NCBI GenBank assembly: GCA_001783335.1
Contig: MFLU01000010.1
Coordinates: 30,122 to 94,121 of the forward strand
Direction: 5' to 3'
Length of the DNA stretch: 64,000 nt
Origin: Candidatus Kaiserbacteria bacterium RIFCSPLOWO2_01_FULL_50_24
GTDB taxonomy: Bacteria; Patescibacteriota; Minisyncoccia; Phycocordibacterales; UBA2100
The position numbers were made by a program, and so were the translations under genes. Below, piece after piece: positions 1-64,000 of this stretch (position 1 is its first letter; each line of letters begins with the position of its first letter). The notes under the pieces were generated by a model, which did no database searches, had not been told where the DNA came from, and saw only the letters and a list, made by a program, of their open reading frames with translations.

Positions 1-551
1 AGAAATTTATAACGCAAGCGACGGAGTATGAGGGATACTTGTATCCAGATACTTATTTTTTCCTTCCCAATGTAGATGAGGCGGTGGTGATACGCACTAT
101 GCAGCAGAATTTTGATGCTCAAACCGCGACAATCGCGAGCGAAGTGGAGGCGTTCGGCGAGCCATTTTCAGACATTGTCATTATGGCGTCACTTTTGGAG
201 CGAGAGGCGAATAACACCGAGGATAGAAGAAAAATAGCGGGTGTGCTGTGGAATCGCGTGGAGCGCGACATGCCGCTTCAGGTAGACGCGGTGTTTCTCT
301 ACACGCTCGGCAGGACCACGTTTGAGCTCACCACAGAGGATCTCGCATCCGATTCTCCGTACAACACCTATCGGTATAAAGGATTTCCGCCGACGCCGAT
401 AGGAAGCCCGTCGCTTGATTCGCTCCGCGCGGCGGTAATGCCTGAAAATCACGATTATTTGTTTTATCTCGCCGACCGAAACCATGTGACGTATTACTCA
501 CGCACGTATGAGGAGCATTTGCGGAAGAAAGCGATGTACCTGGGAAGTTAA
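1..551 (+). CDS. mltG: Endolytic murein transglycosylase MltG/YceG, C-terminal part (the 5' end lies outside the window)
   Basis: The frame is open from the window edge. The translation (EGYLYPDTYFF ... GVLWNRV ... YNTYRYKGFPPTPIGSPSLDSLRAA) carries the YceG/MltG family signature. Confidence 0.8.
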   Translation, partial: KFITQATEYEGYLYPDTYFFLPNVDEAVVIRTMQQNFDAQTATIASEVEAFGEPFSDIVIMASLLEREANNTEDRRKIAGVLWNRVERDMPLQVDAVFLYTLGRTTFELTTEDLASDSPYNTYRYKGFPPTPIGSPSLDSLRAAVMPENHDYLFYLADRNHVTYYSRTYEEHLRKKAMYLGS

Positions 552-587
552 TGTAAAAATAAAATATCACGAAGAAATCCACACAGT

Positions 588-766
588 TTAAATCCAAATT
601 TCAAAGTTCAAATGTCAAATAAAATCCAAAACTTAAATATCAAATACAACCCGCGTCGCAAAGAGTGGGATGCGTTTAGTCATTTGAATTTTGGGCTTTG
701 TTTGACCTTTGGATTTTGACATTTGAAATTACTTTTAATTTCGGGCTTTGAAATTTGGATTTACTT
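588..766. repeat. Family-A MITE-like foldback element (arms built from aaatccaaat / caaagttcaaa / aaaatccaaa units)
   Basis: A second copy at 60979-61122 has a nearly identical 55-nt left arm. The right arm is an imperfect reverse complement of the left. Confidence 0.75.
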
Positions 767-963
767 AAGGATATCCACACCCCCATCTTGCGTCATCGCC
801 AACACTTGGCATATTCTTACTCTTGGTGAGGGTGGAGCACCGGAAGAATGACTCCCACGACCATCAGGCTTCGGCCTTCGGCGTGCGACCCTCCCTTCCA
901 AACATCTGCCCTCACTGCTTCTCTTCGAGCTCGCACCTCGCGGGCTCTTTTGTTTCTAAAAAA

Positions 964-989
964 CATGCCCCACGGATTTCCGTGGGGCA
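964..989 (-). terminator. Intrinsic terminator for the minus-strand repeat-protein gene (perfect palindrome atgccccacggaTTtccgtggggcat followed by a T-run on the minus strand)
   Basis: A 12-bp GC-rich stem is followed by TTTTTTAG on the minus strand, immediately 3' of the stop at 997. Confidence 0.7.
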
Positions 990-996
990 TACATGA

Positions 997-1605
997 CTAT
1001 TCGGCCTCAAGCGTTGAGAAAACGGCGAAGGGTCGAAATACTTTCCCCGGTACTTTTTGAAAAGCGAGACCGACAGAATTTATTGCCTTTTGACCAGCGT
1101 TTTGGTACGCGATGCCGAAACCCTGTGTGGCCTCCGTTCCCGCATTCTGGACCGCGATGCCGCCCATCTGCGTAACATCTGCCTCCGCATTTTGGAACGC
1201 GATGCCGAAACCATGCACGGCATCTTCCCCCGAGTTTTGGTACGCGATGCCGTAAAACTGTACGGCCCTCGTTCCCGCGTTTTGGACCGCGATGCCGAGA
1301 AACTGTCCGGCATTCGTCCCCGCGCTTTGATATCCAGCGTTCACCATAGCGAACGCGTCCCTCTCTGCACTCTGATACACGGAGAATAGCGAGTACACGC
1401 CATTTTCCGAGCGGGCGTTTCCTGCTATCGTCCAGACATTTCCGCCGATATTGAAGGGCATTACCAAGGCGGCGATGACAAGAAGGGCCCAAAGGTCGCG
1501 TTTAGTGGGGTATCTGGACCACGCATTGTCGAGCGACACCCAGAGCAAAAAACAACCAAAGCCCGAAATGACAAACAGGAATATGTTTATTATACCGATT
1601 TCCAT
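997..1605 (-). CDS. Hypothetical membrane-anchored protein with about five tandem 15-aa repeats (GIAxQNAGxxAxQxF)
   Basis: There is an N-terminal TM helix. The repeat region is encoded by a 45-bp tandem DNA repeat (cgcgatgccg recurs every 45 nt, 1090-1330). A dedicated terminator hairpin lies downstream. Other frames are also open across the repeat, so the choice of frame is supported mainly by the TM segment and the terminator. Confidence 0.55.
   Translation of the reverse strand: MEIGIINIFLFVISGFGCFLLWVSLDNAWSRYPTKRDLWALLVIAALVMPFNIGGNVWTIAGNARSENGVYSLFSVYQSAERDAFAMVNAGYQSAGTNAGQFLGIAVQNAGTRAVQFYGIAYQNSGEDAVHGFGIAFQNAEADVTQMGGIAVQNAGTEATQGFGIAYQNAGQKAINSVGLAFQKVPGKVFRPFAVFSTLEAE
1090..1330. 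repeat. 45-bp tandem repeat, about 5 copies, inside the 997..1605 gene
   Basis: The motif ttttgg(a/t)(a/c)cgcgatgccg recurs at 1109, 1154, 1199, 1244 and 1289. Confidence 0.8.
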
Positions 1606-1654
1606 TGCCAGCTCCTCTTTTTTCCACTATACTACTCCTGAAGAGATATATATC

Positions 1655-2755
1655 ATGCCTGCTATGGCAAGTCAAGCCAGCACCGTGTATGTTGGTTTAT
1701 CGGGTGGGGTTGATTCCGCTGTTTCAGCGGCGCTCCTCAAAGAGCGAGGATTTACGGTCGTCGGTGTATTCATAAAAATCTGGCAGCCGGAATTTATTGA
1801 ATGCACATGGGAGCGCGATAGGTTAGACGCAATGCGCGTGGCCGCGCATCTCAACATTCCGTTCCGTGAGATTGACCTCTCGGCAGAGTACAAACGGCAC
1901 GTGATCAATGAAATGATTGCCGGCTACACGCGAGGCGAGACGCCGAACCCCGACACACTTTGCAACGAGCGCATAAAATTCGGTTCGTTTTTCAACTGGG
2001 CGCGCACGGAGGGAGCCGACTTTGTTGCTACGGGTCACTATGCACAGATAATGCAAAAATCAAAAATCAAAAATCAAAATGACAATATAAAATCTAAAAA
2101 TCAACACCGACTCATACGCTCAAAAGACAAAGAAAAAGATCAGTCGTATTTTTTGTACGCGCTGACGCAGGAGAATCTTGCACACATTCTGTTTCCCGTG
2201 GGCGGAATGACGAAGCGCGAGGTGCGTCGCGCGGCGGAGCGTTTGCGCTTGCCGGTTGCAAAAAAGCAGGACAGCCAAGGACTTTGTTTTGTGGGCGATG
2301 TTTCCATGCGCGAATTTTTATCTCGCTATATTGCTATAGAGCGCGGCGATGTGGTTGATCTGGATGGGCGTGTGGTTGGAGAACACGAGGGCGCGGCACT
2401 TTACACGATAGGGCAAAGACACGGATTTTCACATGAGAAACAGACCGCCCTTCCGCACTATGTTGTTAGTGTTGATACTGTCCAAAACATCGTGCGCGTG
2501 TCGCCACGGCGCGAGGACGCAACGGTATCTGCTATCACCGTCGGCGATATCCATTGGATTTCCGGTAGTGACGACACGACTAGAGTAAAAGCGGTACAGA
2601 TACGCTATCGCGAAGTAGCATCGCCGTGCCGCACACTAACGCAAGAAACATGCGTTAGTGTGGAGATCATTGAGCCGCGCGTTGCGGCACCCGGCCAGGC
2701 GGCAGTATTTTTTAACGGTGAGGAATGTCTTGGTGGCGGAATCATCCACACATAA
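1655..2755 (+). CDS. mnmA: tRNA-specific 2-thiouridylase MnmA
   Basis: It has the PP-loop SGGVDS, ATGHY and KDQSYFLY motifs. The internal Met at 1655 (MPAMASQ) was chosen over the upstream start at 1451 of the ORF track. It contains a low-complexity insertion encoded by a heptamer repeat (CAAAAAT)x3 at 2054-2080. Confidence 0.9.
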   Translation: MPAMASQASTVYVGLSGGVDSAVSAALLKERGFTVVGVFIKIWQPEFIECTWERDRLDAMRVAAHLNIPFREIDLSAEYKRHVINEMIAGYTRGETPNPDTLCNERIKFGSFFNWARTEGADFVATGHYAQIMQKSKIKNQNDNIKSKNQHRLIRSKDKEKDQSYFLYALTQENLAHILFPVGGMTKREVRRAAERLRLPVAKKQDSQGLCFVGDVSMREFLSRYIAIERGDVVDLDGRVVGEHEGAALYTIGQRHGFSHEKQTALPHYVVSVDTVQNIVRVSPRREDATVSAITVGDIHWISGSDDTTRVKAVQIRYREVASPCRTLTQETCVSVEIIEPRVAAPGQAAVFFNGEECLGGGIIHT

Positions 2756-2781
2756 CGAGCGCACCGTCTCGTTGTCTCGGA

Positions 2782-3213
2782 ATGGCGCGGTACAATAAAA
2801 GGATGGGCGCCGTTTTACTTCGTCTTCTATGGATGTCGGTCATTTCAAGTGCAATCGCGTATGGCGTTTTTTTGATGGCAGGTAGCGCGATTCAAGCGAA
2901 AGCCGACGCGGAATTAAAGCGCATTGTCGCACGCGACATTATAGACCGCGGCGCACATCACATAAGCGGTATGGTGTTTGTGCCGACCGGTTGCCATGAG
3001 CTCTCTGTGCGCACGGAAGAACGTAACGACAAAGTACAACATATTGCGTTTTCAACGTGGGAAACGCCGTACGTTGAATGCGTTCGCGAGCCAGTACCGC
3101 GCGCGTTCAGTATCGTTGTGTTTGAATCAACGGCCGATGTGGAATTTATTGCGACCGTTGATGGGGAACCGGTTTCGTTTGTGGTCATTCCGGTGTCCGG
3201 AAAAAGAATTTAA
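2782..3213 (+). CDS. Hypothetical protein with an N-terminal TM anchor
   Basis: The ORF has a hydrophobic N-terminus (AVLLRLLWMSVISSAIAYGVFLMAG). Met 2782 was chosen as start so that it does not overlap mnmA. Confidence 0.45.
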   Translation: MARYNKRMGAVLLRLLWMSVISSAIAYGVFLMAGSAIQAKADAELKRIVARDIIDRGAHHISGMVFVPTGCHELSVRTEERNDKVQHIAFSTWETPYVECVREPVPRAFSIVVFESTADVEFIATVDGEPVSFVVIPVSGKRI

Positions 3214-3227
3214 AATTTCATATTGCC

Positions 3228-4061
3228 ATGTCATACATGCTTATCACCAAAGCAGACGGAGAGCAGGAGCCATTTAGCCCCGATAAACTACGCACATCAC
3301 TTCGGCGCGCGGGCGCGTCGAAAGATGCGGAACACAATATCGTGGAGCGTATTACCAATACTCTGCGTCCCCACATAACAACAGGAGACATTTATCGGCA
3401 GGCGTTTGACGAACTACGCCGTGTTGAGGAGAAACCGATTGCGGCTCGGTATTCCATAAAACGGGCGATTTTGGATCTCGGCCCCTCTGGGTTTCCGTTT
3501 GAACAATTTTTTGCAGAGGTGCTTCGCGCACATGGGTGGGTATGTCGCGTGGGAGTTGCTTTAACCGGCCGCTGTGCTCCGCACGAGGTGGATGTTGTTG
3601 CTGAGAAAAATGGAAAGCGCGTCGGCGTTGAGGCGAAATTTCATAACGACGCTGGTGGTAAGACCGACATCAAAGACGCGCTCTATGTGAAAGCCCGTTT
3701 TGACGACCTTCACAGTGCGCCGGAGAACTCTTCGCGAACAGACGAATACTGGCTAGTTACTAATACTCGCTTTACCAGAAACGCCATACGCTACGCGCAG
3801 TGCTCCAATCTGAATCTCATAGGCTGGGATTATCCGCGTTCGCGGAATTTATTGACGCTCATAGAAGAGGCGCACGTACACCCACTCACATGCCTTACCA
3901 CACTTTCAGAAGGCGAGAAAAAACGGCTACTGGATCAGCGAGTGGTACTTTGTAAAAGCGTTCAAACTCCGCATGTGTTGAAAGAACACGGCGTACAGCC
4001 AAATCGCATTCCCGAAGTGCTAGACGAAGCAAGGCGCTTGTGCGGCCCCCACACCTATTGA
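3228..4061 (+). CDS. ATP-cone domain protein fused to a restriction-endonuclease-like PD-(D/E)XK domain
   Basis: The N-terminus (MLITKADGEQEPFSPDKL...) is ATP-cone-like. The central segment FEQFFAEVLRAHGW...VDVVAEKNGKRVGVEAKF fits a D...E-x-K nuclease core of the Mrr/REase fold. Confidence 0.55.
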   Translation: MSYMLITKADGEQEPFSPDKLRTSLRRAGASKDAEHNIVERITNTLRPHITTGDIYRQAFDELRRVEEKPIAARYSIKRAILDLGPSGFPFEQFFAEVLRAHGWVCRVGVALTGRCAPHEVDVVAEKNGKRVGVEAKFHNDAGGKTDIKDALYVKARFDDLHSAPENSSRTDEYWLVTNTRFTRNAIRYAQCSNLNLIGWDYPRSRNLLTLIEEAHVHPLTCLTTLSEGEKKRLLDQRVVLCKSVQTPHVLKEHGVQPNRIPEVLDEARRLCGPHTY

Positions 4062-4183
4062 GGCATCGTGTTTTATTGCCAATCGTGGGTTAACCACTAA
4101 AACTTGTTTCAAAAGCATTGGCGGATATAGAGGTTTGGCGCACGAAAACACAGAGGGCAATTATGCCTCAATAGGTGTGGGGG
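4046..4183. repeat. Perfect 21-bp inverted repeat (cccccacacctattgaggcat / atgcctcaataggtgtggggg) enclosing 96 nt
   Basis: The arms are exact reverse complements at 4046-4066 and 4163-4183. The left arm overlaps the stop of the upstream gene. Confidence 0.85.
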
Positions 4184-4217
4184 CGTGGAACGTGATATAC
4201 TAATGGGGTACCACAAG

Positions 4218-4440
4218 TAAAAACTAAAAATGAAAAATGAAAAACGACCCCGCACCAAAAATCTCACCATTCCTCTTTATGCATTCAAACCACGTTCGCA
4301 GATTTTGGTACGGGGCATGCAATGAAAAATTAAAAGTTAGGCTCAAGGGTGCTCCCGACGGAATGTAACTTTTAACTTTTAACTTTTAACTTTTAACTTT
4401 TAACTGCAATTTTTACCTTTTCATTTTTACTTTTTAATTT
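4218..4440. repeat. Family-B-related AT-rich foldback element containing an (AACTTTT)5 tandem heptamer at 4367-4401
   Basis: The left arm aaaactaaaaatgaaaaatgaaaaacga and right arm ttttaccttttcatttttactttttaattt are inverted copies. The arm motif is shared with the repeats at 16251, 18171 and 18621. Confidence 0.7.
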
Positions 4441-4447
4441 ACATACC

Positions 4448-4918
4448 ATGGGCATTGAACAATTCAACGATCCAATGCTGATCATGTTTGGGAAGCTCTT
4501 GTTGGCCGCGTTTCTTGGCGCGCTTGTAGGAACGGAGCGTGGTGTTGTTGCGCGCCAAGCGGCGGGAACGCGCACATTCGGGCTCGTGTCGCTCGGCGCG
4601 TGTCTCCTTATTCTTACATCCTCGTATGTGGATATTACTTATATGGGATACACGCAGTTTGACCCGACGCGAGTTGCGGCGGCAATCGTGCAGGGAATAG
4701 GATTTATCGGCGCGGGCATCATGATTTTTCGAGGCTCAACGGTGCACGGCATCACTACTGCGGCGGGTCTTTGGGTAGCCGCGGCGCTCGGAATTGCCGT
4801 CGGATTTGGATTGTACGCAATCGCCATTTTTACAACAGTCATTATGCTTATCGTGTTGTTTGGCATGTGGCATGTGGAGCAACACTTTAAAAAGGAGTTT
4901 TCGGAAGTTTCGGAATGA
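4448..4918 (+). CDS. MgtC/SapB family membrane protein
   Basis: The sequence LLLAAFLGALVGTERG...AGTRTFGLVSLGA and its 4-5 TM profile are typical of MgtC-family proteins. Confidence 0.7.
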   Translation: MGIEQFNDPMLIMFGKLLLAAFLGALVGTERGVVARQAAGTRTFGLVSLGACLLILTSSYVDITYMGYTQFDPTRVAAAIVQGIGFIGAGIMIFRGSTVHGITTAAGLWVAAALGIAVGFGLYAIAIFTTVIMLIVLFGMWHVEQHFKKEFSEVSE

Positions 4919-4927
4919 AGTGCTATA

Positions 4928-5743
4928 GTGGTTGGAATGTCGTCTTACTATAAGCCGGATAGAAATCCAAATTGGAATTATGGTGGGGAGCGCTTTCGGC
5001 TCTCGCGCTCGAAAATTAGCCTCTTTTTAGATTGTCCGCGTTGTTTTTATATAGACAACAAGCTCGGCACGGCGCGCCCGCCCGGCTATCCGTTTGCCTT
5101 AAATAGCGCTGTGGACGCGCTTTTCAAAAAAGAATTTGACGCGCACCGTGCGAATGGCACAAGGCATCCTTTGATGGAGCAATATGATGTGGACGCCGTG
5201 CCGTTTGACGACCCGCGCATGGATGGGTGGCGCGATTCTCTCCGCGGCGGTGTGGTTTACAAACACAAATCCGGTTTTACCGTGTGTGGCGGTGTAGATG
5301 ACGTCTGGGTCAAGCCGAACGGCGAACTTATCGTGGTGGATTACAAAGCGACAAGCAAGGATGAGAAAATAGAGGCGCTTGATAAGGCGTGGCACGATGG
5401 CTATAAGCGGCAAATGGAAATATATCAGTGGCTCTTTCGCCAGAATGATTTTAAGGTTTCCGACACCGGCTATTTTGTGTATGCGAATGCATCTAAGGAT
5501 AGAAAAGCATTTGATGGCGTACTTGAATTTGAAGTAACGCTTGTGCCGTACAAGGGCGACGATTCGTGGGTGGAGGGTGCTATCCAAAATATTCATGTGT
5601 GTCTTGAGAGCGAAACGATCCCGACCGCATCGGAGGATTGCGACCATTGCCGATATCGCGAAGCGGCTAGGAAAAAGCTCTTGGCGCATGCAACAAAAGG
5701 CACTGAGAAGAAAAAGGACAAACAGGAAACGTTGGGGTTATGA
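4928..5743 (+). CDS. PD-(D/E)XK nuclease with Cys clusters (Cas4/RecB-nuclease-like, standalone)
   Basis: Motifs LIVVDYKAT and QMEIYQW match RecB-nuclease motifs II and III. N-terminal CPRC and C-terminal CDHC residues are positioned like the Fe-S cysteines of Cas4/AddB. Confidence 0.6.
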   Translation: MVGMSSYYKPDRNPNWNYGGERFRLSRSKISLFLDCPRCFYIDNKLGTARPPGYPFALNSAVDALFKKEFDAHRANGTRHPLMEQYDVDAVPFDDPRMDGWRDSLRGGVVYKHKSGFTVCGGVDDVWVKPNGELIVVDYKATSKDEKIEALDKAWHDGYKRQMEIYQWLFRQNDFKVSDTGYFVYANASKDRKAFDGVLEFEVTLVPYKGDDSWVEGAIQNIHVCLESETIPTASEDCDHCRYREAARKKLLAHATKGTEKKKDKQETLGL

Positions 5744-6016
5744 ACACATTTGTTGAGACAGTGTGTGGCATTGTGAGGAGAATTCCGATAGGGAAAACTA
5801 TGACCTATGGCGAGGTGGCGCGGGCCGCTGGCAAGCCCCGAGCGTGTCGAGGGGTCGGAGCTATTATGCGCGCAAATTACGACCCCGCTATTCCATGCCA
5901 TCGCGTTGTGTGTGTGTGTGGACGGAAACTTAGGCGGCTACAATCGTGGTGGCACAAAACAAAAAAGAATTTTACTTATGCGCGAAAAAATTCAGAGCCC
6001 CAACACAATGAATTGA
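5740..6016 (+). pseudogene. ogt: Methylated-DNA-protein-cysteine methyltransferase (MGMT/Ogt, single-domain form), frameshifted inside a (TG)7 tract
   Basis: Frame 1 gives ...TYGEVARAAGKPRACRGVGAIMRANYDPAIPCHRVV. The rest of the conserved domain (VDGNLGGYNRGGTKQKRILLMREKI) continues in the +1 frame after gttgtgtgtgtgtgtgg at 5906-5919. Confidence 0.6.
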
Positions 6017-6042
6017 CCACCGGAGTAAATATCGACGGTGTC

Positions 6043-6415
6043 ATGGAAAACGAGAACACAATCTACGTAAGTGACTCAAAAAATGGCAAGGGGCTTTTCT
6101 CCGGTCGGTTGATTAAGAGTGGCGAAAAAATCATTGAATTCCACGGGCCAAAAAAGAGGATGCAGGATTTGCCAAATCCATACAGCGCTGTAGATGACCA
6201 CTATGTACAAACGGGATATATTTAAAGGACAAGAAATTACCTGGGATTACTCAACCACAATGGATGAAGACGATTGGGAATTGGATTGTGTATGCGCAAA
6301 CGCGCTATGTCGCGGTAAGGTTCGGGATTTTAAATATCTGCCCAATGAATTGAAATCAAAATATACACACCTCGGTATAGTTCCGGACTATAATTTGAAG
6401 TATGCCCCACTTTAA
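6043..6415 (+). pseudogene. SET-domain protein (putative protein-lysine methyltransferase), interrupted by a frameshift at an (AT)3 run near 6216-6221
   Basis: The N-terminal SET region (GKGLFSGRLIKSGEKIIEFHGP) ends at a stop at 6225. The SET C-terminal and post-SET region (FKGQEITWDY...CVCANALCRGKV) continues in the +1 frame from 6194. No NHSC motif is detectable. Confidence 0.45.
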
Positions 6416-6418
6416 ATT

Positions 6419-7009
6419 ATGTTAAATGCATACACTGAAATGAAAAAAGTTCGCGATGAGGTATTCTCGCTTGACGGCGAATTGGCGGAATATAGAAAAA
6501 AGAATAATTATTTTGCGGTTTTGGGAGAGGGGAGCCACGATGCGAACATTATGTTTATCGGCGAGGCACCTGGTAGAAATGAGGCAAAAACCGGCCGGCC
6601 GTTTTGTGGCGCGGCCGGGCGTATCTTGGACGACCTTCTCCTTTCCATCAACGTGCCGCGCGAGGATGTGTATATTACCAACATTGTGAAAGACAGGCCG
6701 CCGGAAAATCGCGACCCGCTACCGTCTGAAATTGAACTCTATGCGCCGTTTCTAGACCGTCAAATTGATATCATCAAGCCGAAAATACTTGCAACGCTTG
6801 GCAGATTTTCCATGGAATATATCATGCGGAAGTTTGAGCTCGTGTTTGAGCTGGAATCCATCAGCGCGGCCCACGGCAAAATGTACGATGCCTTTGCCTC
6901 GTATGGCGCGATTAAAATCATTCCTCTCTACCACCCCGCCGCCGCCATCTATAATCAGTCTCTCAAAGAAACCCTCAAAAAGGACTTCCAAGAGCTTAAA
7001 ACCCCGTAA
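6419..7009 (+). CDS. Uracil-DNA glycosylase, family 4
   Basis: It carries the GEAPGRNEAKTGRPFCGAAGRILD motif and a C-terminal HPAA segment. Confidence 0.85.
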   Translation: MLNAYTEMKKVRDEVFSLDGELAEYRKKNNYFAVLGEGSHDANIMFIGEAPGRNEAKTGRPFCGAAGRILDDLLLSINVPREDVYITNIVKDRPPENRDPLPSEIELYAPFLDRQIDIIKPKILATLGRFSMEYIMRKFELVFELESISAAHGKMYDAFASYGAIKIIPLYHPAAAIYNQSLKETLKKDFQELKTP

Positions 7010-7766
7010 AACCCTAGAGGCGTCGCCTCTAGGATTTATCAGAACGAACTCTCAGTCTCCGTGTAATAGGTAGCGGCATCACGCAAGACAGATGAAAGTT
7101 TTGGAAGACCGTCTGCCAATATGTTGTATACATTGTCGTCTAATATCGCTCGTTCTACGCGTTCCAATCCGCAGTAGTCCGGCATGCTGGAAAAAGGATA
7201 ATTTAAAAGTTTGTGTTCCAGATTTTTAAAATCAGATACTTTTCCATGTTTCCAATTAGGTTCAAACTTTTCCGCCACATTCAGATGAATATATTGAAGA
7301 ACATGACGTAGGTACGTTTCGTCGTCAACATGCTTGGAACGAAACGGCTTCACAAATATATTGCCGACGCGCGAGCGTTTTTCATTAAAATACATTGCAT
7401 ATCCGGTTCCAAGTTTTTGCATGAATTTGGATATGCCTCTGTCTTCGATCTCTTGCATTAAAATATGGTAGTGGTTTGGCATGAGGGAGTATCCGCCAAT
7501 GGCGACGATATTTTGTTCACGAGGCAGTTGTAAGATATCGTGATGGGGCATATGTTGAAAATTTCCGCGAACAATTGGTTTCGTATCGTTCGACAAGTAC
7601 ATTAGCTCGACGAATCTGTTGCAGTCATCCCCGGTTTCAAAAGTGGTACGTTTGTCAATGCCACGATCAAAGCAGTGATACCACTCGTTGATGGCGAAAG
7701 GAGTGCGTCTATATCCCATACTAACCAACCATAACATAATCCTAGAGGCGTTGCCTCTAGGATTAC
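7008..7766 (-). mobile_element. REP-RAYT-REP unit: an IS200/IS605-like HUH (Y1) transposase gene flanked on both sides by the palindrome cctagaggcg(t/c)(c/t)gcctctagg
   Basis: REP copies lie at 7013-7033 and 7741-7761, a few nt outside the stop (7039) and start (7737) of the transposase ORF. A third copy is at 9657-9677. Confidence 0.65.
7039..7737 (-). CDS. REP-associated tyrosine transposase (RAYT) / IS200-like Y1 transposase
   Basis: The HUH motif LMPNHYHILM and a downstream catalytic-Tyr region (RHVLQYIHLNVAEK) match the Y1_Tnp family. The gene is flanked by REP palindromes. Confidence 0.65.
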   Translation of the reverse strand: MLWLVSMGYRRTPFAINEWYHCFDRGIDKRTTFETGDDCNRFVELMYLSNDTKPIVRGNFQHMPHHDILQLPREQNIVAIGGYSLMPNHYHILMQEIEDRGISKFMQKLGTGYAMYFNEKRSRVGNIFVKPFRSKHVDDETYLRHVLQYIHLNVAEKFEPNWKHGKVSDFKNLEHKLLNYPFSSMPDYCGLERVERAILDDNVYNILADGLPKLSSVLRDAATYYTETESSF

Positions 7767-7871
7767 AGGATTATGCTTTCAACACGCCACACGCGTGGCG
7801 TATTCGGAATCGGGGTTGTATTTTGTGTGTTTTCCTATATAGTGCCGACAGAGAAGAAAGGGAGAAACGAA

Positions 7872-9641
7872 ATGACGGTTGAGGCAACTTGGATTAAGAC
7901 CAAATGGAATCTTGGACTTCTATACGATTCGCTGACGGACCCAAGAATAGAGGAAGATATATCAAAACACGAGCGTGCGTTTGAGGACTTTGAAAGGCGG
8001 TATCGGAACGACACGGCGTATCTTGGAGATGTGGTCGCACTATGTATAGCGCTCCCGGACTACGAGTCTCTCTGGCGCGTGGGTAATTACAAACCCTTAC
8101 GCTATCTGTCGTTTGTAAACACGCTTGATAGCACAAACGCAGAGTGCAAAGCGCTCCAGCAAAAAATCACAGAACGTTTGGTGCGTGCTGGGAATCGCAT
8201 TAAATTTTTCCCGCTATCACTTGGAAAAATTTCCAAAGAAGCACAGGAGGCGTTTCTTGCAAGGGAATTACTGGCGCCGTATCGGTATTGGTTATCAAAA
8301 CTTTTTGAGGAAGCGCGACACAAACTCACAGAGCCGGAAGAGAAAATTCTTGCACTGAAAGCAAATACGTCAAGCGGAATGTGGACTTCGGGCGTGAAAA
8401 ACACCCTCAACAAGCAGGTTATCACGTTTGATGGCACAGAAATTCCTCTCAATGAAGCTGAAGGTAAAGTGTCAACGATACACGATACCGAAAAGCGCCG
8501 CGCCTTGTGGAGTGCGGTCATAGAAGGGTACCAGCGATTAGGTGATTTTGCGGAAAGCGAAATTAACGCCGTGTTCACCGACAAGAAAATCAACGATGAA
8601 TTGCGTGGGTACAAGGAACCGTACGATGCGACAATCCTCGGATACGAAAACAAAAGAGAAAGCGTGCTGGCGCTCGTAAAAACGGTAACCGAGAATTTTT
8701 CGGTAAGCCAGCGATTCTTCGAGGTCAAGTGCCGCATGCTTGCATTGCCGGAATTGACATATGCCGATCGTGGCGTGTCTCCGGGCCGTCAGATGCGTAG
8801 TTACTCATTTACCGAGTCGGTGCGGATTACTGAAAATGCCCTTGACCGCGCAGATCCAAGGTACGGAAACATATTTAGGGATTATCTTCGACACGGACAG
8901 ATAGATGTGTTTCCGCACGCGAACAGAGCTAGTGGCGGATTCTGCGCGGGCACGATAGATCTGCCGACCTTCATTTTCTTGAATCATGCGGACAACTTGC
9001 GCTCCTTGTCTACGTTGGCGCATGAGGTGGGGCACGGCATCCACTATGAACGCTCAAAGGTCCAATCGCCCATGTATCAACAATTTACGATACCGGTCGC
9101 GGAAACGGCCAGCACATTCTTTGAGGGCCTCGCGTTTAACCGAGCGATGAAAGAGATGGATGCGAGTGAGAAAGCGATAGCGCTTCACGAGCGGCTGAAT
9201 GGTGAAATTGCAACCATTTTCCGACAAATCGCCTTCTTTAACTTTGAGGAAGAATTACATCGCGCGGTGCGGGAAGACGGTTGGGTTACCAAAGAGGAAA
9301 TCGCGCGGATGCTCAACAGGCACACGGGGGCCTACATGGGCCCCACGATGAAATTGCGGGACGAAGACGGCTATTTCTTCATCACCGTGCCGCACTTCCG
9401 CTATATGTTCTACGTGTATTCATATGCGTATGGTCAATTGATAAGTCGGGCTCTCGTGCGACGGGTCCAAAATGACTCTGCGTACATCAAGCAGGTAGAT
9501 CGGTTTCTCTCTGCTGGCGGAAGTCAAAAGCCCGAGCACATATTTGCCGACATCGGCATTGAAGTAAACGAGGAGTTTTTCCGCGAGGGCATCGCGGAAA
9601 TTGAAAAAGACCTCTCGGAACTTGAGCAACTGGTTGCGTAA
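7872..9641 (+). CDS. pepF: Oligoendopeptidase F (M3B family metallopeptidase)
   Basis: It has the HEVGHGIH zinc motif and PepF-like length. The start at 7872 has a GGGAG RBS and was preferred over the upstream ORF-track start. Confidence 0.85.
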   Translation: MTVEATWIKTKWNLGLLYDSLTDPRIEEDISKHERAFEDFERRYRNDTAYLGDVVALCIALPDYESLWRVGNYKPLRYLSFVNTLDSTNAECKALQQKITERLVRAGNRIKFFPLSLGKISKEAQEAFLARELLAPYRYWLSKLFEEARHKLTEPEEKILALKANTSSGMWTSGVKNTLNKQVITFDGTEIPLNEAEGKVSTIHDTEKRRALWSAVIEGYQRLGDFAESEINAVFTDKKINDELRGYKEPYDATILGYENKRESVLALVKTVTENFSVSQRFFEVKCRMLALPELTYADRGVSPGRQMRSYSFTESVRITENALDRADPRYGNIFRDYLRHGQIDVFPHANRASGGFCAGTIDLPTFIFLNHADNLRSLSTLAHEVGHGIHYERSKVQSPMYQQFTIPVAETASTFFEGLAFNRAMKEMDASEKAIALHERLNGEIATIFRQIAFFNFEEELHRAVREDGWVTKEEIARMLNRHTGAYMGPTMKLRDEDGYFFITVPHFRYMFYVYSYAYGQLISRALVRRVQNDSAYIKQVDRFLSAGGSQKPEHIFADIGIEVNEEFFREGIAEIEKDLSELEQLVA

Positions 9642-9656
9642 CGCGCATCCAAAAAC

Positions 9657-9677
9657 CCTAGAGGCGTCGCCTCTAGG
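9657..9677. repeat. Third copy of the REP palindrome cctagaggcgtcgcctctagg, downstream of pepF
   Basis: It matches the copy at 7013-7033 exactly. Confidence 0.9.
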
Positions 9678-9751
9678 ATTATGAGTGGTTTGACCGACTA
9701 TATTCTTCACCCTCGTGGCACACGCGCCGCGGGGGTGATATTCTTTGTGTT

Positions 9752-11572
9752 GTGCAGGTAAATGAAATACGAGAAAAATATTTGGCGTTTTTCAAAGCGC
9801 GGGGGCATGTAATAGTGTCATCGGCGTCACTGGTTCCAGAGGGAGACGCAACGACGCTTTTTACGGGGAACGGCATGCAGCCGATGGTTCCGTATCTCCT
9901 CGGAGCGTCGCATCCAAGCGGTACACGAATCGCCGACGTGCAAAAGTCGTTTCGAGCGGAAGATATTGCAGAAGTGGGGGACAATCGCCACACGACATTC
10001 TTTGAAATGCTGGGCAACTGGTCGTTCGGCGACTATTGGAAAAAAGAACAGCTCACATGGTGTTTTGAATTTTTGACCAAAGAGCTCGGATTTCCGAAAG
10101 AGCGCCTATGGGTCACCTGTTTTGAAGGTGATACGGAAAAAGGAATACCGAAAGACACGGAATCGGCGGAAATCTGGAAAGAATTGGGAATTCCCGAAGA
10201 TCACATACGTTTCTATGAAGCCAAGAATTGGTGGAGTCGCGCGGGTGCTCCTTCCGAAATGCCGGAAGGTGAGCCGGGCGGGCCGGACTCGGAGGTGTTT
10301 TATGAATTTACACAAGTAGCACATGATGCAAAATTTGGCGACGAGTGCCATCCGAATTGCGACTGCGGGCGGTTTCTTGAAATATGCAACTCGGTATTTA
10401 TGCAGTACGTGAAAATTGCTGGAGGCGGGTTTCAGCCGCTCCCGAAACAAAATGTTGATTTCGGAGGCGGACTGGAACGTATCGCGGCGGCTTCGGAAAA
10501 TAATCCGGATATATTCGTAACCGACGTGTTTATTGAGCCGATACGGCTTTTGGAGCACATGAGCGGAAAACATTATGTTGATTCTCGTTACGCGCGTAGC
10601 TTTCGCATTATTGCAGACCACGCGCGGGCGGTCACTTTCATACTGGCCGACGGCGTTCGGCCGTCCAATACCGAGCGCGGCTATGTGCTTCGCCGCCTTA
10701 TTCGCCGTGCGGCGCTTCACGCTTTGAAACTTGATTTTGTGGATAAAGACAAAGAGGATTCCGCGCTCGTGCGGTGTGCCACCATATATCTTGAAAAATA
10801 CAGGCAGGCATATCCGGAACTCGCTGGCGAAGAAATGTATGCTACGGTAACGAATGGGCTGTGGGAGGAGGAAAGAAATTTTGCAAAAACACTTACACGC
10901 GGCATGCGGGAGTTTGAGAAAATTGCCGCCGATGGGCATATCTCGGGCGAGCAGGCATTTCTCCTCACCACCACCTACGGCTTTCCGTTTGAAATGATGG
11001 CAGAGTTGGCGCATGAGCGCGCAATAGAGGTGGATGAGGTTGATTTTCAGAAACTCATGAAGGAACATCAAGGAACATCGCGTGCGGGTGCAGAGAAAAA
11101 ATTCAAGGGCGGGCTCGCGGATAGCTCGGAGCAAACGACGCGCCTCCACACCGCGCACCACCTTTTGCTCAAATCACTCCAGATGGTGCTCGGACCGCAC
11201 GTAAAACAGCGTGGGAGCAACATCACGCAAGAACGTTTGCGTATTGATTTCTCGCATGGAGAGAAAATGACAAAAGAGCAAATCGCAGAAGTGGAGCGTA
11301 TCGTGAACGAGAAAATCGCGGAGGCCTTGCCAGTTGTATGCACGGAGATGGCGCGCGAGGAGGCGGAACAACTTGGCGCGGAACATGAGTTCGGTGCGAA
11401 GTATACGGAGCGCGTTTCCGTGTATTCAGTCGGCCAACCAGACAACGTATTCTCCATAGAATTTTGCGGCGGGCCGCATGTAGCGAATACCGGCGGACTC
11501 GGTACATTCAAAATTTTGAAAGAGGAGGCCGTGGCGGCCGGTATACGCCGTATCAAGGCGACACTCGCGTAA
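9752..11572 (+). CDS. alaS: Alanyl-tRNA synthetase, short form (catalytic, tRNA-binding and editing domains, no C-Ala domain)
   Basis: It begins with a GTG start. The N-terminus (VNEIREKYLAFFKARGH...) is AlaRS-like, and the editing-domain motifs HTAHHLL and CGGPHV are present. At 606 aa the protein ends right after the editing domain. Confidence 0.9.
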   Translation: MQVNEIREKYLAFFKARGHVIVSSASLVPEGDATTLFTGNGMQPMVPYLLGASHPSGTRIADVQKSFRAEDIAEVGDNRHTTFFEMLGNWSFGDYWKKEQLTWCFEFLTKELGFPKERLWVTCFEGDTEKGIPKDTESAEIWKELGIPEDHIRFYEAKNWWSRAGAPSEMPEGEPGGPDSEVFYEFTQVAHDAKFGDECHPNCDCGRFLEICNSVFMQYVKIAGGGFQPLPKQNVDFGGGLERIAAASENNPDIFVTDVFIEPIRLLEHMSGKHYVDSRYARSFRIIADHARAVTFILADGVRPSNTERGYVLRRLIRRAALHALKLDFVDKDKEDSALVRCATIYLEKYRQAYPELAGEEMYATVTNGLWEEERNFAKTLTRGMREFEKIAADGHISGEQAFLLTTTYGFPFEMMAELAHERAIEVDEVDFQKLMKEHQGTSRAGAEKKFKGGLADSSEQTTRLHTAHHLLLKSLQMVLGPHVKQRGSNITQERLRIDFSHGEKMTKEQIAEVERIVNEKIAEALPVVCTEMAREEAEQLGAEHEFGAKYTERVSVYSVGQPDNVFSIEFCGGPHVANTGGLGTFKILKEEAVAAGIRRIKATLA

Positions 11573-11587
11573 ATCTTTATAGACTTT

Positions 11588-11623
11588 TTATGCCATGGCA
11601 TAAAAAGTCTATACACAGACAAT
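11588..11623 (+). terminator. Perfect 36-bp palindrome (tatagactttttatgcc|atggcataaaaagtctata) immediately after alaS
   Basis: A 16-bp stem follows 16 nt after the alaS stop. It could act as a terminator in either direction. Confidence 0.6.
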
Positions 11624-11721
11624 GGCGATACAAAATAGCCATAAAATTATGGGGTTGTATTTGTTCACAGCATGATAGTGCGCCCCGTTTAAACACGCCG
11701 TGACGCGTTATAATTTAGACA

Positions 11722-12891
11722 ATGTTCTCCATTCCCTTTCTGCAAAAACGCGAGCGCGTTGCGATTGTTGTATATGTCGGGGGTGCCTCGGCAGGTGTAG
11801 CCTTCGGCGTATTGCGCGAAAACTCTTTTCATATTGTCGCATCAGAGACCGTGGAAGCGACGCTTGCTGATCGTACGCGCGAACACACAATCGCTGCGGT
11901 GAAGACGGCGCTCCGCGAAGCGTCCGAGAAAGCGCGCGCGGCATATGCGGCGACCCTCGTCTTCAACATGCATGGAACTCCACATATCGGATATGTCGTT
12001 TTGGAGTCGCCATGGTCAGAGACCTGTGCTGTCGGAGCGGAGAGGGAGCTTCAAGAGGAAACAAAGATAACAAACGAAATCTTAGGCGAAATTTCGCGCG
12101 AAGCTATCGCGAGCGAATGTGAGCCGCCGAGAGAGATAGTGGCACGCGATAGTACATTTGAAGCAACGACTGTGCGTGTTCTTTTAAACGGCTATCCGAC
12201 GGCAAAACCGGCGGGAAAGTATGCGGCGCATGTTGCCGTTCGCGCCATTGTCTCCAGTGCCGAACCAACCGTACTTCGTGGCGCAACCGAAGTGCTTGTA
12301 TCGTTTGGCATTGATAATCCGGTTTTACGTTCCGGCGCGCGCGCGCTTTTCTCTGCAGCGCGCAGGATGGCGGATGTGGGCGAAGAGTATGTGCTCGCGC
12401 ATCTCACCGACGGCTCCCTCTACTTTTTAATCGTGCACGAAGGGGTGCCTGTTATTTCTGCCGTTATTCCTATGGGGCTTCATGAGATATTGAAACGCGT
12501 GTCTCCCCAACAGTCGCCGGAGGAAACACTGAGCTTATTTTCCCTTACAGAAAAGGAAGCGTGCAGTCAGGAAGCATGCGCCGCGTTTCAAGAGGCATTA
12601 GGGAAATTTGAGCCGGAATTCGTGCGCGTGGCCGGAGAAAGTATGGCGGGAATGTGCGACGGAAGAAAGTTGCCGCAGCGTTTGGTGCTTCACGCGGATG
12701 CACGCATCGCGGAGTGGCTTTCCAACGTATTTTCACGCATTGACTTTGAGCAGTTTACGATAACTGTTCAGCCGTACTCGGTGCGGCTTCTCACGCTTCC
12801 TGATACGCTCGTTTCTCTCGGCGAGGGGGTGCATGTGGAACCATCGTTAAAAATTGCTTCTGCGCTCGTGCCGCTTGAGGCAAACATCTAG
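11722..12891 (+). CDS. Hypothetical protein
   Basis: This is a long ORF with coding-like composition and no motif I can name confidently. Confidence 0.5.
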   Translation: MFSIPFLQKRERVAIVVYVGGASAGVAFGVLRENSFHIVASETVEATLADRTREHTIAAVKTALREASEKARAAYAATLVFNMHGTPHIGYVVLESPWSETCAVGAERELQEETKITNEILGEISREAIASECEPPREIVARDSTFEATTVRVLLNGYPTAKPAGKYAAHVAVRAIVSSAEPTVLRGATEVLVSFGIDNPVLRSGARALFSAARRMADVGEEYVLAHLTDGSLYFLIVHEGVPVISAVIPMGLHEILKRVSPQQSPEETLSLFSLTEKEACSQEACAAFQEALGKFEPEFVRVAGESMAGMCDGRKLPQRLVLHADARIAEWLSNVFSRIDFEQFTITVQPYSVRLLTLPDTLVSLGEGVHVEPSLKIASALVPLEANI

Positions 12892-12892
12892 T

Positions 12893-13060
12893 GCATGTTC
12901 AAAAAACACAGAGCACAGATTGCACAAAGCACAAATAAACAAGGCCGCGCCGTCTATCCCCGCAGCAAGCCCTCGACACTTACTCTGGTGTTATTGCATG
13001 CGTGTTTTTGTGTTCTGGTTCCTGTGTTTTGTTTTCCTAAACAAATTCCCAGTGTCCACA
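12893..13060. repeat. Family-E element (caaaaaacacag...ctggttcctgt), paralogous to the 5' end of the M23 peptidase gene at 40197-40345
   Basis: The blocks caaaaaacacagagcacagattgcacaaag and tgtgttctggttcctgtg are shared with 40203-40235 and 40320-40340. Confidence 0.65.
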
Positions 13061-13102
13061 GCGTTCACCATTGTTCCACATAGTCGTGATATACTACACA
13101 TA

Positions 13103-14521
13103 ATGCCGAAGGATTACTTTGAAGACATCGCTCCTCCTCTCGCAAAGTCCGCCGAGAAGGCGTCTACTGCCTTGACTCCCGCGTCTGTTTCAATCAAATC
13201 CAGAGAACAAAAATCTGCTCTTCCGCGCTCCGCGCCACCTCCCCCGTCTCCCGTTGTTGGTGTGGGCGATCGTTCTATACGAAATATCGCGTCGTCGCGC
13301 TCGCGTCTTCGCCAAGCACCTCCTCCCGTTTCCCCACCGCCGAATATGTGGAATACTGGAGGTATGGCACAAGCAGTAACAAAACATTCGCGTTGGTGGC
13401 TGTGGCTTGTGGCTCTCGGCGCACTCTTACTTCTTGGAGGTGTCCTGTTGTTTGCGAATCGCGGAACGACCGTAACGGTAGTGCCACGCTCCCACACCGT
13501 AGTTTTTGACGCATCCCATCGCTATACCGGATACCCGGCGGCCAGTGCAGAAGCGGGCGCACTCGCGTACACGCTGCAAACATTTGAATTTGAGGACTCT
13601 GCGGCCGTGCCCGCCGAAGGAGTGGAGCGTGTGGAGGAAAAAGCACACGGCACCATTACAATTTTTAACGAACACTCTGCATCGTCCGTACGACTCATTA
13701 AAAATACCCGTTTCCAAACCCTGGCAGGCCTGGTATTTCGGGTTCCAGATACCGTTACCGTTCCAGGAAAGAGCGCGTCGAAAGCCGGTACTATTTCGAT
13801 TGAAGTGTACGCCGACTCTCCGGGGGAGGAGTACAATGTTGGACCCGTAGCACGCTTTACACTTCCCGGATTAAAAACGTCTCCCGACATGTACTCTGCG
13901 GTGTACGCAAAATCAGATACACCGTTTTCCGGCGGGTTCATCGGCGAGCGTCCGCGTGTGGCGCCTCAGACTCTCGAAAGTGCTCGTGCGAATGTGCGCG
14001 CGCGTTTGGAAGAAAAAGCTGTAGGAGTGCAAAGCACCGACATTGCGGGGATTTTGCTTCCGGGATTGTATCGCATCTCATTCGTGTCCGAGTCGCAGAC
14101 CACCGAAGCCGGTGGCGGAGTCCGTATTCACGAAAAGGCGGTGGTGATGTATCCCGTGTTCACGCCGGAATCATTCTCTGCTGTGGTAGCGAGTAGCATC
14201 GCGGCAGACGCAGAGAACGCGTCCGTTCGTTTTACTCCCGGCGCTGCCTTTTCTGCGATAGCTGACGCTTCCGCACTCGGAGCACTTGAATCTGGGTCGT
14301 TCCCATTCTCACTAAACGGGCAAGGCAGGATCGTTTTTAACGTTGATGCGGAGGCGCTTACAAACGCGCTCGCAGGGCGTGAGAAATCGGCATTTGAGGC
14401 GATTTCTGCGAGTTTTCCCGGCATTGAAACTGCGCGCGCTCGCGTGAGTCCGTTTTGGTCCGGCACTTTTCCAAAAGATCCTGCCGACATCAACATTGTA
14501 TTGGAATCGGCATCCGAATAA
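13103..14521 (+). CDS. Hypothetical membrane-anchored protein (Pro-rich linker, one TM, large extracytoplasmic domain)
   Basis: The TM segment is WWLWLVALGALLLLGGVLLF. The start was set at Met 13103. The upstream in-frame extension runs through the family-E repeat. Confidence 0.5.
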   Translation: MPKDYFEDIAPPLAKSAEKASTALTPASVSIKSREQKSALPRSAPPPPSPVVGVGDRSIRNIASSRSRLRQAPPPVSPPPNMWNTGGMAQAVTKHSRWWLWLVALGALLLLGGVLLFANRGTTVTVVPRSHTVVFDASHRYTGYPAASAEAGALAYTLQTFEFEDSAAVPAEGVERVEEKAHGTITIFNEHSASSVRLIKNTRFQTLAGLVFRVPDTVTVPGKSASKAGTISIEVYADSPGEEYNVGPVARFTLPGLKTSPDMYSAVYAKSDTPFSGGFIGERPRVAPQTLESARANVRARLEEKAVGVQSTDIAGILLPGLYRISFVSESQTTEAGGGVRIHEKAVVMYPVFTPESFSAVVASSIAADAENASVRFTPGAAFSAIADASALGALESGSFPFSLNGQGRIVFNVDAEALTNALAGREKSAFEAISASFPGIETARARVSPFWSGTFPKDPADINIVLESASE

Positions 14522-14569
14522 TTGATATCGTGTATTGTTTCTGTTACGCTAGAGTTATAGTTACTGCCG

Positions 14570-14779
14570 ATGACCGAACCGCAACTAAAAGAGGGAATTG
14601 TAGACGAGGCGCTGCCGAACGCTCTTTTTCGCATAAAGCTAAAAGAAGGGGGTGAACTCGTGCTTGCGTACCTCGCCGGCAAAATGCGTCTCCACAGAAT
14701 TCGCGTACTTCTTGGTGATCGCGTTGAGCTCCAAATGGACCCGTATGGCGGGCGAGCGAGAATAGTGAAGCGCCTATAG
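14570..14779 (+). CDS. infA: Translation initiation factor IF-1
   Basis: The 69-aa protein has an S1-like fold sequence and a full-length match to the IF-1 pattern. Confidence 0.95.
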
Positions 14780-14794
14780 TGGGGCGCTTCGTCG

Positions 14795-14896
14795 GCACAC
14801 CTGTTTGGGAGACCGCTCACGCCTCGCTCCAGTTTTGTCTTTCAGCAAAACTGGAGCGAGGCTCCACTACGGTTAAGTCTCCCAAACAGGTGTGCC
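14795..14896. repeat. Nested perfect palindromes between infA and rpmJ (outer 20-bp arms ggcacacctgtttgggagac, inner 17-bp arms gcctcgctccagttttg)
   Basis: The exact reverse-complement arms are 14795-14814 with 14877-14896, and 14821-14837 with 14847-14863. Confidence 0.85.
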
Positions 14897-15016
14897 TCCT
14901 CCGCTGAGGGTGGTTGGATACAGAATTGCATACGTGTCTGCGGGTGACAAAGAAACCTTGCATTTTTTGCGGTTTCAGGTTACATTCTCTCGTACCCATG
15001 TCCGATTGGGTTTATG

Positions 15017-15131
15017 CATGAAAGTTAAAGCATCGGTGAAGAAAATTTGTCAGCACTGCCGCCATGTGCGCCGGCGAGGGCGATTACGGGTTATTTGCAA
15101 GAATCCGAGGCATAAGCAGAGACAGGGGTAG
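15017..15131 (+). CDS. rpmJ: 50S ribosomal protein L36
   Basis: The translation [37 protein letters not shown] matches L36. Confidence 0.9.
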
Positions 15132-15240
15132 CTTCTAGCTTTGAGCTTCTAGCTTCTAGGAAAAACCTGGAGGTTGGAAGCTCCAAGTCAGGGGCACAAA
15201 GTAAAAACCTATAAGCTAAAAGCTAGCACCTAGAAGCTAT
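15132..15240. repeat. Family-D intergenic repeat (agcttctag units, ending ...cctagaagctattc)
   Basis: Other copies lie at 44909-45001 and as a fragment inside leuS at 50228-50269. Confidence 0.75.
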
Positions 15241-15245
15241 TCATT

Positions 15246-15626
15246 ATGCGTATCTCCGGTATTACAATCCCAGAAAATAAGCGGCTTGAGATAGGCCTCA
15301 CGGCGGTGTATGGTGTGGGGCGGCCACGCGCGCGCGCCACACTTGCGCTACTTGGTATTGACTCGGGCGCGCGCCCGAAGGATTTGTCACAAAAAGAGGA
15401 AGGCGCGCTTCGAGAGGCGGTAGAGAAAAATAAGGTGGAGGGCGAGTTGAAGCGTTTTATTTCAGCCAACATTCGGCGGCTTAAAGACATCAAGGCGTAT
15501 CGAGGAGGGCGCCATGCAAAACGACTTCCGGCTCGGGGACAGGGAACTAAAACAAACTCGCGCACCGTGCGCGGCAATGTGCGAAAGACGATGACCTCAG
15601 GCAAACGCAAATTAGAAAAGACATAA
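15246..15626 (+). CDS. rpsM: 30S ribosomal protein S13
   Basis: The N-terminus is MRISGITIPENKRLEIGLTAVYGVGR. Confidence 0.95.
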   Translation: MRISGITIPENKRLEIGLTAVYGVGRPRARATLALLGIDSGARPKDLSQKEEGALREAVEKNKVEGELKRFISANIRRLKDIKAYRGGRHAKRLPARGQGTKTNSRTVRGNVRKTMTSGKRKLEKT

Positions 15627-15639
15627 TATGTGCCAATCT

Positions 15640-15800
15640 GCAAATATATTTCAACCTGCAAATGGCTACGAATTTACAAAAAGCACCAAATTCCAAGCAC
15701 CAAATCACAATGAACAAAATACAAAATACAAAACAAAATACGTTTGAGACATTAGGATTTAGAATTTCGGTATTGTTTGGAATTTGGGATTTGTAATTTG
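15640..15800. repeat. Family-C intergenic repeat (ccaagcaccaaatcacaa ... tttggaatttg-gatttgtaatttg)
   Basis: Its ends are shared with 23305-23455 (inverted orientation) and 30271-30410, with fragments at 46903-46958 and inside leuS at 50612-50686. Confidence 0.75.
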
Positions 15801-15815
15801 TTATTTTCCTTATCT

Positions 15816-16250
15816 ATGGGTAAAAAACGCATAATTCGAAAAAGCGGCGGCTCGGTAGACCAAGGCCTTAAATCGAGGTCGTTAGCTCGTGTTGCAAAAA
15901 AGAACATGCTCGCCGGTACTCTTCATATTCAGGCAACGTACAACAACACAAAGGTACTGCTTGCCGATAAGGAGGGCAACACGGTTGCGTGGTCGTCTTC
16001 CGGAGCACTCGGATTCTCCGGCGCAAAGAAAGGAACACCGTTTGCGGCGGCGAAAGTTGGAGAGCTCATTGGTGAGAAAGCAAATATCATCGGCGTTAAA
16101 GAGGTTGATGTAGTTATTCGGGGCGTCGGTGCAGGTAGGGAATCGGCCTTGCGCGCGTTTGCGTCAAAAGGAGTTGACGTATCGCGCATAAGAGACAATA
16201 CCCCCATTCCGCACAATGGGCCGAGACCGCCGAAGCCACGCAGAGTTTAA
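15816..16250 (+). CDS. rpsK: 30S ribosomal protein S11
   Basis: The sequence MGKKRIIRKSGG...LHIQATYNNT matches S11. The start was set at the internal Met rather than the ORF-track start. Confidence 0.95.
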   Translation: MGKKRIIRKSGGSVDQGLKSRSLARVAKKNMLAGTLHIQATYNNTKVLLADKEGNTVAWSSSGALGFSGAKKGTPFAAAKVGELIGEKANIIGVKEVDVVIRGVGAGRESALRAFASKGVDVSRIRDNTPIPHNGPRPPKPRRV

Positions 16251-16378
16251 ATTAAAAACTAAAAGTGAAAAATGAAAAACGACAACTTAAAATGTAAAAC
16301 CACACACACGCTTCTCGGAAGTTTTTAACTTTTCATTGTCGTTTTTAGATTTTCATTTTAAATTTTAAACTTGTTATT
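16251..16378. repeat. Family-B intergenic foldback repeat (arms aaaaatgaaaaacgacaa / ttgtcgtttttagattttcattt, core cacacgcttctcgg)
   Basis: It is nearly identical to 18621-18748, and a truncated copy lies at 18171-18266. Confidence 0.8.
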
Positions 16379-16993
16379 ATGTTGCCCATCAAATCAAAAT
16401 ACAAAATCGCCAAGCGCCTTGGCGCGCATATCTTTCCGCAAACGCAAACGCAGAAGTTTGCGCTTTCCGAAGCGCGCACAAAAAAGCAGAAATCACACAA
16501 ACGTGCCGGTTCAGATTTTAGTAAACAGCTCTTGGAAAAACAGCGTGTTCGCTACACGTACGGTCTTTCGGAGCGCCAACTTTCAAATTATGCGGCACGC
16601 GCTATGAAAGATCCAAATCCGCCGCAGGCGCTTCATCGAGCGTTTGAGTTGCGCCTGGATAGCGTAGTATACCGCGCGGGGTTCGCGCACACGCGGCGCT
16701 CGGCGCGCCAGAGTACCTCTCACGGACACTTCACAGTGAATGGGCGACGCGTGACGACTCCCTCGTTTCAGCTGTCCTTGGACGATGTGGTCGCCGTGCG
16801 AGAGGGAAAGACGAGAGCGTCTCCGCTCTTTTCTGCCCTTACTTCAAACGAGGGAGAAGATATTCGCGCGATACCGAGCTGGCTTTCGGTAGACATATCT
16901 CTCCTCCAGACGACCGTCTCGTCTCTGCCGGAATATACTCAAACGGAGGGAGGCCTTGAGTACCCGCTTGTCTTTGAGTACTACAGCAGATAA
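16379..16993 (+). CDS. rpsD: 30S ribosomal protein S4
   Basis: It shows the S4 N-terminal pattern and S4-domain region. Confidence 0.95.
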   Translation: MLPIKSKYKIAKRLGAHIFPQTQTQKFALSEARTKKQKSHKRAGSDFSKQLLEKQRVRYTYGLSERQLSNYAARAMKDPNPPQALHRAFELRLDSVVYRAGFAHTRRSARQSTSHGHFTVNGRRVTTPSFQLSLDDVVAVREGKTRASPLFSALTSNEGEDIRAIPSWLSVDISLLQTTVSSLPEYTQTEGGLEYPLVFEYYSR

Positions 16994-17201
16994 GATTTTC
17001 TTTCGAGCGGAGTGAGTTAGAAACAACCTTACCCGGCACCTTTTCTATCCACCTATGATATCTACTACCTTGCACAACATGGGATGCTATGTTACGATGG
17101 TTTCTTAATGTGCAAACCCGCACAAAAGGTGTCGGGTGTAAGTTTTTGTAACTCATACATACTCACTTTAGTTCGTATTTATTCATAACAAAATCTAACA
17201 C

Positions 17202-18170
17202 ATGTCTGACTACCACATCGCCCTACCTAGCAAACCGCGCATTGTCTCTGAGTCAGAGACCAGCGGTTCATACGAAATAGACGGCTTGTATCCAGGATAC
17301 GGCTACACACTCGGCAATTCTTTGCGGAGGATTATTTTGTCTTCCTTACCCGGCGCCGCGATTACCCATGTAAAAATCCCTGGGATTTCGCATGAATTTT
17401 CCACCATAGAAGGAGTGCGCGAAGATGTGGTGACTTTACTTCTCAACGTACGAAAAATTCGTTTGCGTCTTGTTTCCGATGAACCGCAAACACTCACACT
17501 ATCAGTAAAGGGTCCCAAAGAGGCCACTGCGGCAGATATTACCACTCCGGGGCAAGTGGAGGTTCTGAATCCGGAACAGCACGTAGCAACCATAAGTAGC
17601 AAGACAACGCTAGAGATGGAGCTGCATGCAGAGCGCGGCTTGGGATATGTGCCTAAAGAGGTGCACCAAAAAGAGCGCGTGGATATCGGAACTATCGCGC
17701 TTGATGCAGTGTTCTCTCCTATTCGCCGCGTAAACTACGAGGTGGAGAACATGCGCGTTGGTGATAGAACGGACTTCAACAGATTGCGCATCTTTATAGA
17801 AACGGATGGAACCATTACGGCGCACGAAGCGCTCACGCGCTCTATTGAGACCATGATTCACCAATTGAAGGCGGTCGTTGGATTTAAGGAAGAAGAGGAG
17901 GTGCCGCAAGAAGTGGTTGCGGCCGGCGAGTTGCCCGCCGTGCGAGAAGATAGACTCTCTGCTGACGCCGAGCTCTTAAAAACGCGCATATCGGAGCTGA
18001 AGCTTTCGGCACGTGTTGAGGATGCGCTTAATGAAGCATCTATTCGCACAGTGGGCGGATTGGTACGGAAGCGTGAAGATGACCTTCTGGCGATAGAGGG
18101 ACTGGGGCAAAAGGGGTTGCAGGATATTAAGAGAGCACTTTCAAATTTAGGGCTCACTTTGAGGCAATAG
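17202..18170 (+). CDS. rpoA: DNA-directed RNA polymerase subunit alpha
   Basis: It has the LYPGYGYTLGNSLRRIILSSLPGAA motif and an alpha-CTD helix-hairpin-helix at the C-terminus. Confidence 0.95.
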   Translation: MSDYHIALPSKPRIVSESETSGSYEIDGLYPGYGYTLGNSLRRIILSSLPGAAITHVKIPGISHEFSTIEGVREDVVTLLLNVRKIRLRLVSDEPQTLTLSVKGPKEATAADITTPGQVEVLNPEQHVATISSKTTLEMELHAERGLGYVPKEVHQKERVDIGTIALDAVFSPIRRVNYEVENMRVGDRTDFNRLRIFIETDGTITAHEALTRSIETMIHQLKAVVGFKEEEEVPQEVVAAGELPAVREDRLSADAELLKTRISELKLSARVEDALNEASIRTVGGLVRKREDDLLAIEGLGQKGLQDIKRALSNLGLTLRQ

Positions 18171-18266
18171 AAATTAAAAATGTAAAACCGAATACACGCT
18201 TCTCGGCAGTTTTTAACTTTTCATTGCAACTTTTAGATTTTCATTTTAAATTTTTAACTTACTACC
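18171..18266. repeat. Family-B repeat, truncated copy
   Basis: It shares cacgcttctcggcagtttttaacttttcattg...tttagattttcattttaaattt. Confidence 0.75.
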
Positions 18267-18620
18267 GTGCGTCATCACAATAAAAACAGAATACTGGGTC
18301 GCACAAAAAGGCAACGTACAGCGCTTTTACGCGGCTTGGCGCGTTCACTTGTGCTTCACGGCGCCATTGTGACTACCGAGGCGAAAGCAAAAGAGCTTCG
18401 TCCGTTCATAGAGCGTGTTGTCACAGATGGTAAGAAGAAGACGCTTGCCTCACGTCGTTCCGTGACGACCAAGCTGGCTAGCTCACGTGAAGCGACTCAA
18501 AAACTTTACGAAACGTACGCGACACGTTTCATAAACCGCGCAGGCGGATATACGCGCATTGTAAAACTCGGGACACAAGGTAAGCGTGTGGGCGAAATGG
18601 CGAGGATAGAGTTTGTATAA
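18267..18620 (+). CDS. rplQ: 50S ribosomal protein L17
   Basis: The translation matches L17. Confidence 0.95.
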   Translation: MRHHNKNRILGRTKRQRTALLRGLARSLVLHGAIVTTEAKAKELRPFIERVVTDGKKKTLASRRSVTTKLASSREATQKLYETYATRFINRAGGYTRIVKLGTQGKRVGEMARIEFV

Positions 18621-18748
18621 ATTAAAAACTAAAAGTGAAAAATGAAAAACGACAATTTAAAATGTAAAACGGCACACACGCTTCTCGGCAGTTTTTAACT
18701 TTTCATTGTCGTTTTTAGATTTTCATTTTAAATTTTAAACTTGTTGTT
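18621..18748. repeat. Family-B repeat, full copy
   Basis: It is nearly identical to 16251-16378. Confidence 0.8.
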
Positions 18749-19093
18749 ATGTTTGAATACAAAATAAATGCAACAGGGAAATCTCTCGGGCGTGTTGCGT
18801 CCGAGGCCGCTAAAGCGCTCATTGGGAAAACAAGCGCCGAATATACGCCGCGCATTCCTTCTCGCGTGCGTGTTACCATAGAGCACGCCGCTAAAATCTT
18901 TATGACGGAACGGAGAAAGCGGGACATTAACACGCGTTACTCCGGTTATCCGAGTGGCTTAAAACGAGAAACTCTCGGCGCGCTTGTTGGGCGCCGCGGC
19001 ATAGAAGAAGCGCTCCGCATAGCGGTGAAGGGTATGCTCCCGCGCAACCGTCTTTTAGTGGGGAGAATGAAAAAACTTATCGTCAGTGAGTAA
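18749..19093 (+). CDS. rplM: 50S ribosomal protein L13
   Basis: The translation matches L13. Confidence 0.95.
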   Translation: MFEYKINATGKSLGRVASEAAKALIGKTSAEYTPRIPSRVRVTIEHAAKIFMTERRKRDINTRYSGYPSGLKRETLGALVGRRGIEEALRIAVKGMLPRNRLLVGRMKKLIVSE

Positions 19094-19111
19094 TCTGACA
19101 CACACACTAGT

Positions 19112-19507
19112 ATGGTGAAAGAACACACATATACGGAGGGGATTGGACGGCGGAAGACCGCGAGTGCGCGTGTGCGTATTGAAAAAGCAAAAAACGCGTC
19201 GCTAATCGTCAACAACAAGAAAGCGGATGAATACTTTCCGCTTGCCGCTATGGTAAAGACTGCCTATGCGCCCTTGAGTTCTCTCAATGCCCACTATGCA
19301 GTATCCGCGCATGTTTCCGGTGGGGGTCATAAAGCACAGGCAGAAGCCGTGCGTATGGGAATTGCGCGCGCAATCGTGAAGGTGGATGGCGAACAAAGAA
19401 AGCAGCTAAAGGTGTTGGGATTTTTGAAACGCGACCCGCGCGCCAAGGAACGCAAGAAATTCGGCCTAAAGGCGGCGCGCCGAGCTCCCCAGTGGTCTAA
19501 GCGGTAG
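19112..19507 (+). CDS. rpsI: 30S ribosomal protein S9
   Basis: The translation matches S9 and ends ...RRAPQWSKR. Confidence 0.95.
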   Translation: MVKEHTYTEGIGRRKTASARVRIEKAKNASLIVNNKKADEYFPLAAMVKTAYAPLSSLNAHYAVSAHVSGGGHKAQAEAVRMGIARAIVKVDGEQRKQLKVLGFLKRDPRAKERKKFGLKAARRAPQWSKR

Positions 19508-19575
19508 ATATGAAAATTTAGCTTCCTATTTTCGGACTATGGGTCCTACAGCGACCTAGTTCCTAGGCCGCATTT

Positions 19576-19603
19576 TTGCATCCGGCAATATCTCTGGTAT
19601 AAT
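19576..19603 (+). promoter_or_regulatory. Sigma70-like promoter for grpE (TTGCAT - 16 nt - TATAAT), predicting a near-leaderless grpE transcript
   Basis: The -35 box is at 19576-19581 and the -10 box at 19598-19603. The grpE ATG is at 19612. Confidence 0.5.
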
Positions 19604-19611
19604 GTTCTTTA

Positions 19612-20193
19612 ATGACGGAACGGCAAGATGAAGGCGAGCTGTTCTCTAGCGAGGACGGGATAACTGTTGAACCGAGCGAAGAGCTGGGAGAACTTGGCGT
19701 GCTGAAGCAAAAAATACAAAAGCTCAAGGTGGAGCTTGAAGAATGCAAGAAAGAACGCACGGAATATTTGGATGGCTGGCAGAGATGCAAGGCGGATGCT
19801 ATAAACGCGAGAAAAGACAGTGAGTCAAAAGTGGCGCGAAGCGCTGAAATTTTGCGCGAAGCGCTCGTTCACGATATTATTCCCGCACTGGATAGTTTTG
19901 ATATGGCGGCGGGGAGCGAGGTATGGACAGAAGTGAACGATGGCTGGAAAACGGGTATGGAGGCTGTGCGTGACCAGCTTATTGACGCTCTGCGGCGACA
20001 CGGTATTGAGCGATTTGGCAAGGTTGGCGACGTGTTTAATCCTGCGCTTCACGATGTTGCGGAGGAAAAAGACGATGTCGTCGGTGAGGCGGGCAGTATT
20101 GCTATCGTTTTGCGATTCGGGTACAGAGCTGGTGATAGAGTGTTGCGTCCGGCGCAGGTGGTAGTAAAATCTTTAGAAAAGCAAGGAGCGTAG
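19612..20193 (+). CDS. grpE: Nucleotide exchange factor GrpE
   Basis: It has a coiled-coil N-terminus, and the RCKADAINARKD motif resembles the GrpE signature. Confidence 0.85.
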   Translation: MTERQDEGELFSSEDGITVEPSEELGELGVLKQKIQKLKVELEECKKERTEYLDGWQRCKADAINARKDSESKVARSAEILREALVHDIIPALDSFDMAAGSEVWTEVNDGWKTGMEAVRDQLIDALRRHGIERFGKVGDVFNPALHDVAEEKDDVVGEAGSIAIVLRFGYRAGDRVLRPAQVVVKSLEKQGA

Positions 20194-20308
20194 CGACTAT
20201 GTTTTACCTAACCCCAGTGAAATGCGCCTTCGGCGCTCGCCGCTTCGCGGCGATTTCACGGGGTGTAAGAGCTTCTAAATTCATTATCATTCATTAAGAA
20301 TCTCTAAC

Positions 20309-22210
20309 ATGTCCAAAATATTAGGTATAGACCTCGGTACCACAAACTCCGCGATTGCGGTGGTAAGGTCAGGCGAGCCTGAAATTATTGAGAACGCTGA
20401 AGGGGCTCGTACGACGCCATCTGTCGTTGCGATCTCAAAAACCGGAGAGCGTTTGGTCGGACTTCTTGCGAAGCGTCAGGCAGTAACGAATCCGAAAAAT
20501 ACTGTTTATCAAATGAAGCGCTTCATCGGGCACATTTTTGACGAACCGGCGGTAGCAAAGGATAGAGAGGCGGTACCGTTTGAAACGCGCAAGTCCGCCA
20601 ACGGCGGCATTGAGATACAAATGGGCGACTCTTCGACAGGCTCAGGGCAAGCTAAGTGGTACCGTCCCGAAGAAATATCCGCAATGGTTCTGCAGAAATT
20701 GAAACACGATGCGGAGGCGCGGCTTGGAGAAACGATTACAGAGGCGATTATTACCGTACCGGCGTACTTTAACGATTCTCAACGACAAGCAACGAAAGAC
20801 GCGGGGCGTATTGCCGGTCTTGACGTGAAGCGAATAATCAATGAGCCGACCGCCGCGGCGCTCGCGTATGGTTTCAACAAAAAGAAAAACGAAAAAATAG
20901 TTGTATTTGACTTTGGTGGCGGCACGTTTGACATATCCGTTTTGGAAGTCGGGGATGATGTGATAGAGGTTCGCTCTACTGATGGCGATGCACATCTTGG
21001 CGGCAAAGACGTGGACCAGAAAATAATGCACTGGCTTGCGGATGAATTTAAAAGAGAGTCTGGAGTGGATGTGCGCAAAGACCCGCTAGCGCGCCAGCGT
21101 TTGGATGAGGCGGCGGAAAAGGCCAAAATTGAACTCTCTACGGCGCTTGAAACGGAAGTAAATATTCCGTTTATTACCTCTACTGATGCCGGCCCCCAAC
21201 ACCTTCTTATCAAATGTACGCGAGCGAAACTGGAGGAACTCACGGAAGAGTTTATTGAACGAGCCGTTCTTATAACGAAACGCGCGATGGACGCATCGCC
21301 ATTCAAGGTTGGCGATATACACGAGGTGATACTTGTGGGTGGGCAAACACGCATGCCGGCTATCCAAAAGGCGGTTGAGGGGATTTTCGGAAAAAAACCG
21401 CACATGGGTGTGAATCCGGATGAGGTGGTGGCAATTGGCGCCGCGATACAGGGCGGCATCATGCAGGGGGATGTAAAAGACGTTTTACTTTTGGATGTCA
21501 TTCCGCTCTCACTCGGCATTGAAACGCTTGGCGGCGTGGCGACAAAACTCATTGAGCGCAACACGACTATCCCCACGTCGCGTTCGCAGGTGTTTTCAAC
21601 CGCCTCAGATAACCAGCCGTCGGTGGAAATTCACGTGGTGCAGGGCGAGCGGCCCATGGTCACAGATAATAAATCACTCGGGAGGTTTAATTTAGACGGC
21701 ATTCCGCCGGCGCCTCGCGGAACACCGCAAGTTGAAGTGTCCTTTGATATTGATGCGAACGGTATATTGAGCGTAAAAGCACGCGACAAAACAAGCGGCA
21801 AGGAGCAGTCCATCCGCATTGAAGCATCCTCGGGACTTTCCGAAGCGGATATTAAAAAAATGAGGCAGGATGCCGACGCGCATGCCGACGAGGATAAAAA
21901 GAAACGCGAACTTATTGAAGAGCAAAACGCCGCTGACCAGATTGTATATGCCGCCGAAAAAGCGCTCAAAGAACACGGCGACAAGGTGGGCGATGACATT
22001 AAGAAAAACGTGCAGGAAAAAATAGACGCCGCTAAAGCGGCACGCGGCGGCACAGATACGGCCAGCATAAAATCCGCTGCCGAGGCGCTCTCGCAGGCGA
22101 TGAGCGCAATCGGCCAAGCGATGAGTCAACAGCAAAATCAACCGCCGAAAGAAGGAGGTGAACAATCGTCTTCGAACGGGGATCAGCCGCCGTCCGCAGA
22201 ATCTAAATAA
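20309..22210 (+). CDS. dnaK: Chaperone DnaK (Hsp70)
   Basis: It carries [16 protein letters not shown] and the other Hsp70 signatures. Confidence 0.97.
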
Positions 22211-22218
22211 CATCGCGC

Positions 22219-23292
22219 ATGAAGAAGGACTATTACGACATACTCGGCGTCCATAAAGGAGCGAGCGAGGAGGAAATAAAAAGTGCATTTCGCAAGCTCG
22301 CGCATCAGCATCATCCTGATAAAAAGGGGGGCGACGAGAGTCGTTTCAAGGAAGCATCCGAAGCGTATGCGGTTTTGGGTGACAAAAAACGCCGTGCGGA
22401 ATACGATACGTATGGCCGAACATTCGCGGGCGGCGCTGGCGCGGGCGCAAGCGGATTTTCCGGATTTGATTTTTCGCAGTTTACACAAGATTTTGGCGGA
22501 GGTGGAGGCGTGGAGTTTGACTTCGGCGATGTGTTCTCGGAATTTTTCGGCGGTTCACACCGAGCAGAGTCGAGGGGCCGAGACATCTCCATAGACATTG
22601 AACTTTCATTCCGCGAGAGCGTTTTCGGTACCGAACGTCGCGTTCTAATAGCAAAAGTGGGAGTGTGTGACGTATGCAAGGGAAGTGGCGCTGCTGCCGA
22701 CTCTAAAAAGCACACTTGCAAGGCCTGTAACGGTAAGGGTGAAGTGCGCGAAACACGCTCTACCTTCTTCGGACAATTCACGTCGCGCAGAGTTTGTGCC
22801 GAATGTCGTGGAAAAGGCGAGATGCCGGATGCGCTGTGTGCGGTATGCCGCGGTGCGGGAGTCTTGAAACGCGAAGAAGAAATCCGTATAACCGTACCCC
22901 ACGGTGTTTCAGACGGCGAAATGATACGCATGCCGAAGATGGGCGAAGCGATAAGCGGGGGAGAAACGGGTGATTTGTATGTAAAACTGCACGTGACGCC
23001 AGATCGGGCGTTCTCGCGCGAGGGCAATAATATCCTCATGTCGCTTTCCATTAAACTCACCGATGCGCTCCTTGGCACGGAGTATAAAATTCAAACGCTT
23101 GACGGCGAAGAAAAAGTGCATATTCCGAAAGGGGTGGCTCACGGGGAACTTATTCGCATCAAAGAGCTTGGCGTACCTTATGGACGAGGAAGTCGCGGCG
23201 ATTTATTGGTGCGTATTTCAATAGGACTCCCTAAAAAACTGTCGCGTGAGGCACAAGAGTTGATTGAACAACTTAAAAGAGAAGGATTATAA
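22219..23292 (+). CDS. dnaJ: Chaperone DnaJ
   Basis: It has a J-domain with HPD, a G/F region and four CxxCxGxG zinc-finger repeats. Confidence 0.95.
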   Translation: MKKDYYDILGVHKGASEEEIKSAFRKLAHQHHPDKKGGDESRFKEASEAYAVLGDKKRRAEYDTYGRTFAGGAGAGASGFSGFDFSQFTQDFGGGGGVEFDFGDVFSEFFGGSHRAESRGRDISIDIELSFRESVFGTERRVLIAKVGVCDVCKGSGAAADSKKHTCKACNGKGEVRETRSTFFGQFTSRRVCAECRGKGEMPDALCAVCRGAGVLKREEEIRITVPHGVSDGEMIRMPKMGEAISGGETGDLYVKLHVTPDRAFSREGNNILMSLSIKLTDALLGTEYKIQTLDGEEKVHIPKGVAHGELIRIKELGVPYGRGSRGDLLVRISIGLPKKLSREAQELIEQLKREGL

Positions 23293-23304
23293 TACCACTG
23301 ACGT

Positions 23305-23455
23305 AATAAATAACAAATTACAAACCTCAAATTCCAAACAAATTCAAATAACCGAAATCACAAATTCAAAACTGGTACGTCGTGTTTTGTATTTAGTAAT
23401 TAGAATTTAGATATTTTGATATTTTTTGTGATTCGGTACTTGGAATTTGGTGCTT
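23305..23455. repeat. Family-C intergenic repeat (inverted relative to the copy at 30271)
   Basis: It contains ggtacgtcgtgttttgtatttagtaattagaattt, the reverse complement of the segment at 30310-30345. Confidence 0.75.
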
Positions 23456-23530
23456 TTTAGAAATTTGTAACCACTTGTAGTATTCGTATCATTTGCAGAT
23501 CGGCCATAATTTTCGTAGTAGTATATTGCC

Positions 23531-24013
23531 ATGGACTCCCTACCCATCAGCGAATGGCTTCCTTTTGTCACCATGGATTGGTTAATCCTCGGCGGCCTTG
23601 TGGCACTCGTTGGCATTGATTCACTTCGGAGCGGCTCGCGCCGCGCTGCGGCGCTTGCTCTCGCATTTCCAATCGCCGCGCTGCTTCACATCTCCATCGG
23701 AAGTGCGCGGGGTGTCGGAGAGCTTGTGGTGTCTCTTGGCGCAACGGGACAGACGATTGCCTTTCTAGTACTCGCTCTTGTGCTATTCTTTTCTTTCACA
23801 CGATTTACCGACTCTTACGATGGAGGAGGCTTTCTTCACGCGGCTCTCGTAGGGGTAGCAACTACAGTCGTTGTCATAGTCTCGTGGCTTAGCGTCCCGC
23901 CACTTTTAGAATTCTGGCAGCCGAATGCCGTAATTATAGCTCTATTTGGCGAAACATACCGCTTCTGGTGGCTTTTTGCCGGACTCGTCACCCTGTCTTT
24001 TGTACGTAAGTAG
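23531..24013 (+). CDS. CvpA-family (colicin V production-like) membrane protein
   Basis: It has four TM helices, and the N-terminal pattern DWLILGGLVALVGIDSLRSG is typical of CvpA. Confidence 0.45.
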   Translation: MDSLPISEWLPFVTMDWLILGGLVALVGIDSLRSGSRRAAALALAFPIAALLHISIGSARGVGELVVSLGATGQTIAFLVLALVLFFSFTRFTDSYDGGGFLHAALVGVATTVVVIVSWLSVPPLLEFWQPNAVIIALFGETYRFWWLFAGLVTLSFVRK

Positions 24014-24044
24014 CCAATTGCTCCAGAGCTGATCCTATACAAAC

Positions 24045-24073
24045 TTGTATTTTCAGTTAAGTAGTGTTATAAT
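24045..24073 (+). promoter_or_regulatory. Sigma70-like promoter (TTGTAT - 17 nt - TATAAT) directly upstream of the PaaK-like gene
   Basis: The -10 box ends 2 nt before the ATG at 24076, so the real start may be the in-frame ATG at 24082 and the mRNA may be leaderless. Confidence 0.45.
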
Positions 24074-24075
24074 AT

Positions 24076-25554
24076 ATGCACATGGTACTAAAAGAATTGC
24101 GTACGCACACATCTGATATGTGGTCTAAGATTCAAACTAAGTACATGTGCACTTTGTTCACACGAGCTGCGAAACGTGTTCCCGCATACGCGCGTTTTCT
24201 AAGAAACAGTAAAGCGCATCAACGAACTCCAACGGCACAAACATTTCTTGCAATCCCGCCAATCACAAAAGACAATTATCTTCGAAAATCTTTATTCCCC
24301 GATTTATTTTGGGATGGGGTAATCAGTTCGCCCCACATGCTTACAGCGACTTCTGGCTCGACGGGGAAACCTGTGTACTTCGCACGCTCTCACTCGGTAA
24401 ACGATCAGTCATCCGCCATCCATGAACTGTTCTTTACTTCGTGCTCGCTTTCCTCAAAGAAATCAACACTCGTTATTGTGTGTTTTGGGATGGGTGTATG
24501 GATAGGTGGTTTCATTACGAGCGAGGCGTTTGAACTTATGGGCCGGCGCGGCTATCCGGTTGCCGTAATAACTCCGGGACTTAACAAGCAAGAAATTTTT
24601 AAGGCGCTAAAGCAGTTGGCGCCGCAGTACGAACAGCTTATTATTGCCGGCTATCCGCCATTTGTTAAAGACGTGCTCGATGAGGCCGAAGAAAATGGTA
24701 TCTCTATACGAAAACACAAAACAGCACTCGTGTTTGCAGCCGAAGCATTCACGGAATCATTTCGTGAATACGTTGCAAAAAAAGCGAATGTGCGAAATGT
24801 TTTGACAGACACAATGAACATTTACGGGAGTGCAGATTTGGGGACCATGGCGTTTGAGACGCCCGTGTCCATACTTATCCGACGACTTGCATGTAAACAT
24901 CCCGATCTTTTCCGAGCCCTATTTGGTGGAACAGATAAAACACCGACGCTTGCGCAGTACATCCCACACTTCACATCCTTTGAGGCATTGAAAGGCGAGT
25001 TATTGGTAACCGGAGACAGCGCGACGCCACTCATACGATATGCGATAGGAGATCGCGGCGGCGTGTACACCTATGATGAAATTTCAAGCATATGCAAAAT
25101 GCACGGCGTACATCTTACAAAAGAACTTGCCCGCGCGGGTATCGCGACAAAAACCGCTAAGCTACCGTTTGTGTTTGTCTACGAACGTCTTGACCTCTCC
25201 ACAACACTATACGGCTTGCAGATATATCCGGAGATTATTCGCGAGACATTGCTCCAGAGTGGATTTGTACAACGTCTAACGGGACGCTTAACGCTTGTAA
25301 CAAAATTTGATGATCGTCAAAATCAATATCTGGAAATAAACGTTGAACAACGGCGTGGGGCAGAAGTTGAAAAAGCGCTTGCCGCAAAGTTAAAAGCGGA
25401 GATCGTAAAAAACTTAAAACTAAAAAGTGCAGAATTTTACGAGCTCTCCTTGCATCTCGGCGAACGTACAGAGCCGCGACTCATATTCTGGCCGCATGAA
25501 GACCCTACATACTTTCGGCCGGATACGAAACAGAAATGGGTCGTGAAGTCTTAA
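24076..25554 (+). CDS. PaaK/F390-synthetase-family adenylate-forming enzyme (phenylacetate-CoA ligase-like)
   Basis: It has the AMP-binding motif TSGSTGKP and PaaK-like length and layout. Confidence 0.7.
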   Translation: MHMVLKELRTHTSDMWSKIQTKYMCTLFTRAAKRVPAYARFLRNSKAHQRTPTAQTFLAIPPITKDNYLRKSLFPDLFWDGVISSPHMLTATSGSTGKPVYFARSHSVNDQSSAIHELFFTSCSLSSKKSTLVIVCFGMGVWIGGFITSEAFELMGRRGYPVAVITPGLNKQEIFKALKQLAPQYEQLIIAGYPPFVKDVLDEAEENGISIRKHKTALVFAAEAFTESFREYVAKKANVRNVLTDTMNIYGSADLGTMAFETPVSILIRRLACKHPDLFRALFGGTDKTPTLAQYIPHFTSFEALKGELLVTGDSATPLIRYAIGDRGGVYTYDEISSICKMHGVHLTKELARAGIATKTAKLPFVFVYERLDLSTTLYGLQIYPEIIRETLLQSGFVQRLTGRLTLVTKFDDRQNQYLEINVEQRRGAEVEKALAAKLKAEIVKNLKLKSAEFYELSLHLGERTEPRLIFWPHEDPTYFRPDTKQKWVVKS

Positions 25555-25564
25555 AATCCACGCT

Positions 25565-26599
25565 ATGCCAGAAAAATTCAGTGCAGAGACGTATAAAAAA
25601 GATTTTGAGAGTAAAGATTCGTGTAACGCTCGCATTAAGCATATTTTGTCGTATGCTATCCGTGCGCCGTCTACGCACAACAGTCAGCCGTGGAAGTTTA
25701 TCCTCACGGGAAATCGACTATCTATTATCAACGACGAGTCGATACGGTTGCCGAAAAGTGACGCACTCGGACGCTATCGGCACATTAGCTTTGGATATCT
25801 TATTCATCATATCGTGTTGCTTGCGGCGTACAGTGGCACGCAAACGATGACGCGACTTGGGCGAGCGCCGGTTATTGCAGAAATAGAGTTCCACACACAG
25901 CATGGAGTTTTTGACGTTACCATCGCTCCGTTAATAAACGCCTTGTGCTCCAGGCGGAATCGCCGCGGTATATTTGAGCGCGACAGTGCGATACCACACA
26001 ATACGCTTGAGGCGGCGTCTGCACGTTCTCCACTTTTTCCCGCCGCACTAGCAAAGCCGGAATGCGCCATCGCGAGTGGGAGAACAGTTGCATGTATTGC
26101 ATCATGCACGGCCGAGGGCATGCGGCGAGCGTATCGCTCAAATGCGTTCCGTCGAGAAATGGCCTCATGGATTACACCAACAGGCTCATGGAGAAAAACA
26201 GGTATTCCCGGCTATTCGCTGAACCAGCCCGCGATACTTTCGTGGCTTTTGCCGAACATTATTCGTTTTATAGACATTGGAAGATTTCTCTCAAAGTTAA
26301 ACGTCACGTCTATTTCTTCCGCACCATGTGTATTTGGATTCGCCGGAGACGACACGGTTTCTTCATGGATTGGAGTTGGTTTTCAGGCATCACATACGGC
26401 ACTTACGCTCACTGCCGCAAGATTTGACGTTTCTGTATATGTAGCGGCCATGGAGTATGACGATACGCGCCGAGAGGCGGGACGCGCATTCGGATTTTCC
26501 CATCCGCTCCAATTTTTATTTGCAACCGGCGCACTTAAGGGCAATGTGTCGTGGTGCACTCCTCGTGTCCCCGTATCGCAAAAACTCACCGAGCGTTAA
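25565..26599 (+). CDS. Tandem nitroreductase-fold protein (Acg-family-like)
   Basis: The N-terminal motif AIRAPSTHNSQPWKF is the nitroreductase signature. At 344 aa it is about twice the single-domain size, as in Acg-type proteins. Confidence 0.6.
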   Translation: MPEKFSAETYKKDFESKDSCNARIKHILSYAIRAPSTHNSQPWKFILTGNRLSIINDESIRLPKSDALGRYRHISFGYLIHHIVLLAAYSGTQTMTRLGRAPVIAEIEFHTQHGVFDVTIAPLINALCSRRNRRGIFERDSAIPHNTLEAASARSPLFPAALAKPECAIASGRTVACIASCTAEGMRRAYRSNAFRREMASWITPTGSWRKTGIPGYSLNQPAILSWLLPNIIRFIDIGRFLSKLNVTSISSAPCVFGFAGDDTVSSWIGVGFQASHTALTLTAARFDVSVYVAAMEYDDTRREAGRAFGFSHPLQFLFATGALKGNVSWCTPRVPVSQKLTER

Positions 26600-26624
26600 T
26601 ACGGTCGTACGGTACAATAGTGAA

Positions 26625-27668
26625 ATGGGAAAGGCATCGCTTATTACCATACGTTCGTTTGGCGGTGAGCCCGAACGAGATGCATACGTACGTTCTCTGA
26701 AAGAGCGCCAGATTTCGTACCATGATCTCTACGATATGCAGTGTGCGGAACTTGCGGAAATTCGCGACCCCCGCTCATTCGGAAAAAAGCCGCTTCCCCT
26801 TACGTCTCTGCCCGACGATAGGATAGTTGAGTATCCGTGGCGTAACACGGCAATTCGCACAGTTGAACTACACGCTTTTTCAGAATTGCGCACCGCAAGA
26901 AACCACAACCTTATTACTCCAGAGGAGCAGTCTATTTTTGCGACTTCGCATATTGCATTTGCAGGTCTAAACGTTGGCAATCCGGGAGCCGTGTGCGTGG
27001 CGCTTGAAGGTGGCGCGCGCTCCATGTCGCTTGCGGACCCGGACATTCTTTTAACGGCGAATCTCAACAGATTTCGTGCGGGATTGCCGGATGTCGGTCT
27101 GAACAAGGCGGAACTCACGACACGACAAATACTTGAAATAGACCCCTACTACACCCTCTCCGTCTCAGCCGAAGGATTGACGTCCGGTTCGCTCATGCAA
27201 TTTCTCTCTGAACCGAAAGCGCGAGTGCTTGTAGAAGAAATGGACGCTCTGCCGCTGAAACTTTTTATCCGGGACGAGGCGCGAAAGCTTGGGGTACCGG
27301 TTGTTATGGTGACGGGTATCGGAGATGGCGTGCTTCTTGATGTTGAGAGGTATGACCTTGACCGTAATACGCCGCTTCTCAACGGCTTACTTGACCGAGC
27401 GGTTGAGGACGCTATTCGTTCCGCCGAGTCAATGTCGCCGGAAAAAAAGATAAAACTTGCCCATGATTTCATCGGAACTTCATATCTCGAACCGCGCCTG
27501 AATGATTCGTTTGCAGAGATAGGAAACACTCTCGTGGGCATTCCGCAAATAGCCGAGTCGTCGTTTATGCGTGGCGCCGCCATCGCGCGAGCGGTGCGGA
27601 CCATTGTGTGCGGTGGGAACATGCCCTCCGGACGTTACTCGTTTTCTCTATCTCCATGCCTGAAGTAG
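26625..27668 (+). CDS. ThiF/MoeB/E1-like adenylyltransferase-family protein
   Basis: The Rossmann and E1 signature HIAFAGLNVGNPGAVCVALEGG...ANLNRF matches VxGxGxxG...SNLNRQ. Confidence 0.6.
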   Translation: MGKASLITIRSFGGEPERDAYVRSLKERQISYHDLYDMQCAELAEIRDPRSFGKKPLPLTSLPDDRIVEYPWRNTAIRTVELHAFSELRTARNHNLITPEEQSIFATSHIAFAGLNVGNPGAVCVALEGGARSMSLADPDILLTANLNRFRAGLPDVGLNKAELTTRQILEIDPYYTLSVSAEGLTSGSLMQFLSEPKARVLVEEMDALPLKLFIRDEARKLGVPVVMVTGIGDGVLLDVERYDLDRNTPLLNGLLDRAVEDAIRSAESMSPEKKIKLAHDFIGTSYLEPRLNDSFAEIGNTLVGIPQIAESSFMRGAAIARAVRTIVCGGNMPSGRYSFSLSPCLK

Positions 27669-29251
27669 TAAATATAGACCTTATGCTCGTTGGTGCCGCT
27701 GTGGCGGGTGCCGCAATGCTTGCGCTTGTGGTATACGTATCCAACTCGCGCTCCGCCACAGCACAAGCGCTTCTTTTATACTCCGCGGTAACGATTGGCT
27801 GGAGCTTGGCAAATTTCATCAGCTACCGCCTAACCGATGAAGTGCATATCCTTTGGGCAATACGCCTCGTCCTTTTCTTTGCTTCGTGGCACGCATATGC
27901 ATTTTTGCTTCTAGCTCTAGAATTTCCGAACAAGGTGAACAAAACAAAAGGATGGGCTCTTGCGGCGCTTGCGGGATGGACTGGTCTTGTTTCTGCGCTC
28001 GTTATGACTCCGTTTGTATACGAACGGGTGATCTTCATCGGTCCATCCTCCATAGAAACCTCGGTGGGATGGGGAATTATTGTGTTCGGCTCGACAGTGC
28101 TCGTATATGTCTCGGCAGGCGTCGTATTTCTTGCACAGAAACTACTACGAACGAGCGGGGTAGAGCGGCGGCAGTACGAATTTGTGTTCGCGGGAGTTGC
28201 AATCACCTTTTTCTTTATTCTTACGTTCAACTTTATTCTTCCAGCCTTTTTTAATATTGCCGACCTTATTCCGTTTGGCGGATTATTCCAACTTCCGCTT
28301 ATAGCACTTACTGCATATGCGATTCTCCGACACCATCTCTTTAATGTGAAAATAGCCGCTACCGCGCTACTCATATTTATTCTTTCTGTAATCAGTGTTT
28401 CCGAGATTATTGTCGCCGAGGACACCGCAATCATGGTGTTTCGTATCGTGATTTTCCTTCTCATTTTGCTTTCCGGCGCGCTCCTTATACGCGGTGTATA
28501 TAAAGAAATATCACAGCGTGAACTCATAGAAGCGCAAGAGAAGGAGCTAGAGCTGGTGAATCGTGAGCAGGAGGCGCTTTTGCACTTTTTGAGTCATGAG
28601 GTGAAGGGGTATTTGGCAAAAGGCGAAGCGGGGTTTGCGGCTATTATAGACGGCGCCTATGGCCGCGTCTCGGAAGGTCTTGAAACAATGGCGAAACTCG
28701 CACTCCAAGAGATGCGCGCCGGGGTAGGGGTAGTGATGGGTATTTTAGATGCGTCAAATTTGAAAAAAGGCACGGTGTCGTATAAAAAAGAACCTTTTGA
28801 TTTTAAAAAGATTGTGGAAGCGATCGTGGGTGAAATGCGCACATCGGCAGAAAAGAAAGGCCTTCAGCTCTCGCTCACCGCGCCCGAAGGCGTGTATACC
28901 GTGATGGGGGACGATGAGAAACTCCGTCAGCATGTCGTTAGAAATCTTATCGGTAACTCCATTACCTACACACCATCCGGAAGCGTGTCGGTATTTCTCG
29001 GCGGCAAAGGGGGAAGGGTGCGTATGGTGGTTGAAGATACCGGCGTCGGCATTTCACCGGAGGATATGGAGAAACTTTTCACCGAAGGCGGACATGGTCA
29101 GGATTCCATCAAAGTAAACGTGCATTCCACGGGCTTTGGTCTTTACATCGCAAAGCAAATCGTGGAAGCACATGGCGGCAAAATCTGGGCGGAGTCCGAG
29201 GGCGTAGGAAAGGGCTCGCGGTTCGTGATTGACTTGCCAACTGCGGCGTGA
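27656..29251 (+). CDS. Sensor histidine kinase with a multi-TM (about 7 helices) N-terminal sensor domain; no cognate response regulator nearby
   Basis: It has a HisKA H-box (FLSHEVKGYL) and an HATPase region (GTGFGLYIAKQIVEAHGGKIWAESEGVGKGSRF). The ATG at 27656 overlaps the upstream stop by 13 nt. Confidence 0.8.
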   Translation: MPEVVNIDLMLVGAAVAGAAMLALVVYVSNSRSATAQALLLYSAVTIGWSLANFISYRLTDEVHILWAIRLVLFFASWHAYAFLLLALEFPNKVNKTKGWALAALAGWTGLVSALVMTPFVYERVIFIGPSSIETSVGWGIIVFGSTVLVYVSAGVVFLAQKLLRTSGVERRQYEFVFAGVAITFFFILTFNFILPAFFNIADLIPFGGLFQLPLIALTAYAILRHHLFNVKIAATALLIFILSVISVSEIIVAEDTAIMVFRIVIFLLILLSGALLIRGVYKEISQRELIEAQEKELELVNREQEALLHFLSHEVKGYLAKGEAGFAAIIDGAYGRVSEGLETMAKLALQEMRAGVGVVMGILDASNLKKGTVSYKKEPFDFKKIVEAIVGEMRTSAEKKGLQLSLTAPEGVYTVMGDDEKLRQHVVRNLIGNSITYTPSGSVSVFLGGKGGRVRMVVEDTGVGISPEDMEKLFTEGGHGQDSIKVNVHSTGFGLYIAKQIVEAHGGKIWAESEGVGKGSRFVIDLPTAA

Positions 29252-29328
29252 CACCCTGTTTCTCGAAAGTTAAGGAGAAAAATTTCGGCCAAGTACAAGA
29301 TGTGCTTGGCCGCTTCGTTTGCTATAAT

Positions 29329-30270
29329 CTACCAATGCAACGACTCTTGACCGGACTTCAGCCCTCGGGCGCGCTTCACATCGGGAATTATTTTGGAGCG
29401 TTGAAACCGTTCGTTGATTTGTATGGCGACTACGAGAGCTCTCTTTTGGTGGTGGATTACCACGCTCTGACGACGCTCAAAAACCCAGAGGAACTTCGGC
29501 AGAACATTGTGAACGTGGTGAAGGATTATCTCGCAGTTGGTGTGGACCCGAAGAGGGCGACCATTTTTAAGCAATCGGACGTACCGGAGCATACGGAACT
29601 TGCGTGGATTTTTGAGACGCTCGTTACCGTGCCGTTTTTGATGCAGGCGCACGCATATAAAGACAAGGTGGCGAAAGGGCTTGAAGCGAATGCCGGACTT
29701 TTCAACTACCCAATGCTCATGGCGGCAGACATTCTTTTATACGACATTGACGTAGTGCCGGTCGGCGCCGATCAGCGTCAGCACATTGAATATGCGCGCG
29801 AAGCGGCGGCGAAGTTTAACGAAACATTCGGAGAAACATTCAAAGAGCCGAAAGAGCGCATTTTGGAATCAGTTGCGACCGTTCCGGGCACGGACGGGCA
29901 AAAAATGAGCAAGAGTTATGGCAACACCATTCCTCTTTTCGGAACAAAAGATGAAATCGCGAAAGCGGTGATGAGTATTGTTACCGACTCGTCCGGCGAG
30001 AGCCCAGAGCACGTATACAACATTCACTCGCTTTTCAAAGAGAGGGGAGAGCTTGGGGCGCTATACAAGGCAAATAAGGGAAACTACAAGGCGAGCAAAG
30101 AGGCGCTCGTTGAGGACATTGAAGCGACGGTTGCTCCTATGCGCGAACGCCGTGAATCAATTTCAGACGACGAGGTGCGCACCGTACTTGCCGAGGGGGC
30201 AGAGAAAGCGCGCGAGCGCGCGAGTAAAAAAATGACCGAGGTGCGGAAGAAGATTGGTGTTATGATTTAA
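29329..30270 (+). CDS. trpS: Tryptophanyl-tRNA synthetase
   Basis: It has the HIGH-class motif GALHIGNY and KMSKS. Confidence 0.9.
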   Translation, partial: LPMQRLLTGLQPSGALHIGNYFGALKPFVDLYGDYESSLLVVDYHALTTLKNPEELRQNIVNVVKDYLAVGVDPKRATIFKQSDVPEHTELAWIFETLVTVPFLMQAHAYKDKVAKGLEANAGLFNYPMLMAADILLYDIDVVPVGADQRQHIEYAREAAAKFNETFGETFKEPKERILESVATVPGTDGQKMSKSYGNTIPLFGTKDEIAKAVMSIVTDSSGESPEHVYNIHSLFKERGELGALYKANKGNYKASKEALVEDIEATVAPMRERRESISDDEVRTVLAEGAEKARERASKKMTEVRKKIGVMI

Positions 30271-30410
30271 AATCCCAAGCACCAAGCACCAAATCACAAA
30301 CAATATCTAAATTCCAATTACTAAATACTAAACACGACGTACCCATTTTGAATTTGTTATTTCGGTGATTTGAATTTGTTTGGAATTTGTTATTTGTAAT
30401 TTGGAATTTA
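30271..30410. repeat. Family-C intergenic repeat
   Basis: See the entry at 15640. Confidence 0.75.
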
Positions 30411-30412
30411 TT

Positions 30413-31750
30413 ATGTCAAGTATGGAACGTACTCTCATAAAAAATCTCTCGGAAAATATCGGGAAAGCCGTCTCGGTAAGCGGCTGGGTATCGGTACGGC
30501 GCGACCAGGGAAAACTCGTATTTTTTGAGATTCGCGACCGTTCTGGAAGCGTACAGGGGGTGGTGTTGCCAAAGTCCGATGCCATTGAGGCGGCAAAGGG
30601 GGTGCGCCCGGAGTATGTCGTTTCCATATCAGGCCAAGTGAATAAACGACCGGAAAAAAATGTGAACCCGAATGTACAAAATGGCGATATTGAGCTTGAG
30701 ATACAAGAAATTGAGATACTTTCTAAAGCGGAGACACCGTTTGAGCTTGGTGCCGAGCTCAACCTTGATACCTATTTAGACCATCTGCCATACACCGTAC
30801 GCTCGCCACGGGCGCGAGATATTTTTGCCCTGCAGGCGACCATCATAGAGGCGTTTCGCGACTCGCTCCGTAAACGCGATTTCGTTGAATTTCAGGCACC
30901 GGCAATCGTAGGAGGCGATGCCGAGGGTGGCGCCGCCGCGTTTAAGGTTGATTACTACTACGACCAAAAGGCGTACCTTGCCACAAGTCCCCAGCTCTAT
31001 AAGCAGATCATGGTTGGCGCGTTTGAGAGAGTATTCACAACACCGAAGATTTGGCGGGCGGAAAAACACGCTACCCCCCGCCATCTTTCCGAGCTCACAC
31101 AAATGGATTTTGAGATGGGATTCATCAAAGACCATTTTGATGTGATGGATGCGCTTGAAACCACCATGCGTGATGTGGTAGCGGTCGTGCGCCACAAGCA
31201 CGCCGACGCACTTCAGCGTTTCAATGTTGAATTGCCCAAGCTTCCTAATGAGAAGTTTCCGATACTCAAACTGAAAGAGGCGCAAGAGTTGCTCGGCGTA
31301 CCGCATGAGCCAGATCTTGAACCCGAGCAGGAACGACTGCTTCACGAGTGGGCGCTTAAAGAGCACGACTCAGATTTTGTTTTTGTAACACATTTTCCTA
31401 CATCCAAGCGTCCGTTCTATACATATGAAGACCCGGAAGATTCCGGCCATACACGTTATTTTGACCTGCTTTTCCGCGGGCTCGAAATAAACTCCGGTGG
31501 TCAGCGCGTGCATGAGCACGATGTGCTTGTGGAACGCATTAGACAAAAGGGGTTAGACCCGGAAAAATTCGCTTTTTATTTGCAAACATTCAAAGTGGGC
31601 ATGCCACCTCACGGCGGGTGCTCCACTGGCCTAGAGCGCTTAACTGCGCGCATGTTGGGACTTGCAAACATTCGTGAAGCCACTCTCTTCCCGCGCGATA
31701 TGACCCGTATTGACGCTCGCTTATCGGAAAATACGGAAGAAGAAACATGA
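30413..31750 (+). CDS. aspS: Aspartyl-tRNA synthetase, archaeal/short class IIb type (an AsnRS assignment cannot be excluded)
   Basis: It has an OB-fold N-terminus, class II motifs (FRAEDxxxxRH-like, GGCSTGLERL), and a length of about 445 aa. Confidence 0.85.
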   Translation: MSSMERTLIKNLSENIGKAVSVSGWVSVRRDQGKLVFFEIRDRSGSVQGVVLPKSDAIEAAKGVRPEYVVSISGQVNKRPEKNVNPNVQNGDIELEIQEIEILSKAETPFELGAELNLDTYLDHLPYTVRSPRARDIFALQATIIEAFRDSLRKRDFVEFQAPAIVGGDAEGGAAAFKVDYYYDQKAYLATSPQLYKQIMVGAFERVFTTPKIWRAEKHATPRHLSELTQMDFEMGFIKDHFDVMDALETTMRDVVAVVRHKHADALQRFNVELPKLPNEKFPILKLKEAQELLGVPHEPDLEPEQERLLHEWALKEHDSDFVFVTHFPTSKRPFYTYEDPEDSGHTRYFDLLFRGLEINSGGQRVHEHDVLVERIRQKGLDPEKFAFYLQTFKVGMPPHGGCSTGLERLTARMLGLANIREATLFPRDMTRIDARLSENTEEET

Positions 31751-32472
31751 ATGCGGCATTTACCGTGAGCACGCGCGCGTTCGCGGGATCCCTTGAGGTT
31801 TTGCTTGACTTGATAGAGGCACGGAAGCTTCCCATATCAGAAGTGTCGCTTTCGGAGGTAGCTGACGCATATCTTGCGCATGTTGAAAAACTGCCTGCAT
31901 ATCCTCTCGCGGAAGCATCGCAATTCGTGCTTGTTGCTTCCACACTTCTCCTCATCAAATCGCGCGCACTTCTGCCGTTTCTAACGCTTTCTGAAGAGGA
32001 AAAGGAGAGTGTGGATGAATTGGAACGGCGGCTTAAGCGTCTGCGTCTCGTCCGTAGAGGCGCAAAACTTTTACGGAGTGAGTGGGGGAGGGCACCGCTC
32101 ATATTTCCAAAACGCGCGCCGCTTCGAGAAGTAAGGTTTGCGCCCGGAGAAGTGAGCGTGGAAACGCTCGGAAATGCAATTCGGCGACTCATCGCCTTGC
32201 TCCCCGTGGCGGAAAAAATGGTAAAGGCCGTTGTCGCACCAGTTCTTGCGCTTGAAGATGTCATAAAACGCCTTCACGAACGCCTACGGAGTGCCATGAA
32301 AACACGCTTCAGCGAGCTTACAAAAAAAGCAGATAAACACGAAGTAATCGTATATTTTCTCGCCGCGCTTGAGCTCGTCCGCTCCGGCTCTATTTCCGCA
32401 ACGCAAGAGAAACTCTTCAGCGACATTACCCTTGAAGCTGAGTCTCTCGCAACCCCAAAATATGGAGCGTAG
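31747..32472 (+). CDS. scpA: Segregation and condensation protein A (kleisin)
   Basis: The N-terminus is LEVLLDLIEARKLPISEVSLSEVADAYL, and the start overlaps the aspS stop. Confidence 0.8.
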   Translation: MNAAFTVSTRAFAGSLEVLLDLIEARKLPISEVSLSEVADAYLAHVEKLPAYPLAEASQFVLVASTLLLIKSRALLPFLTLSEEEKESVDELERRLKRLRLVRRGAKLLRSEWGRAPLIFPKRAPLREVRFAPGEVSVETLGNAIRRLIALLPVAEKMVKAVVAPVLALEDVIKRLHERLRSAMKTRFSELTKKADKHEVIVYFLAALELVRSGSISATQEKLFSDITLEAESLATPKYGA

Positions 32473-32682
32473 AACACCGCCGTAGTATAAACGGTAGTCC
32501 CAAACACACATATTGAGAATTAACCCTTGTTATTTTTGCGTAGAGCGGAATCCAGCATCAAAATCAGCGCGTGTACGGTGGTTCATAAACACACAAGAGC
32601 GTACTCACTACATGCGTTTTTTCTCACAAAACTCCTCGTGATATTTTTGGTGCTCGGACGGCGCAGAACATATTTCCTATTT

Positions 32683-32715
32683 GTTAATTCAATTGAATTA
32701 GCAAATAGGACGCGA
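32683..32715. promoter_or_regulatory. Long palindrome cctatttgttaattc-aattg-gaattagcaaatagg (family G, operator-like)
   Basis: It is a near-perfect 14-bp inverted repeat. A second copy (tatttgctaatt-tgcttg-aattagcaaata) lies at 37268-37298. Confidence 0.5.
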
Positions 32716-32799
32716 GACATACCTTTAATTATCGTCACCTATGACAGGTTATCATGTTTCATGATAGGGTATTAATTAGTTGCAGAGGAGAAACCAGAG

Positions 32800-33153
32800 A
32801 TGGAAGAATTCGACATGGTGTGCCCGTACAGCGAGCTGGATTTGATGATTGCTCGTTTAGGTATGGATTTTGGTCAAGAAAAGTATTCTGAAGAAAAATT
32901 TGAGAAAGTGAATAAGGAGATCCACGCAGTGTTTCCGATGCCCAATGATACTGCGACGGTAAACAAACATATCGCTGCGGAAAATGGGATTAGCGTGGAG
33001 GCGCTTCTTAATAGCCCAAATTATTCCATTCTCGTTTCAGATCTGAAGAAAAGGATTGTGCTCGCGACCATCCAAAAGCTTAGGGATGAGTTTGAGCTTG
33101 ACGACAAAGAGGCGTGGGCTCTCCTCTTAACGATTAGCAAACAACTCGGCTGA
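32800..33153 (+). CDS. Hypothetical protein
   Basis: The ORF has coding-like composition and two terminator-like hairpins downstream. Confidence 0.4.
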   Translation: MEEFDMVCPYSELDLMIARLGMDFGQEKYSEEKFEKVNKEIHAVFPMPNDTATVNKHIAAENGISVEALLNSPNYSILVSDLKKRIVLATIQKLRDEFELDDKEAWALLLTISKQLG

Positions 33154-33175
33154 TTCGTACGAGAAGATTCTCTCA

Positions 33176-33203
33176 AACCGCATGGCAACATGCGGTTTTT
33201 TGT
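33176..33203 (+). terminator. Intrinsic terminator (ccgcatg-gcaac-catgcgg + TTTTTTG)
   Basis: It has a canonical stem-loop and T-run. A perfect 38-bp palindrome follows at 33209-33246 (cccagcactaatcccgcc|tgggcgggattagtgctggg). Confidence 0.7.
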
Positions 33204-33274
33204 TGTCAACCCAGCACTAATCCCGCCTGGGCGGGATTAGTGCTGGGTAAAAATTGCGATACAATTACATCTAT

Positions 33275-33883
33275 ATGCCACATGCCGACCACTCAAAACC
33301 CACGCTTTCTACCCGCATTGAGGCCCGGCTGTTTAGCGAGGGCGCGTCGATAACGCTTTCAAGGATGGAAAAGATGCTAGATGTTTCTCGCACTGAACTT
33401 GATGAGGGTTTGGCGGCTCTCGGCGACCGCCTTGCGGGAAGCGGAATGGTGCTCGTGCGCACGGAAACAGAAGCGGCGCTTGCGGTATCCGCCTCATGCT
33501 CGCGTGAGCTTGAAGAGTCGTATGCGGCAGAACTTGAGCGCGACATCGGCGATGCGGGGCTTGAGGTGCTTTCCATCGTGCTCTATCGCGGTCCCTCAAC
33601 GCGCACAGAAATTGACTACATCCGCGGCGTCAATTCTTCGTCTACCATGCGCACTCTTCTTCAGCGCGGCCTCATAGAACGCACAAACAACCCTAAAGAC
33701 GCGCGGGAATATCTCTACCGCCCAACCACTGACCTTCTCGCGCACCTCGGCGCTACGCGAGCAGAAAATCTACCGGAGCATGCTACAATAGTCGCCGAAC
33801 TCGCCGCGTTTGAGAGAGAAAACAGCGCGTTCACTCATAATAAGCATGATGGAAATTCAGGAGAACAATCAGAGCCGGTCTAA
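33275..33883 (+). CDS. scpB: Segregation and condensation protein B
   Basis: It has winged-helix repeats (LEVLSIVLYRGPSTRTEIDYIRGV). Confidence 0.8.
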   Translation: MPHADHSKPTLSTRIEARLFSEGASITLSRMEKMLDVSRTELDEGLAALGDRLAGSGMVLVRTETEAALAVSASCSRELEESYAAELERDIGDAGLEVLSIVLYRGPSTRTEIDYIRGVNSSSTMRTLLQRGLIERTNNPKDAREYLYRPTTDLLAHLGATRAENLPEHATIVAELAAFERENSAFTHNKHDGNSGEQSEPV

Positions 33884-34823
33884 CGAGCCAAAATCGGCCG
33901 TTTCAACTCCGCAACTTGCCATTGCGGCGCTGATCCTTTCCTCACTTACGGGAGCAATTTTTTTCACTGACGTATCGTTCCCCAAGACCCCTGCCGCTGT
34001 TGCGGCGGCGGATTTCGCGACAGAAGATGTACCCGACCCATTTTTCGGAATGATGTTGGAGGCAAGAAGTGCCATAGCAGTTGATCTGCGGAGTGGAGAA
34101 GTTTTATACGAACGAAATCCCGATGTGCAACTTCCGCTTGCTTCAATTGCAAAGATTGCTCTGATTCTCTCCATCGCTCCGGTAATGGACCCTGAAGAGT
34201 ACATTCTGCTCGCGAACGGGGCATATTCAGTTGGTAGCTCGGACCATCTGGAAGCGGGAGAGCGGTGGCTTGTGAAAGACGTGATTGACTACACTCTGCT
34301 CGGCTCCTCCAACGGCGGTAGTATCGCTCTCGCGGCGGCGGCCGACGCCTCACTCCGCGTGTTGTATCCGGATGCGAAAAGTAACGAGGCGACGCTGTAC
34401 GCTATGAACGTGCTTGTCGATGAATTAGGTCTTGAACATACCTACTTTTTGAATACGAGTGGCTTAGATGAAGACGGCATCGTGTCGGGCGCGTATGGTT
34501 CGGCACGAGACGTAGCAAAACTTCTCGCACGCGCTCTTGCATCTCCAAAACTTTTTTCAAGTACCGCGCAAGAAAAACTGGTGGTTTGGGAGGCGAGAGG
34601 CGGAAAAGCTGCGGTCGCGTTTAATACCAACGAGGCCCTGCCGGTCATCCCCGGGCTTATCCTTGGCAAAACCGGCCTTACTGACCTTGCCGGCGGGAAT
34701 CTTGCGATTGTGTTTGAACCGGAACCCGCGCACGCGATAGCGGTTGTGGTACTCGGGAGTACGCAAGAAGGTAGATTTCACGACATGGAAGAACTCGTGC
34801 GCCGCATCCGCGATTCCTTATAG
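33846..34823 (+). CDS. D-alanyl-D-alanine carboxypeptidase (S11, PBP5-like)
   Basis: It has the SxxK motif ASIAK, SxN-like and KTG motifs, and an N-terminal signal/TM segment. Confidence 0.75.
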   Translation: MMEIQENNQSRSNEPKSAVSTPQLAIAALILSSLTGAIFFTDVSFPKTPAAVAAADFATEDVPDPFFGMMLEARSAIAVDLRSGEVLYERNPDVQLPLASIAKIALILSIAPVMDPEEYILLANGAYSVGSSDHLEAGERWLVKDVIDYTLLGSSNGGSIALAAAADASLRVLYPDAKSNEATLYAMNVLVDELGLEHTYFLNTSGLDEDGIVSGAYGSARDVAKLLARALASPKLFSSTAQEKLVVWEARGGKAAVAFNTNEALPVIPGLILGKTGLTDLAGGNLAIVFEPEPAHAIAVVVLGSTQEGRFHDMEELVRRIRDSL

Positions 34824-35010
34824 AGTATGTTTGAAACCTGTTTACAGAAAGCGAGCGCACATATTGCCCGAGAGAACATCGCGCAGGAAACTCTCAAGCT
34901 ATTGCCACATCTCGCAGTAGTGATACAGAATCCTTTGTTCCCCACGTCCTGTTCGGGTCGGGCAATATGCAGCGAGCGGAAGTTTTCAAACATGCTTTAA
35001 ATACGCACCT

Positions 35011-36069
35011 ATGATATCAATTGAAATATTCGAACTTGTGCGCGTCCTGGTGCCGGCGGCGGCGGCGTTTTGTGTCGGTATGTTTGGCGCGCGGATCCTC
35101 ACCCACTACCTCTACAAATATAAGGCGTGGAAAAAGACCCCGGGAAAAATTGCTCTGGACGGCTCTTCCGCTTCTGAATTTAATCGCCTTCATGAAAAGC
35201 ACGAGGTGCGCGCGCCACGCATGGGCGGCATCGTTGTCTGGGGGAGTGTTGTTCTCGTGGCGCTCGGTATCGCGCTTCTTGAAATTACCGAGTTGAATTT
35301 TGTAACGAGAAGTCAGACATGGATACCGCTTGCGACTCTTCTCATCGGCTCGCTTGTCGGCCTCGCAGACGACCTGGCGGTTATCCGTTTAAATGGAAAC
35401 GGCAGAGGCGTGCCGCTCTGGCTCCGTCTGTGTGTCGTCGTTCTACTATCCACTTTTATCGGCTGGTGGTTTTACGACAAACTGGATGTCGTTGCCATAA
35501 ATATTCCTTTTTCCTCTCCATTTGAAATAGGAATTTTTATCGTGCCGCTTTTTGTGTTCGTGTCTTTAGCGCTCTACGCCTCGGGTGTTATTGACGGCAT
35601 AGACGGACTTTCGGGCGGAGTCTTTGCTTCGGTGTTTGCGTCGTACGCACTTATCGCATTTTCGCAACAGCAAATAGACCTTGCCGCATTTTGCGCGACT
35701 GTCGTTGGGGGAATTCTCGCTTTCTTATGGTACAACATTCCGCCGGCGCGTTTTTACATGACCGACACGGGCACCATGGGGCTCACGCTCACCATAGCGG
35801 TTGTCGCGTTTATGACCGATAACCTTGGCGGGGGAGTGGGTATCAGTGTTCTGCCCATTGTCGGCGCGCTACTCGTCGCCACCGTTGCTTCAGACGTTCT
35901 GCAAGTTGTCTGGAAAAAATTCTTCGGGCGGAAACTTTTTCTTATCGCCCCTCTCCATCATCATTTTGAAGCGCTCGGCTGGCCCGGCTATAAAGTTACC
36001 ATGCGCTATTGGGTGCTCTCTATGGTCTTTGCATTTCTCGGTGTCATTTTCGCCCTCGTTGCAGTTTAG
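35011..36069 (+). CDS. mraY: Phospho-N-acetylmuramoyl-pentapeptide transferase
   Basis: It has the DD-x-x-D motif (GLADDLAVI), GVIDGIDGLSGG and PLHHHFE. Confidence 0.95.
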   Translation: MISIEIFELVRVLVPAAAAFCVGMFGARILTHYLYKYKAWKKTPGKIALDGSSASEFNRLHEKHEVRAPRMGGIVVWGSVVLVALGIALLEITELNFVTRSQTWIPLATLLIGSLVGLADDLAVIRLNGNGRGVPLWLRLCVVVLLSTFIGWWFYDKLDVVAINIPFSSPFEIGIFIVPLFVFVSLALYASGVIDGIDGLSGGVFASVFASYALIAFSQQQIDLAAFCATVVGGILAFLWYNIPPARFYMTDTGTMGLTLTIAVVAFMTDNLGGGVGISVLPIVGALLVATVASDVLQVVWKKFFGRKLFLIAPLHHHFEALGWPGYKVTMRYWVLSMVFAFLGVIFALVAV

Positions 36070-36129
36070 CAAAATGGAAGTCTCTCATGTGCGAGGGGCT
36101 AGAGTGTGGCATAGATATATACTGTATAT

Positions 36130-37239
36130 ATGAGCGCTGTTAGAAGACACGCGGATCGCTGGCTACTTCTCCTCGTTGGTACTCTTGTTACTTTTGGCAC
36201 GCTGATCTTTGCGTCCGGCGCGTTCGGTCTCCTTGCGCGAGGTGAGACGCATATAACATCTGTGGTTTTTAATCACGTGGTACTCGGCATCGGCATCGGT
36301 CTCGTTGTCCTCATCGCGACGTCCGTAATTGACCACCGTGCATGGCGGCACTGGGCGCTTCCTCTCTATCTCTTTTCTCTAGGAATAACCGCGCTTGTGT
36401 TCGTTCCCTCACTCGGCATTGAACATGCGGGCGGAACGCGCTGGCTTGATTTTCGCTTCTTTTCTTTTCAGCCGGCAGAGATGATAAAAATAGGCGCTAT
36501 CATTCTCGCGGCTGCATATTTCTCTGTCAATCAAAAACGTATAACAACGATGCGCTATGGGCTCGGTGGATTCCTCGCCATTCTTGTGCTTCCAGTCATT
36601 ATTCTTCTTTTACAGCCAGACGTCGGTACGCTCGGTATCGTTATAGTCGCCGTGGGAGCCGTATACATTGCTGCTGGCGCGCGTATACGCCACCTGGTGC
36701 TTGTGGCGCTCATTGGAGCATTACTTATAGGAGCACTTGCTTTCGCCAGGCCCTACGTTAAGGACCGCATCGTAACGTTTTTTGATCCTGCGCAAAACCC
36801 CCAAGCGGAAGGATATCAAATTCGCCAGTCGCTCATCGCCATCGGTTCCGGTGGTTTTTCGGGAAGAGGATTCGGGCAGGGCGTGCAGAAATTCACCTAC
36901 CTGCCCGAGCCGATGGGGGATTCGGTGTTTGCCGTTGCCGCGGAAGAGTTCGGCTTCGTGGGCAGTGTGTCTATTATTGTGCTCTTTCTCCTTCTGGCAC
37001 TCCGAGGGTTTGCGGTATCTGTGCGAGCGAGCGATTCGTTCGGCATGCTTCTCGGAATAGGCATAGCAAGCTACCTCTCCGCAGAGGCGTTCATAAACAT
37101 TGCCGCGATGCTCGGACTCATTCCCCTCACGGGTATTCCACTCACTTTTTTCAGCCAAGGCGGCACAGCGATGCTCGTATCGCTCGGAAGCGTTGGCATT
37201 CTTTTATCCATCTCAAAACGAGCTACCGCTCGAATGTAG
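36130..37239 (+). CDS. ftsW: SEDS-family peptidoglycan glycosyltransferase FtsW/RodA
   Basis: It has 10 TM helices and SEDS conserved segments. Confidence 0.9.
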   Translation: MSAVRRHADRWLLLLVGTLVTFGTLIFASGAFGLLARGETHITSVVFNHVVLGIGIGLVVLIATSVIDHRAWRHWALPLYLFSLGITALVFVPSLGIEHAGGTRWLDFRFFSFQPAEMIKIGAIILAAAYFSVNQKRITTMRYGLGGFLAILVLPVIILLLQPDVGTLGIVIVAVGAVYIAAGARIRHLVLVALIGALLIGALAFARPYVKDRIVTFFDPAQNPQAEGYQIRQSLIAIGSGGFSGRGFGQGVQKFTYLPEPMGDSVFAVAAEEFGFVGSVSIIVLFLLLALRGFAVSVRASDSFGMLLGIGIASYLSAEAFINIAAMLGLIPLTGIPLTFFSQGGTAMLVSLGSVGILLSISKRATARM

Positions 37240-37267
37240 ACCACGTTACCGCTACGCTCACGGTTTT

Positions 37268-37298
37268 TCTTATTTGCTAATTTGCTTGAATTAGCAAA
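37268..37298. promoter_or_regulatory. Family-G palindrome, second copy, between ftsW and murG
   Basis: See the entry at 32683. Confidence 0.5.
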
Positions 37299-37716
37299 TA
37301 AAGGCAATAACCTTTTTTGCGGCGTCGCCCCGCCTGCCATCGCCTAATGCGCTGTGCGTGGTTATATAAATGATACTGTGTATAGGCACCAGGACTATAA
37401 TATCAACTTCTATCGCTCTGGCATTGGCGGGCAGGTCGGACTAGTCGCGCGCGTTGAATTGGAAAAAGAAAAAGCCGAGGGGTGTCCTCGGCTTACAATT
37501 ACGCGTAGAGCATGTCAGGAACTCAGGATGTTTTCTTGGCGACTATTTCCAAAGAGCGTGGCAGATGTCTTCAGTACTCGCCAGCAGTTTTCTCATTTGT
37601 TTCTCCTCTTCTTGTCGTGAACGGGCGTTCACTACCCATCCCCTTTATACCACACCCCCCTCGGCAATTGCAAGTGTTTTGCGGAGCCGACGGCTGACTC
37701 GTGGTACAATATCAAA

Positions 37717-38856
37717 ATGAAAATCGTTCTCGTCGGAGGAGGAACAGGTGGACATTTTTACCCGCTTATTGCCGTTGCTGAAGCAATTGAGGAAATTGTG
37801 GAAGAGCGCGTTCTGATAGAGCCGGAAATCACCTATATCGGCCCCGCGCCGTTTGATGAAGTTGCGCTTCTTGAGCACAACATCACCTACGTCCACTCTT
37901 CGGCGGGAAAGATGCCGCGTGATTCAAAAATACCGAATCCATTCTTAATGCTCAAAATCGTATTCGGTACTGTCCACTCACTTATCCGTCTATTCCGACT
38001 CTATCCAGATGTGATTTTTTCTACCGGTGGCTATGCCGCATTTCCCACACTGTATGCGGCTCGTATCCTGAATATTCCAGTCATCATATACGATGCCGAT
38101 GCAACGCCCGGACGCGTATCATTGTGGTCTGCAAAATTTGCGCGCTGGATTGCGGTAGCACACCCAGAAGCGACGGAACATTTTCCGAAGTCGTTATACG
38201 AAAGAATAGCGAATACGGGGCATCCAATACGAAGAGCGATAGAGCATCCGGCGCCAGAGGGCGGACATGAGTTTTTAAAGATTGATCCTTCGGTTCCCTC
38301 TGTTTTTGTGCTCGGTGGTTCGCAGGGTGCGCAGGCAATCAACAGCGTTGTCTTGGATGCGCTCCCCACACTCTTGGAGCGCTATAATGTCGTACATCAG
38401 GCAGGCTCCGCGAATGTTGAGGAAATAAATGAACTCATATCCGTTATACTTAAGGACTCACCGCACCGAAATCGCTACCGCATATTCGGCCTTTTGAACA
38501 CACTTGCACTCCGCATGACCGCCGGCATCACCTCGCTTATTGTGTCGCGTGCGGGAAGCGGAGCCATTTTTGAGATTGCTTCATGGCGCATTCCTTCCAT
38601 AATTGTGCCGATTCCGACTGAAATATCACATGACCAAACAGAAAACGCTTTTTCATACGCGCGAGCTGGCGCCGCAGTAGTCATTGAACAGAGAAATCTG
38701 ACTCCACACCTCCTCACTGCAGAAATCGCGCGCATACTGGATAATGCGGAATTGCAGAATAAAATGCGGGAAGCAGCCGCGTCGTTCGCGCGGCCCGACG
38801 CCGCAAAAAAAATCGCTAAAATTCTCATTGAGACAGCTTTGGAACATGAAAATTAG
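37717..38856 (+). CDS. murG: Undecaprenyldiphospho-muramoylpentapeptide beta-N-acetylglucosaminyltransferase
   Basis: It starts with the N-terminal GGGTGGH motif and has a GT-B layout. Confidence 0.9.
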   Translation: MKIVLVGGGTGGHFYPLIAVAEAIEEIVEERVLIEPEITYIGPAPFDEVALLEHNITYVHSSAGKMPRDSKIPNPFLMLKIVFGTVHSLIRLFRLYPDVIFSTGGYAAFPTLYAARILNIPVIIYDADATPGRVSLWSAKFARWIAVAHPEATEHFPKSLYERIANTGHPIRRAIEHPAPEGGHEFLKIDPSVPSVFVLGGSQGAQAINSVVLDALPTLLERYNVVHQAGSANVEEINELISVILKDSPHRNRYRIFGLLNTLALRMTAGITSLIVSRAGSGAIFEIASWRIPSIIVPIPTEISHDQTENAFSYARAGAAVVIEQRNLTPHLLTAEIARILDNAELQNKMREAAASFARPDAAKKIAKILIETALEHEN

Positions 38857-38894
38857 TAAGTAGAGAGTGGTTAATAGAAAGTGACCAATTATTT

Positions 38895-40196
38895 ATGCAT
38901 GTCATTACTCGCTTTCCGCCATCGCCGACCGGTTTTTTTCACATCGGGAGCGCACGCACGGCACTTTTCAATTATCTTTTTGCCAAAAAACACGGCAGTA
39001 CAATGCATCTGCGGTTTGAGGATACAGATAGGGATCGTAGCAAAACCGAATACGAAGATGATATTATTAGTGGACTCGCATGGCTCGGCATATCGTATGC
39101 GCCGGAAGTTACGCGGCAATCGGAACGGCTGGAAAAATACCGCCCGTACATCGCGAAACTTTTAGAATCGGGTGCGGCATACGAGGCCGAACCCTCGGAA
39201 GGCGACCCGGCAAAGAAGGCGGTGCGGTTCAAAAATCCGAACACGACGATTACGTTTTCCGACGCCATTCGCGGCGATGTGTCGTTTGATACAACCGAGC
39301 TCAAGGATTTTGTAATCGCAAAGAGTGTCGAAGAGCCGCTCTACCATCTCGCGGTCGTTATAGACGATCACGACATGGAAATTACTCATGTCATCCGTGG
39401 CGAAGATCATCTATCAAATACGCAGCGCCAAATACTTATAATGGAAGCGCTTGGTTTTGCACGCCCGGTATATGCGCACATGCCGCTTATACTTGGGTCG
39501 GATCGTTCAAAGCTGTCAAAGCGGAACTTTGCGGCTTCCGTAAACGATTATCGAATTTTGGGTTACAAACCAGAAGCGTTTCTGAACTACCTCGCCCTCC
39601 TTGGTTGGACCCCGCCTTCCGGAAAAGAGAAATTGTCGCTCGACGAAATGGTTGCGGAATTTGAACTCTCCGATATTCACAAGAGCGGCGCCATGTTTGA
39701 TATGGAGAAACTGAAATGGCTAAACCGTGAGTATTTACTTGAGATGCCAGAGCCGCTTTTTGAAGATGAGGTGCGCCAACGCACCAGTACGCTAGATTGG
39801 GAAATGACAAAAAAACTTACCCCTTTCGTGAGAGAGCGTATCCACACATGGTCCGACCTCAAAAATCTGGCTGGGGAATATGGATACTGCTATGCACCTC
39901 CGACTCTTGACCCTAAGGAAATTTCCGGAAAAAACACGGACGCGGAAGGCGCCGCGCGGCATCTTGAAGAACTCGGCCACATGTTAAAAACAGCATCTTT
40001 CGAAAATGCTGATTCAGTGAAAACGGCTGTTTGGGACTACGCAACAAAAGAGGGTAGGGGGGCGGTCTTGTGGCCTCTGCGCTACGCGCTTTCCGGCCGC
40101 ACTCGCTCACTTGATCCGTTTGCTATTGCGACAATACTCGGCAAAGAGAAAACACTTAAACGCATAGACGTGGCGCTTGATATACTGAAAGAATGA
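38895..40196 (+). CDS. gltX: Glutamyl-tRNA synthetase (short form)
   Basis: It has the HIGH motif (FHIGSARTALFNY) and KLSKR. The stop overlaps the next gene's start (ATGA). Confidence 0.9.
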   Translation: MHVITRFPPSPTGFFHIGSARTALFNYLFAKKHGSTMHLRFEDTDRDRSKTEYEDDIISGLAWLGISYAPEVTRQSERLEKYRPYIAKLLESGAAYEAEPSEGDPAKKAVRFKNPNTTITFSDAIRGDVSFDTTELKDFVIAKSVEEPLYHLAVVIDDHDMEITHVIRGEDHLSNTQRQILIMEALGFARPVYAHMPLILGSDRSKLSKRNFAASVNDYRILGYKPEAFLNYLALLGWTPPSGKEKLSLDEMVAEFELSDIHKSGAMFDMEKLKWLNREYLLEMPEPLFEDEVRQRTSTLDWEMTKKLTPFVRERIHTWSDLKNLAGEYGYCYAPPTLDPKEISGKNTDAEGAARHLEELGHMLKTASFENADSVKTAVWDYATKEGRGAVLWPLRYALSGRTRSLDPFAIATILGKEKTLKRIDVALDILKE

Positions 40197-41569
40197 CGCC
40201 AAAGTACAAAAAACACAGATTGCACAAAGTACGAACAAAATACAGAGCACAGGAACCGAAAACGCAAACGAATACAAGCAGTTTGTGCTTTGTGTTTTTA
40301 ATCGTTTGTGTTTTGTTTGTGTCCTGGTTCCTGTACTTTTTGCTTTTCGCCACAGTTTCAGCGCAAACGCGGGAAGAACTTGAGAGCGACATTGCTAAAT
40401 ACAACAAGCAGATAGAAGAACTGGATAAAGAAATCGCCCAGTACGAGCGTGAGCTCACAGAGATAGGCACACAAAAGCAAACGCTTCAGAGCATCGTTGA
40501 CGGACTGGATCTTCAGAGAAGACAGCTCCAAGTAAAAATACGCTCCACGAGAAGTAAAATAGGTACATTAGAACTTGAAATAGAACGACTGGACGAAAAC
40601 ATCGGAAACAAAGAGGTTCTTATAGGACACGGCATGGAAGCGCTCGGAGAGACCATACGCTCCATAGACCGCGCTGATCGTCAGAGTTTTGTGGAAACGG
40701 TGCTTGGCGGAGGCACTGTAACGTCGTTGTGGGACGCCGTGGAGACCGTGCAGAAAGTCCAGCTTGCCGTGCGGGAGAATATCACCGCGCTAATGCGCGC
40801 CAAAGAATCTCTGGCCGAAAACCGCACCGTCTCCGAAAAGAAACACTCCGAACTTTCTGCAGAAAGAAGAACGCTTTCCTCGCAAGAGCAGTCATTGGCC
40901 ATCACCGCACGAGAGCAGAAGAATCTCCTGGATGACACGAAGTCGCAGGAGTCCGCGTATCAGGCCACCGTGGAGCAGAAACAAGCGGAAAAAGTGGCGT
41001 TTGAAGCCGCGCTTTTTGAACTCGCATCCGCACTTGAATACACATTTGACCCAAGCCGTATTCCACCGCCAGGCAAGGGAATTCTACGCTGGCCTCTGGA
41101 CAACGTTTTCGTCACACAAGAATTCGGAAAAACATCTTCTTCTGGACGTCTTTACGTTTCGGGCACTCATGACGGTGTGGACTTTCGCACAAAGACGTCC
41201 TCTAATCCTTCTGGGATAGGAACGCCAATAAAGGCCGCACTTTCTGGAATCGTTCTGGAGGTAAATCACGGCGCGGTGCCTTATTGTCAGTATGGAAAAT
41301 GGATACTTATACGCCACAGTAACAATTTAACAACTCTTTACGCACATCTTTCAGACATCGCCGTAAAAAAAGATAGCACTGTCGCAACAGGTGAAATCAT
41401 AGGATACTCAGGTAATAGTGGCTATGCGACCGGTCCGCATCTCCACTTCACCGTGTACGCATCAGATGCGCTATCTTTCAGGGACCACAAATGTAACAGT
41501 GGCAAAACCGTCGCCATCCCCATCGCCGCGCCGACAGGATACCTGAATCCGTTAGATTATTTGAATTAA
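40193..41569 (+). CDS. M23-family metallopeptidase with an N-terminal coiled-coil (EnvC/NlpD-like murein endopeptidase)
   Basis: The C-terminal LytM domain has HxxxD and HLHF motifs. A basic N-region plus hydrophobic segment (signal/anchor) is encoded by the family-E repeat. Confidence 0.8.
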   Translation: MTPKYKKHRLHKVRTKYRAQEPKTQTNTSSLCFVFLIVCVLFVSWFLYFLLFATVSAQTREELESDIAKYNKQIEELDKEIAQYERELTEIGTQKQTLQSIVDGLDLQRRQLQVKIRSTRSKIGTLELEIERLDENIGNKEVLIGHGMEALGETIRSIDRADRQSFVETVLGGGTVTSLWDAVETVQKVQLAVRENITALMRAKESLAENRTVSEKKHSELSAERRTLSSQEQSLAITAREQKNLLDDTKSQESAYQATVEQKQAEKVAFEAALFELASALEYTFDPSRIPPPGKGILRWPLDNVFVTQEFGKTSSSGRLYVSGTHDGVDFRTKTSSNPSGIGTPIKAALSGIVLEVNHGAVPYCQYGKWILIRHSNNLTTLYAHLSDIAVKKDSTVATGEIIGYSGNSGYATGPHLHFTVYASDALSFRDHKCNSGKTVAIPIAAPTGYLNPLDYLN

Positions 41570-41672
41570 AATATCGTGCAGACAAGATTTATATTTCACT
41601 CGTTCCGCTTCGCCGGTAAACAAACTTACGTCTTGTTTTCCGGCTCCTCGGCTCGGAAATATAAAAGCTTTT

Positions 41673-42341
41673 TTATATTTCACTCGCCCTACGTCGCCGG
41701 TAGCGCGAGGTGCGAACGCGCCAATCAACGAGGCCCATTGCGCGCCGCTCGGTATAGGACACCGGTCGCAAACAAATATTTTTGGCAGGGGAAGGGAAGT
41801 GGGGCGCGTTGTCCAACGCTTCTGCAAGCCAGTTCAGATCTTCCTCCGTCGTAACCCACGAAGCAATGTCAAAGCGCAAGATACTAAACGGTTTTGAAAA
41901 ACATGTGAGTGTCTTTTTTCCTCTGTCCGGCAAAAAGTACTCATTGAAGTAGGACATGCCGAGCTCGTGCGGCGTTTTATATATTGGATCACGGTAGCGC
42001 AAAAACGCGCGATTCGTTTTGCTGACTGCGCCCCATTTGCCTCGCTCGCGGAAAAGAGTAACCACGTGATCGTAGTCATCAAGAGTCGCTTGAAAGTCCA
42101 TCAGGTAGGGGACTCGGCCGTGGTAAAGAAAGGCAGCGGCCGCCAAAAATGCGCCCTCTATACAATGTGCTGTCTTTTTACGCATCACAAGACGTGGCGA
42201 CATGCATGTCTCGCGCGCATATTCAAAGTTGATTGGTAACGTATCTAAATAATCCTGAATCCTCTGTGAGGAGGAGAGGGGAGAGAGGACATGATGTTCT
42301 TGCGGTGTCAAGAGAGCATGTATGCGCTCGCGGTAGGTCAT
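41673..42341 (-). CDS. Hypothetical protein, possibly with a transglutaminase/papain-like Cys-His-Asp core
   Basis: The segment AHCIEGAFLAAAAFLYHGRVP weakly resembles the G-x-C-x-x-x-A...GIP core. The Arg-rich C-terminal tail is encoded by a duplicated 35-bp segment. Confidence 0.4.
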   Translation of the reverse strand: MTYRERIHALLTPQEHHVLSPLSSSQRIQDYLDTLPINFEYARETCMSPRLVMRKKTAHCIEGAFLAAAAFLYHGRVPYLMDFQATLDDYDHVVTLFRERGKWGAVSKTNRAFLRYRDPIYKTPHELGMSYFNEYFLPDRGKKTLTCFSKPFSILRFDIASWVTTEEDLNWLAEALDNAPHFPSPAKNICLRPVSYTERRAMGLVDWRVRTSRYRRRRASEI

Positions 42342-42508
42342 AGTTCCCAGTATAACGTAGCTTCATGGTGATATCGCGTAGCCGAGATTGAAATACTTGA
42401 CATGTGTGTTGTAATAATAAGCCAAAAGTTCGTACCTGTGGATAACTTTTTGAGGAGGGGCGGGGGGTTCCTCTCAATAAGGATTCTGTATGCTATACTG
42501 GTTTTTGT

Positions 42509-42736
42509 ATGAGAAGTGGGACATTCGATCTGGTATTCTATACCGTCGCCATTATCGTTGCTAACATACTCTACATCCAATACGGTGCTCTCTCTTGGAA
42601 GGCTGCACTCTTCGGCATGGTCACGTATGTAGTTTTGGCCGTTGCGTATGAAATCTTGGCCTACTTAAAGCACTGGAAGCACCTGCCCACAGGTCGCGCC
42701 GTTGAAAGCATTATCGTCCTCCTACTGCCGCACTAG
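42509..42736 (+). CDS. Small hypothetical membrane protein (2 TM helices)
   Basis: An extended -10 promoter (TGcTATACT) lies upstream at 42485-42494. Confidence 0.35.
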   Translation: MRSGTFDLVFYTVAIIVANILYIQYGALSWKAALFGMVTYVVLAVAYEILAYLKHWKHLPTGRAVESIIVLLLPH

Positions 42737-42821
42737 CCGAGTCATCGCATGTCAGGCGCTATCTTTAGTGACCCCTGCTTTATGGGTCAGAAAAGATATA
42801 TTGTGCGACGTTAAATATATT

Positions 42822-43361
42822 CTATTCGCGCTTCTCCCCCGCCTCTAAATATACGGCCCCTAGTGCATTTTTAAGAACATCTAAAGATGTATATAATCGC
42901 TTTGATGCGCGTGTTTCGGGACCTCCAGAGAGCTCTATAGCCTCCTCTTGTGACACGAAGCGACATTCTTCTATTTCATCCTCACCGCATTTGACCTTGC
43001 GCTGCTCTTCTGGCATCACTTCCCCACCAAAAAATGTAAATTGAATGCGGTCACCAAACGAATCGTCTTTCGGCACGTAGTGAACACACAGTAACGACAG
43101 TTTTTTAAGCGTTAAGCCAGCCTCTTCCAATACCTCGCGTTTGCATGCGTCGTGTGGCGATTCGTCTGCATCAACCAAGCCGCCGGGCAAAGACCAATGC
43201 TTCTTATAGTGTGCTTTTACGAGTAGGAGCTTTCCATGCTCGTCAAAAATTATTGCGCCTGAGGAAATCGGCTTTTTGGGCAGCGTCTTGTAAAATTCAT
43301 TCGGCGGTAGAAATACACCCATCAGTGCATTGTACTCTTTAAAAAAAGAACGACCACCCAC
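42822..43361 (-). CDS. NUDIX hydrolase
   Basis: It has the Nudix box GGLVDADESPHDACKREVLEEAGL. Confidence 0.8.
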   Translation of the reverse strand: MGGRSFFKEYNALMGVFLPPNEFYKTLPKKPISSGAIIFDEHGKLLLVKAHYKKHWSLPGGLVDADESPHDACKREVLEEAGLTLKKLSLLCVHYVPKDDSFGDRIQFTFFGGEVMPEEQRKVKCGEDEIEECRFVSQEEAIELSGGPETRASKRLYTSLDVLKNALGAVYLEAGEKRE

Positions 43362-43391
43362 GGTTTACCGAGATGATCGCTACGATTTTTC

Positions 43392-43667
43392 TTAAGGGCC
43401 ATATCCCCCGAGGTCGAGGGAGTGGAAATTGTCAAGAGCGCGCAAATGCCGCCCTTTTTCTTTTTCAGGCAACTCGGGCTCCCGCCCCTTCAATTCTTGC
43501 GCATGTTCTCTGAGAAACTGTGCTGCAGCGACCGGACTATCAGTGTCTAAAAGTGCTTCCAGCGCCTTAGACCAGTTCTCCCCTCCGACACCACACACTT
43601 TGTCACGCAGTTTGTAAAACAGATCGTACGCGTGATGCGGAATACCACCGAGCTTGAATTTGCTCAT
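43392..43667 (-). CDS. Hypothetical protein
   Basis: The ORF lies between two Nudix genes on the same strand. Confidence 0.4.
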   Translation of the reverse strand: MSKFKLGGIPHHAYDLFYKLRDKVCGVGGENWSKALEALLDTDSPVAAAQFLREHAQELKGREPELPEKEKGRHLRALDNFHSLDLGGYGP

Positions 43668-43756
43668 CCCGTCTTCTCCTATCCTAAGTTCCCTACCCCA
43701 CAGATTACATTAACATGTTCTATGTTGGTGTCAATCACGGTAACGTCACAGTAACG

Positions 43757-44263
43757 TCACCATCGCCCGCGCTCATTTCGCACACCTGCGCAGTATGCCT
43801 CTATTCTTCTACGATTCGCTGGAGACGTCGTATCCGGCAAGTTATCAAAAGCAAAAATGCCGCGCTGCATAATCTCCCCGTTAGGGACAAATTTTATACT
43901 TCCGTCGTAGTCATTCGTAAACAGCACTTGAACGATGTCGTGCTTTCCGAGCGCTCCCTCATACACACCCAGCTCACCGGTAAAGTTGTTTACTATATAA
44001 CCGGTTTCTTCGCGCACCTCACGCTTTCCAGCGGCTTCCGGTGACTCGCCCGCGTCAACCGCGCCACCGGGGAGAGTCCACACTCCAGGAGCAAACCAGT
44101 GCCGCACAAGCACAACTCTCCCATCTCGCTCCAAAATCACACGCACGCCGTGTATTTGTTCTTGCCCACCGAACCAGCGTAGAAGCACGTAACGCCCAGC
44201 GTGCGCAATAAACAAAATCGTTTGCGATATGAGTGCGCCAAGGCGCCTAAGTAGCCGCCGCAT
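43757..44263 (-). CDS. NUDIX hydrolase (second, divergent copy)
   Basis: It has the Nudix box GGAVDAGESPEAAGKREVREETGY. Confidence 0.75.
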   Translation of the reverse strand: MRRLLRRLGALISQTILFIAHAGRYVLLRWFGGQEQIHGVRVILERDGRVVLVRHWFAPGVWTLPGGAVDAGESPEAAGKREVREETGYIVNNFTGELGVYEGALGKHDIVQVLFTNDYDGSIKFVPNGEIMQRGIFAFDNLPDTTSPANRRRIEAYCAGVRNERGRW

Positions 44264-44314
44264 AAAGTCATCAGTAGTTATTGGCGTGAGCGAGTAGTGA
44301 TGTCCAACTACGTC

Positions 44315-44908
44315 TTATTTTCTCCAAGGAATTTCGTACTGTGTAAACTCCGGCAGTAATTTTCTACTGTACAGAAGGCGCGAGATGACTTCCGCGTGCG
44401 AAAGCGCGCCCGTCTGCGCATTGTGCGGCGTGGGTTCCATTGGAATACCACAATACACAAGGATGGCGTCCAGGTCCAGCGCCGAGCGGCGATGCGCGGT
44501 TGGCGGCTGAAGCCCTCTTTGGATCATATGCGTGTAGCAAAGCGTGTGAGCGTCAATCGTTCTAAATGCAAACGGCCACTCGGTATGCCCCGCGCGCTCT
44601 GCCGCCGCACTCAAGAAATCTCGATCAAAAGAAACGTTTTGCCCGGCGAGTGTTCGCTCTTCCAATTTTTCCGACCACTGTAAAAATGCATGAATGGTAT
44701 CCGCCTCGCTCGGCTTCGCGCTATCAATAATCTGTTCACGCGTAAAGCCGTTCACATCAAGCGACTCTGAAGATATGTGTGCACCGTCCCACACGCGGCA
44801 CTCTTCGTAAAATCTATTGTCCGGGTGTGCGAAATCCAAAGCGCCAACACTCACAATGGAGTCGGTTTTCGGGTCCAGCCCGGAGGCCTCAACGTCTACG
44901 ACAAGCAT
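44315..44908 (-). CDS. DEDDh 3'-5' exonuclease (DnaQ/RNase T-like)
   Basis: Exo motifs are present: VVDVEASGLDP (motif I), GQNVSFDRDFL (motif II), and HNAQTGALSHAEV with H-x4-D (motif III). Confidence 0.8.
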   Translation of the reverse strand: MLVVDVEASGLDPKTDSIVSVGALDFAHPDNRFYEECRVWDGAHISSESLDVNGFTREQIIDSAKPSEADTIHAFLQWSEKLEERTLAGQNVSFDRDFLSAAAERAGHTEWPFAFRTIDAHTLCYTHMIQRGLQPPTAHRRSALDLDAILVYCGIPMEPTPHNAQTGALSHAEVISRLLYSRKLLPEFTQYEIPWRK

Positions 44909-45001
44909 AGCTTTTAGGTTTCAGTTATTAGCTTAATAGAAAACCATACATGTTATTTTCCCACACCTAGAAGCTAGAAGCTAGTACCTAGAAGCTATTC
45001 C
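44909..45001. repeat. Family-D intergenic repeat
   Basis: It ends with cctagaagctattc, like the copy at 15132-15240. Confidence 0.75.
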
Positions 45002-45360
45002 AGACCCTTACAATTCTTCGCCGGCCGATATCCCGCTTTTTGCGCCTCTTCCTCACTTTTGAACCACCGTTTATTCTGCTCCGTTATTTGTTTTGCGCCC
45101 GCGCACCACGGAAAATGATACGTGCTTCCATTCCGCGAACCAACCAAAAGTCCGCCCATGTTCATTGGTGGAAGCGCTTCCGCCGCTGTGGCATGTTGAA
45201 GTGACACCTGTGGACGCATTTCTTCTATCATGGAGAATCGCCCTAATCCGAACGACGCAAGCCCGACCAAAAGCACTACGAGCGGCACGCCCCATGTTCC
45301 AAGTATGTCATTCAAACGACTGGCGAATGAGGGAAACATTGCGATACTATATACCAACAT
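44995..45360 (-). CDS. Hypothetical membrane-anchored protein with a C-terminal Cys motif (YHFPWCAGAKQI...GYRPAKNC)
   Basis: It has an N-terminal TM segment and a short C-terminal domain with the conserved-looking Y-x-x-P-x-C ... GYRP-x-K-x-C pattern. Confidence 0.45.
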   Translation of the reverse strand: MLVYSIAMFPSFASRLNDILGTWGVPLVVLLVGLASFGLGRFSMIEEMRPQVSLQHATAAEALPPMNMGGLLVGSRNGSTYHFPWCAGAKQITEQNKRWFKSEEEAQKAGYRPAKNCKGLE

Positions 45361-45461
45361 TATACCTGCGTCACATACACTAATTATTCACGACTGTGAA
45401 TAATTAGTGTATGAGAAAAGTGACAAAAAGACCCCGCTAATAACGCGGGGCCGACAAGATG

Positions 45462-45749
45462 TCAACAACGAGACGAGAGGGTTTTGCGATGCGTAACAAC
45501 ACCGTTGCGGTCAAGTACTTCTATAGCAACAACTTCACTCTCCAAAAAATCCCTCTGCTCGTCCGATATCTCCAGCATCTGGCATGCTATGGCTGAAATT
45601 TCGTAAATAATTGTCCCATCGTTCAAATGAACATTAACCAATTGGTACCCCATACCACTCTCTGGCATATCGGCTAACGCGCGTACGAGCACCCCGTCCA
45701 TCCTCAATTGCCTGATTCTAAAAGAAGCTGCCGATTTCCTATCGTGCAT
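45462..45749 (-). CDS. Hypothetical protein
   Basis: Support comes from the ORF only. Confidence 0.35.
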   Translation of the reverse strand: MHDRKSAASFRIRQLRMDGVLVRALADMPESGMGYQLVNVHLNDGTIIYEISAIACQMLEISDEQRDFLESEVVAIEVLDRNGVVTHRKTLSSRC

Positions 45750-46084
45750 GCAATTCCTCTCTTATTTTTTACCTGCCCGAGTGTACCTTGTATTTCAACC
45801 AAAAACAATCCGCCACAATGCGTTTTGCATTCCACGCCCCGAGCGGAGACGCCTGTTGCCCGAGAAAACATCGCGCACTAAGTATTTAAACGTGAAGACG
45901 TTGCCGCAGTAGTGATGTGCTCCCACGCCACCACAAAATACGATATTCGGCGCGGATAACAGACGCCGGAGCGCTCCCCTTGCAATTCAAGACGTTCTTG
46001 TGTATCTTTGTTATAACTTCGGCGACAGAGCTTTTTATCTTCTCTAGAAGTTAAAAGCTGACCGCAAGAAGTCATTCAACCAAT

Positions 46085-46357
46085 ATGGCAACAACAAAAG
46101 CTGGAGGAACAGCGAAGAATTTGCGCGATTCAAATCCGAAGTACCTGGGCGTTAAACGCGCTGACGGGCAAGAGGTTTACATAGGAGAAGTGATTGTGCG
46201 TCAACGCGGCACAAAAATCCTTCCGGGGAAGCACATCGGGGTCGGAAAAGACCATACTCTTTTTGCGCGAAAGTCCGGTGTCGTTAAATTTTCTACAGTG
46301 CGCAAAACAAACTTTGATGGTAATAGTGCTCGCCGAAAAATGGTGAGTATTGACTAG
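46085..46357 (+). CDS. rpmA: 50S ribosomal protein L27
   Basis: The translation is L27-like. There is no rplU immediately upstream, only about 330 nt of non-coding sequence. Confidence 0.95.
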
Positions 46358-46368
46358 AGAGAAAAACG

Positions 46369-46394
46369 AAAACCGCCTTGTGAGGGCGGTTTTT
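46369..46394 (+). terminator. Intrinsic terminator after rpmA (aaaccgccttgtgagggcggttttt)
   Basis: It has a stem-loop plus T-run. Confidence 0.75.
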
Positions 46395-46449
46395 GGTATG
46401 GGAATGAGTCAGATCATTCCATCCAGACCTTGATTTCTGCTGTTCGTTG

Positions 46450-46902
46450 TCAAGTGCTAGTGCCGCCCTTTACCCGAATCTTGAGCTCGGCGCTGGATTT
46501 TCCAAGCCGCACGTGCACGGTTGATTCCCCCACTTTTCGCAAGGGTTCTGTAAAGGATATCGCGTCTGGCGGTATGGTGATGTCGAGTTCTTTTTTAATC
46601 TGTCCCGTTATCGCTTCTGGTGTCACGTGCTGATATAATTTTCCGAGTTTGTTCGCCGCTATTAAAATTGTTACCCTGGAACCGTCTAGCTGTGTTCTGA
46701 TCGCCGCCACCTCCTGCTCTCGTTTCTTCCGCGATTCTTCCACCGCTTTTTTCCACGCTTCATGCTCTGCAATTTTTTTCGGTGTCGCATGTTCGGCAAG
46801 ACCGCGTGGGATAAGAAAGTTAAGCGCATAACCATCCATAACATTCTTTATTACTCCTCTCTGCCCTACCCCACTTACGTCTTTCAATAAAATCACTTGC
46901 AT
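46450..46902 (-). CDS. rplI: 50S ribosomal protein L9
   Basis: The N-terminus is MQVILLKDV...GYALNFLIP. Confidence 0.9.
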
Positions 46903-46954
46903 AGTTTTGGTATTTGATATTGTTATTTATTTGGAATTTGTGTTTTGTAATTTG

Positions 46955-48235
46955 TTATTTGCCAGTGAGTAGCAACTCAATGGCCGCCTCCATCTGCGGA
47001 TCGCGCTTCGCTTCCCTGTCTTCGTCAGAAATTTCCACCTCAACATCCGGCACGATGCCATCTTGCGGGATTTGCGCCCCATCGGGTCCGAGCCAACGCG
47101 CCACGGTAATCTTCAGTGCCGTTTCTGGAGTAATGTCCACCAATTCCTGCACTGAGCCCTTGCCAAAGGTGCTTTCTCCGACAAGTGTTGCTTTACCGTA
47201 ATGCTGGAGCGCCACGGCAAAAATTTCTGAAGCGGAGGCAGAGCCTTGGTCTATAAGAACAACCACTTTCAAATTGTTATTAAAAATATCGTACCCGCGA
47301 CTTCTGTGAACAATATTCCCTACATTTCCCCCGTAATCTTCTTCCACAACGATCTTTCCGGATGGCAAAAACCAACTCGCCATTTCCACCGCCGCCTCAA
47401 GATAGCCACCCGGATTGCCACGCAGATCAATGATAAGATTTTGTGAACCGGATTCTACGAATTCACGCAAGGCACTCCTGAAAAGCCCCGCAGAATTTGC
47501 CGAAAAATTCATAAGTTCAATAACAAACACGTCTTGTTTTGCTTCCTTGGAATCCCCGCTTTCCGTACTGATGGTTTGCTTTATGCGCTCCGTACTGATA
47601 GTGGGGATGTCAATGGTGTCGCGCGTAACGCTAATGTCGCGCGGCTCGCTCCATCCTTCGCGCACGACCGTAAGCACAACCACCGTCCCTTTCGGGCCAC
47701 GAATGCGGCGCACTGCTCCGCTAATGTCTAGGCCGCGTGTCTCGAGATGATCTATATGCGTAATTCTGTCGCCACTTTTTAACCCGGCACGTTCCGCAGG
47801 CGTCCCCTTAAGCGGTGACACCACTGTAAGCACCTGGTTGCGTACGGCAATTTCCATACCTACGCCCTCGAAACTTCCGTTCATGTCTTCGCCAAAAATT
47901 TGATTTTCAACGGGCGGCAAAAAGAAGGTATAGGGATCATCAAGCGAGTTCGCAAGGCCTTGTATCATTCCCCATACGCGAATCTCTTCAACACTTGCAG
48001 TGGTTGTCGGGGTTGAGGTAGAAACGGCAGCGGGAACAAAACGCTCGTCAATAATACGCCACGCCTTCCAGACTGGCGAAAAATTGACTCCTTCCGGCGG
48101 TGTCTCCGCTAACATCGCAAGAGAAACATCCGTGCGCGCACCCATTACCAAACCGATAGAGAAGCTGACCGCAGTAAGGCCCACCACACCAAGCACGAGA
48201 AGCGCGCGTCTATTGTGTTGTGATGTTTCTGGCAT
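46955..48235 (-). CDS. ctpA: Carboxyl-terminal processing protease (S41) with a PDZ domain
   Basis: It has the GNPGGYL motif, the LIDQGSASASEIFA motif and a PDZ segment. Confidence 0.9.
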   Translation of the reverse strand: MPETSQHNRRALLVLGVVGLTAVSFSIGLVMGARTDVSLAMLAETPPEGVNFSPVWKAWRIIDERFVPAAVSTSTPTTTASVEEIRVWGMIQGLANSLDDPYTFFLPPVENQIFGEDMNGSFEGVGMEIAVRNQVLTVVSPLKGTPAERAGLKSGDRITHIDHLETRGLDISGAVRRIRGPKGTVVVLTVVREGWSEPRDISVTRDTIDIPTISTERIKQTISTESGDSKEAKQDVFVIELMNFSANSAGLFRSALREFVESGSQNLIIDLRGNPGGYLEAAVEMASWFLPSGKIVVEEDYGGNVGNIVHRSRGYDIFNNNLKVVVLIDQGSASASEIFAVALQHYGKATLVGESTFGKGSVQELVDITPETALKITVARWLGPDGAQIPQDGIVPDVEVEISDEDREAKRDPQMEAAIELLLTGK

Positions 48236-48336
48236 TCGAAGATTATATCAACGAATAACCGAGCATGGTAGGATTAATGCATCATATGCGATGGTTCAAG
48301 GATTTTTTTGATTCAAGGAAGGTGCCGGTAGTCCCT

Positions 48337-49755
48337 TTGCGGCTTCACAACACTCTCGGGAATGCGCTTCAGGAGTTCACACCGCCGCGATACGGACCGG
48401 TTAAAATGTATAATTGCGGACCCACCGTATACGACGTACAGCATATCGGAAATCTTTCAATGTTCGTTTTTGCCGACACCTTGCGTCGGACACTTGAATA
48501 CAACGGCCTTAATGTGCAGCAGGTAATAAATATTACGGACTTCGGTCACCTCACCTCTGACACCGATGAAGGGGAGGACAAAATGTCAAAAGGTCTCCGG
48601 CGTGAGGGTTTGGAATTGACACTTGAAAATATGCATGCGCTTGCAGAGCGCTATACTGCCCTATTTCTTGATGATCTTCGCAAGCTCAATATTCCCGTGG
48701 ACACAATCGAATTTCCGCGCGCGTCTGATTACATCCCTGCGCAAATTGCGATGGTCAAGACGCTTGAAGAAAAGGAGTACGCGTACCGCGGAAAGGGCGG
48801 CGTGTATTTTGATACCACGCGTTTTTCTCGCTACGGCGAACTGGGAAATATTGATATATCAAAACAAAAAGAGGGCGCTCGTATCGCGACACGCGCAGAA
48901 AAGAAAAATTCCGCTGATTTTTTGCTCTGGAAATCTGACAAAAAACTCGGCTGGGAGAGTCCCTGGGGCAAGGGATTCCCGGGCTGGCACATTGAATGCT
49001 CCGCGATGATACGCTCCATTCTCGGTGAAAAAATAGACATCCACACGGGCGGTCCGGAACACATCGCGGTGCATCACAATAATGAGATCGCGCAATCAGA
49101 GGCGGTAACCGGAAAACGCCCGTTTGCGCGTTTTTGGCTGCATCGTGCGTGGATTCAACTCGAAAACGCAAAGATTGCAAAATCCGAAGGAAGTGTAATC
49201 TACCTTTCCGATATTGTCTCGCGAGGTTTAGATCCGTTAGTATATCGCTACTGGCTTTTGACCGCACACTACCGCACACCTGCGAATTTCACCTGGGAAG
49301 CGCTTGAAGCCGCACAGAATGCACTTCAACATCTTGTACGCGCTCTTAAAACACAAAAAACGGATACACATGGCGCGCCGCCCGTCGCATATACAAAACG
49401 CTTCCATGAGCGCATCAACGACGATTTGGACACACCTGGTGCCCTCGCCGTGATGTGGGAAATGGTGAAAGATACGACGCTCAAAGTGGAGGACGTTCTC
49501 GCCGGGCTTTACGATATGGACAGAGTACTAGGTCTTGGGCTTAAGAATGCCGACAAGACGTTTGCAAGTTCTATGCTTGCAGAAGAAATAACACTCACTG
49601 AATTGCCGGAGAATGTGCGAAAACTTGTTGCCGAGCGCGAAGGCGCGCGTGCGATAAAAAACTGGCAAAAAGCCGATGACTTGCGCGCGCAGATAGAAGC
49701 CGCCGGCTACTCAATAAAAGATACCGATACCAGCCCACAGATATTTAAGAAATAG
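48337..49755 (+). CDS. cysS: Cysteinyl-tRNA synthetase
   Basis: It has CGPTVYD, HIGN and KMSKGL. A TTG start at 48337 gives an N-terminus (RLHNTLGNALQEF) that aligns to the canonical CysRS N-terminus. The ORF track begins at 48265, only 29 nt from the divergent ctpA. Confidence 0.85.
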   Translation: MRLHNTLGNALQEFTPPRYGPVKMYNCGPTVYDVQHIGNLSMFVFADTLRRTLEYNGLNVQQVINITDFGHLTSDTDEGEDKMSKGLRREGLELTLENMHALAERYTALFLDDLRKLNIPVDTIEFPRASDYIPAQIAMVKTLEEKEYAYRGKGGVYFDTTRFSRYGELGNIDISKQKEGARIATRAEKKNSADFLLWKSDKKLGWESPWGKGFPGWHIECSAMIRSILGEKIDIHTGGPEHIAVHHNNEIAQSEAVTGKRPFARFWLHRAWIQLENAKIAKSEGSVIYLSDIVSRGLDPLVYRYWLLTAHYRTPANFTWEALEAAQNALQHLVRALKTQKTDTHGAPPVAYTKRFHERINDDLDTPGALAVMWEMVKDTTLKVEDVLAGLYDMDRVLGLGLKNADKTFASSMLAEEITLTELPENVRKLVAEREGARAIKNWQKADDLRAQIEAAGYSIKDTDTSPQIFKK

Positions 49756-49768
49756 AGATTTTGGTCAG

Positions 49769-52645
49769 CTAAGTTCTTAAAACAAAGTTTACAAGGCGAT
49801 TTGGAACGACGATTACTTTTACCACTTCCCTGCCCTGTAGTCGCGTGGCCACCACTTCACGAGCGGCGCGTTCGTGCTCGACTTTGTCTGCCCTCGTAGC
49901 GATGGTCACCTCGCCGCGCACCTTGCCATCTATCTGCACGGCAATGGTTACCGTTTCGTCTTTCAGAAACTTTTCATCATATTCCGGCCACTTTTGGAGA
50001 TGAATGGACCCTTTTCCGCCACATTGAGACCATAGCTCCTCCGCGACATGCGGCACAAATGGAGCAAGGAGTTTCAAGAATATTTCCCACTGTTTTTTTC
50101 CTATCGTTTTTTCTTTCTCTGCGGCATTCATAAAAATCATCAATTGACTTATTGCCGTATTGAATTTGAACGCCGCAATATCTTCCGTAATTTTCTTTAT
50201 TGTTCGGTGTAAAGATGTTTGCAGATTTGGATTTTCTGGAAGCTTAAAGCTAGAAGCTGGAAGCTGACCCCGTCGCCATATACGCTCCAAAAAACGGCGC
50301 ACGCCTATCAGACTCTCGGTTTTCCATGCAATCGTATTCTCAAATGGCCCCATGAACATTTCGTAAAGGCGTAGAGTATCAGCTCCGTAAAGCTTCACCA
50401 CGTCGTCGGGATCAATGGTGTTTTTGAAGCGCTTACTCATTTTTCGGCCGTCTTCGGCAAGCACAAGCCCGACAGTATGAAGCTGTATGAATGGTTCCAT
50501 CGTTGAGACGATGCCTATGTCGTGCAGAAATTTGTGCCAGAAACGGGCATATATGAGGTGTCTCGTTGCATGTTCCACGCCGCCCACATACACGTCAACC
50601 GGCAACCATTTTTGTATTTTGTTTTGAAGTTTGGTACTTAGAGATTGTTTGGAATTTGGTACTTGTGATTTGAGATTTTCGCTTATGCAATAAGCGATGT
50701 GGTACCAGCTTGAGCCCGCCCACTGCGGCATCGTATTCGTTTCGCGCCTCCCTTTCCCGCCGCACGTCGGACACTTCGTATTCACCCACTTCGTGATATT
50801 GGCAAGCGGTGATTCACCGGTGCCGGACGGCGCATACGATTTCACTTCCGGCAATATAACTGGCAGATATTTTTCCGACACCGGCACCACGCCGCATTTT
50901 TCGCAATGAATCATGGGGATCGGCTCACCCCAGTATCGCTGGCGCGAAAAAATCCAATCACGCAATTTGTAGGTAGTTTTTGGTGTGCCGAAACGCGCAG
51001 TTATTTTTTTTCTCGCCTCCGCACTATCCGTACCGCTAAACTCGCCCGAATCAATGAGAATACCCTCGCCCATATATGCATCCATGCCAGAAAATATGCG
51101 TTCAGTAATGATCTGTGCTTCAGAATGTTGAAACCGTGTTTTAGTGAGGTCACGGGCGGGTATCCACACCACCTCATGCTTCTCCGCTTCTTTTGGATCA
51201 ATCTTCTCGCGTGCATCGCTTGCAAGCTCAAAAAGCAATAGAGAATTACGTGCAACGCGATTGACCCCCTTGTGCGCCGCATAGAATTCCGCCTGCGCAT
51301 CGCCACCAAGTTTGCGCACAAATCGCACATCGGTGTATCCGGTTTCCTCGGCTATCTCGCGCCGCGCCGACTCGACAACGTCTTCCCCATTCTCCACGCC
51401 GCCCGTAACATACGTGATCCACGGTTGTTTTTTCCAGCGGAGCGTCAGATAGCGATCGGTTTTCGGATCGTACACAATGTTGATCGTTGCACGCCGATGC
51501 ACCACTTCCTTGTTCGGTTGATGCGGATTGGTCGGATCCGGCAGATGCGGCATGATAACGTCGCGTATGGAAATATTGTATTTTTTAGCAAACTCAAAAT
51601 CGCGCTCGTCGTGCGCCGGAACCGCCATAATGGCACCTGTTCCTACACCCGCCAGCACATAGTCTGCGACAAATATCGGTATTTCTTCTTTCGTCGCCGG
51701 ATTAACTGCCCTTATTCCTTCAAGTAGAACTCCCGTCTTTTCCTTATGTTCCTGCCGTTCCAGATCAGACTTTTTTGCTGCAGCTTTTATATAATCCTCC
51801 ACCTCATCTGAATTTACGCAAGTCTGACTTGCGTAAATAGACTGTACGAGCGTATGCTCCGGTGCGAGTGTAAGATATGTCGCTCCAAACAGTGTGTCGG
51901 GTCTCGTTGTAAAAACCTCTATTTGAAATTTGGATTTTAAAATTTGAAATTTTATCAGTGCGCCCTCGGATTTTCCGATCCAATTTCTCTGCAGTTCTTT
52001 TATGTACTCCGGCCACGGCAGAGTGTCGAGGTCGGCAAGCAGTCGGTCGGCGTAGTCGGTAATGCGTAGAACCCATTGCGGCAAGCGTTTTTGCTCCACA
52101 ACCGTGCCGCAGCGCTCGCACGCATTTCCTTCCAGATCTTCATTTGCAAGCCCCGTCTTGCACGACGGACACCAGTTGATCGGCTCATCAGACTGATACG
52201 CGAGGCCTTTTTTAAAAAGCTGGAGAAAGATCCACTGCGTCCACTTGTAGTATTCCGGGTCGGTAGTGTTTATTTCGCGGTCCCAATCGTAGTCAAAACC
52301 TATATGCGAGAGCTGTTCCTTAAAGCGCGCGATGTTTTTCTTCACCGCCACGCGCGGATGCACTTTATTTTGGAGCGCATAGTTCTCCGCCGGAAGACCG
52401 AATGCATCCCACCCCATTGGGTGTAGCACCGATCTTCCGCGCATACGCTGAAATCGCGAGTAAATATCGCTCGCGATGTAGCCCTTGGGATGCCCCACGT
52501 GGAGCCCCTCTCCCGAGGGATACGGAAACATATCAAGTACATAGCACTTCTTTTTTCCTTTTTTTTCAGTGGAGCGGTATACTTTTTTCTTCGCCCATTG
52601 CAGTTGCCATTTTCGCTCAATAGATTTGTGATCGTATCGCTTCAT
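49769..52645 (-). CDS. leuS: Leucyl-tRNA synthetase carrying an inserted Nudix domain (about aa 365-520) and two repeat-derived low-complexity inserts
   Basis: It has HVGH (HIGH), KMSKR, the editing-domain motif TTRPDT and a LeuRS C-terminus. The insertion after the editing domain contains a perfect Nudix box GGVENGEDVVESARREIAEETGY. Confidence 0.95.
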   Translation of the reverse strand: MKRYDHKSIERKWQLQWAKKKVYRSTEKKGKKKCYVLDMFPYPSGEGLHVGHPKGYIASDIYSRFQRMRGRSVLHPMGWDAFGLPAENYALQNKVHPRVAVKKNIARFKEQLSHIGFDYDWDREINTTDPEYYKWTQWIFLQLFKKGLAYQSDEPINWCPSCKTGLANEDLEGNACERCGTVVEQKRLPQWVLRITDYADRLLADLDTLPWPEYIKELQRNWIGKSEGALIKFQILKSKFQIEVFTTRPDTLFGATYLTLAPEHTLVQSIYASQTCVNSDEVEDYIKAAAKKSDLERQEHKEKTGVLLEGIRAVNPATKEEIPIFVADYVLAGVGTGAIMAVPAHDERDFEFAKKYNISIRDVIMPHLPDPTNPHQPNKEVVHRRATINIVYDPKTDRYLTLRWKKQPWITYVTGGVENGEDVVESARREIAEETGYTDVRFVRKLGGDAQAEFYAAHKGVNRVARNSLLLFELASDAREKIDPKEAEKHEVVWIPARDLTKTRFQHSEAQIITERIFSGMDAYMGEGILIDSGEFSGTDSAEARKKITARFGTPKTTYKLRDWIFSRQRYWGEPIPMIHCEKCGVVPVSEKYLPVILPEVKSYAPSGTGESPLANITKWVNTKCPTCGGKGRRETNTMPQWAGSSWYHIAYCISENLKSQVPNSKQSLSTKLQNKIQKWLPVDVYVGGVEHATRHLIYARFWHKFLHDIGIVSTMEPFIQLHTVGLVLAEDGRKMSKRFKNTIDPDDVVKLYGADTLRLYEMFMGPFENTIAWKTESLIGVRRFLERIWRRGQLPASSFKLPENPNLQTSLHRTIKKITEDIAAFKFNTAISQLMIFMNAAEKEKTIGKKQWEIFLKLLAPFVPHVAEELWSQCGGKGSIHLQKWPEYDEKFLKDETVTIAVQIDGKVRGEVTIATRADKVEHERAAREVVATRLQGREVVKVIVVPNRLVNFVLRT

Positions 52646-52702
52646 TGCTTAAAACGATACCACGGCTAGAGTTTCCCTTCCAGATACTTTGTCGCGATCC
52701 TA

Positions 52703-53644
52703 TTAGCGTAGCAACGCCTTTTCAAACGGGGGGTATCGCTCCGGATCAATGGTGCGTGAGAAGCAGACCTTGCCGACGTCGCGGAGCCAATTATCGTTCT
52801 CGACTCCATCTACATACGGAGTGAGAGGCACATTCGGAACGCGAGATGAGGAACGACTATTCGTGTTGAACGTCGCGCACAACTCGAACGAAAGCGGCCC
52901 CATGACAGTATACCCATACCGCTCGCCCGTTTGTGAGTCCACCGGGATGTAATTGCCGCCAATCGGATCAATAAGCTCGTCGAGTGTCGCCGGCAACATC
53001 TTTTTCTGCTGCCAAAAATTCACGACCTGCCACTGGATGTTCTGAAGGTCACTCACCTTTTGGTCGTCAAAGCGATGCAAGCGCACCTCACCCGGCGTTC
53101 CCATAATGAAAAAACCGGCAATTATAACGGCGAGCATCAGGATACCCACCGCTAGTCCCACCGTCTTTGCGCGCGCTGGATTTGTGTTCCAATAGCCGCG
53201 AAGATCGGCAAGAAAGTGGAGAAAGACCCCGCCCGCTACAAAGAGCACAACGAGAATCTTGAGAATAAATCGCGTTGTGAGATCGCCGCCCAAGAATGTG
53301 TTGATGAGTGCGATAAGATCGCCCACTACCATGGCGCCTGCGATGAAAACGGTGAAAACCAACGCCCAACGGCGCACCCAGAGCTCGGCTTTTTCCGCCG
53401 CGCGCGCAATATCATTTCGAATAAAGCGCATCAGAACGATCGTTACCGGCACAAGCACAATCAAGGACGCCATCGCAAACCGAATGCCGCCGGAGTAGGG
53501 GTCTACATAGTGTTCAAGCGAGTCGGGGTAGGTGCGATCAATGTATTCAAACAAGAGCGCGATAAGTGCGATAACGCTTCCGTAGAGCGCAACCATCGCA
53601 CCCGCCCAGAGAAAGAAATCTTTCGGTGTTACTTTTTTGTCCAT
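52703..53644 (-). CDS. Hypothetical integral membrane protein (about 5 TM helices plus a C-terminal soluble domain)
   Basis: Support is the hydrophobicity profile. This is a generic topology and is not proof of homology. Confidence 0.5.
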   Translation of the reverse strand: MDKKVTPKDFFLWAGAMVALYGSVIALIALLFEYIDRTYPDSLEHYVDPYSGGIRFAMASLIVLVPVTIVLMRFIRNDIARAAEKAELWVRRWALVFTVFIAGAMVVGDLIALINTFLGGDLTTRFILKILVVLFVAGGVFLHFLADLRGYWNTNPARAKTVGLAVGILMLAVIIAGFFIMGTPGEVRLHRFDDQKVSDLQNIQWQVVNFWQQKKMLPATLDELIDPIGGNYIPVDSQTGERYGYTVMGPLSFELCATFNTNSRSSSRVPNVPLTPYVDGVENDNWLRDVGKVCFSRTIDPERYPPFEKALLR

Positions 53645-53652
53645 ACTTATTT

Positions 53653-53931
53653 TTATTTAAATGCTAAATGTTTCTCAATTCGCAAAATTGGTTTTTCATG
53701 ATTGACGGTCGTTATGGCATCTTTATCCACCGCCCTTGCCATAGGACGTATTTCAGCCATTAGTTCATCTTTTGCGTCATCGACAGCTTTATCTACTATC
53801 GCCCGCACATCCTCTTTCGTGGCGAACGCTTTCAAGTCATCTTTGGTCGCCATGATGGCGCGTATATTGTCTGATTCCTCCTTTATCAACCGTGCAAGCT
53901 TTTCAAGCCCCGATTCTTTTTTCTTTTCCAT
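53653..53931 (-). CDS. Small hypothetical protein (93 aa, coiled-coil-like)
   Basis: The start was set at the internal Met (MEKKKESGLEK...). The longer ORF-track version overlaps ychF. Confidence 0.35.
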   Translation of the reverse strand: MEKKKESGLEKLARLIKEESDNIRAIMATKDDLKAFATKEDVRAIVDKAVDDAKDELMAEIRPMARAVDKDAITTVNHEKPILRIEKHLAFK

Positions 53932-53962
53932 AAGATACAGTATATACCACAATCGTGGCCAA

Positions 53963-55063
53963 TCAACTGTGAAGAAACTCCATAACATCGCCATCCTGTA
54001 CGATATATCCCTTACCCTCCGTGCGCAAAAGTCCCTGTTCGCGCGCCTTTGCATGGGAACCTGAGGCAAGGAGTTTATCCCACTGAATAACTTCCGCTCG
54101 TATGAATTTGTCGCGGAAATCGCTGTGAATGGCGGCACCCGCCTCTGGCGCGGTACTCCCGCGCCGCACGGTCCACGCACGGCTTTCTTTCTCGCCGGTC
54201 GTGAAAAATGAAATTAGGTTGAGTGTTTCGTACCCCTTTTTGATAAGCGCGTCCAAGCCGTCTTCCGAAACGCCAAGCTCACGCCGGAAATCCGCGCGCT
54301 CCGAATCCACCACGTCCGAAAGTTCGTGTTCCACTCCCGCGTCTACAACAACAAATGGCGCATTTTGTTCTGCAAGAAAATTTTTCAGGACACGAAATCG
54401 TTCCCCCTCTTCCGCGTCCACATTCACCGCGCCACTCTTGCGATTCAACACATATAAAATCGGCTTCATGGTGAGCAGATGAAACTGTTTGATGAGTTCT
54501 CGCTCCATGTCGTTCAACTCCAGAGAATGCGCCATTTTGCCACTTTCCAAAACCGGTGCGAGCTTCGCTAGCAAATCACGCTCTGCAATTTTTTCCTTGT
54601 CACCGCTTTTTGCCTCGCGCTCCACGCGCTCCAACTGTTTGGAAACACTTTGCCAATCGGCAAGTATCAATTCTAAATTAATCACTTCAATGTCGTTGAG
54701 GGGATCAACGGAGCCATGCACATGCGTTATATCAGGGTCATCAAACATGCGAACCACTTCGGCAATAGCGTCCACTTCGCGAATGTGCGAGAGAAACTGA
54801 TTGCCGAGACCCTCGCCTTCAGAAGCGCCCTTCACCAAACCTGCAATATCTACAAACTCCACCGCCGCAGGAATCGTCTTCGCCGAATGCGACATTTCAC
54901 TCAAGCGCGTCAGCCGCGGGTCCGGCACTGCAACAACCCCCACCGATGGGTCAATGGTACAAAACGGATAGTTCTCTGCCGGCACGCCCTTTTTTGTGAG
55001 CGCATTAAAGAGCGTTGACTTACCGACGTTGGGGAGGCCTACAATTCCTATTGACAGAGACAT
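53963..55063 (-). CDS. ychF: Ribosome-binding ATPase YchF
   Basis: It has the G1 motif GLPNVGKST, YchF-like length and a C-terminal TGS domain. Confidence 0.9.
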
Positions 55064-55119
55064 GAAAATAAATTATATTGTAACCGGTTGAAAGTGCAAG
55101 GAAAAAGAGGGAGTAAGAC

Positions 55120-55641
55120 GTGGGAGCATTTCGCCGTTTGCTCATGTACGTGTTCGTGTGCGTCTCGGCATCAATAGTATTAGCACTCCTTATTGATCCA
55201 AGCACTGATCCAATAAGAGTGCGACAGTTTTTCTTCTATTATGTAAAAGAAGACCCGATCCGTGCCGCATTCGGTGGTTGGTTTTCGTCATGCGGGAACC
55301 CCTGTGTCGTAACATACAATAAAGGCGGTCCTATAGCGATATTCGAAGAGGCGGCACATGCTATCCGTAATTCGGATACATTACTCATCATCGACGGTGC
55401 TTGCAAGTCGGCCTGCGCTATAGCAGCAGACCAAGCGCGCGACCACGTCTGTATCACCAAAAAGGCAGCGTTCTCTTTTCATAAAGCGTACATTGTGGGA
55501 AGAATTCGATTTGATCCGACACAGTCACCAGACATAGATACGTGGGTGAAGGATCGTGGCGGTTATCCGACGGGGAGCTTCCTCACCATGCTTTACGAGG
55601 ACGCAAAGCGGTTTTGGAAGACGTGCCCGCCTCAACTTTAA
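55120..55641 (+). CDS. Hypothetical Cys-rich secreted/anchored protein
   Basis: It has an N-terminal hydrophobic segment. A terminator follows at 55644-55672. Confidence 0.45.
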   Translation: MGAFRRLLMYVFVCVSASIVLALLIDPSTDPIRVRQFFFYYVKEDPIRAAFGGWFSSCGNPCVVTYNKGGPIAIFEEAAHAIRNSDTLLIIDGACKSACAIAADQARDHVCITKKAAFSFHKAYIVGRIRFDPTQSPDIDTWVKDRGGYPTGSFLTMLYEDAKRFWKTCPPQL

Positions 55642-55643
55642 TA

Positions 55644-55672
55644 ACCACTCTAGCAGGTGGTTATTTTTTTGT
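55644..55672 (+). terminator. Intrinsic terminator (accac-tctagcag-gtggt + TTATTTTTTT)
   Basis: It has a stem-loop plus T-run. Confidence 0.65.
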
Positions 55673-55795
55673 AGTATTCGGGAACAGGCATGCTCCGTAG
55701 AAAACACCCCCCGATTGGCTGACAATCGGGGGCGAAGTGTGACAAGGCACGGCCTTGCCGAAGTTGCTGTAATTGGGACAAACTCTAAATTTCAA

Positions 55796-57115
55796 TTACG
55801 TATGTATGATATTGACCGCCAGCTCTTCCACTTTCCCGCGCAGGTGCGCGTAGATCCGCGGATTACGAGCAGAAAGAATCTGCAGAGCGGCGAGAGCGGC
55901 ATTTGCCGGCTCAAGCACGGTCATGACCGGCACATTGCTCGGCACGTGAAGCGAAGACCATACGTCATCGGGAAAATTCTTGACGCTTGCCGGTACCGTA
56001 ATGACCGGAATAGTCGACAAAGCGGAAAGGACCGGGCCCGCGCCGTTGCTTCTGCCGATGTAGGCGATGACTACCGAATCCGGTACTTCCTGCACCAAAC
56101 GATACAGAATCGACGCGGCGGCCACCGGCTCTTTGTGAACGGAGCAGATAATAACCGGGATATTCTCATTCGGAAAGTGCGGCGATAGCAAGTCGACCAT
56201 CTCTTCGACATTGTCACTTTCGGACCCGCGCCAGAGAATAATCCTCTGCCGCGGTAGCTTAAAGAGAGCAGTGATATCAGCCACATGACGATACTTCGCC
56301 GCAACATCGTCAAGCGCGCCGCCGTCGCGATAGGCCTGCTTGTCGATGTAGATGCCGTCTTCGACGACACGCCACGAGTCATTGTCAATGACATCTGTGA
56401 GAAGAAGACGGCCTTTCGAATCAATGCCTAATTCAACTTTGAAGTCAACCAACCTCCGACCCGCAAGCTGCCACGCCTTCTCAAGAACGAGGAACGCCTG
56501 CGAAGCGATACGACGCATCTCCGGAAAAATCTTCCACTCCTCCTGATATCCGAAGACTTGCATCTCCGGAAGGGTAAGGAACGGCTTTTGCCCGTGAATT
56601 GGCTCTGTGGGGTTGTAGAGAGCAATCTCACCCGCGCCCTCGGCATAGAACATGAGCGGGTCATCGCAGACGAGCTCGTGTGCTTTCCACCGCCTATCCT
56701 TCGTCTTGAGGAAAAACTCGATAAGAAGCTTCGGAAACAAGTGCCCCTTTTCTATGTGCGGGTTTCGCTTAAGATAGGACCCGTGCGCCTCGCGCCTCAC
56801 CACCACCTCGTAGGGAAGCATGAGACACTTCGGTGCAGTAAATGAATTCGCGCTCACCTGTTGCTTGAAAGCGACGGGCACCCCGCATGCTTGGAGAAGT
56901 CGGAAAACATTGCAGGTCGTCTCATTGGCAAGACGACCCTTGTCAGGAATCACATCGTGCTTCGCTCCATCACCTGCGGTAATGTCGTCCTTAGACGTGA
57001 GAACCACCAAACGATCATCACCCTTAACTTGATGAATCGTCTTGGTCTTTCCTTCGGCTATCAACATGCCGAGGGGATACTTGGTTGAAAGCCGTTCAAC
57101 CGTTTGAGCGCCCAT
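55796..57115 (-). CDS. purCE: Bifunctional SAICAR synthetase (PurC, N-terminal) and PurE-type AIR carboxylase/N5-CAIR mutase (C-terminal), a PAICS-like fusion
   Basis: The PurC N-terminus is LIAEGKTKTIHQV...DDITAGDG. The C-terminal half carries PurE signatures GSESD, SVHKEP and IGRSNGAGPV. The start at 57115 has an AAGGAAAGGA RBS. Confidence 0.8.
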   Translation of the reverse strand: MGAQTVERLSTKYPLGMLIAEGKTKTIHQVKGDDRLVVLTSKDDITAGDGAKHDVIPDKGRLANETTCNVFRLLQACGVPVAFKQQVSANSFTAPKCLMLPYEVVVRREAHGSYLKRNPHIEKGHLFPKLLIEFFLKTKDRRWKAHELVCDDPLMFYAEGAGEIALYNPTEPIHGQKPFLTLPEMQVFGYQEEWKIFPEMRRIASQAFLVLEKAWQLAGRRLVDFKVELGIDSKGRLLLTDVIDNDSWRVVEDGIYIDKQAYRDGGALDDVAAKYRHVADITALFKLPRQRIILWRGSESDNVEEMVDLLSPHFPNENIPVIICSVHKEPVAAASILYRLVQEVPDSVVIAYIGRSNGAGPVLSALSTIPVITVPASVKNFPDDVWSSLHVPSNVPVMTVLEPANAALAALQILSARNPRIYAHLRGKVEELAVNIIHT

Positions 57116-57255
57116 GGCCTGTCCTATCCTTTCCTTGGTTTGGATTACGTAAAAGACCAGACTCTGCCGATATCTTACTCTAGAGTCCCAGAATAGCAAA
57201 AATTTTCATATCAATATCTGCTTCCGCATCTTTGTGATATATGATATAAGATTGT

Positions 57256-58698
57256 ATGCCAAAAGAGCTTGCGCTGACTCGCTTTGATACGCCTCACGTA
57301 CCGCGGCCACATGTAAATGCCATCGTTCGTCCACATCACTTCTTCTCACCCGAAGATCGCCGAAGGGCCGCTCTCATCGCTGGCTGGAACGTATTCCAGT
57401 TTCCGTCTGAAATGCTTCAGGGTGGTGATTTACTTTCGGATTCCGGTACAACGACACTAACCCTTGAGCAACTTTCAGCCATGGTTTTAGGTGACGAGGC
57501 ATATGGAAGCAATTGGGGGTATTTCCAGTTACTTGAAACATTTGAAAAAACATTCGGCATTTCACAGAAAACTTGGAACATATATCTTTTTCATCAAGGT
57601 CGTGCGGCCGAACATGCTCTCTACTCGCACATTGGCAAGAGCGGTCTTGTGATACCTTCAAACGGATTTTTTGATACCACACGTGCAAACGCTGAAGCAA
57701 ATGGCATTAGAGCGCTTGATATACCAAGAGTACGCTATACAAAAAATGAGATTTTTGGAGGAGATATAGACCTCGTCGAACTTGAACGTACGCTGAAAAC
57801 GCATACCGCATCAGTGCCATTTGTACTTCTTACCATCACAAACAACACCGGTGGCGGCCAGCCGGTCTCTATGGAGAACATACAAGAGGTGCGGACATTG
57901 TGTAAACGCTATAAAACGTCACTATTTCTAGACGCATGCCGATTTGCTGAAAACGCGTGGTTTATCAAGCGGCACGAAGCGGGCCATGCACAAAAATCAA
58001 TCTCAAAGATTGTGCATGACATGTTCTCACTATGTGACGGATTTACTATCTCACTCAAAAAAGACGGTCTCTCGCACATGGGGGGTGCGTTGGTGATTCG
58101 TAACTCCGCTCCCCTCCTCAAACATAAACCGCAACTTGCGGAGGAGTTGCGCGATCACCAAATACTTACCGAAGGACATCCAACGTACGGCGGTATGACG
58201 GGTCGAGACATTATGTCTGCTGTGGAGGGGTTACGGCATGTTGTGGACGAGCATTACCTTGAGGGGCGTATTGGGCTTGTGCATGATTTTGGGTCATACC
58301 TTGCAAAACTTGGAATTCCGATTGTGAAGCCCGTGGGAGGACATGCGGTGTATATAGATGTAGACCGTTTTTTTGCCGGAACCAAGATGAAGCGCGAAGA
58401 TTTTGGCGGCATATCACTTACGGCGCTGTTACTTCTTAAGGGTGTGCGCTTATGCGAGTTGGGTGCATTTGCATTTGGAACATATGATTCAAAAGCAAAA
58501 AAGGATGTGCTTCCTCCAAAAAATTATGTGCGCGCCGCGGTGCCGAGAAATAAGTACGAACAGAACGATTTATATTATGTTGCCGATTGCATAAAGGGGC
58601 TTTTTGAAAATCGGGAGAAACTGCCCAGAGCAGTCCCAACGTATGGAAGAGATAAAACCCTGCGACATTTTAAAGCGCGATTTAGACTCGAGTGGTAG
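57256..58698 (+). CDS. Beta-eliminating lyase (tryptophanase / tyrosine phenol-lyase family)
   Basis: It has the PLP-lysine region KKDGLSHMGG, plus SGTT and GDEAYGSN motifs and about 470 aa. Confidence 0.8.
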   Translation: MPKELALTRFDTPHVPRPHVNAIVRPHHFFSPEDRRRAALIAGWNVFQFPSEMLQGGDLLSDSGTTTLTLEQLSAMVLGDEAYGSNWGYFQLLETFEKTFGISQKTWNIYLFHQGRAAEHALYSHIGKSGLVIPSNGFFDTTRANAEANGIRALDIPRVRYTKNEIFGGDIDLVELERTLKTHTASVPFVLLTITNNTGGGQPVSMENIQEVRTLCKRYKTSLFLDACRFAENAWFIKRHEAGHAQKSISKIVHDMFSLCDGFTISLKKDGLSHMGGALVIRNSAPLLKHKPQLAEELRDHQILTEGHPTYGGMTGRDIMSAVEGLRHVVDEHYLEGRIGLVHDFGSYLAKLGIPIVKPVGGHAVYIDVDRFFAGTKMKREDFGGISLTALLLLKGVRLCELGAFAFGTYDSKAKKDVLPPKNYVRAAVPRNKYEQNDLYYVADCIKGLFENREKLPRAVPTYGRDKTLRHFKARFRLEW

Positions 58699-58741
58699 AA
58701 AAAGTCGCCATCCCAAATAATTGATATGGCGACTGGAATAT

Positions 58742-59260
58742 CTACTCTGGAGGGGGCTTGGCGCCGTGGCCGGTGCCGCGAACGTGCACGGGATCGGTGA
58801 GCTCACGAGACATGCGGTATGCACGTCCAAAGCCCTCCACGTAAAATGCCTCGAGCGGTTCAAGACAAAACAGAACAAAATCGGGAAGCGGCCGTATGCG
58901 CGCAAACGCCTCGCCAAACGTGTTCTCAAATTGCCCAATCGCCTCATTCCATTCGGGTGTCTGGCGCGGTATCTCGAGCACGAAACATGAAAATGTAATG
59001 CGCCTGCGCGCAAACAGATTCTCGGCGCTCGCCTCGTTCTCTATTACGAGTATGCTTGCGTCTCCCGTCATGCGAAGGTCTGCCGTGTGGCGCGAAAGTT
59101 CGCTTGTGTAAACGTAAAAATCTTTACCTTTTCGCACAAACGGCGCATAACTTGCCGTTGGCGTGCCTCCTACAGTGGACGTGGCAAGCTGAAGCGTCTT
59201 TTTTGACGCAAGCAGTTTTTGCGCCCGCGCCTCTATCTGACTCTTGATGTCGTCTTGCAT
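58742..59260 (-). CDS. Pyridoxamine 5'-phosphate oxidase-like FMN-binding split-barrel protein
   Basis: The N-terminal split-barrel pattern is TLQLATSTVGGTPTASYAPFV...FYVYTS. Confidence 0.55.
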   Translation of the reverse strand: MQDDIKSQIEARAQKLLASKKTLQLATSTVGGTPTASYAPFVRKGKDFYVYTSELSRHTADLRMTGDASILVIENEASAENLFARRRITFSCFVLEIPRQTPEWNEAIGQFENTFGEAFARIRPLPDFVLFCLEPLEAFYVEGFGRAYRMSRELTDPVHVRGTGHGAKPPPE

Positions 59261-59342
59261 TAATGCCTCCTTCTTGCTCCGAAAAGTACAATATCACAAA
59301 AGAATAGAGGTGCACAGTACTTAAACATAAGACAACTTAGAG

Positions 59343-59382
59343 AAACACACTCTCAATATCTTAAGATATTGAGAGTGTGTTT
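59343..59382. promoter_or_regulatory. Perfect 40-bp palindrome (aaacacactctcaatatc-ttaa-gatattgagagtgtgttt), about 85 nt upstream of the PNPOx-like gene
   Basis: It has 18-bp exact arms around a TTAA centre, which could be an operator-like site or a bidirectional hairpin. Confidence 0.6.
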
Positions 59383-59873
59383 ACTGGCGACATAGAGCGA
59401 GTGAAATGAAAATGTACTCATTTGCATTTCCGAGCCGAGCCCACACACTTACTTTTGGTTTTCGCTTTGCGCGTTCTGGCAAGCCAAAACAAACCGAAAG
59501 TAAGTGTGTGGGCCGCGGAGGGAGACAACCGGTGTTTAACGCCCCGTGGTCTCGCAATGCGCCGGTTTACGCGTCATTTTTTCTGCCACCACTACACCAT
59601 AATATAACGACACTACACATCTGAGCCGGTCGGCCCAGATGTGTAGTGTGTGGTTCGGTGACTATGCAGGCAAAGGAATTGACGAGTAGACAGATATGCA
59701 CGGCCTATACTGACAGCCTATACCAGAACAACTCACTTTCGAAATCGTCGCGTGTTATTCTTGTGAAAGAGAAAGATAATGGATTGTTGTGGTTGTAATC
59801 ACCGGGTTGATCGTGGGGATATTCATTGTGAACTGAAAGAGCGTACCGGCACTGCAGTGCCGGTCTTTTTTTG

Positions 59874-60470
59874 TCAGATGCCTTTTCTTCCGAGTGCGCG
59901 GACTTTTAGAAGCCAACGTTTTCTTTTTTCTTCCGGCACGTATTCCGCAGAACCGAACCACGTTAAGCGCGTGGCAAAACCGGCAAACCACAAAATCCCC
60001 CATCGCAGTTGCGTGTTCGCGCCCCCCGGTAAAAGTCGCACGATAAGCTGTGGCGTGCCGCTTGTCACGATGATACGTGCGGTTTTTCCGCGGTAGAGTC
60101 GGTGCCAAAAAATAGTGCTTGCGCCGTGCTTTGTTTTTATGTAGCGAAATGACGAGCCGGGAAGCCACGCGCGATCAAATAATCCTTTTGCCTTTGCGGG
60201 AAGACCATACCACCAAATAGGGTGCACGATAACGAAATGGTCGCACTCGCCAACATATTTCTGAAATTTCACCAAATCCGATTCCAGGTCTTGGACTGCC
60301 CGGTATCCTTGCTCGAGGTTCGCGTCAAACTGCATATCGCTGACATTCATTCTGTTCACCGTGTGCCCCGCTTCGTGAGCCGCCGATTCATACGCATCAG
60401 CGAGTTCGCAACACATGCCGTTTTTGTCGGGATGCGCGAGTAGAATAAAAATGTTTTTAACTGCGGCCAT
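59874..60470 (-). CDS. Flavodoxin-like fold NAD(P)H dehydrogenase (quinone) family protein
   Basis: The sequence ILLAHPDKNGMCCELADAY...HPIWWYGLPA is the Flavodoxin_2/NQO-like pattern. Confidence 0.7.
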   Translation of the reverse strand: MAAVKNIFILLAHPDKNGMCCELADAYESAAHEAGHTVNRMNVSDMQFDANLEQGYRAVQDLESDLVKFQKYVGECDHFVIVHPIWWYGLPAKAKGLFDRAWLPGSSFRYIKTKHGASTIFWHRLYRGKTARIIVTSGTPQLIVRLLPGGANTQLRWGILWFAGFATRLTWFGSAEYVPEEKRKRWLLKVRALGRKGI

Positions 60471-60671
60471 TGTGTTCTATTGTACCTGCGATACCAGAAA
60501 ACACAACCCGCACACTTACTCTGGCATTGCTTTTAATTCTGCCGACCGAACCATGTTGGTAGAGCGATTTTTATGAGATAACACAAGGTCAAGCACTGAA
60601 TATGTTGAAAAAGCAGAATAATGCCAAAGTAAGTGTGCGGGAAAGACACCAAGCGCAAGTAAGTGTGCGGG

Positions 60672-60986
60672 CTACGCGCGACAGGAAGCAAGAAAGCAGA
60701 GCGCCTGCACGTTGTCCTCACTCATTTGACGCGTTGGGCGCTTCGCGCCACATGTTGTGCATCGGTGAATAATGCGGTAGGTTGGACTCGAGCCCTCCAC
60801 GCGCGTTGGTTCCATCAAACCACCGCACTTGTTTGCCCTATCGCCGGGTTCGTTGTCCACATGTTTACTCCATAAACAACGCGGACAGTGATTGGTATAG
60901 CCGTTCCCCTTTACATCAAGACCACACCTATCACACGCGAAATCTTCAACTTGTTTTATGAAAACCATAGGTATAAGCAAATCCAA
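60672..60986 (-). CDS. RNHCP-domain zinc-ribbon protein
   Basis: It has CDRCG...TNHCPRCLWSKHVD...YRIIHRCTTCG. Confidence 0.6.
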   Translation of the reverse strand: MDLLIPMVFIKQVEDFACDRCGLDVKGNGYTNHCPRCLWSKHVDNEPGDRANKCGGLMEPTRVEGSSPTYRIIHRCTTCGAKRPTRQMSEDNVQALCFLASCRA

Positions 60987-61122
60987 ATTTCAAAGCTCAA
61001 ATGTCAAATAAAATCCAAAACTTAAATATCAAAAAGCCTGCGGTACAAAGAATTGTATGTGTTTAGTCATTTGGATTTTGGGCTTGGTTTGAACTTTGGA
61101 TTTTGTCATTTGGATTTAAACT
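60979..61122. repeat. Family-A MITE-like foldback element, second copy
   Basis: It matches 54 of 55 positions of 591-645. Confidence 0.75.
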
Positions 61123-61144
61123 ATTTGAACTTCTTGGTATGCAT

Positions 61145-62938
61145 TCACCGCACAATGACACTTGTCTCTTTTGTAACCATTTCCCCTCCTGCAACTTTAC
61201 ACCGAAATACAAACGTATGCTCTCCGGGAGCGAGGTCAGAGGTCTGAATTACCTTGTTAGAGCTCTCCTTGCTCTCGGAGATGCGCGCAATACCTTCGTC
61301 CGGTTTTTTGTGACCAACCTCGCATGTCACGTTGGGAAACGCCGTGCCAACACTTGTCCATGACACAAGTATCGGATCTCCTTTGTCCAATTCCTCTGAT
61401 TGCGTGATTATCAAAAGTATCGGCTTAAACTGTTGAGGAGTAGCGGGCAGCGCTATGTCGCCACTTTTCGGCACAACGCCAGGCACCGACCACAGAATGG
61501 GACCCACGCTTCGGCTTTGGGGCGGAGCATATTGTGGCTGTTGCGGCGACGCGTTACTGCTGCCGTATGGGTTTCCGATAGCAAAAGGACTTTGTGGAAC
61601 TGGGGGAGATGTGTATGTGTAACCATTGCTCGTATCTGGAATCGGACTCTGTACGTATTTATTGTACGAGCCAGAAGGCGATACCGTACCTTTGAAAAGT
61701 GCAGAAAACCTTGCTTCATATCCATTTACCCCTGTGCCAAGCTGATCACCCGGGCACCGCTTATACACACAACCCGGCCCCGCAAACCACGCGCGTGCCG
61801 CTCCACTCGGTCCATACTGAGCCATGTATTCGCCAAATTGATGCTCAAATACACGCTCTTGCATTTCTGGACTGTCTACAAATTGCTGGGGTGTCATACA
61901 TTGACCAACTTCGCACGTCCATTGGCGAACGTTTACTCCCATAACTTGGTACTTCCCATACGCCCTATCGCCCGTTCTCGTTATGGACCCGAGCTTGTAA
62001 TAATTGCAACCGCTTTCGGGAAAACAGATCGCATATTTTGCACGGTCCATATCCGAGAGTTCGCTTTGAGTAATGCTTGCGGGAGCATTCTGGTTGAACC
62101 CCGTGGCGCTCGGCACGCCGACATATGGAGTGTTTGGATCGCCGGAGGCGGCAACTGTGGAGTCTTGTTTTATTTCATCACTGATTCTCCCCACGTTCGA
62201 AATCACCTCATCGTTGAGCTTTAGTTCCCGCGCGATACTTTCCGCTCCAGTCTTGTTTCCTTCTGCCATCGCACGAAGCATATCTGATGCTCGATTGGGA
62301 TTGGATGCGATAACCTCGTTGGCATTCGCGACCCCCATAGTGCGCAATTGCTCGGCAAGTTGTTGCCTTCCCGCATCGGTGGAGGGATCGGCCGGAAGTG
62401 TTAGGGCGTTGAAGAGGCCGCGCGTTGAAGGGCCCTCTGCGATTACTTGCGCAAGACTCGGCGCTTGCTCCCGCGCAAGCGCTTCCAGTGACGATACGCT
62501 TTCTGAATCAATGGAGGCGCGGAATGCTTGATTTAATTTATTCTTGTCGCATTTTGATACAGTGATTTTCTTGGAGTCGGAAGAGTTTTTCAAAATAATG
62601 ACCACGCGCGGTGGGATTTGTCCCTTCGCACAACCATATTTTTCCTTGTCCGCTTCGGTACGGCATTCGCGTGTCGTCTGTATGCTCAAAGTAGAACTCA
62701 GCACTCTTTGGGTCAAAGTTATCTCTTCATCTGAACAAAGATCTGCACAGCTTACTTGCCTTTCGGCCTGTCCCTTTACGGCATCTTTTGATGTCAGCGT
62801 AACAGTTTGGCCTGATTTAAGGCATTGCGGTTCGGCGGCATATACAAATACAAAGGGTGCGCCAACACCAATAACGAACAAAGCCATCAACGCGCCCGAA
62901 AGTCGCATAGCTACCATTGTAGCAAGAATATGCTGCAT
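61145..62938 (-). CDS. Large secreted hypothetical protein (signal peptide; Cys-rich central domain, possibly lysozyme/SLT-like; C-terminal beta-rich domain)
   Basis: It has an N-terminal signal sequence. Only a weak family assignment is possible. Confidence 0.5.
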   Translation of the reverse strand: MQHILATMVAMRLSGALMALFVIGVGAPFVFVYAAEPQCLKSGQTVTLTSKDAVKGQAERQVSCADLCSDEEITLTQRVLSSTLSIQTTRECRTEADKEKYGCAKGQIPPRVVIILKNSSDSKKITVSKCDKNKLNQAFRASIDSESVSSLEALAREQAPSLAQVIAEGPSTRGLFNALTLPADPSTDAGRQQLAEQLRTMGVANANEVIASNPNRASDMLRAMAEGNKTGAESIARELKLNDEVISNVGRISDEIKQDSTVAASGDPNTPYVGVPSATGFNQNAPASITQSELSDMDRAKYAICFPESGCNYYKLGSITRTGDRAYGKYQVMGVNVRQWTCEVGQCMTPQQFVDSPEMQERVFEHQFGEYMAQYGPSGAARAWFAGPGCVYKRCPGDQLGTGVNGYEARFSALFKGTVSPSGSYNKYVQSPIPDTSNGYTYTSPPVPQSPFAIGNPYGSSNASPQQPQYAPPQSRSVGPILWSVPGVVPKSGDIALPATPQQFKPILLIITQSEELDKGDPILVSWTSVGTAFPNVTCEVGHKKPDEGIARISESKESSNKVIQTSDLAPGEHTFVFRCKVAGGEMVTKETSVIVR

Positions 62939-63186
62939 TAAAGCAATACTGTGGCTGTATTTCCGGAAAACTCCAGGACGCCAGAGCGTACTGGAAATTC
63001 CCGCGGCTCTTCGGACTGTGTGCGCACAGTGATAGTGCCGCCATTAAGCGTCGTTACGAGTGGCTCGTGGTGAGGAAGTACGGTTAACTCCCCATCTGAC
63101 CCGGGAAAAGTTGCGGAGAGCGCCACGCCGTCAAAGAGCGTCTCTCCGACGGAGGCGATAATTATGTGAAAAGTGTTCGCGCTCAT
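62938..63186 (-). CDS. atpC: F0F1 ATP synthase subunit epsilon (short form lacking the C-terminal helices)
   Basis: It has a beta-sandwich N-terminal domain pattern (VVSPEKTLFDGEV...LPHHEPL-like) and lies directly downstream of atpD. Confidence 0.8.
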   Translation of the reverse strand: MSANTFHIIIASVGETLFDGVALSATFPGSDGELTVLPHHEPLVTTLNGGTITVRTQSEEPREFPVRSGVLEFSGNTATVLL

Positions 63187-63268
63187 AGATTCACGATTTA
63201 GGACATATGATTAAAGAATTTTTATTCATAAATCTTAAATCGTACCTCTTGAATCTCCACCAACGAGT

Positions 63269-64000
<732 letters not shown>

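What the first reader, a model, noticed from the sequence alone, without database searches (positions are those of the whole stretch)
5740..6415. Two adjacent methyltransferase genes (MGMT and a SET-domain protein) are each broken by a frameshift at a short dinucleotide repeat
Seen in sequence: the MGMT active-site segment PCHRVV is followed by gttgtgtgtgtgtgtgg, and the conserved continuation (V)DGNLGGYNRGGTKQKRILLMREKI lies in the +1 frame. Removing or adding one TG unit restores a canonical single-domain Ogt of about 93 aa. The SET protein stops at 6225 within gggatatattt, and its C-terminal half (FKGQEITWDY...CVCANALCRGKV post-SET) continues in the +1 frame. Adding one AT unit fuses the two halves. 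Inference: this could be slipped-strand phase variation, genuine decay, or a homopolymer/dinucleotide assembly error. A SET-domain gene in a bacterium is itself notable, and could be an effector acting on a host or partner.
Basis: seen in the sequence. Interest (0 to 1): 0.5.

Follow-up and report, generated by a model that had tools for sequence, protein, structure and literature searches.

The report
Two adjacent dead methyltransferase genes
In this groundwater Kaiserbacteria genome, a small DNA-repair gene (MGMT) is knocked out of frame by an expanded TG repeat and the neighbouring SET-domain gene has lost its catalytic core to a 116-base deletion; both lesions are real, but this is ordinary gene decay.

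Summary
Both genes are broken at the stated coordinates, and the breaks are not assembly errors. Nine independently assembled contigs match the window exactly, and the frameshifted product is on record from 17 contigs.

MGMT: the frame changes inside (TG)7 at 5907-5920, the longest dinucleotide repeat in the window (0.015 expected by chance). All 115 homologues checked have exactly two residues between PCHRVV and DG. The window has 10 nt there instead of 6. The frame is restored by (TG)8 (a 4-residue linker, seen in 0 of 115) or by (TG)5 (canonical). Removing one unit does not restore it. None of eight other TG-length products exists among about 15 billion public proteins. Two syntenic Kaiserbacteria have an intact 86-87 aa MGMT with non-repetitive DNA at this site.

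SET: this is not an AT slip. Intact homologues are 160-166 aa. Residues 57-93, including NHSC, are missing, which is a 116-nt deletion (116 mod 3 = 2, exactly the observed frame change). The "repaired" protein fails Pfam SET (17.9 bits against a threshold of 22.4). The gene is absent from both syntenic relatives and is GC-poor (0.41 against 0.50), so it was probably acquired and then lost. The family has at least 596 loci across bacteria and archaea.

Verdict: recent, fixed pseudogenes. Read-level phase variation at the TG tract is untested but unlikely.

The parts
4928..5743 (+). Intact PD-(D/E)XK (Cas4-like) nuclease gene. Its stop overlaps the MGMT start (ATGA). Context gene, conserved in synteny.
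   Evidence: Pfam PF12705 at 52.7 bits. The same gene sits directly upstream of MGMT in L012 and L023, with the same 4-nt overlap in L023. 57-67% aa identity.
5740..5906 (+). MGMT/Ogt pseudogene, N-terminal part (frame 1): helix-turn-helix and active-site PCHRVV.
   Evidence: PF01035 at 61.3 bits, profile positions 2-54 of 81. tblastn of P0059 residues 1-57 matches 5740-5910, 72% identity.
5907..5920 (+). (TG)7 microsatellite occupying the position of the 2-residue linker. 10 nt lie between the VV codons and the DG codons, instead of 6. This is the frameshift site.
   Evidence: Sequence. Longest dinucleotide repeat in the window, 0.015 expected. 115 of 115 homologues have a 2-residue linker. 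Relatives have non-repetitive CGC TCG, CGC AGC or CGA AGT here.
5921..6016 (+). MGMT pseudogene, C-terminal part in the +1 frame (DGNLGGYNRGG...MN, stop TGA 6014-6016). All near-invariant residues are still present.
   Evidence: tblastn of P0059 residues 60-83 matches 5921-5992 in frame 2. Alignment A2.
6043..6216 (+). SET-domain pseudogene, N-terminal part (frame 1; NGKGLF SAM-binding motif to HYVQTG). The frame then runs into TAA at 6223-6225.
   Evidence: tblastn of P0001 residues 2-56 matches 6052-6216. Alignment A1. Pfam SET profile positions 1-26 only.
6211..6216 (+). Junction of the roughly 116-nt internal deletion. It removed homologue residues 57-93 (LYMGPSG..DDLINHSCxPN..), which form the catalytic core. 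The two matching frames overlap by 5 nt (6212-6216), so microhomology is possible.
   Evidence: tblastn HSPs end at 6216 (frame 1) and begin at 6212 (frame 2). 37 codons plus 5 nt = 116 nt, and 116 mod 3 = 2, which equals the observed frame change. A1.
6212..6415 (+). SET pseudogene, C-terminal part in the +1 frame (RDIFKGQEITWDYSTTMDEDDWE, post-SET CVCANALC, stop TAA 6413-6415).
   Evidence: tblastn of P0001 residues 94-164, 68% identity. Pfam SET profile positions 89-105 only.
6419..7009 (+). Intact family-4 uracil-DNA glycosylase gene. Native neighbour: in L012 it directly overlaps MGMT.
   Evidence: PF03167 at 114.7 bits. TIGR00758 at 189.8 bits. L012 layout. 77% identity.
7039..7737 (-). 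IS200/RAYT-like tyrosine-transposase ORF. GC-poor and absent from the syntenic relatives. Marks this stretch as variable.
   Evidence: PF01797 at 28 bits. NF047646 below its cut-off. GC 0.42. Absent in L012 and L023.

Best explanation
Both genes are young pseudogenes, fixed in one clonal Candidatus Kaiserbacteria population from the Rifle aquifer. Each carries a single lesion.

(1) MGMT. The native 85-90 aa single-domain O6-alkylguanine alkyltransferase gene sits in a conserved PD-(D/E)XK - MGMT - UDG repair cluster. It acquired a TG microsatellite at the two-codon linker after the PCHRVV active site. The tract now has 7 units, which is 4 nt more than the canonical spacing. Translation leaves the conserved frame after PCHRVVCVC, and the C-terminal strand and helix are not made.

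(2) SET. A small SET/post-SET lysine-methyltransferase gene was inserted between MGMT and UDG, probably by horizontal transfer. It then lost 116 nt by an internal deletion, possibly mediated by microhomology. The deletion removed the NHSC-containing catalytic core and shifted the frame.

Shown: the lesions, their exact nature, their reproducibility across assemblies, the intact orthologues, and the absence of SET in the relatives. Inferred: loss of function, the slippage origin of the tract, the order of events, and horizontal acquisition.
For: Real, not artefact. Nine contigs from independent assemblies carry the identical 676 nt and are 100% identical to the window over 3.7-8.6 kb. The 161-aa frameshifted product is on record from 17 contigs. 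The 60-aa SET fragment is on record from three NCBI Kaiserbacteria MAGs. Other genes tested in the window are full length.

MGMT.
- Halves map to frames 1 and 2 on either side of the tract.
- 115 of 115 homologues have a 2-residue linker.
- The syntenic relatives L012 and L023 have intact 86-87 aa genes with non-repeat DNA at the site.
- Only the (TG)7 product is on record; eight alternative lengths are not.

SET.
- Intact homologues are 160-166 aa, and residues 57-93 are missing.
- The deletion size of 116 nt predicts the frame change.
- The fused protein scores 17.9 bits against a Pfam cut-off of 22.4; intact P0001 scores 56.6.

Acquisition. SET is absent in both syntenic relatives, and in L012 MGMT and UDG overlap. 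GC is 0.41 for SET against 0.50 for the window. Homologues sit in unrelated contexts.

Young. All near-invariant residues of the out-of-frame parts are still intact.
Against: All nine assemblies come from one clonal population, so they exclude assembly error but are not independent evolutionary samples. Consensus sequences cannot show minority TG lengths in the reads. A 7-unit tract is long enough to slip, and the perfect preservation of the out-of-frame MGMT C-terminus also fits an allele that is sometimes ON. No relative closer than 73% MGMT identity is available, so the ancestral state of the tract and the timing are inferred. SET could instead be ancestral and lost in both relatives. The deletion size assumes the ancestor had the same length as today's homologues.
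Confidence: 0.8

Rival explanations
1. Phase variation. The (TG)n tract is a contingency locus. Slipped-strand mispairing switches the alkyltransferase ON ((TG)8 or (TG)5) and OFF ((TG)6/7). The sampled population happens to be mostly OFF, possibly giving a transient mutator state.
For: The tract lies inside the ORF and is far longer than chance allows (0.015 expected). Adding one unit restores a 92-aa ORF that still scores 82.6 bits on PF01035. The out-of-frame C-terminus has no secondary damage.
Against: Every assembly has (TG)7, across samples from several sequencing projects. None of eight alternative length products exists among about 15 billion proteins. The single-step ON state has a 4-residue linker, seen in 0 of 115 homologues. 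The canonical state is two units away through another OFF state. Orthologues have no repeat here. The neighbouring SET gene is irreversibly dead, which suggests relaxed selection at this locus.
Confidence: 0.1
2. Assembly or sequencing error at short repeats. The real genome would have intact genes.
For: Indels at repeats are a common artefact. NCBI's own gene calls on this contig skip the MGMT region (L001).
Against: Nine contigs assembled from different samples and by different pipelines agree to the base. The SET lesion is a 116-nt deletion, not a repeat-length error. Neighbouring genes are intact.
Confidence: 0.02
3. Recoding. A programmed +1 ribosomal frameshift or transcriptional slippage on the TG tract yields functional MGMT from the (TG)7 allele.
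For: Both breaks need a +1 shift. The C-terminal part of MGMT is perfectly conserved.
Against: All 115 homologues inspected, including the two syntenic orthologues, are single uninterrupted ORFs, so the feature is not conserved. No known slippery or stimulatory signal was seen, and Rfam finds nothing in the window. The product would have a 3-residue linker, seen in 0 of 115. For SET, no frameshift can replace 37 missing residues.
Confidence: 0.03
4. Neofunctionalisation. The 161-aa ORF 5740-6225 (MGMT N-part, 42 junk residues, SET N-part) or the 73-aa post-SET ORF 6194-6415 is a new functional protein.
For: Both ORFs are open and are called as genes in most assemblies.
Against: The fusion lacks the C-terminal elements of the MGMT fold and the SET core. 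The linking 42 residues are out-of-frame sequence. No homologue with this architecture was found. It exists only in one clonal population.
Confidence: 0.02

Closest known systems
Single-domain 'MGMT family protein' of Candidatus Kaiserbacteria and other CPR bacteria (e.g. P0059 from GCA_016186765.1; PF01035 / TIGR00589 ogt superfamily)
   Same: Same PCHRVV active site. Same position downstream of a PD-(D/E)XK gene and next to UDG. 72% and 62% identity in the two halves.
   Different: Interrupted by a lineage-specific (TG)7 tract in place of the RS linker codons. The C-terminal third is out of frame.
Small prokaryotic SET + post-SET proteins of 155-170 aa (PF00856), e.g. P0001, P0002, P0004. 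Nearest solved structures by sequence are the SET domains of KMT2/MLL (4z4p_A, E = 5e-12).
   Same: N-terminal NGKG motif, HYVQ, EITWDYSTTMDEDDWE and the CxCx4C post-SET motif are all present. 55-63% (N-part) and 68-71% (C-part) identity to P0001 and P0002.
   Different: Lacks residues 57-93, including NHSCxPN. Frameshifted. Below the Pfam threshold even when fused. Not present at this position in the syntenic relatives.
Simple-sequence-repeat contingency loci of host-adapted bacteria (Haemophilus, Neisseria, Campylobacter; from general knowledge)
   Same: A repeat tract inside a coding region whose unit number sets the reading frame.
   Different: No length polymorphism observed. The single-step ON state is non-canonical. 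The target is a DNA-repair gene in a groundwater CPR bacterium, not a surface or restriction-modification gene.
Other decayed copies of the same SET family (L015: 92 + 71 aa split; L017-L019: 88-aa in-frame deletion, on record from 9 contigs)
   Same: Independent loss of the SET core in other small-genome organisms.
   Different: Different lesions and different genomic contexts.

Membership tests
MGMT/Ogt alkyltransferase (PF01035, TIGR00589) | Domain match above the curated threshold | tested here: met
   N-part alone: PF01035 at 61.3 bits (cut-off 27). (TG)5-repaired: 90.1 bits on PF01035 and 77 bits on TIGR00589 (cut-off 46.4).
MGMT/Ogt alkyltransferase (PF01035, TIGR00589) | Active-site PCHR(V/I) with the acceptor cysteine | tested here: met
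   IPCHRVV is encoded in frame 1 just before the tract.
MGMT/Ogt alkyltransferase (PF01035, TIGR00589) | Uninterrupted ORF with a 2-residue linker, then DGxLGGY and the C-terminal helix | tested here: not met
   10 nt instead of 6 between the VV and DG codons, and the downstream part is in the +1 frame. 115 of 115 homologues have a 2-residue linker.
MGMT/Ogt alkyltransferase (PF01035, TIGR00589) | Alkyl transfer from O6-alkylguanine | not testable with these tools
   Needs a biochemical assay.
SET-domain lysine methyltransferase (PF00856) | Domain match above the Pfam gathering score | tested here: not met
   N-part 12.8 bits and C-part 13.6 bits. Fused 17.9 bits, no domain passing. The gathering score is 22.4. 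Intact P0001 scores 56.6.
SET-domain lysine methyltransferase (PF00856) | NHSCxPN motif (SAM-binding and catalytic core) | tested here: not met
   Invariant N72, H73, S74, C75 in alignment A3. The whole segment (residues 57-93) is absent from the window in every frame.
SET-domain lysine methyltransferase (PF00856) | N-terminal GxG motif, C-terminal E(L/I)xxDY, and post-SET CxCx4C | tested here: met
   NGKGLF, EITWDY and CVCANALC are present.
SSR-mediated phase-variable (contingency) gene | Repeat tract within the ORF, longer than chance | tested here: met
   (TG)7, with 0.015 expected per 64 kb.
SSR-mediated phase-variable (contingency) gene | Tract-length polymorphism within or between populations | tested here: not met
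   At consensus level, 9 of 9 contigs have (TG)7, and eight other length products are absent from the collection. Read-level heterogeneity is not testable here.
SSR-mediated phase-variable (contingency) gene | A single-unit change toggles a functional ON state | tested here: inconclusive
   Adding one unit restores the frame but gives a 4-residue linker (0 of 115 homologues). Removing one unit gives a 63-aa truncation.
Programmed frameshift / recoding site | The frameshift architecture is conserved in homologues | tested here: not met
   All 115 homologues inspected, and both syntenic orthologues, are single ORFs without a repeat.

The most novel reading that the evidence does not exclude
The (TG)7 tract is a true contingency locus in an ultra-small CPR bacterium. 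It would reversibly switch off O6-alkylguanine repair, giving a phase-variable mutator state, with minority ON alleles hidden beneath the consensus assemblies.
Probability: 0.07. Interest if true: 0.55.

Novelty: already known. Interest (0 to 1): 0.15.

Why it matters
It matters little beyond annotation. MGMT and SET in this Kaiserbacteria genome (GCA_001783485.1, contig MFMH01000013.1) should be marked as pseudogenes. The 60-, 73- and 161-aa ORFs now in databases are fragments or a read-through chimera, not proteins. The locus is a clean small example of how reduced CPR genomes lose genes: microsatellite expansion in a native repair gene, and deletion in an acquired one. It also shows that this small SET/post-SET family is patchily spread and repeatedly decays in CPR and DPANN genomes. 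Only if read-level TG length variation were found would it become interesting, as a phase-variable repair gene.

Tried and rejected
- A gapped DNA pattern across the TG tract was scanned against metagenome contigs to find length variants and gave 0 hits. The pattern itself works on the window and on L001-L009, so that collection does not hold this organism. I replaced the scan with an exact look-up of the products of nine tract lengths.
- An exact look-up of the GTG-started PD-(D/E)XK ORF found nothing, because public gene calls use a later start (268 aa).
- The MGMT homologue search did not return the window's own 161-aa product. Its 90% cluster is represented by the 60-aa SET fragment. So absence from that hit list is not evidence about close variants.
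- P0179/L104 first looked like an intact near-identical SET orthologue. It is a different SET gene joined to window-identical DNA from the YSTTMDED codons onward, 126 nt before a scaffold end. It is most likely a chimeric scaffold and was not used as an ancestor.
- The AT-slip explanation for SET was rejected.
- I looked for a second MGMT or SET copy in the window: none.
- Rfam scan of the window: no hits.
- I looked for other split genes among overlapping ORF pairs: none found.
- I did not use the second metagenome scan. The protein search, which includes JGI, Logan, ENA and NCBI, already showed no MGMT relative above 73% identity.

Full report
**Where the window comes from.** The UDG protein encoded at 6419-7009 is found, residue for residue, on NCBI contig MFMH01000013.1 of GCA_001783485.1. 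It is also on contigs from four JGI metagenomes, one ENA assembly and three Logan run assemblies. The 60-aa SET fragment is deposited for three NCBI MAGs named Candidatus Kaiserbacteria bacterium. All nine fetched loci are 100% identical to the window over 3.7-8.6 kb. They therefore represent one clonal population assembled many times from different read sets.

**Checking the observation.**
- The sequence is as described.
- An ORF starts at 5740, overlapping the stop of the upstream PD-(D/E)XK gene in ATGA. It encodes a PF01035 domain up to IPCHRVV (61.3 bits, profile positions 2-54 of 81).
- (TG)7 follows at 5907-5920.
- The conserved continuation DGNLGGYNRGG... is in the +1 frame and ends at 6016.
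- tblastn with the orthologue P0059 places residues 1-57 on 5740-5910 (frame 1) and residues 60-83 on 5921-5992 (frame 2). Only the two linker residues fall in the tract.
- The tract is the longest dinucleotide repeat in the window. First-order Markov simulations give 0.015 tracts of 7 or more units per 64 kb.

**What would restore MGMT.** I rebuilt the ORF with 2 to 12 TG units.
- In-frame products arise only with 2, 5, 8 or 11 units.
- (TG)6 gives a 63-aa truncation, so 'removing one unit' does not repair the gene.
- Among the homologues fetched, 115 of 115 have exactly two residues between PCHR(V/I)(V/I) and DG, mostly RS.
- (TG)5 would give the canonical spacing (linker CV, 90 aa, PF01035 at 90.1 bits).
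- (TG)8, the only single-step repair, gives a 4-residue linker never seen in the family (82.6 bits).

**Orthologues of MGMT.**
- Two syntenic Kaiserbacteria loci carry MnmA - ATP-cone/Mrr - MgtC - PD-(D/E)XK - MGMT. These are L012 (GCA_016186765.1) and L023.
- Their MGMT genes are intact (86 and 87 aa).
- In L012 the MGMT gene directly overlaps UDG.
- Neighbour proteins are 57-77% identical to the window's.
- Their linker DNA is non-repetitive (CGC TCG, CGC AGC), so the TG tract is specific to the window's lineage.

**Is the tract variable?** All nine contigs carry (TG)7. An exact look-up among about 15 billion predicted proteins finds the (TG)7 product on 17 contigs. It finds none of the products expected for 2, 4, 5, 6, 8, 9, 10 or 11 units. 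This excludes assembly error and consensus-level switching. It cannot exclude minority alleles within the reads.

**The SET gene.**
- A search with the joined halves finds 56 relatives. The intact ones are 155-187 aa, mostly 160-166.
- In the alignment, the window's N-part ends at HYVQTG and the C-part resumes at (K)RDIFKGQEITWDY.
- The segment between them..LYMGPSG..DDLINHSCxPNSGL......L.A, is absent.
- tblastn with P0001 maps residues 2-56 to 6052-6216 (frame 1) and residues 94-164 to 6212-6424 (frame 2). So 37 codons are missing and the two matches overlap by 5 nt.
- That corresponds to a 116-nt deletion. Because 116 mod 3 = 2, the deletion alone produces the observed shift to the +1 frame.
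- The 5-nt overlap is compatible with a microhomology-mediated deletion (inference).
- The TAA at 6223-6225 is simply the first stop met after the junction. ATATAT is three units and plays no role.
It scores 17.9 bits with no domain passing, below the gathering score of 22.4. Intact P0001 scores 56.6 bits over profile positions 1-105.
- N, H, S and C of NHSC are invariant in 24 intact members.

**Origin of the SET gene.**
- It is absent from both syntenic relatives.
- Its GC content is 0.41 against 0.50 for the window. The nearby IS200/RAYT-like ORF (7039-7737, minus strand), also absent from the relatives, has GC 0.42.
- Homologues lie in unrelated contexts.
- The most economical reading is insertion between MGMT and UDG followed by decay. 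Ancestral presence with loss in both relatives is not excluded.

**How unusual is a bacterial SET gene?** Not very. These lie in DPANN archaea, many CPR groups (Saccharibacteria, Jorgensenbacteria, Uhrbacteria, Kaiserbacteria), Spirochaetota, Sphingomonas and others. The review PMC3980110 already notes SET genes in free-living and environmental bacteria and in archaea. By sequence, the family is closest to KMT2/MLL-type SET domains among solved structures. Other decayed copies exist: L015 is split into 92 + 71 aa, and L017-L019 carry an 88-aa in-frame deletion form that is on record from nine contigs.

**Age of the lesions.** Each gene has one lesion only. All near-invariant residues of the out-of-frame MGMT C-terminus and of both SET parts are preserved. 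Both inactivations are therefore recent. For MGMT alone, this also fits an allele that is occasionally ON.

**Verdict.** The two genes are really broken. The best explanation is recent, fixed pseudogenisation (confidence 0.8): microsatellite expansion in a native repair gene, and a 116-nt core deletion in an acquired SET gene. The rivals are:
- phase variation at the TG tract, about 0.1, testable only with reads;
- recoding, about 0.03;
- assembly error, about 0.02;
- a new fusion protein, about 0.02.

Nothing here departs from known kinds of genes or known mutational mechanisms, so interest is low.

Noticed in passing
window 552-1450: About 0.9 kb lies between YceG (39-551) and MnmA. In the syntenic relatives L012 and L023 these two genes are adjacent. 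The stretch holds a 45-nt tandem repeat (5.2 copies, 1097-1329) and AT-rich TTTGGAA/TTTGAAA-type arrays with inverted symmetry at 589-764. No Pfam hit for the ORFs there.
   Followed up: partly
window 15776-15806, 30345-30427, 46927-46961, 51921-51952: Similar heptamer arrays (TTTGGAA, TTTGTAA, ATTTGAA) recur at several intergenic spots. They may be a genome-specific intergenic repeat or regulatory motif.
   Followed up: no
window 4366-4434: (TAACTTT) x10 tandem repeat in the gap upstream of the MgtC gene.
   Followed up: no
window 16249-16369 and 18619-18739: Two pairs of TRF rows with the same consensus units (AAATGAA and TTTTAAA), the same copy numbers and the same scores lie exactly 2370 nt apart. 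This suggests a duplicated intergenic segment.
   Followed up: no
window 7039-7737 (-): IS200/REP-associated tyrosine-transposase-like ORF (PF01797 at 28 bits; NF047646 below its cut-off). GC 0.42. Absent from the syntenic relatives, which carry a peptidase M16 gene instead of the window's PepF.
   Followed up: partly
L104 4152-4748 (ENA scaffold ANAN16-1...scaffold_61467): A different, intact 156-aa SET gene lies in an unrelated context (FtsJ, lyase). From the YSTTMDED codons onward it becomes 100% identical to window sequence (about 6245-6541), and the scaffold ends 126 nt after the SET stop. It is probably a chimeric scaffold joined at the ultra-conserved motif. Less likely, it is a real recombinant.
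   Followed up: partly
L017 4668-4934, L018, L019; L015 2264-2757: Other members of this SET family are also decayed. One is an 88-aa form that appears to have lost everything between the two similar KKGE(K/E)I motifs; this form is on record from nine contigs, of which three were fetched. Another is a 92 + 71 aa split. L016 shows many split genes and looks like an error-prone long-read assembly.
   Followed up: partly
window 5740-6225: After the MGMT frameshift, frame 1 happens to stay open across the intergenic spacer and into the SET N-part. Most pipelines therefore call a 161-aa chimeric 'protein'. In the 90% clustering it is represented by the 60-aa SET fragment, which hides it from MGMT-based searches.
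   Followed up: yes

Follow-up and report, generated by a model that had tools for sequence, protein, structure and literature searches.

The 64-kb stretch of DNA analyzed here, which we call the window, carries a gene for a Y1 HUH protein placed between two short palindromes, and an orphan copy of the palindrome lies beyond the neighboring gene. The features of the locus are the following.

7009..7037, no strand: palindrome 1, with core CCTAGAGGCGtCGCCTCTAGG at 7013-7033, downstream of the Y1 gene
7039..7737, minus strand: Y1 HUH gene (IS200 superfamily, RAYT/TIRYT-like), longest ORF 232 aa
7737..7765, no strand: palindrome 2, TAATCCTAGAGGCGTTGCCTCTAGGATTA, upstream of the Y1 gene
7773..9641, plus strand: pepF (oligoendopeptidase F, M3 family, from Pfam), context only, between palindromes 2 and 3
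9654..9680, no strand: palindrome 3, the orphan copy, in the same orientation as palindrome 1

The gene corresponds to what had been predicted: there is an ORF of 232 aa on the minus strand at 7039-7737, and the HYH and tyrosine motifs announced for it are found within NHYH and YIHLNV. More precisely, H89 and H91 make up the HUH motif, Y149 is the catalytic tyrosine, and the protein also has KPFRSKH and YPFSS. The real start is probably Met7 (ATG at 7719-7717), since all 42 aligned homologs begin with MGYRR, which would leave a protein of 226 aa beginning with these same residues. No variation is seen at H89, H91, and Y149 among 43 sequences, the homologs being 45-65% identical to the protein of the window. 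Members of the family are 222-245 aa long and have the motifs NH[YFP]H, YIHLNP, and YPFSS (S184 is invariant). The window protein departs from the consensus tyrosine motif, having YIHLNV where the family has YIHLNP; Y149, H151, and N153 are invariant.

The Y1_Tnp profile of Pfam (PF01797), proposed as a check with the original prediction, matches residues 72-151 with 28 bits for a cutoff of 23 (E = 2.5e-6). The AlphaFold2 model of the protein (pLDDT 90.4) has the complex of the E. coli RAYT with a REP hairpin as its top Foldseek match in the PDB (4ER8, E = 1.9e-6), followed by the TnpA-hairpin complexes of ISDra2 and IS608; the E-values of the three range from 2e-6 to 1e-3. Sequence searches of the PDB with the protein and with the family profile gave nothing significant (best ISDra2 TnpA, E = 0.74). 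The C-terminal tail of ~78 aa is helical in the model, and residues 155-232 match no Pfam profile, HTH included, even at E <= 10. The protein is a relative of the Y1 HUH transposases. Its more specific assignment to the REP-associated tyrosine transposases (RAYT) stands in part: the Y1 HUH kinship and the fold match to 4ER8 agree with it, whereas the protein is not a canonical RAYT, as it scores 35.1 bits with the NCBIfam equivalog model of RAYT (REP_Tyr_transpos, NF047646), below the cutoff of 80, and its palindromes have no GT[AG]G tag, form no REPIN doublets in the window, and appear to be present in low copy.

The three palindromes follow the pattern CCTAGAGGCG(T/C)(C/T)GCCTCTAGG and lie exactly where they had been placed, at 7013-7033, 7741-7761, and 9657-9677. 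There is no further match in the 64 kb with up to 3 mismatches, and shuffled sequences (n=100) give an expectation of 0.00. When the A/T feet are included, the arms extend over 7009-7037, 7737-7765, and 9654-9680. Sites 1 and 3 are identical across 29 nt (AAAACCCTAGAGGCGTCGCCTCTAGGATT, at 7008-7036 and 9652-9680) and have an imperfect foot in common, and are hence direct copies of one another; the identity of site 2 is 90%. As single-stranded DNA, each site folds into a stem of 9-13 bp closed by a 3-nt loop, with energies of -9 to -12.6 kcal/mol and z-scores between -3.2 and -7.4. All three are singlets and not REPIN doublets, and a scan of the whole window with Rfam gave zero matches.

Palindrome 1 takes up nearly the whole 29-nt gap between the ends of the stop codons of a convergent UDG gene (7009) and of the Y1 gene (7039). 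Palindrome 2, whose 13-bp arms have a single G-T mismatch at the top, lies in the divergent region common to the Y1 gene and pepF, 17 nt ahead of the probable start codon (7719). Measured on the longest ORF, the two palindromes are 5 nt from the stop and 3 nt from the first ATG, which agrees with the predicted 6 nt at most, although the latter distance becomes 17 nt with Met7. Palindrome 3 is the identical copy that had been noted after pepF; 15 nt separate it from the stop of pepF and 74 nt from the ORF of alaS that follows. Long perfect hairpins directly 3' of genes are common in the source genome, e.g., at 11578-11613 after alaS.

Using the protein alone, we found 69 distinct homologous loci in Kaiserbacteria, Adlerbacteria, and Paceibacterota (31-63% protein identity), and searched their flanks for palindromes with at least 8 matching arm pairs and at most 1 mismatch. 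The gene has a palindrome on both sides in 55 of these loci, on one side in 13, and on neither in 1. The density of perfect palindromes is 2.96 per kb in the gene flanks versus 0.063 in the other 541 kb, a 47-fold difference. Across the family, the upstream palindrome ends at a median of 18 nt from the start codon (16-24 nt), with which the 17 nt given by Met7 agree. The family itself is large, with 881 clusters at 50% identity in Patescibacteria (E <= 1e-30). Because the gene is kept between two palindromes in 55 of the 69 loci, we take the palindromes to be the cognate sites of the Y1 protein, the two forming an enzyme-hairpin pair on the evidence of sequence comparison. The REPtron-like unit of the original prediction is thus borne out as far as architecture is concerned. 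That the three palindromes are a coincidence of chance or assembly, unrelated to the ORF, is virtually impossible: there are indeed three copies only in the window, but zero are expected by chance, the same three are found in independent assemblies (ENA and JGI samples), and the enrichment in the flanks and the recurrence of the layout refute this explanation.

The center of the palindromes, AGGYG-W-CRCCT, is conserved, with A, G, and G at positions -5, -4, and -3 in, respectively, 100, 103, and 99 of 108 sequences. The outer stem is specific to each lineage. Its positions 6-12 from the center vary with compensatory changes and are paired in 93% of cases, versus 37-51% when the partner column is slid, a value that is partly circular, as the best palindrome was picked in each flank, and for which the comparison of densities in the flanks and elsewhere is the unbiased control. 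Such changes keep the pairing out to 12-20 bp. Between the two copies that flank one gene the outer stems are 87% identical, versus 36% between copies from different loci; the flanking copies were hence copied from each other and not merely selected. The two flanking copies agree in their central nucleotide (A or T) in 30 loci and disagree in 25, with no consistent polarity that would signal an orientation. Doublet-like forms of the palindrome are found in a few relatives only (L057, L090, and L031).

The Y1 gene is vertically inherited and, in the 64 kb of the genome covered here, single-copy: no second Y1 gene was found in the window, nor one that would account for a further palindrome located in leuS. 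The identical protein is found in the same gene order on the 24 contigs read, which come from several samples, and we saw no presence/absence polymorphism among the contigs of the source population, all of which carry the same three copies. In the relatives at 63% identity (L044, L048, and L049), the gene still adjoins alaS, directly, and pepF is absent.

The gene and its two hairpins could also be read as an IS200-type insertion sequence, autonomous and minimal: a unit of ~750 bp that transposes with the hairpins as its subterminal ends. IS200 likewise consists of one small Y1 gene between subterminal hairpins (PMC6006769). The hairpins of the window are close against the ORF ends, distant homologs occur in unrelated genomic contexts, and some contigs have two or three members of the family (L091; L073 and L105 on one 208-kb contig). 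However, these co-resident paralogs are 34-52% identical to the window protein and have different palindromes (each paralog of L091 has its own type), and there is therefore no sign of recent duplication. The single copy in 64 kb, the identical context on 24 contigs, and the ortholog that still adjoins alaS speak against this reading as well, as do the orphan copies, which are single palindromes without a gene. Both ends are the same symmetric palindrome and not distinct left and right ends, and the protein has the class-2 motif Y---N(P) and ~230 aa, not the Y---Q and 150 aa of IS200 (PMC6006769). We consider such an insertion sequence improbable.

The palindrome is present beyond the window, and is thus not confined to the three sites, but the abundance expected of a REP was not found, as there are at most 5 exact copies in any of 185,579 representative genomes. 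Three MAGs of Patescibacteria have the same palindrome 3-5 times, and orphan palindromes occur near the homologs at about 1 per 50 kb. This points to a low copy number, not to a classic abundant REP, and suggests that spread is rare or mostly ancient. The MAG CAZHOB, labelled Saccharibacteria, has an MnmA that shares 60-72% identity with proteins of Kaiserbacteria and Paceibacterota, and for this reason was not counted in favor of a spread beyond Paceibacteria. A phage origin was rejected, with no copy of the palindrome in IMG/VR, and plasmids have relatives only in the form of "transposase" genes at 23-39% identity.

Some copies lie inside genes, namely those of MnmA, an M13 peptidase, Dus, ArgRS, and PurH, and always in open frame. 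The palindrome of the M13 peptidase aligns without a gap to a solved homolog. The one in MnmA falls in a loop of variable length, just 6 residues longer than in the closest ortholog, and the one in Dus appears as an insertion relative only to a structure with 30% identity. The alignments of these three proteins are ambiguous, and clean empty sites for an intragenic insertion were not found in them.

These intragenic copies also bear on another explanation, in which the palindromes are ordinary regulatory or terminator hairpins and the protein, no longer active as a transposase, is a dimer that binds DNA to regulate its own gene; it would have its operator in the upstream site and further operators in the orphans, and the downstream site would be a terminator. 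A dimeric regulator of double-stranded DNA would suit the perfect dyad symmetry around a 1-nt center, the conserved 11-bp core, and the upstream site kept at 16-24 nt from the start codon. Site 3 is located upstream of alaS, the genome often has long perfect hairpins right after genes, and the left-end hairpin of IS200 is known to act as a terminator. Yet, an operator or a terminator would be senseless in frame within housekeeping genes. The family has kept its HUH histidines and its tyrosine without exception, an argument for retained catalysis, the compensatory pairing extends well past the footprint of a protein, and the outer stems are homogenized within a locus. We regard this explanation as very unlikely. 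The terminator scan did not pick up sites 1 and 3, which lack a T-tract, and called site 2 on the minus strand only, in front of the Y1 gene and not after a gene; the proposal that the REP copies double as bidirectional terminators finds no support here. The suggested enrichment at convergent gene ends was not observed either: the six intergenic orphans examined are all between co-directional genes.

We think it likely that the locus is a vertically inherited, single-copy class-2 Y1 HUH gene (IS200 superfamily, RAYT/TIRYT branch) that has, on either side, a copy of the hairpin recognized by its enzyme. This reading starts from what is observed here, i.e., the fold and invariant catalytic residues, the gene with its two palindromes, the conserved core with a covarying stem, the homogenized flanks, and the orphan and intragenic copies; from these we infer binding, cleavage, and the making of copies by the enzyme. 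The enzyme would read the conserved top of the hairpin (AGGYG-W-CRCCT) in a sequence-specific way, and the remainder would need only to be base-paired. Such a mode of recognition, on hairpins of single-stranded DNA, is that of IS608 TnpA and E. coli TnpA-REP. The HUH metal site and Tyr149 would nick and rejoin DNA at the hairpins, and this may occasionally copy a single palindrome (~27-29 nt) to a new place. Palindrome 3 could be one such copy, and so could those found in relatives between genes and in frame within genes. The upstream hairpin is probably also in, or gating, the gene's own transcript, as a promoter would not fit into the fixed spacing of ~18 nt that separates this hairpin from the start codon.

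RAYT and REP are the standard example of a transposase that was domesticated along with its non-autonomous elements, and almost all that is known of them comes from Proteobacteria and Cyanobacteria. Judging by the loci compared, the layout of a gene plus palindromes recurs in dozens of related ultra-small Patescibacteria, and this comparative result is what is new. The family keeps its gene between cognate hairpins with almost no hairpin proliferation; therefore, the flanking hairpins may be more than relics of spreading and matter for the gene itself, whether in the control of its expression or in a host function of the enzyme. The conserved 11-nt tip and the freely covarying stem amount to a natural mutagenesis of the recognition site, which is usable for the biochemistry of hairpin recognition by HUH enzymes. 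The in-frame copies that very small genomes have in their genes for tRNA modification and for aminoacyl-tRNA synthetases tie in with the old puzzle of palindromes within coding sequences. Among the papers searched, none links RAYT, REPIN, or IS200-like proteins to palindromes of Patescibacteria, a group that is unmentioned in PMC6006769 and PMC3733652.

The REPtron (RAYT/TnpA-REP, E. coli YafM/RayT, 4ER8) resembles the locus in its single-copy, vertically inherited Y1 HUH gene between palindromes that are also present elsewhere in the genome. In addition, 4ER8 is the best structural match, the tyrosine motif is that of class 2 (Y---NP, with family consensus YIHLNP), and each paralog has its own type of palindrome. 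However, the system is not canonical RAYT/REP. The Y1 protein stays at 35 bits for a RAYT cutoff of 80 and exceeds RAYTs in length by ~65 aa, its helical tail being uncharacterised. The palindromes are perfect around a 1-nt center, whereas REPs are imperfect or bulged hairpins; they are singlets in the window, whereas REPINs are doublets of two inverted REPs; and they seem to number a handful per genome, whereas REPs number tens to hundreds. The palindromes also lack the guide tetranucleotide GT[AG]G, which occurs within 6 nt of the hairpin foot, on either strand, in 2 of 84 palindromes versus 3.9 expected by chance.

The subclasses of TnpA-Y1 associated with REPs are 2.2, 2.4, 2.5, 2.7, and 2.8 (Quentin et al. 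2018, PMC6006769). TIRYT (Di Nocera et al. 2013, PMC3733652) have been equated with subclass 2.1 (PMC6006769), whose signature is NH[YF]H, Y[IV]HLNP, an SS motif in the tail, and a median of 238 aa (Table 1, PMC6006769). Compared by eye with this published table, the Y1 motifs seem to fit better with subclass 2.1 than with the REP-associated subclasses: NH[YF]H, Y[IV]HLNP, and SS (in YPFSS) agree, as does the length of ~230 aa, and L031 even contains a divergent paralog with the "FQ" variant. As in TIRYT, inverted repeats border the gene and give rise to small repeat families or to none, and some of the TIRs have been described as "partly or wholly self-complementary" (PMC3733652). The hairpin is nevertheless the rule here, whereas no REP-like hairpins were found beside subclass 2.1 genes by Quentin et al. 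(PMC6006769). The palindromes have AGGYGWCRCCT as their core and do not contain the GGGGWSAS found in most TIRs, and the C-terminal tail matches none of the HTH profiles (Bac_DnaA_C, HTH_23, and HTH_28) that the C-terminal domain of subclass 2.1 resembles (PMC6006769).

With the TnpA of IS200/IS605 (IS608 and ISDra2, subclass 1.1), the protein shares the fold and presumably the HUH-plus-tyrosine chemistry, and its gene also lies between hairpins that the enzyme would read on single-stranded DNA. It differs in its Y---N(P) motif and 226-232 aa, versus Y---Q and ~150 aa, in not being multi-copy (one match in the window), in the lack of tnpB, and in having identical symmetric ends in place of distinct left and right subterminal hairpins.

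Finally, Ogata et al. are said to have described in 2000 the Rickettsia palindromic elements (RPE), which lie within genes. RPEs are 100-150 bp long, and we know of no dedicated enzyme for them. The present palindromes are similar to RPEs, and to the intragenic REPs that have been reported (PMC3733652), in being short and in frame in housekeeping genes (MnmA, M13 peptidase, Dus, and ArgRS) of a small, gene-dense genome. They differ from RPEs by a unit of ~27 nt for which a candidate enzyme is obvious, and they may have come to their places by insertion or by replacement of the sequence in place. A broader scenario, which we regard as rather doubtful, is that of an ancient enzyme-hairpin pair inherited vertically throughout Paceibacteria/Parcubacteria. 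Its subclass-2.1-like Y1 enzyme would read a near-unchanged tip (AGGYGWCRCCT) while the protein diverged to 30-50% identity, would write single 27-nt palindromes, also in frame into housekeeping proteins, and may mobilize host genes that come to lie between two palindromes (pepF between sites 2 and 3; a 289-aa ORF in L118). If true, intragenic palindromes of the Rickettsia RPE kind would for the first time have a candidate enzyme, and the single hairpin would be a minimal mobile unit.

The CCTAGAGGCGNNGCCTCTAGG pattern matches the window at 7013-7033, 7741-7761 and 9657-9677 only (sites 1, 2 and 3), with up to 3 mismatches allowed and 0 matches expected in shuffled sequence; these are exactly the palindrome copies of the original prediction. 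The 232-aa minus-strand ORF that it placed between two of them is also real, with sites 1 and 2 on either side. The positions below include the A/T feet of the palindromes.

Palindromes and neighbours of the Y1 gene in the window, from left to right
UDG: left of the Y1 gene, convergent with it
7009-7037: palindrome, site 1
7039-7737, minus strand: Y1 gene, ORF of 232 aa
7737-7765: palindrome, site 2
pepF: right of the Y1 gene, divergent from it
9654-9680: palindrome, site 3
alaS: beyond site 3

Sites 1 and 3 are identical across 29 nt, the imperfect foot AAAACC...GGATT included, which makes them direct copies of one another; site 2 has 90% identity to them. Folded as single strands, each site gives a stem of 9-13 bp capped by a 3-nt loop.

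The window protein is a relative of the Y1-type transposases, as had been proposed: it passes the Pfam Y1_Tnp profile (28 bits, cutoff 23). Its score with the NCBIfam RAYT equivalog model is well below the cutoff (35 bits vs 80). The AlphaFold2 model of the protein is confident (pLDDT 90.4), and its top match among solved structures is 4ER8, the E. coli RAYT with a bound REP hairpin (E = 1.9e-6), followed by the ISDra2 and IS608 TnpA-hairpin complexes; PDB searches by sequence alone gave no significant match. The C-terminal ~78 residues form a helical tail in the model, with no Pfam match. A search of 5.8 billion proteins returned 343 relatives, nearly all of 220-250 aa, and those that carry a taxon name are from Kaiserbacteria, Paceibacterota or the "Patescibacteria group"; of 1.84 billion cluster representatives, 881 matched in a profile search at E <= 1e-30. 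In an alignment of 43 members, the invariant residues are H89 and H91 (NHYH), P131-F132-R133 (KPFRSKH motif), Y149, H151 and N153 (YIHLNP, whose last residue is V in the window protein) and S184 (YPFSS). All homologs in this alignment start with MGYRR, and therefore the window gene probably begins at Met7 (ATG 7719).

The association with palindromes is a family trait of the Y1 homologs. When the palindrome was sought in one genome per species, it was found in three Patescibacteria MAGs, at 3-5 places per MAG, and several matches adjoin homologs with only 30-54% identity to the window protein. Loci were then gathered by protein alone, four from exact-protein look-ups and 80 from metagenomes. 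The gene has a palindrome on both sides in 55 of the 69 distinct loci, on one side in 13 (several of which are cut by contig ends) and on neither side in one. The distance from the end of the upstream copy to the start codon has a median of 18 nt (interquartile range 16-24 nt), and the median distance from the last aligned codon to the start of the downstream copy is 13 nt; this copy sometimes overlaps the gene end. As an unbiased control, we counted all perfect palindromes of the same loci that have a 1-nt centre and arms of 8 nt or more: the flanks of the gene contain 2.96 of them per kb, and the other 541 kb contain 0.063 per kb. That the palindromes belong with the Y1 gene, as originally suggested, is borne out, and the cognate association of enzyme and palindromes is close to certain.

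Aligned on their dyad, the palindromes share the centre AGGYG-W-CRCCT, with AGGCGTCGCCT as the conserved tip. The commonest centre, in most palindromes, is GGCG[A/T]CGCC, and the variants are GGTG[A/T]CACC, GATG.CATC, AGCG.CGCT and GGTC.GACC. The A/T at the centre shows no constant orientation with respect to the gene (30 same, 25 different). At positions 6-12 from the centre, the sequence varies between lineages and keeps its complementarity, as in CCTAGAGG, TCAAGAGG, CCCAAAGG, TCCGTGG, GTCAAGG, CTCTGGAAG and others. The stem pairs in 93% of cases vs 37-51% with the partner column slid, a figure that is partly circular because palindromes were selected beforehand, and double changes occur in 12 of 12 stem pairs. 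Two observations are free of this circularity: outer-stem identity is 87% between the two copies around one gene vs 36% between loci, and paralogs on one contig (locus L091) each have their own palindrome type. Since the outer stem is not conserved between lineages, its sharing within a locus points to copying or homogenisation, not to selection for one sequence.

Reading 24 contigs from samples in ENA and JGI showed the identical protein in the same gene order. The samples that carry the contig of the window include ERZ4903072 and JGI 3300025311. In a 63% ortholog the gene also adjoins alaS, with pepF absent and UDG 3 kb off, and it has palindromes of its own, ATTCAAGAGGCGaCGCCTCTTGAAT upstream and AATCCGAGAGG...CCTCTCGGATT downstream. 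More distant homologs lie in unrelated genomic contexts, and no second family member was found in the window. Given this distribution, a resident gene fits better than an active insertion sequence. We also observed that palindromes 2 and 3 exactly bracket pepF (7741-9677) and that the Y1 gene of the 63% relatives is directly beside alaS, without pepF; in another homolog locus (L118, 880-1845), a 289-aa ORF is likewise bounded by the downstream palindrome on one side and a third copy on the other. The two examples may represent palindrome-bounded gene cassettes.

Copies away from a Y1 gene are rare, with one such orphan in the 64-kb window. Around homologs, cognate copies occur about once per 50 kb, often within 1 kb of the gene, and exact copies number at most 5 in any representative genome. 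Among 12 orphans in Patescibacteria MAGs, five are intergenic and five lie in open frame inside Pfam-supported genes, namely MnmA (encoding NPRGDASRM), an M13 peptidase (ILEATPLGE), Dus, ArgRS and the C-terminal end of PurH. None of the intragenic copies is a clean insertion: the M13 peptidase segment aligns without gaps to a solved homolog, the MnmA copy fills a variable loop that has six residues more than its counterpart in the closest (72%) ortholog, and the sole apparent insertion, in Dus, is relative to a distant structure. Intragenic spread is therefore graded as likely, by either insertion or replacement.

The MnmA loop that bears the CCTAGAGG palindrome in another MAG (locus L008) bears in the window a translated stretch of the A-rich heptamer repeat, KSKIKNQNDNIKSKNQ (~2051-2111; locus L038, 14983-16074). 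The loop thus seems able to accept a different repeat sequence from one lineage to another. The MAG with five of the matching loci, CAZHOB, is labelled Candidatus Saccharibacteria. The closest relatives of its MnmA are unnamed metagenome proteins (at most 70% identity) and the named ones, at ~60%, are from Kaiserbacteria and Paceibacterota. This makes the label doubtful, and the apparent occurrence of the palindrome in Saccharibacteria is therefore not to be relied on. Nine Collinsella loci show the same stem of 9 bp around an AAA/TTT loop, CAGCCTAGAGGCAAAGCCTCTAGGCTG, apparently one conserved locus in many genomes; this is probably an unrelated, conserved terminator-like hairpin that matches the pattern by coincidence. 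A second, unrelated palindrome of the window, ATTTACGCAAGTCtGACTTGCGTAAAT, is perfect over 27 nt and sits in frame at 51812-51838 in the leuS ORF (49769-52645, minus strand), where it encodes IYASQTCVN. Its core AGTCWGACT resembles the TGTCAAAAGTCWGACTTTTGACA palindromes flanking a divergent Y1 paralog (31% identity; locus L031, 602-1303), and no Y1 gene matching it was found in the window. Downstream of that paralog (1300-1400), an orphan CCTAGAGGCGTCGCCTCTAGG palindrome directly adjoins the AGTCWGACT-core palindromes, so that palindromes of two families cluster in the manner of REPs in BIMEs.

The most economical reading follows the solved complexes of IS608, ISDra2 and E. coli TnpA-REP (PMC3479197, PMC6006769): the enzyme would bind the hairpin form of the palindrome, reading the conserved tip and requiring of the stem only that it pair, and Tyr149 with the HUH-bound metal would cut and rejoin single-stranded DNA. 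We consider it rather likely that enzyme and hairpin form such a pair, and we infer a copying activity of the enzyme. The invariance of the catalytic residues argues that the chemistry is retained, beyond binding alone. The ~18 nt to the start codon are too short for a promoter, so the upstream hairpin presumably lies in the 5' leader or overlaps the promoter, which suggests that it may also limit expression of the Y1 gene. The left-end hairpins of IS200 limit expression of their gene.

The proposal that the palindromes double as bidirectional terminators fared less well. Sites 1 and 3 are followed by no T-tract, and a terminator scan flagged site 2 alone, on the minus strand, on which this site comes before the Y1 gene. 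The expected enrichment at convergent gene ends did not appear: every resolvable intergenic orphan of the Patescibacteria MAGs lies between co-directional genes. The case for a terminator role is thus weak, and the missing T-tracts do not settle it, since long T-less hairpins directly after genes are frequent in this genome. Long unique hairpins with perfect or near-perfect arms of 17-21 bp lie at 11578-11613 (6 nt past the alaS stop), 33209-33248, 59343-59382, 45371-45416, 14821-14862 and 59610-59649; they look like the ordinary gene-end hairpins of the genome, without obvious T-tracts.

The window also holds inverted repeats with an A-rich and a T-rich arm and a period of ~7 nt (AAATCCAAATTTCAAAG... 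/ ...TTTGGATTTTGACATTTG), intergenic among those checked against ORFs and with no Rfam match.

A-rich/T-rich inverted repeats in the window
590-764; 60979-61120; 15686-15808; 23309-23457; 30271-30411; 46912-46962
50630-50680; 2051-2111; 4215-4427; 16250-16303; 18620-18673

Region 585-770 folds as one long hairpin (-62 kcal/mol, z = -7.3), and the similarity between two copies 60 kb apart is 83-98%. These inverted repeats may form a second family of repeats or MITE-like elements, or they may be AT-rich terminators.

The identification as a RAYT with REPs stands in part. The window unit has the architecture of a REPtron, a Y1 enzyme with cognate flanking palindromes. However, it departs from canonical RAYT/REP systems in its RAYT score and in the absence of the GT[AG]G tag from the palindromes and of REPIN doublets. 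The palindrome counts point to a probably low copy number. The motifs and length of the protein agree with TnpA-Y1 subclass 2.1 of Quentin et al. 2018 (NH[YF]H, Y[IV]HLNP, SS tail, median 238 aa), which these authors equated with the TIRYT/TIRtron of Di Nocera et al. 2013 (PMC6006769); the "FQ" variant is present in the divergent paralog of L031. In contrast with the flanking hairpins described here, no REP-like hairpins were reported for subclass 2.1, and its HTH-like tail (PMC6006769) is undetectable in the window protein. The literature searched, including PMC6006769, holds no mention of these proteins in Patescibacteria. Considering the REPtron architecture and subclass 2.1 motifs on one side, and the missing REP features and differing hairpins and tail on the other, we class the family as a variant of the known RAYT/TIRYT type: a clade of RAYT/TIRYT-like enzymes that extends across Paceibacteria and has a perfect, apparently low-copy palindrome of conserved tip.

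Follow-up and report, generated by a model that had tools for sequence, protein, structure and literature searches.

The spacers of a ribosomal-protein operon from a Candidatus Kaiserbacteria genome are probably filled by lineage-specific foldback repeats of a MITE/REPIN-like kind, which the operon tolerates and which slippage of their 7-nt units has remodelled. The operon, with the gene order infA-rpmJ-rpsM-rpsK-rpsD-rpoA-rplQ-rplM-rpsI, lies in a 64,000-nt stretch of DNA, hereafter the window; its host is a groundwater organism with a tiny, reduced CPR genome. An initial annotation had reported the run from rpmJ to rplM with unusually wide, repeat-filled gaps. The full gene order was verified, and a comparison with 85 related species confirmed the wide gaps: the spacers from infA to rplM measured 96–238 nt, against medians of 5–47 nt. 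In order, they were infA/rpmJ (238 nt; median 20 nt), rpmJ/rpsM (114; 23), rpsM/rpsK (189; 24), rpsK/rpsD (128; 19), rpsD/rpoA (208; 47), rpoA/rplQ (96; 19) and rplQ/rplM (128; 5), followed by rplM/rpsI (18; 6). Every spacer from infA to rplM carried a repeat or a hairpin (7 of the 8 spacers up to rpsI), and in five of them the element spanned the distance from the stop codon to 5–9 nt 5' of the next start codon. The sequence was identical among independent assemblies from several samples, indicating that it is not an assembly artefact. A hairpin scan of the window found 20 strong foldbacks, compared with 0–2 in block-shuffled sequence, and all 20 were within the non-coding DNA, which makes up 16.7% of the window.

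The initial annotation had assigned the repeats to three different families, B, C and D, and had described each as a long imperfect foldback. The repeats are real; however, B, C and D fit better into a single architectural class, whose members vary in sequence but all have arms made of heptamer arrays, alongside a second class of GC-rich perfect hairpins. Two long GC-rich hairpins, at 14794–14896 and 17013–17155, had been missed. When the intergenic segments were folded, these two and family D folded well, the folds of family B copies 1 and 3 (B1 and B3) were modest and that of family C was weak, and copy 2 of family B (B2) was unfolded. The family D foldback (15129–15240, rpmJ/rpsM spacer; −48.8 kcal/mol, z −5.9) has arms made of the heptamer arrays AGCTTCT and AGAAGCT, with a lag-7 autocorrelation of 0.71–0.80. 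At its left end it provides the rpmJ stop codon, TAG; its right end is 5–6 nt short of the rpsM ATG. The GC-rich compound hairpin at 14794–14896 (infA/rpmJ spacer; −75.6 kcal/mol, z −11.6) contains a perfect 20-bp outer stem (14794–14813/14877–14896) and a perfect 17-bp inner stem (14821–14837/14846–14862). The hairpin at 17013–17155 (rpsD/rpoA spacer; −51.4 kcal/mol, z −5.5) has 32-nt arms that are 75% complementary, plus an inner hairpin.

The family B core, CACGCTTCTCGGCAGTTTTTAAC, had three matches where none was expected. B1 (16251–16372, rpsK/rpsD spacer, z −2.4) follows the stop codon TAA immediately and stops 6 nt short of the rpsD ATG. B3 (18621–18742, rplQ/rplM spacer, z −2.75) is 97% identical to B1 (96–97% over about 130 nt). 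B2 (18171–18260, rpoA/rplQ spacer, 89% over 84 nt) has lost 35 nt, or five heptamers, of its left arm between TTAAAA direct repeats, and no fold is left (z −0.09). All family B copies have the same orientation, on the plus strand.

Relatives of these repeats were also found in the window outside the operon. A B-like element on the plus strand (4215–4445) is nested or composite, because its B-type terminal arms (4215–4248 and 4410–4445) enclose two other hairpins and a tandem heptamer array, (TAACTTT)5, at 4360–4395. A second copy of family D is located at 44909–45000 (92% over 36 nt). Family E comprises two foldbacks, at 589–775 and 60975–61128, which are 87.5% identical over 136 nt; the second is direct on the plus strand and thus opposite to its own minus-strand operon.

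Family C is represented in the window by three full copies and two fragments. C15k (15627–15815, plus strand) fills the rpsM/rpsK spacer with a weak fold (z −2.5); its 5' arm is a (CAAANNN)n array, its 3' arm is a (NNATTTG)n array, and its right terminus, TTGTTTGGAATTTG...TTTGTAATTTGTTATTT at about 15771–15806, is conserved. C23k (23293–23530, minus strand) is 90% identical over 117 nt to C30k (30268–30421, plus strand), which in turn is 93% identical over 142 nt to metagenome contig L120. C23k is inverted relative to the other two, and all three lie within plus-strand operons; families C and E thus occur in both orientations relative to transcription. A single-arm fragment (46903–46954, plus strand) constitutes the entire spacer upstream of rplI, where no hairpin was found. 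Full-length relatives with 70–93% identity were present in many metagenome contigs, one of them from Nealsonbacteria, and in many samples; the contigs that could be placed were all CPR, and 18 loci were in sense and 11 in antisense orientation. At the nucleotide level, this conservation between organisms is far more than expected for neutral spacer DNA at such divergence. Arm complementarity within a copy scored only 13–17, whereas matches between copies scored 36–51. Copies that are about 90% alike and yet pair poorly within themselves fit the copying of an already imperfect master element.

The arms of families B, C and D are degenerate tandem arrays of 7-nt units, CAAANNN on the 5' arm and NNNTTTG on the 3' arm, or AGCTTCT in family D. 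The lag-7 autocorrelation of the arms was 0.58, compared with 0.35 in shuffled arms. Eukaryotic Foldback (FB) transposons likewise have long inverted arms built from short tandem repeats, although they belong to another domain of life and another scale; the likeness is one of architecture only, with nothing to indicate common ancestry or a transposase linked to the elements. The periodicity raises the alternative that the foldbacks arose in place, with 7-nt slippage and intra-strand template switching growing short palindromes or terminator-like hairpins, and with gene conversion making copies at different loci similar. The loss of exactly five heptamers from B2 and the presence of perfect GC-rich stems beside decayed AT-rich ones are consistent with such growth. 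One strain variant, L003, is identical over 8969 nt except that the 20-nt left outer arm of the GC-rich hairpin (14793–14812), and nothing more, is missing; a template switch would produce such a difference of one arm of a perfect inverted repeat, although the variant is known from one assembly. Heptamers are also reported to be more frequent in prokaryotes than any other long simple-sequence-repeat unit (Mrazek 2007, as cited in PMC4679880). However, growth in place would leave unexplained the 90–97% identity over 117–130 nt at unlinked loci, which includes the non-periodic loop, as well as the full-length family C copies in other organisms and the lower complementarity of a copy's own arms relative to its identity with other copies. 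We therefore consider it rather improbable as the origin of the elements.

Loci with RpoA 79–85% identical to that of the window had spacers of 2–26 nt where the window has 96–189 nt. In the closest relative, L012 (86%), the rpsK/rpsD spacer was empty (16 nt) and the other spacers carried unrelated hairpins. These comparisons indicate that the operon elements are derived insertions, missing from close relatives. The initial annotation's proposal that a highly expressed operon tolerates MITE-like elements within it fits these data, given the multi-copy families, both orientations, the truncated, nested and coding copies, and the family C homologues elsewhere. Non-coding, non-autonomous dispersed foldbacks with two inverted heptamer-array arms would have entered the Kaiserbacteria lineage after its split from the compact-operon relatives, and would have multiplied by copy-and-paste, through transposition or recombination. 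Insertions would have survived only in the gaps of a few bases that separate a stop codon from the following start, which would explain why the elements span from one to the other, or in-frame in tolerant protein loops. Once inserted, they would decay or be remodelled by slippage in the 7-nt register, as in B2, and arms of perfect stems may be gained or lost by template switching, as perhaps at 14793–14812. The elements are presumably co-transcribed with the operon and close to neutral, and may be tolerated because they lack terminator tails and have weak, AU-rich stems; any effect on the mRNA would be a by-product and not the reason for their existence. No whole-element presence/absence polymorphism was seen in the sampled population, which is essentially clonal.

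Operon-internal MITEs such as Neisseria Correia, enterobacterial ERIC/IRU and pneumococcal RUP/BOX elements are similar in that they are non-coding, multi-copy imperfect palindromes of 100–250 nt, located between genes of the same operon, apparently co-transcribed, present in both orientations and lineage-specific. The elements described here differ in their 7-nt-periodic arms and in their reduced CPR host. Moreover, neither a target-site duplication nor a clean terminal inverted repeat could be made out, the sequence being AT-rich and periodic, and no parent insertion sequence was found.

The initial annotation had also suggested RNA processing or stabilising hairpins, or attenuators. Our computational analyses did not support these roles. 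Folding showed no advantage for the sense strand, which folded better in 28 spacers against 44 for the antisense strand (p 0.03 in the opposite direction). None of the 20 predicted pairs in the 20-sequence family C alignment covaried, and the elements had no match in Rfam. The idea that the hairpins are intrinsic terminators or attenuators, dividing the operon into separately controlled units, could draw on the A-rich 5' arm and U-rich 3' arm, an architecture typical of bidirectional terminators, and on a promoter-like TTGCAT-17-TACATT visible on reading the stretch between the first hairpin and rpmJ. However, a U-tail of at least 6 T in the downstream 10 nt followed only 5 of 85 operon hairpins on the sense strand (mean 2.5 T), a terminator scan found none at the elements, and a promoter scan revealed no promoter-like sites above background within them. 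Considering also the weak stems of families B and C and the lack of these hairpins in close relatives, we regard this role as highly improbable.

The elements may nevertheless have an RNA effect. They could serve the operon in cis, as RNA or as single strands, in either of two forms: the phased (NNAUUUG)n/(CAAAUNN)n units could be bound cooperatively by a protein of the cold-shock-domain or S1 type that covers about 7 nt, or a stop-to-start hairpin could hide the downstream start as long as the upstream cistron is untranslated, which would couple translation in a genome where Shine-Dalgarno sites are not visible. The stop-to-start extent of the elements in five spacers is compatible with coupling, and no Shine-Dalgarno-like sequence was visible upstream of these genes or in the compact relatives. 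In several unrelated Parcubacteria lineages, these operon spacers are likewise filled, each lineage having its own hairpins. Arm polarity was strongly non-random and strand-symmetric: among 89 sequences (88 loci and the window), 81 foldbacks had an A-rich 5' arm and 24 had a T-rich one (p 2e-8), and among metagenome matches the ratio was 20 to 1. Such a bias might stem from a constraint, functional or mechanistic, and not from selfish spread. In addition, the heptamer cores CAAA and TTTG were invariant over 20 diverged family C copies while the three intervening positions varied, and the family C left arm was conserved in sequence though not complementary to the right arm, which points to a candidate sequence-specific partner.

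There is a precedent in Beggiatoaceae, where heptamer direct repeats just 5' of starts, including those in ribosomal-protein operons, were proposed as S1, Csp or CsrA sites (PMC4679880). Cyanobacterial STRR and the TAACTGA repeats of Beggiatoaceae, Cyanobacteria and Bacteroidetes (MacGregor 2015, PMC4679880) share with our elements the 7-nt unit, the intergenic location often directly upstream of starts lacking an RBS, and occasional in-frame occurrence in genes; the (TAACTTT)5 array of the window is a further likeness. However, they are direct arrays of one exact heptamer, whereas the units here are degenerate, form two inverted arrays that give a foldback, and travel as 120–240-nt units with non-periodic cores. 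A cis-acting function is also at odds with the absence of the elements from close relatives, the copies in both orientations, the survival of one arm alone in B2 and in the rplI spacer, the lack of better folding on the sense strand, and the arrays within coding sequences. The stop-to-start anatomy is expected in any case, because the ancestral spacers were only 5–20 nt. Thus, we consider such a function unlikely to account for the elements.

The window's sole transposase, and its sole candidate for a hairpin-mobilising enzyme, is a RAYT-like Y1 (HUH) protein, encoded on the minus strand at 7039–7737 (region 7010–7766). It passed the Pfam Y1_Tnp cut-off (28 bits vs 23) and has kept the HUH motif (HYH) and the tyrosine in YIHLN. 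Its predicted model (pLDDT 88.5) best matched the REP-associated tyrosine transposase of PDB 4ER8 (E 2.5e-4), although sequence searches against PDB returned no match and its score against the NCBIfam RAYT model was 35 bits, below the cut-off of 80. Y1 enzymes work on single-stranded DNA hairpins. A 24-nt palindrome, CCTAGAGGCGTYGCCTCTAGGATT, flanks the gene at 7013–7036 and 7741–7764 and recurs at 9657–9680. The same palindrome type adjoined four homologues in other genomes with differing gene contexts, on one side in L114 and on both sides in L115–L117, and the outer stems covaried. The family D heptamer GCTTCTA(GG) matched the palindrome stem GCCTCTAGG at 8 of 9 positions. The elements could accordingly be a REPIN-type population mobilised by this enzyme. 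However, the palindrome core, GAGGCGWCGCCTC, occurred just three times in 64 kb, never more than 2.7 kb from the transposase gene. Families B, C and E lacked it, as did the GC-rich hairpins and 84 alpha-operon loci in related species; no transposase with ends matching the elements was found. The REPIN-RAYT systems (Bertels and Rainey, PMC3116915; Ton-Hoang et al., 4ER8) also combine extragenic palindromes and long hairpins with a Y1 transposase flanked by its own palindromes, but here that palindrome is separate from the operon elements, which are not doublets of a short REP. We thus judge mobilisation by this enzyme very unlikely.

Dispersed insertion, our preferred reading, also extends to coding sequence. 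In LeuRS and MnmA, in-frame repeat fragments matched lineage-specific insertions. In leuS (minus strand), segments derived from families D and C lie within 50239–50672: a family D fragment (50239–50258) marks the site of a 4-aa insertion, and a family C arm (50644–50672) lies within a 10-aa insertion with diverged flanks. In mnmA (plus strand), an in-frame A-type heptamer array at 2055–2104 coincides with a 12-aa insertion, QKSKIKNQNDNI, which two Parcubacteria homologues lack. Rickettsia palindromic elements (RPE) similarly place in-frame repeat sequence in variable surface loops of housekeeping genes; here, only single arms or fragments of 20–80 nt occur in coding sequence, and most copies are intergenic. 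A third fragment in leuS, from family E, lies at 51922–51937.

The ribosomal-protein operon in the window consists of infA (14570-14779), rpmJ (15021-15131), rpsM (15246-15626), rpsK (15816-16250), rpsD (16379-16993), rpoA (17202-18170), rplQ (18267-18620), rplM (18749-19093) and rpsI (19112-19507), all on the plus strand, with grpE-dnaK-dnaJ after rpsI. Operons of this type are among the most conserved and tightly packed in bacteria, and the genomes of CPR bacteria (Patescibacteria) are commonly portrayed as streamlined and repeat-poor. The spacers from infA to rpsI measured, in order, 238, 114, 189, 128, 208, 96, 128 and 18 nt. In the same operon from 85 other species, the median spacers were 24 nt (rpsM>rpsK), 19 nt (rpsK>rpsD), 47 nt (rpsD>rpoA), 19 nt (rpoA>rplQ) and 5 nt (rplQ>rplM); the extra spacer DNA in the window's operon amounts to ~0.7 kb (767 nt across six spacers versus ~120 nt of summed medians) and is composed of dispersed foldback repeats. 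Relatives with RpoA 79-85% identical have spacers of 2-26 nt where the window has the repeat families B, C and D, and the closest relative found (L012, RpoA 86%) has an empty rpsK/rpsD spacer of 16 nt and, in two other spacers, hairpins unrelated to the window's. Judging from sequence comparison with these relatives, the operon elements are derived insertions. The same spacers are filled in a minority of other Parcubacteria lineages, including L086 and L093 (Nomurabacteria), L064 (Taylorbacteria) and L017 (Kaiserbacteria UBA10103), each lineage with its own hairpin sequences; BLAST against 84 alpha-operon loci gave a single sequence likeness to the window, a 27-nt AGCTTCT heptamer stretch of family D in the L064 spacer. 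RpoA and LeuRS match the proteins of RIFCSPHIGHO2_01_FULL_50_13 at 100% identity (locus MFMH01000013.1, GCA_001783485.1), and assemblies made independently from several samples agree exactly with the window sequence. No Shine-Dalgarno-like sequence was visible upstream of any operon gene. Ribosomal protein L13 (18749-19093) is short, with 114 aa versus 117-121 aa in close relatives.

The initial annotation had placed three different families of hairpin repeats in these spacers. Families D (15129-15240) and C (15627-15815) lie where it put them, and the family B core does recur in the operon spacers (three occurrences versus zero expected). B1 (16251-16372) and B3 (18621-18742) are 97% identical, and B2 (18171-18260) is the same element with its left arm shortened by 35 nt, precisely five heptamers, a deletion flanked by TTAAAA direct repeats. 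The sequences of B, C and D are distinct, as proposed, but all three belong to one architectural class with heptamer arms. The description of each repeat as a long foldback fits D strongly, B1 and B3 modestly and C weakly, and fails for B2, which is unfolded: as single-stranded RNA, D folded at -48.8 kcal/mol (z -5.9), and the z values were -2.4 for B1, -2.75 for B3, -2.5 for C and -0.09 for B2. Two strong operon hairpins had been overlooked, one at 14794-14896 with nested perfect 20-bp and 17-bp stems (z -11.6) and one at 17013-17155 (z -5.5). Together with the D, C and B copies, they bring the occupied operon spacers to seven of eight.

In keeping with the proposal that the spacers hold members of dispersed families, further copies of B-like, C and D elements were found within the 64 kb. 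A dedicated inverted-repeat scan detected 20 strong foldbacks, compared with 0-2 in block-shuffled sequence, and all 20 fell within the non-coding 16.7% of the window. The copies comprise three of B plus one B-like, three full and two fragmentary of C, two of D and two of E (589-775 and 60975-61128); family K lies at 40197-40352. The full C copies are at 15627-15815, 23293-23530 and 30268-30421; a single-arm copy (46903-46954) forms the entire rplI spacer, and the other fragment is inside leuS. All three full C copies are in plus-strand operons, the one at 23293-23530 being inverted relative to the other two, and the two E copies are opposite to each other relative to transcription. At 4215-4445, B-type ends surround two other hairpins and a (TAACTTT)5 array. 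The ends of the B-like element (24 nt) are 92% complementary, and those of family C are loosely complementary. No target-site duplication was recognisable at the B, C and D junctions, where the terminal TA/TAA is indistinguishable from stop codons or AT-rich sequence.

Other repeats were seen in the window. GC-rich foldbacks at 4045-4184, 59436-59515 and 60507-60641 have 22-23-nt near-perfect arms and share a CCCNCACACYTA-like motif; the foldback type at 59.4 kb recurs at 84-91% identity in L172 and L164 (a relative's contig). Of the 17 occurrences of CACACAC, a motif common to several hairpins, 13 are in non-coding DNA, an enrichment. Five short palindromes (11578-11613, 33209-33248, 45371-45416, 59343-59382 and 59610-59649), with 18-21-bp perfect or near-perfect arms and loops of 0-4 nt, lie just past genes without a T-tail and form a class distinct from the heptamer foldbacks. 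TIGR-Tas arrays, raised by the literature on Parcubacteria hairpin repeats, were rejected because the elements are isolated, with no spacered arrays and no Tas gene nearby.

The arms of B, C, D, E and K showed strong 7-nt periodicity. Mean arm autocorrelation at lags 7 and 14 was 0.58 and 0.52, respectively, versus 0.35 in shuffled arms, and lag 7 was the best lag in 23 of 24 arms. The 5' arm is built of CAAANNN or AAAAANN units and the 3' arm of their complements; the unit of D is AGCTTCT. The pairing predicted from 20 aligned family C sequences consists of 3-5-bp CAAR/YTTG mini-helices, mostly split by 3-nt mismatched positions. Such periodicity is not general in Parcubacteria hairpins (lag 7 was best in 40 of 220 arms); it characterises this genome and certain others. 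Other organisms with family C-type arrays also contain long tandem arrays of exact heptamer or 14-mer units, such as (CAGTATA)6 and (GGGGTTTGGAATCT)n (L153, ~8060-8100; L133).

Growth of the foldbacks in place by slippage and template switching is a rival explanation that we consider unlikely. The same-strain contig L003 matches the window over 8969 nt except at the perfect outer stem of the infA/rpmJ spacer, where precisely the left arm of 20 nt (14793-14812) is missing. The indel is exactly one arm of a perfect inverted repeat, which is what a template-switch event creates; the difference, present in one assembly, may be a template-switch gain or a loss. The heptamer units are degenerate and set out as inverted arrays, the sole exact array being (TAACTTT)5 at 4360-4395. 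In family C, identity between copies reached 90% over 117 nt, and copy-to-copy scores of 36-51 compared with 13-17 for complementarity of an element's own arms, as copying from a master element that was imperfect to begin with would produce. Their behaviour is that of copied DNA and not that of RNA hairpins under selection.

Possible RNA functions were examined on several lines. The initial annotation had also suggested RNA processing or stabilising hairpins, or attenuators; these suggestions found no backing in sense-strand bias, T-runs, Rfam matches or covariation. Of 72 operon spacers that fold well, drawn from all species, 28 folded better as the sense strand and 44 as the antisense strand, and a test for sense-strand G-U enrichment gave no sense bias. 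T-runs followed only 5 of 85 operon hairpins, the elements lack the stable GC-rich stem with a sense-strand U-run that marks an intrinsic terminator, and a promoter/terminator consensus scan of the operon stayed at background level, the sole good promoter being upstream of grpE. Rfam gave no matches in the window at the gathering threshold, and a permissive search returned chance matches to microRNA hairpins only (E >=0.45). Across 20 diverged family C copies, in which the search pattern dictated the right arm and thereby limited the power of the test, none of 20 predicted pairs had two-sided compensatory changes; the covariation term of this alignment, with the same fixed right arm, was +0.05 kcal/mol. 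That the elements are terminators or attenuators is extremely improbable. Two small ORFs were also set aside: an 18-aa ORF in family B (MKNDNLKCKT..) is incidental, being destroyed in B2, and a 44-aa ORF called by JGI inside the C copy at 15627-15815 is not conservable, since family C copies lie in both orientations.

The foldbacks also show a regular polarity. By a strand-symmetric count over 89 sequences (88 loci plus the window), the 5' arm was A-rich in 81 cases and T-rich in 24 (p 2e-8), and among the metagenome matches listed the ratio was 20 to 1. A single transposon family with fixed ends could explain this polarity for family C but not obviously for unrelated hairpins, and it was therefore counted in favour of the rival explanations. 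The family C left arm (CCAAGCACCAAATNACAAACAA) is conserved in sequence and not complementary to the right arm, which points to a sequence-specific partner, for instance a transposase or some other binding protein. A genuine cis-regulatory function, whether of the phased arrays or of hairpins running from stop to start codon, would accommodate the polarity, and we rate it as rather unlikely; in co-directional spacers, family C was in sense orientation 18 times and antisense 11 times among the matches listed. The initial annotation's reading of MITE-like tolerated elements is the best supported, the elements being multi-copy, in both orientations (C and E) and absent from relatives. We conclude that they are probably lineage-specific, non-autonomous foldback repeats with heptamer-array arms and MITE- or REPIN-like behaviour.

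One gene in the window could encode a mobilising enzyme. The ORF at 7039-7737 (minus strand, 232 aa) scored above the Pfam Y1_Tnp threshold, had a weak NCBIfam RAYT match, and retains both the HUH motif, as HYH, and the YIHLN tyrosine. The structure predicted for it (pLDDT 88.5) matched best to 4ER8, a REP-associated tyrosine transposase, followed by the IS608 and ISDra2 TnpA proteins; searches of PDB sequences with the protein, as a single sequence and as a 20-sequence profile, were empty, and the match came from fold comparison alone. The conserved 24-nt palindrome CCTAGAGGCGTYGCCTCTAGGATT lies on both sides of the gene (gene plus palindromes, 7010-7766), with a third copy 1.9 kb away (9657-9680), and its core GAGGCGWCGCCTC occurs only at 7017, 7745 and 9661. 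Homologues numbered 343, mainly from Kaiserbacteria and Paceibacterota. Four of them, examined around position 10000 of L114-L117, are in different gene contexts and adjoin the same palindrome type, one-sided in L114 and two-sided in L115-L117, with covarying outer stems. No other transposase, including DDE types, was found in the 64 kb. The RAYT-like Y1 protein is a candidate mobilising enzyme, not linked to the foldbacks: the flanking palindrome has a low copy number and does not occur in B, C, E or the GC-rich hairpins, and family D matches a palindrome half-site at 8 of 9 positions. Mobilisation of the foldbacks by this enzyme is accordingly very unlikely.

L115 (3461-3583 and 18472-18593) and L117 (2186-2299 and 18006-18122) contain a MITE-like family of ~115-123 nt with conserved 14-nt terminal inverted repeats (AYCCCGTTAGAR...), present twice per 20 kb. 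Both genomes also have a RAYT-like gene, and the L115 ends share AGAGGC/GCCTCT with the transposase-flanking palindrome.

Beyond the window, the family C right-terminal motif was found on at least 117 metagenome contigs from many environments, and many of the contigs among the matches listed carried the full ~140-nt element at 70-93% identity. By their flanking proteins, some of the listed family C contigs belong to Nealsonbacteria or unclassified Patescibacteria, and two listed contigs with only a T-type array encode proteins named after Aminicenantes and Deltaproteobacteria MAGs. A relative (Ga0155795_102 and Ga0155795_116) has family C, a B-like arm and one GC-rich hairpin family. The family B core gave no matches in species-representative genomes, the JGI metagenome collection or viral contigs; JGI contigs found through their proteins do carry it, so these scans are uninformative on genome-wide copy number. 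The population is nearly clonal: 28 overlapping contigs from other samples showed four differences, three SNPs (two of them within repeat elements) and one 20-nt indel, and these 28 contigs held no informative polymorphism of whole elements. Same-strain contigs often end inside repeats (L005, L008, L009, L103 and L106; window positions 14791, 16343, 16346, 18223, 40336 and 14818), indicating that the repeats fragment assemblies.

The elements resemble several known systems in part. They share with DDE-derived MITEs a small, non-coding, multi-copy nature, but a parent insertion sequence with the same ends is absent from the window. Nearest in the literature are the REPIN-RAYT systems (PMC3116915) and, in Beggiatoaceae and cyanobacteria, direct heptamer repeats that precede start codons (PMC4679880). 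A Y1 gene flanked by palindromes is shared with REP/REPIN-RAYT systems; the dispersed repeats, however, differ from the flanking palindrome, and a REPIN consists of two short inverted REPs, whereas the arms here are heptamer arrays rather than short palindromes. Tandem 7-nt periodicity is shared with STRR and TAACTGA heptamer repeats, but a direct array of an exact unit is not. Our literature search found no published description of such elements in CPR bacteria. A bolder reading, which we regard as quite unlikely, is that heptamer-array foldbacks are a widespread CPR cis-element of fixed polarity or the first bacterial counterpart of foldback transposons. As a cis-element, a CAAANNN array followed by an NNNTTTG array could recur across CPR, the T-type also on contigs attributed to other phyla, and its 7-nt cores could be read by a single-strand binder such as a protein of the cold-shock-domain or S1 type or by a hairpin-specific Y1 enzyme; if so, it would organise how translation restarts, or what becomes of the mRNA, between cistrons where the genome has no Shine-Dalgarno signals. 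If the elements proved functional, they would point to a form of control between cistrons not yet recognised in CPR bacteria. As non-autonomous repeats, the heptamer-array foldbacks form a recognisable class. They disrupt metagenome assembly, can pass for small ORFs or RNA genes, and may serve as substrates of the RAYT-like Y1 transposases found in Kaiserbacteria and Paceibacterota. The window's operon is also a natural experiment on the amount of spacer DNA and structure that ribosomal-protein operons can bear when translation is not Shine-Dalgarno-dependent.

The same repeat vocabulary also appears in frame in two essential enzymes, LeuRS and MnmA. LeuRS contains three repeat-derived segments, from families D (50239-50258), C (50644-50672) and E (51922-51937), of which those of D and C coincide with 4-aa and 10-aa insertions, respectively, that 11 homologues do not have. 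In mnmA, an in-frame A-type heptamer array (2055-2104) coincides with a 12-aa insertion that homologues lack. Rickettsia-type palindromic elements are whole in-frame insertions, whereas leuS and mnmA hold only fragments or single arms. Inserted copies would survive in stop-to-start codon gaps or in tolerant protein loops in frame, the sole places that a compact genome allows, and would then erode in 7-nt steps. Elsewhere, a minus-strand ORF of ~200 aa without a Pfam match contains, at 1055-1324, tandemly repeated sequence whose period is 45 nt, seen as three overlapping 135-nt copies that are 62-70% identical. The leuS gene (49769-52645, minus strand) also has a NUDIX domain (PF00293) inserted in LeuRS, as do more than 100 Parcubacteria LeuRS homologues among the matches listed, and some LeuRS homologues reach 1100-1550 aa with extra hydrolase domains.
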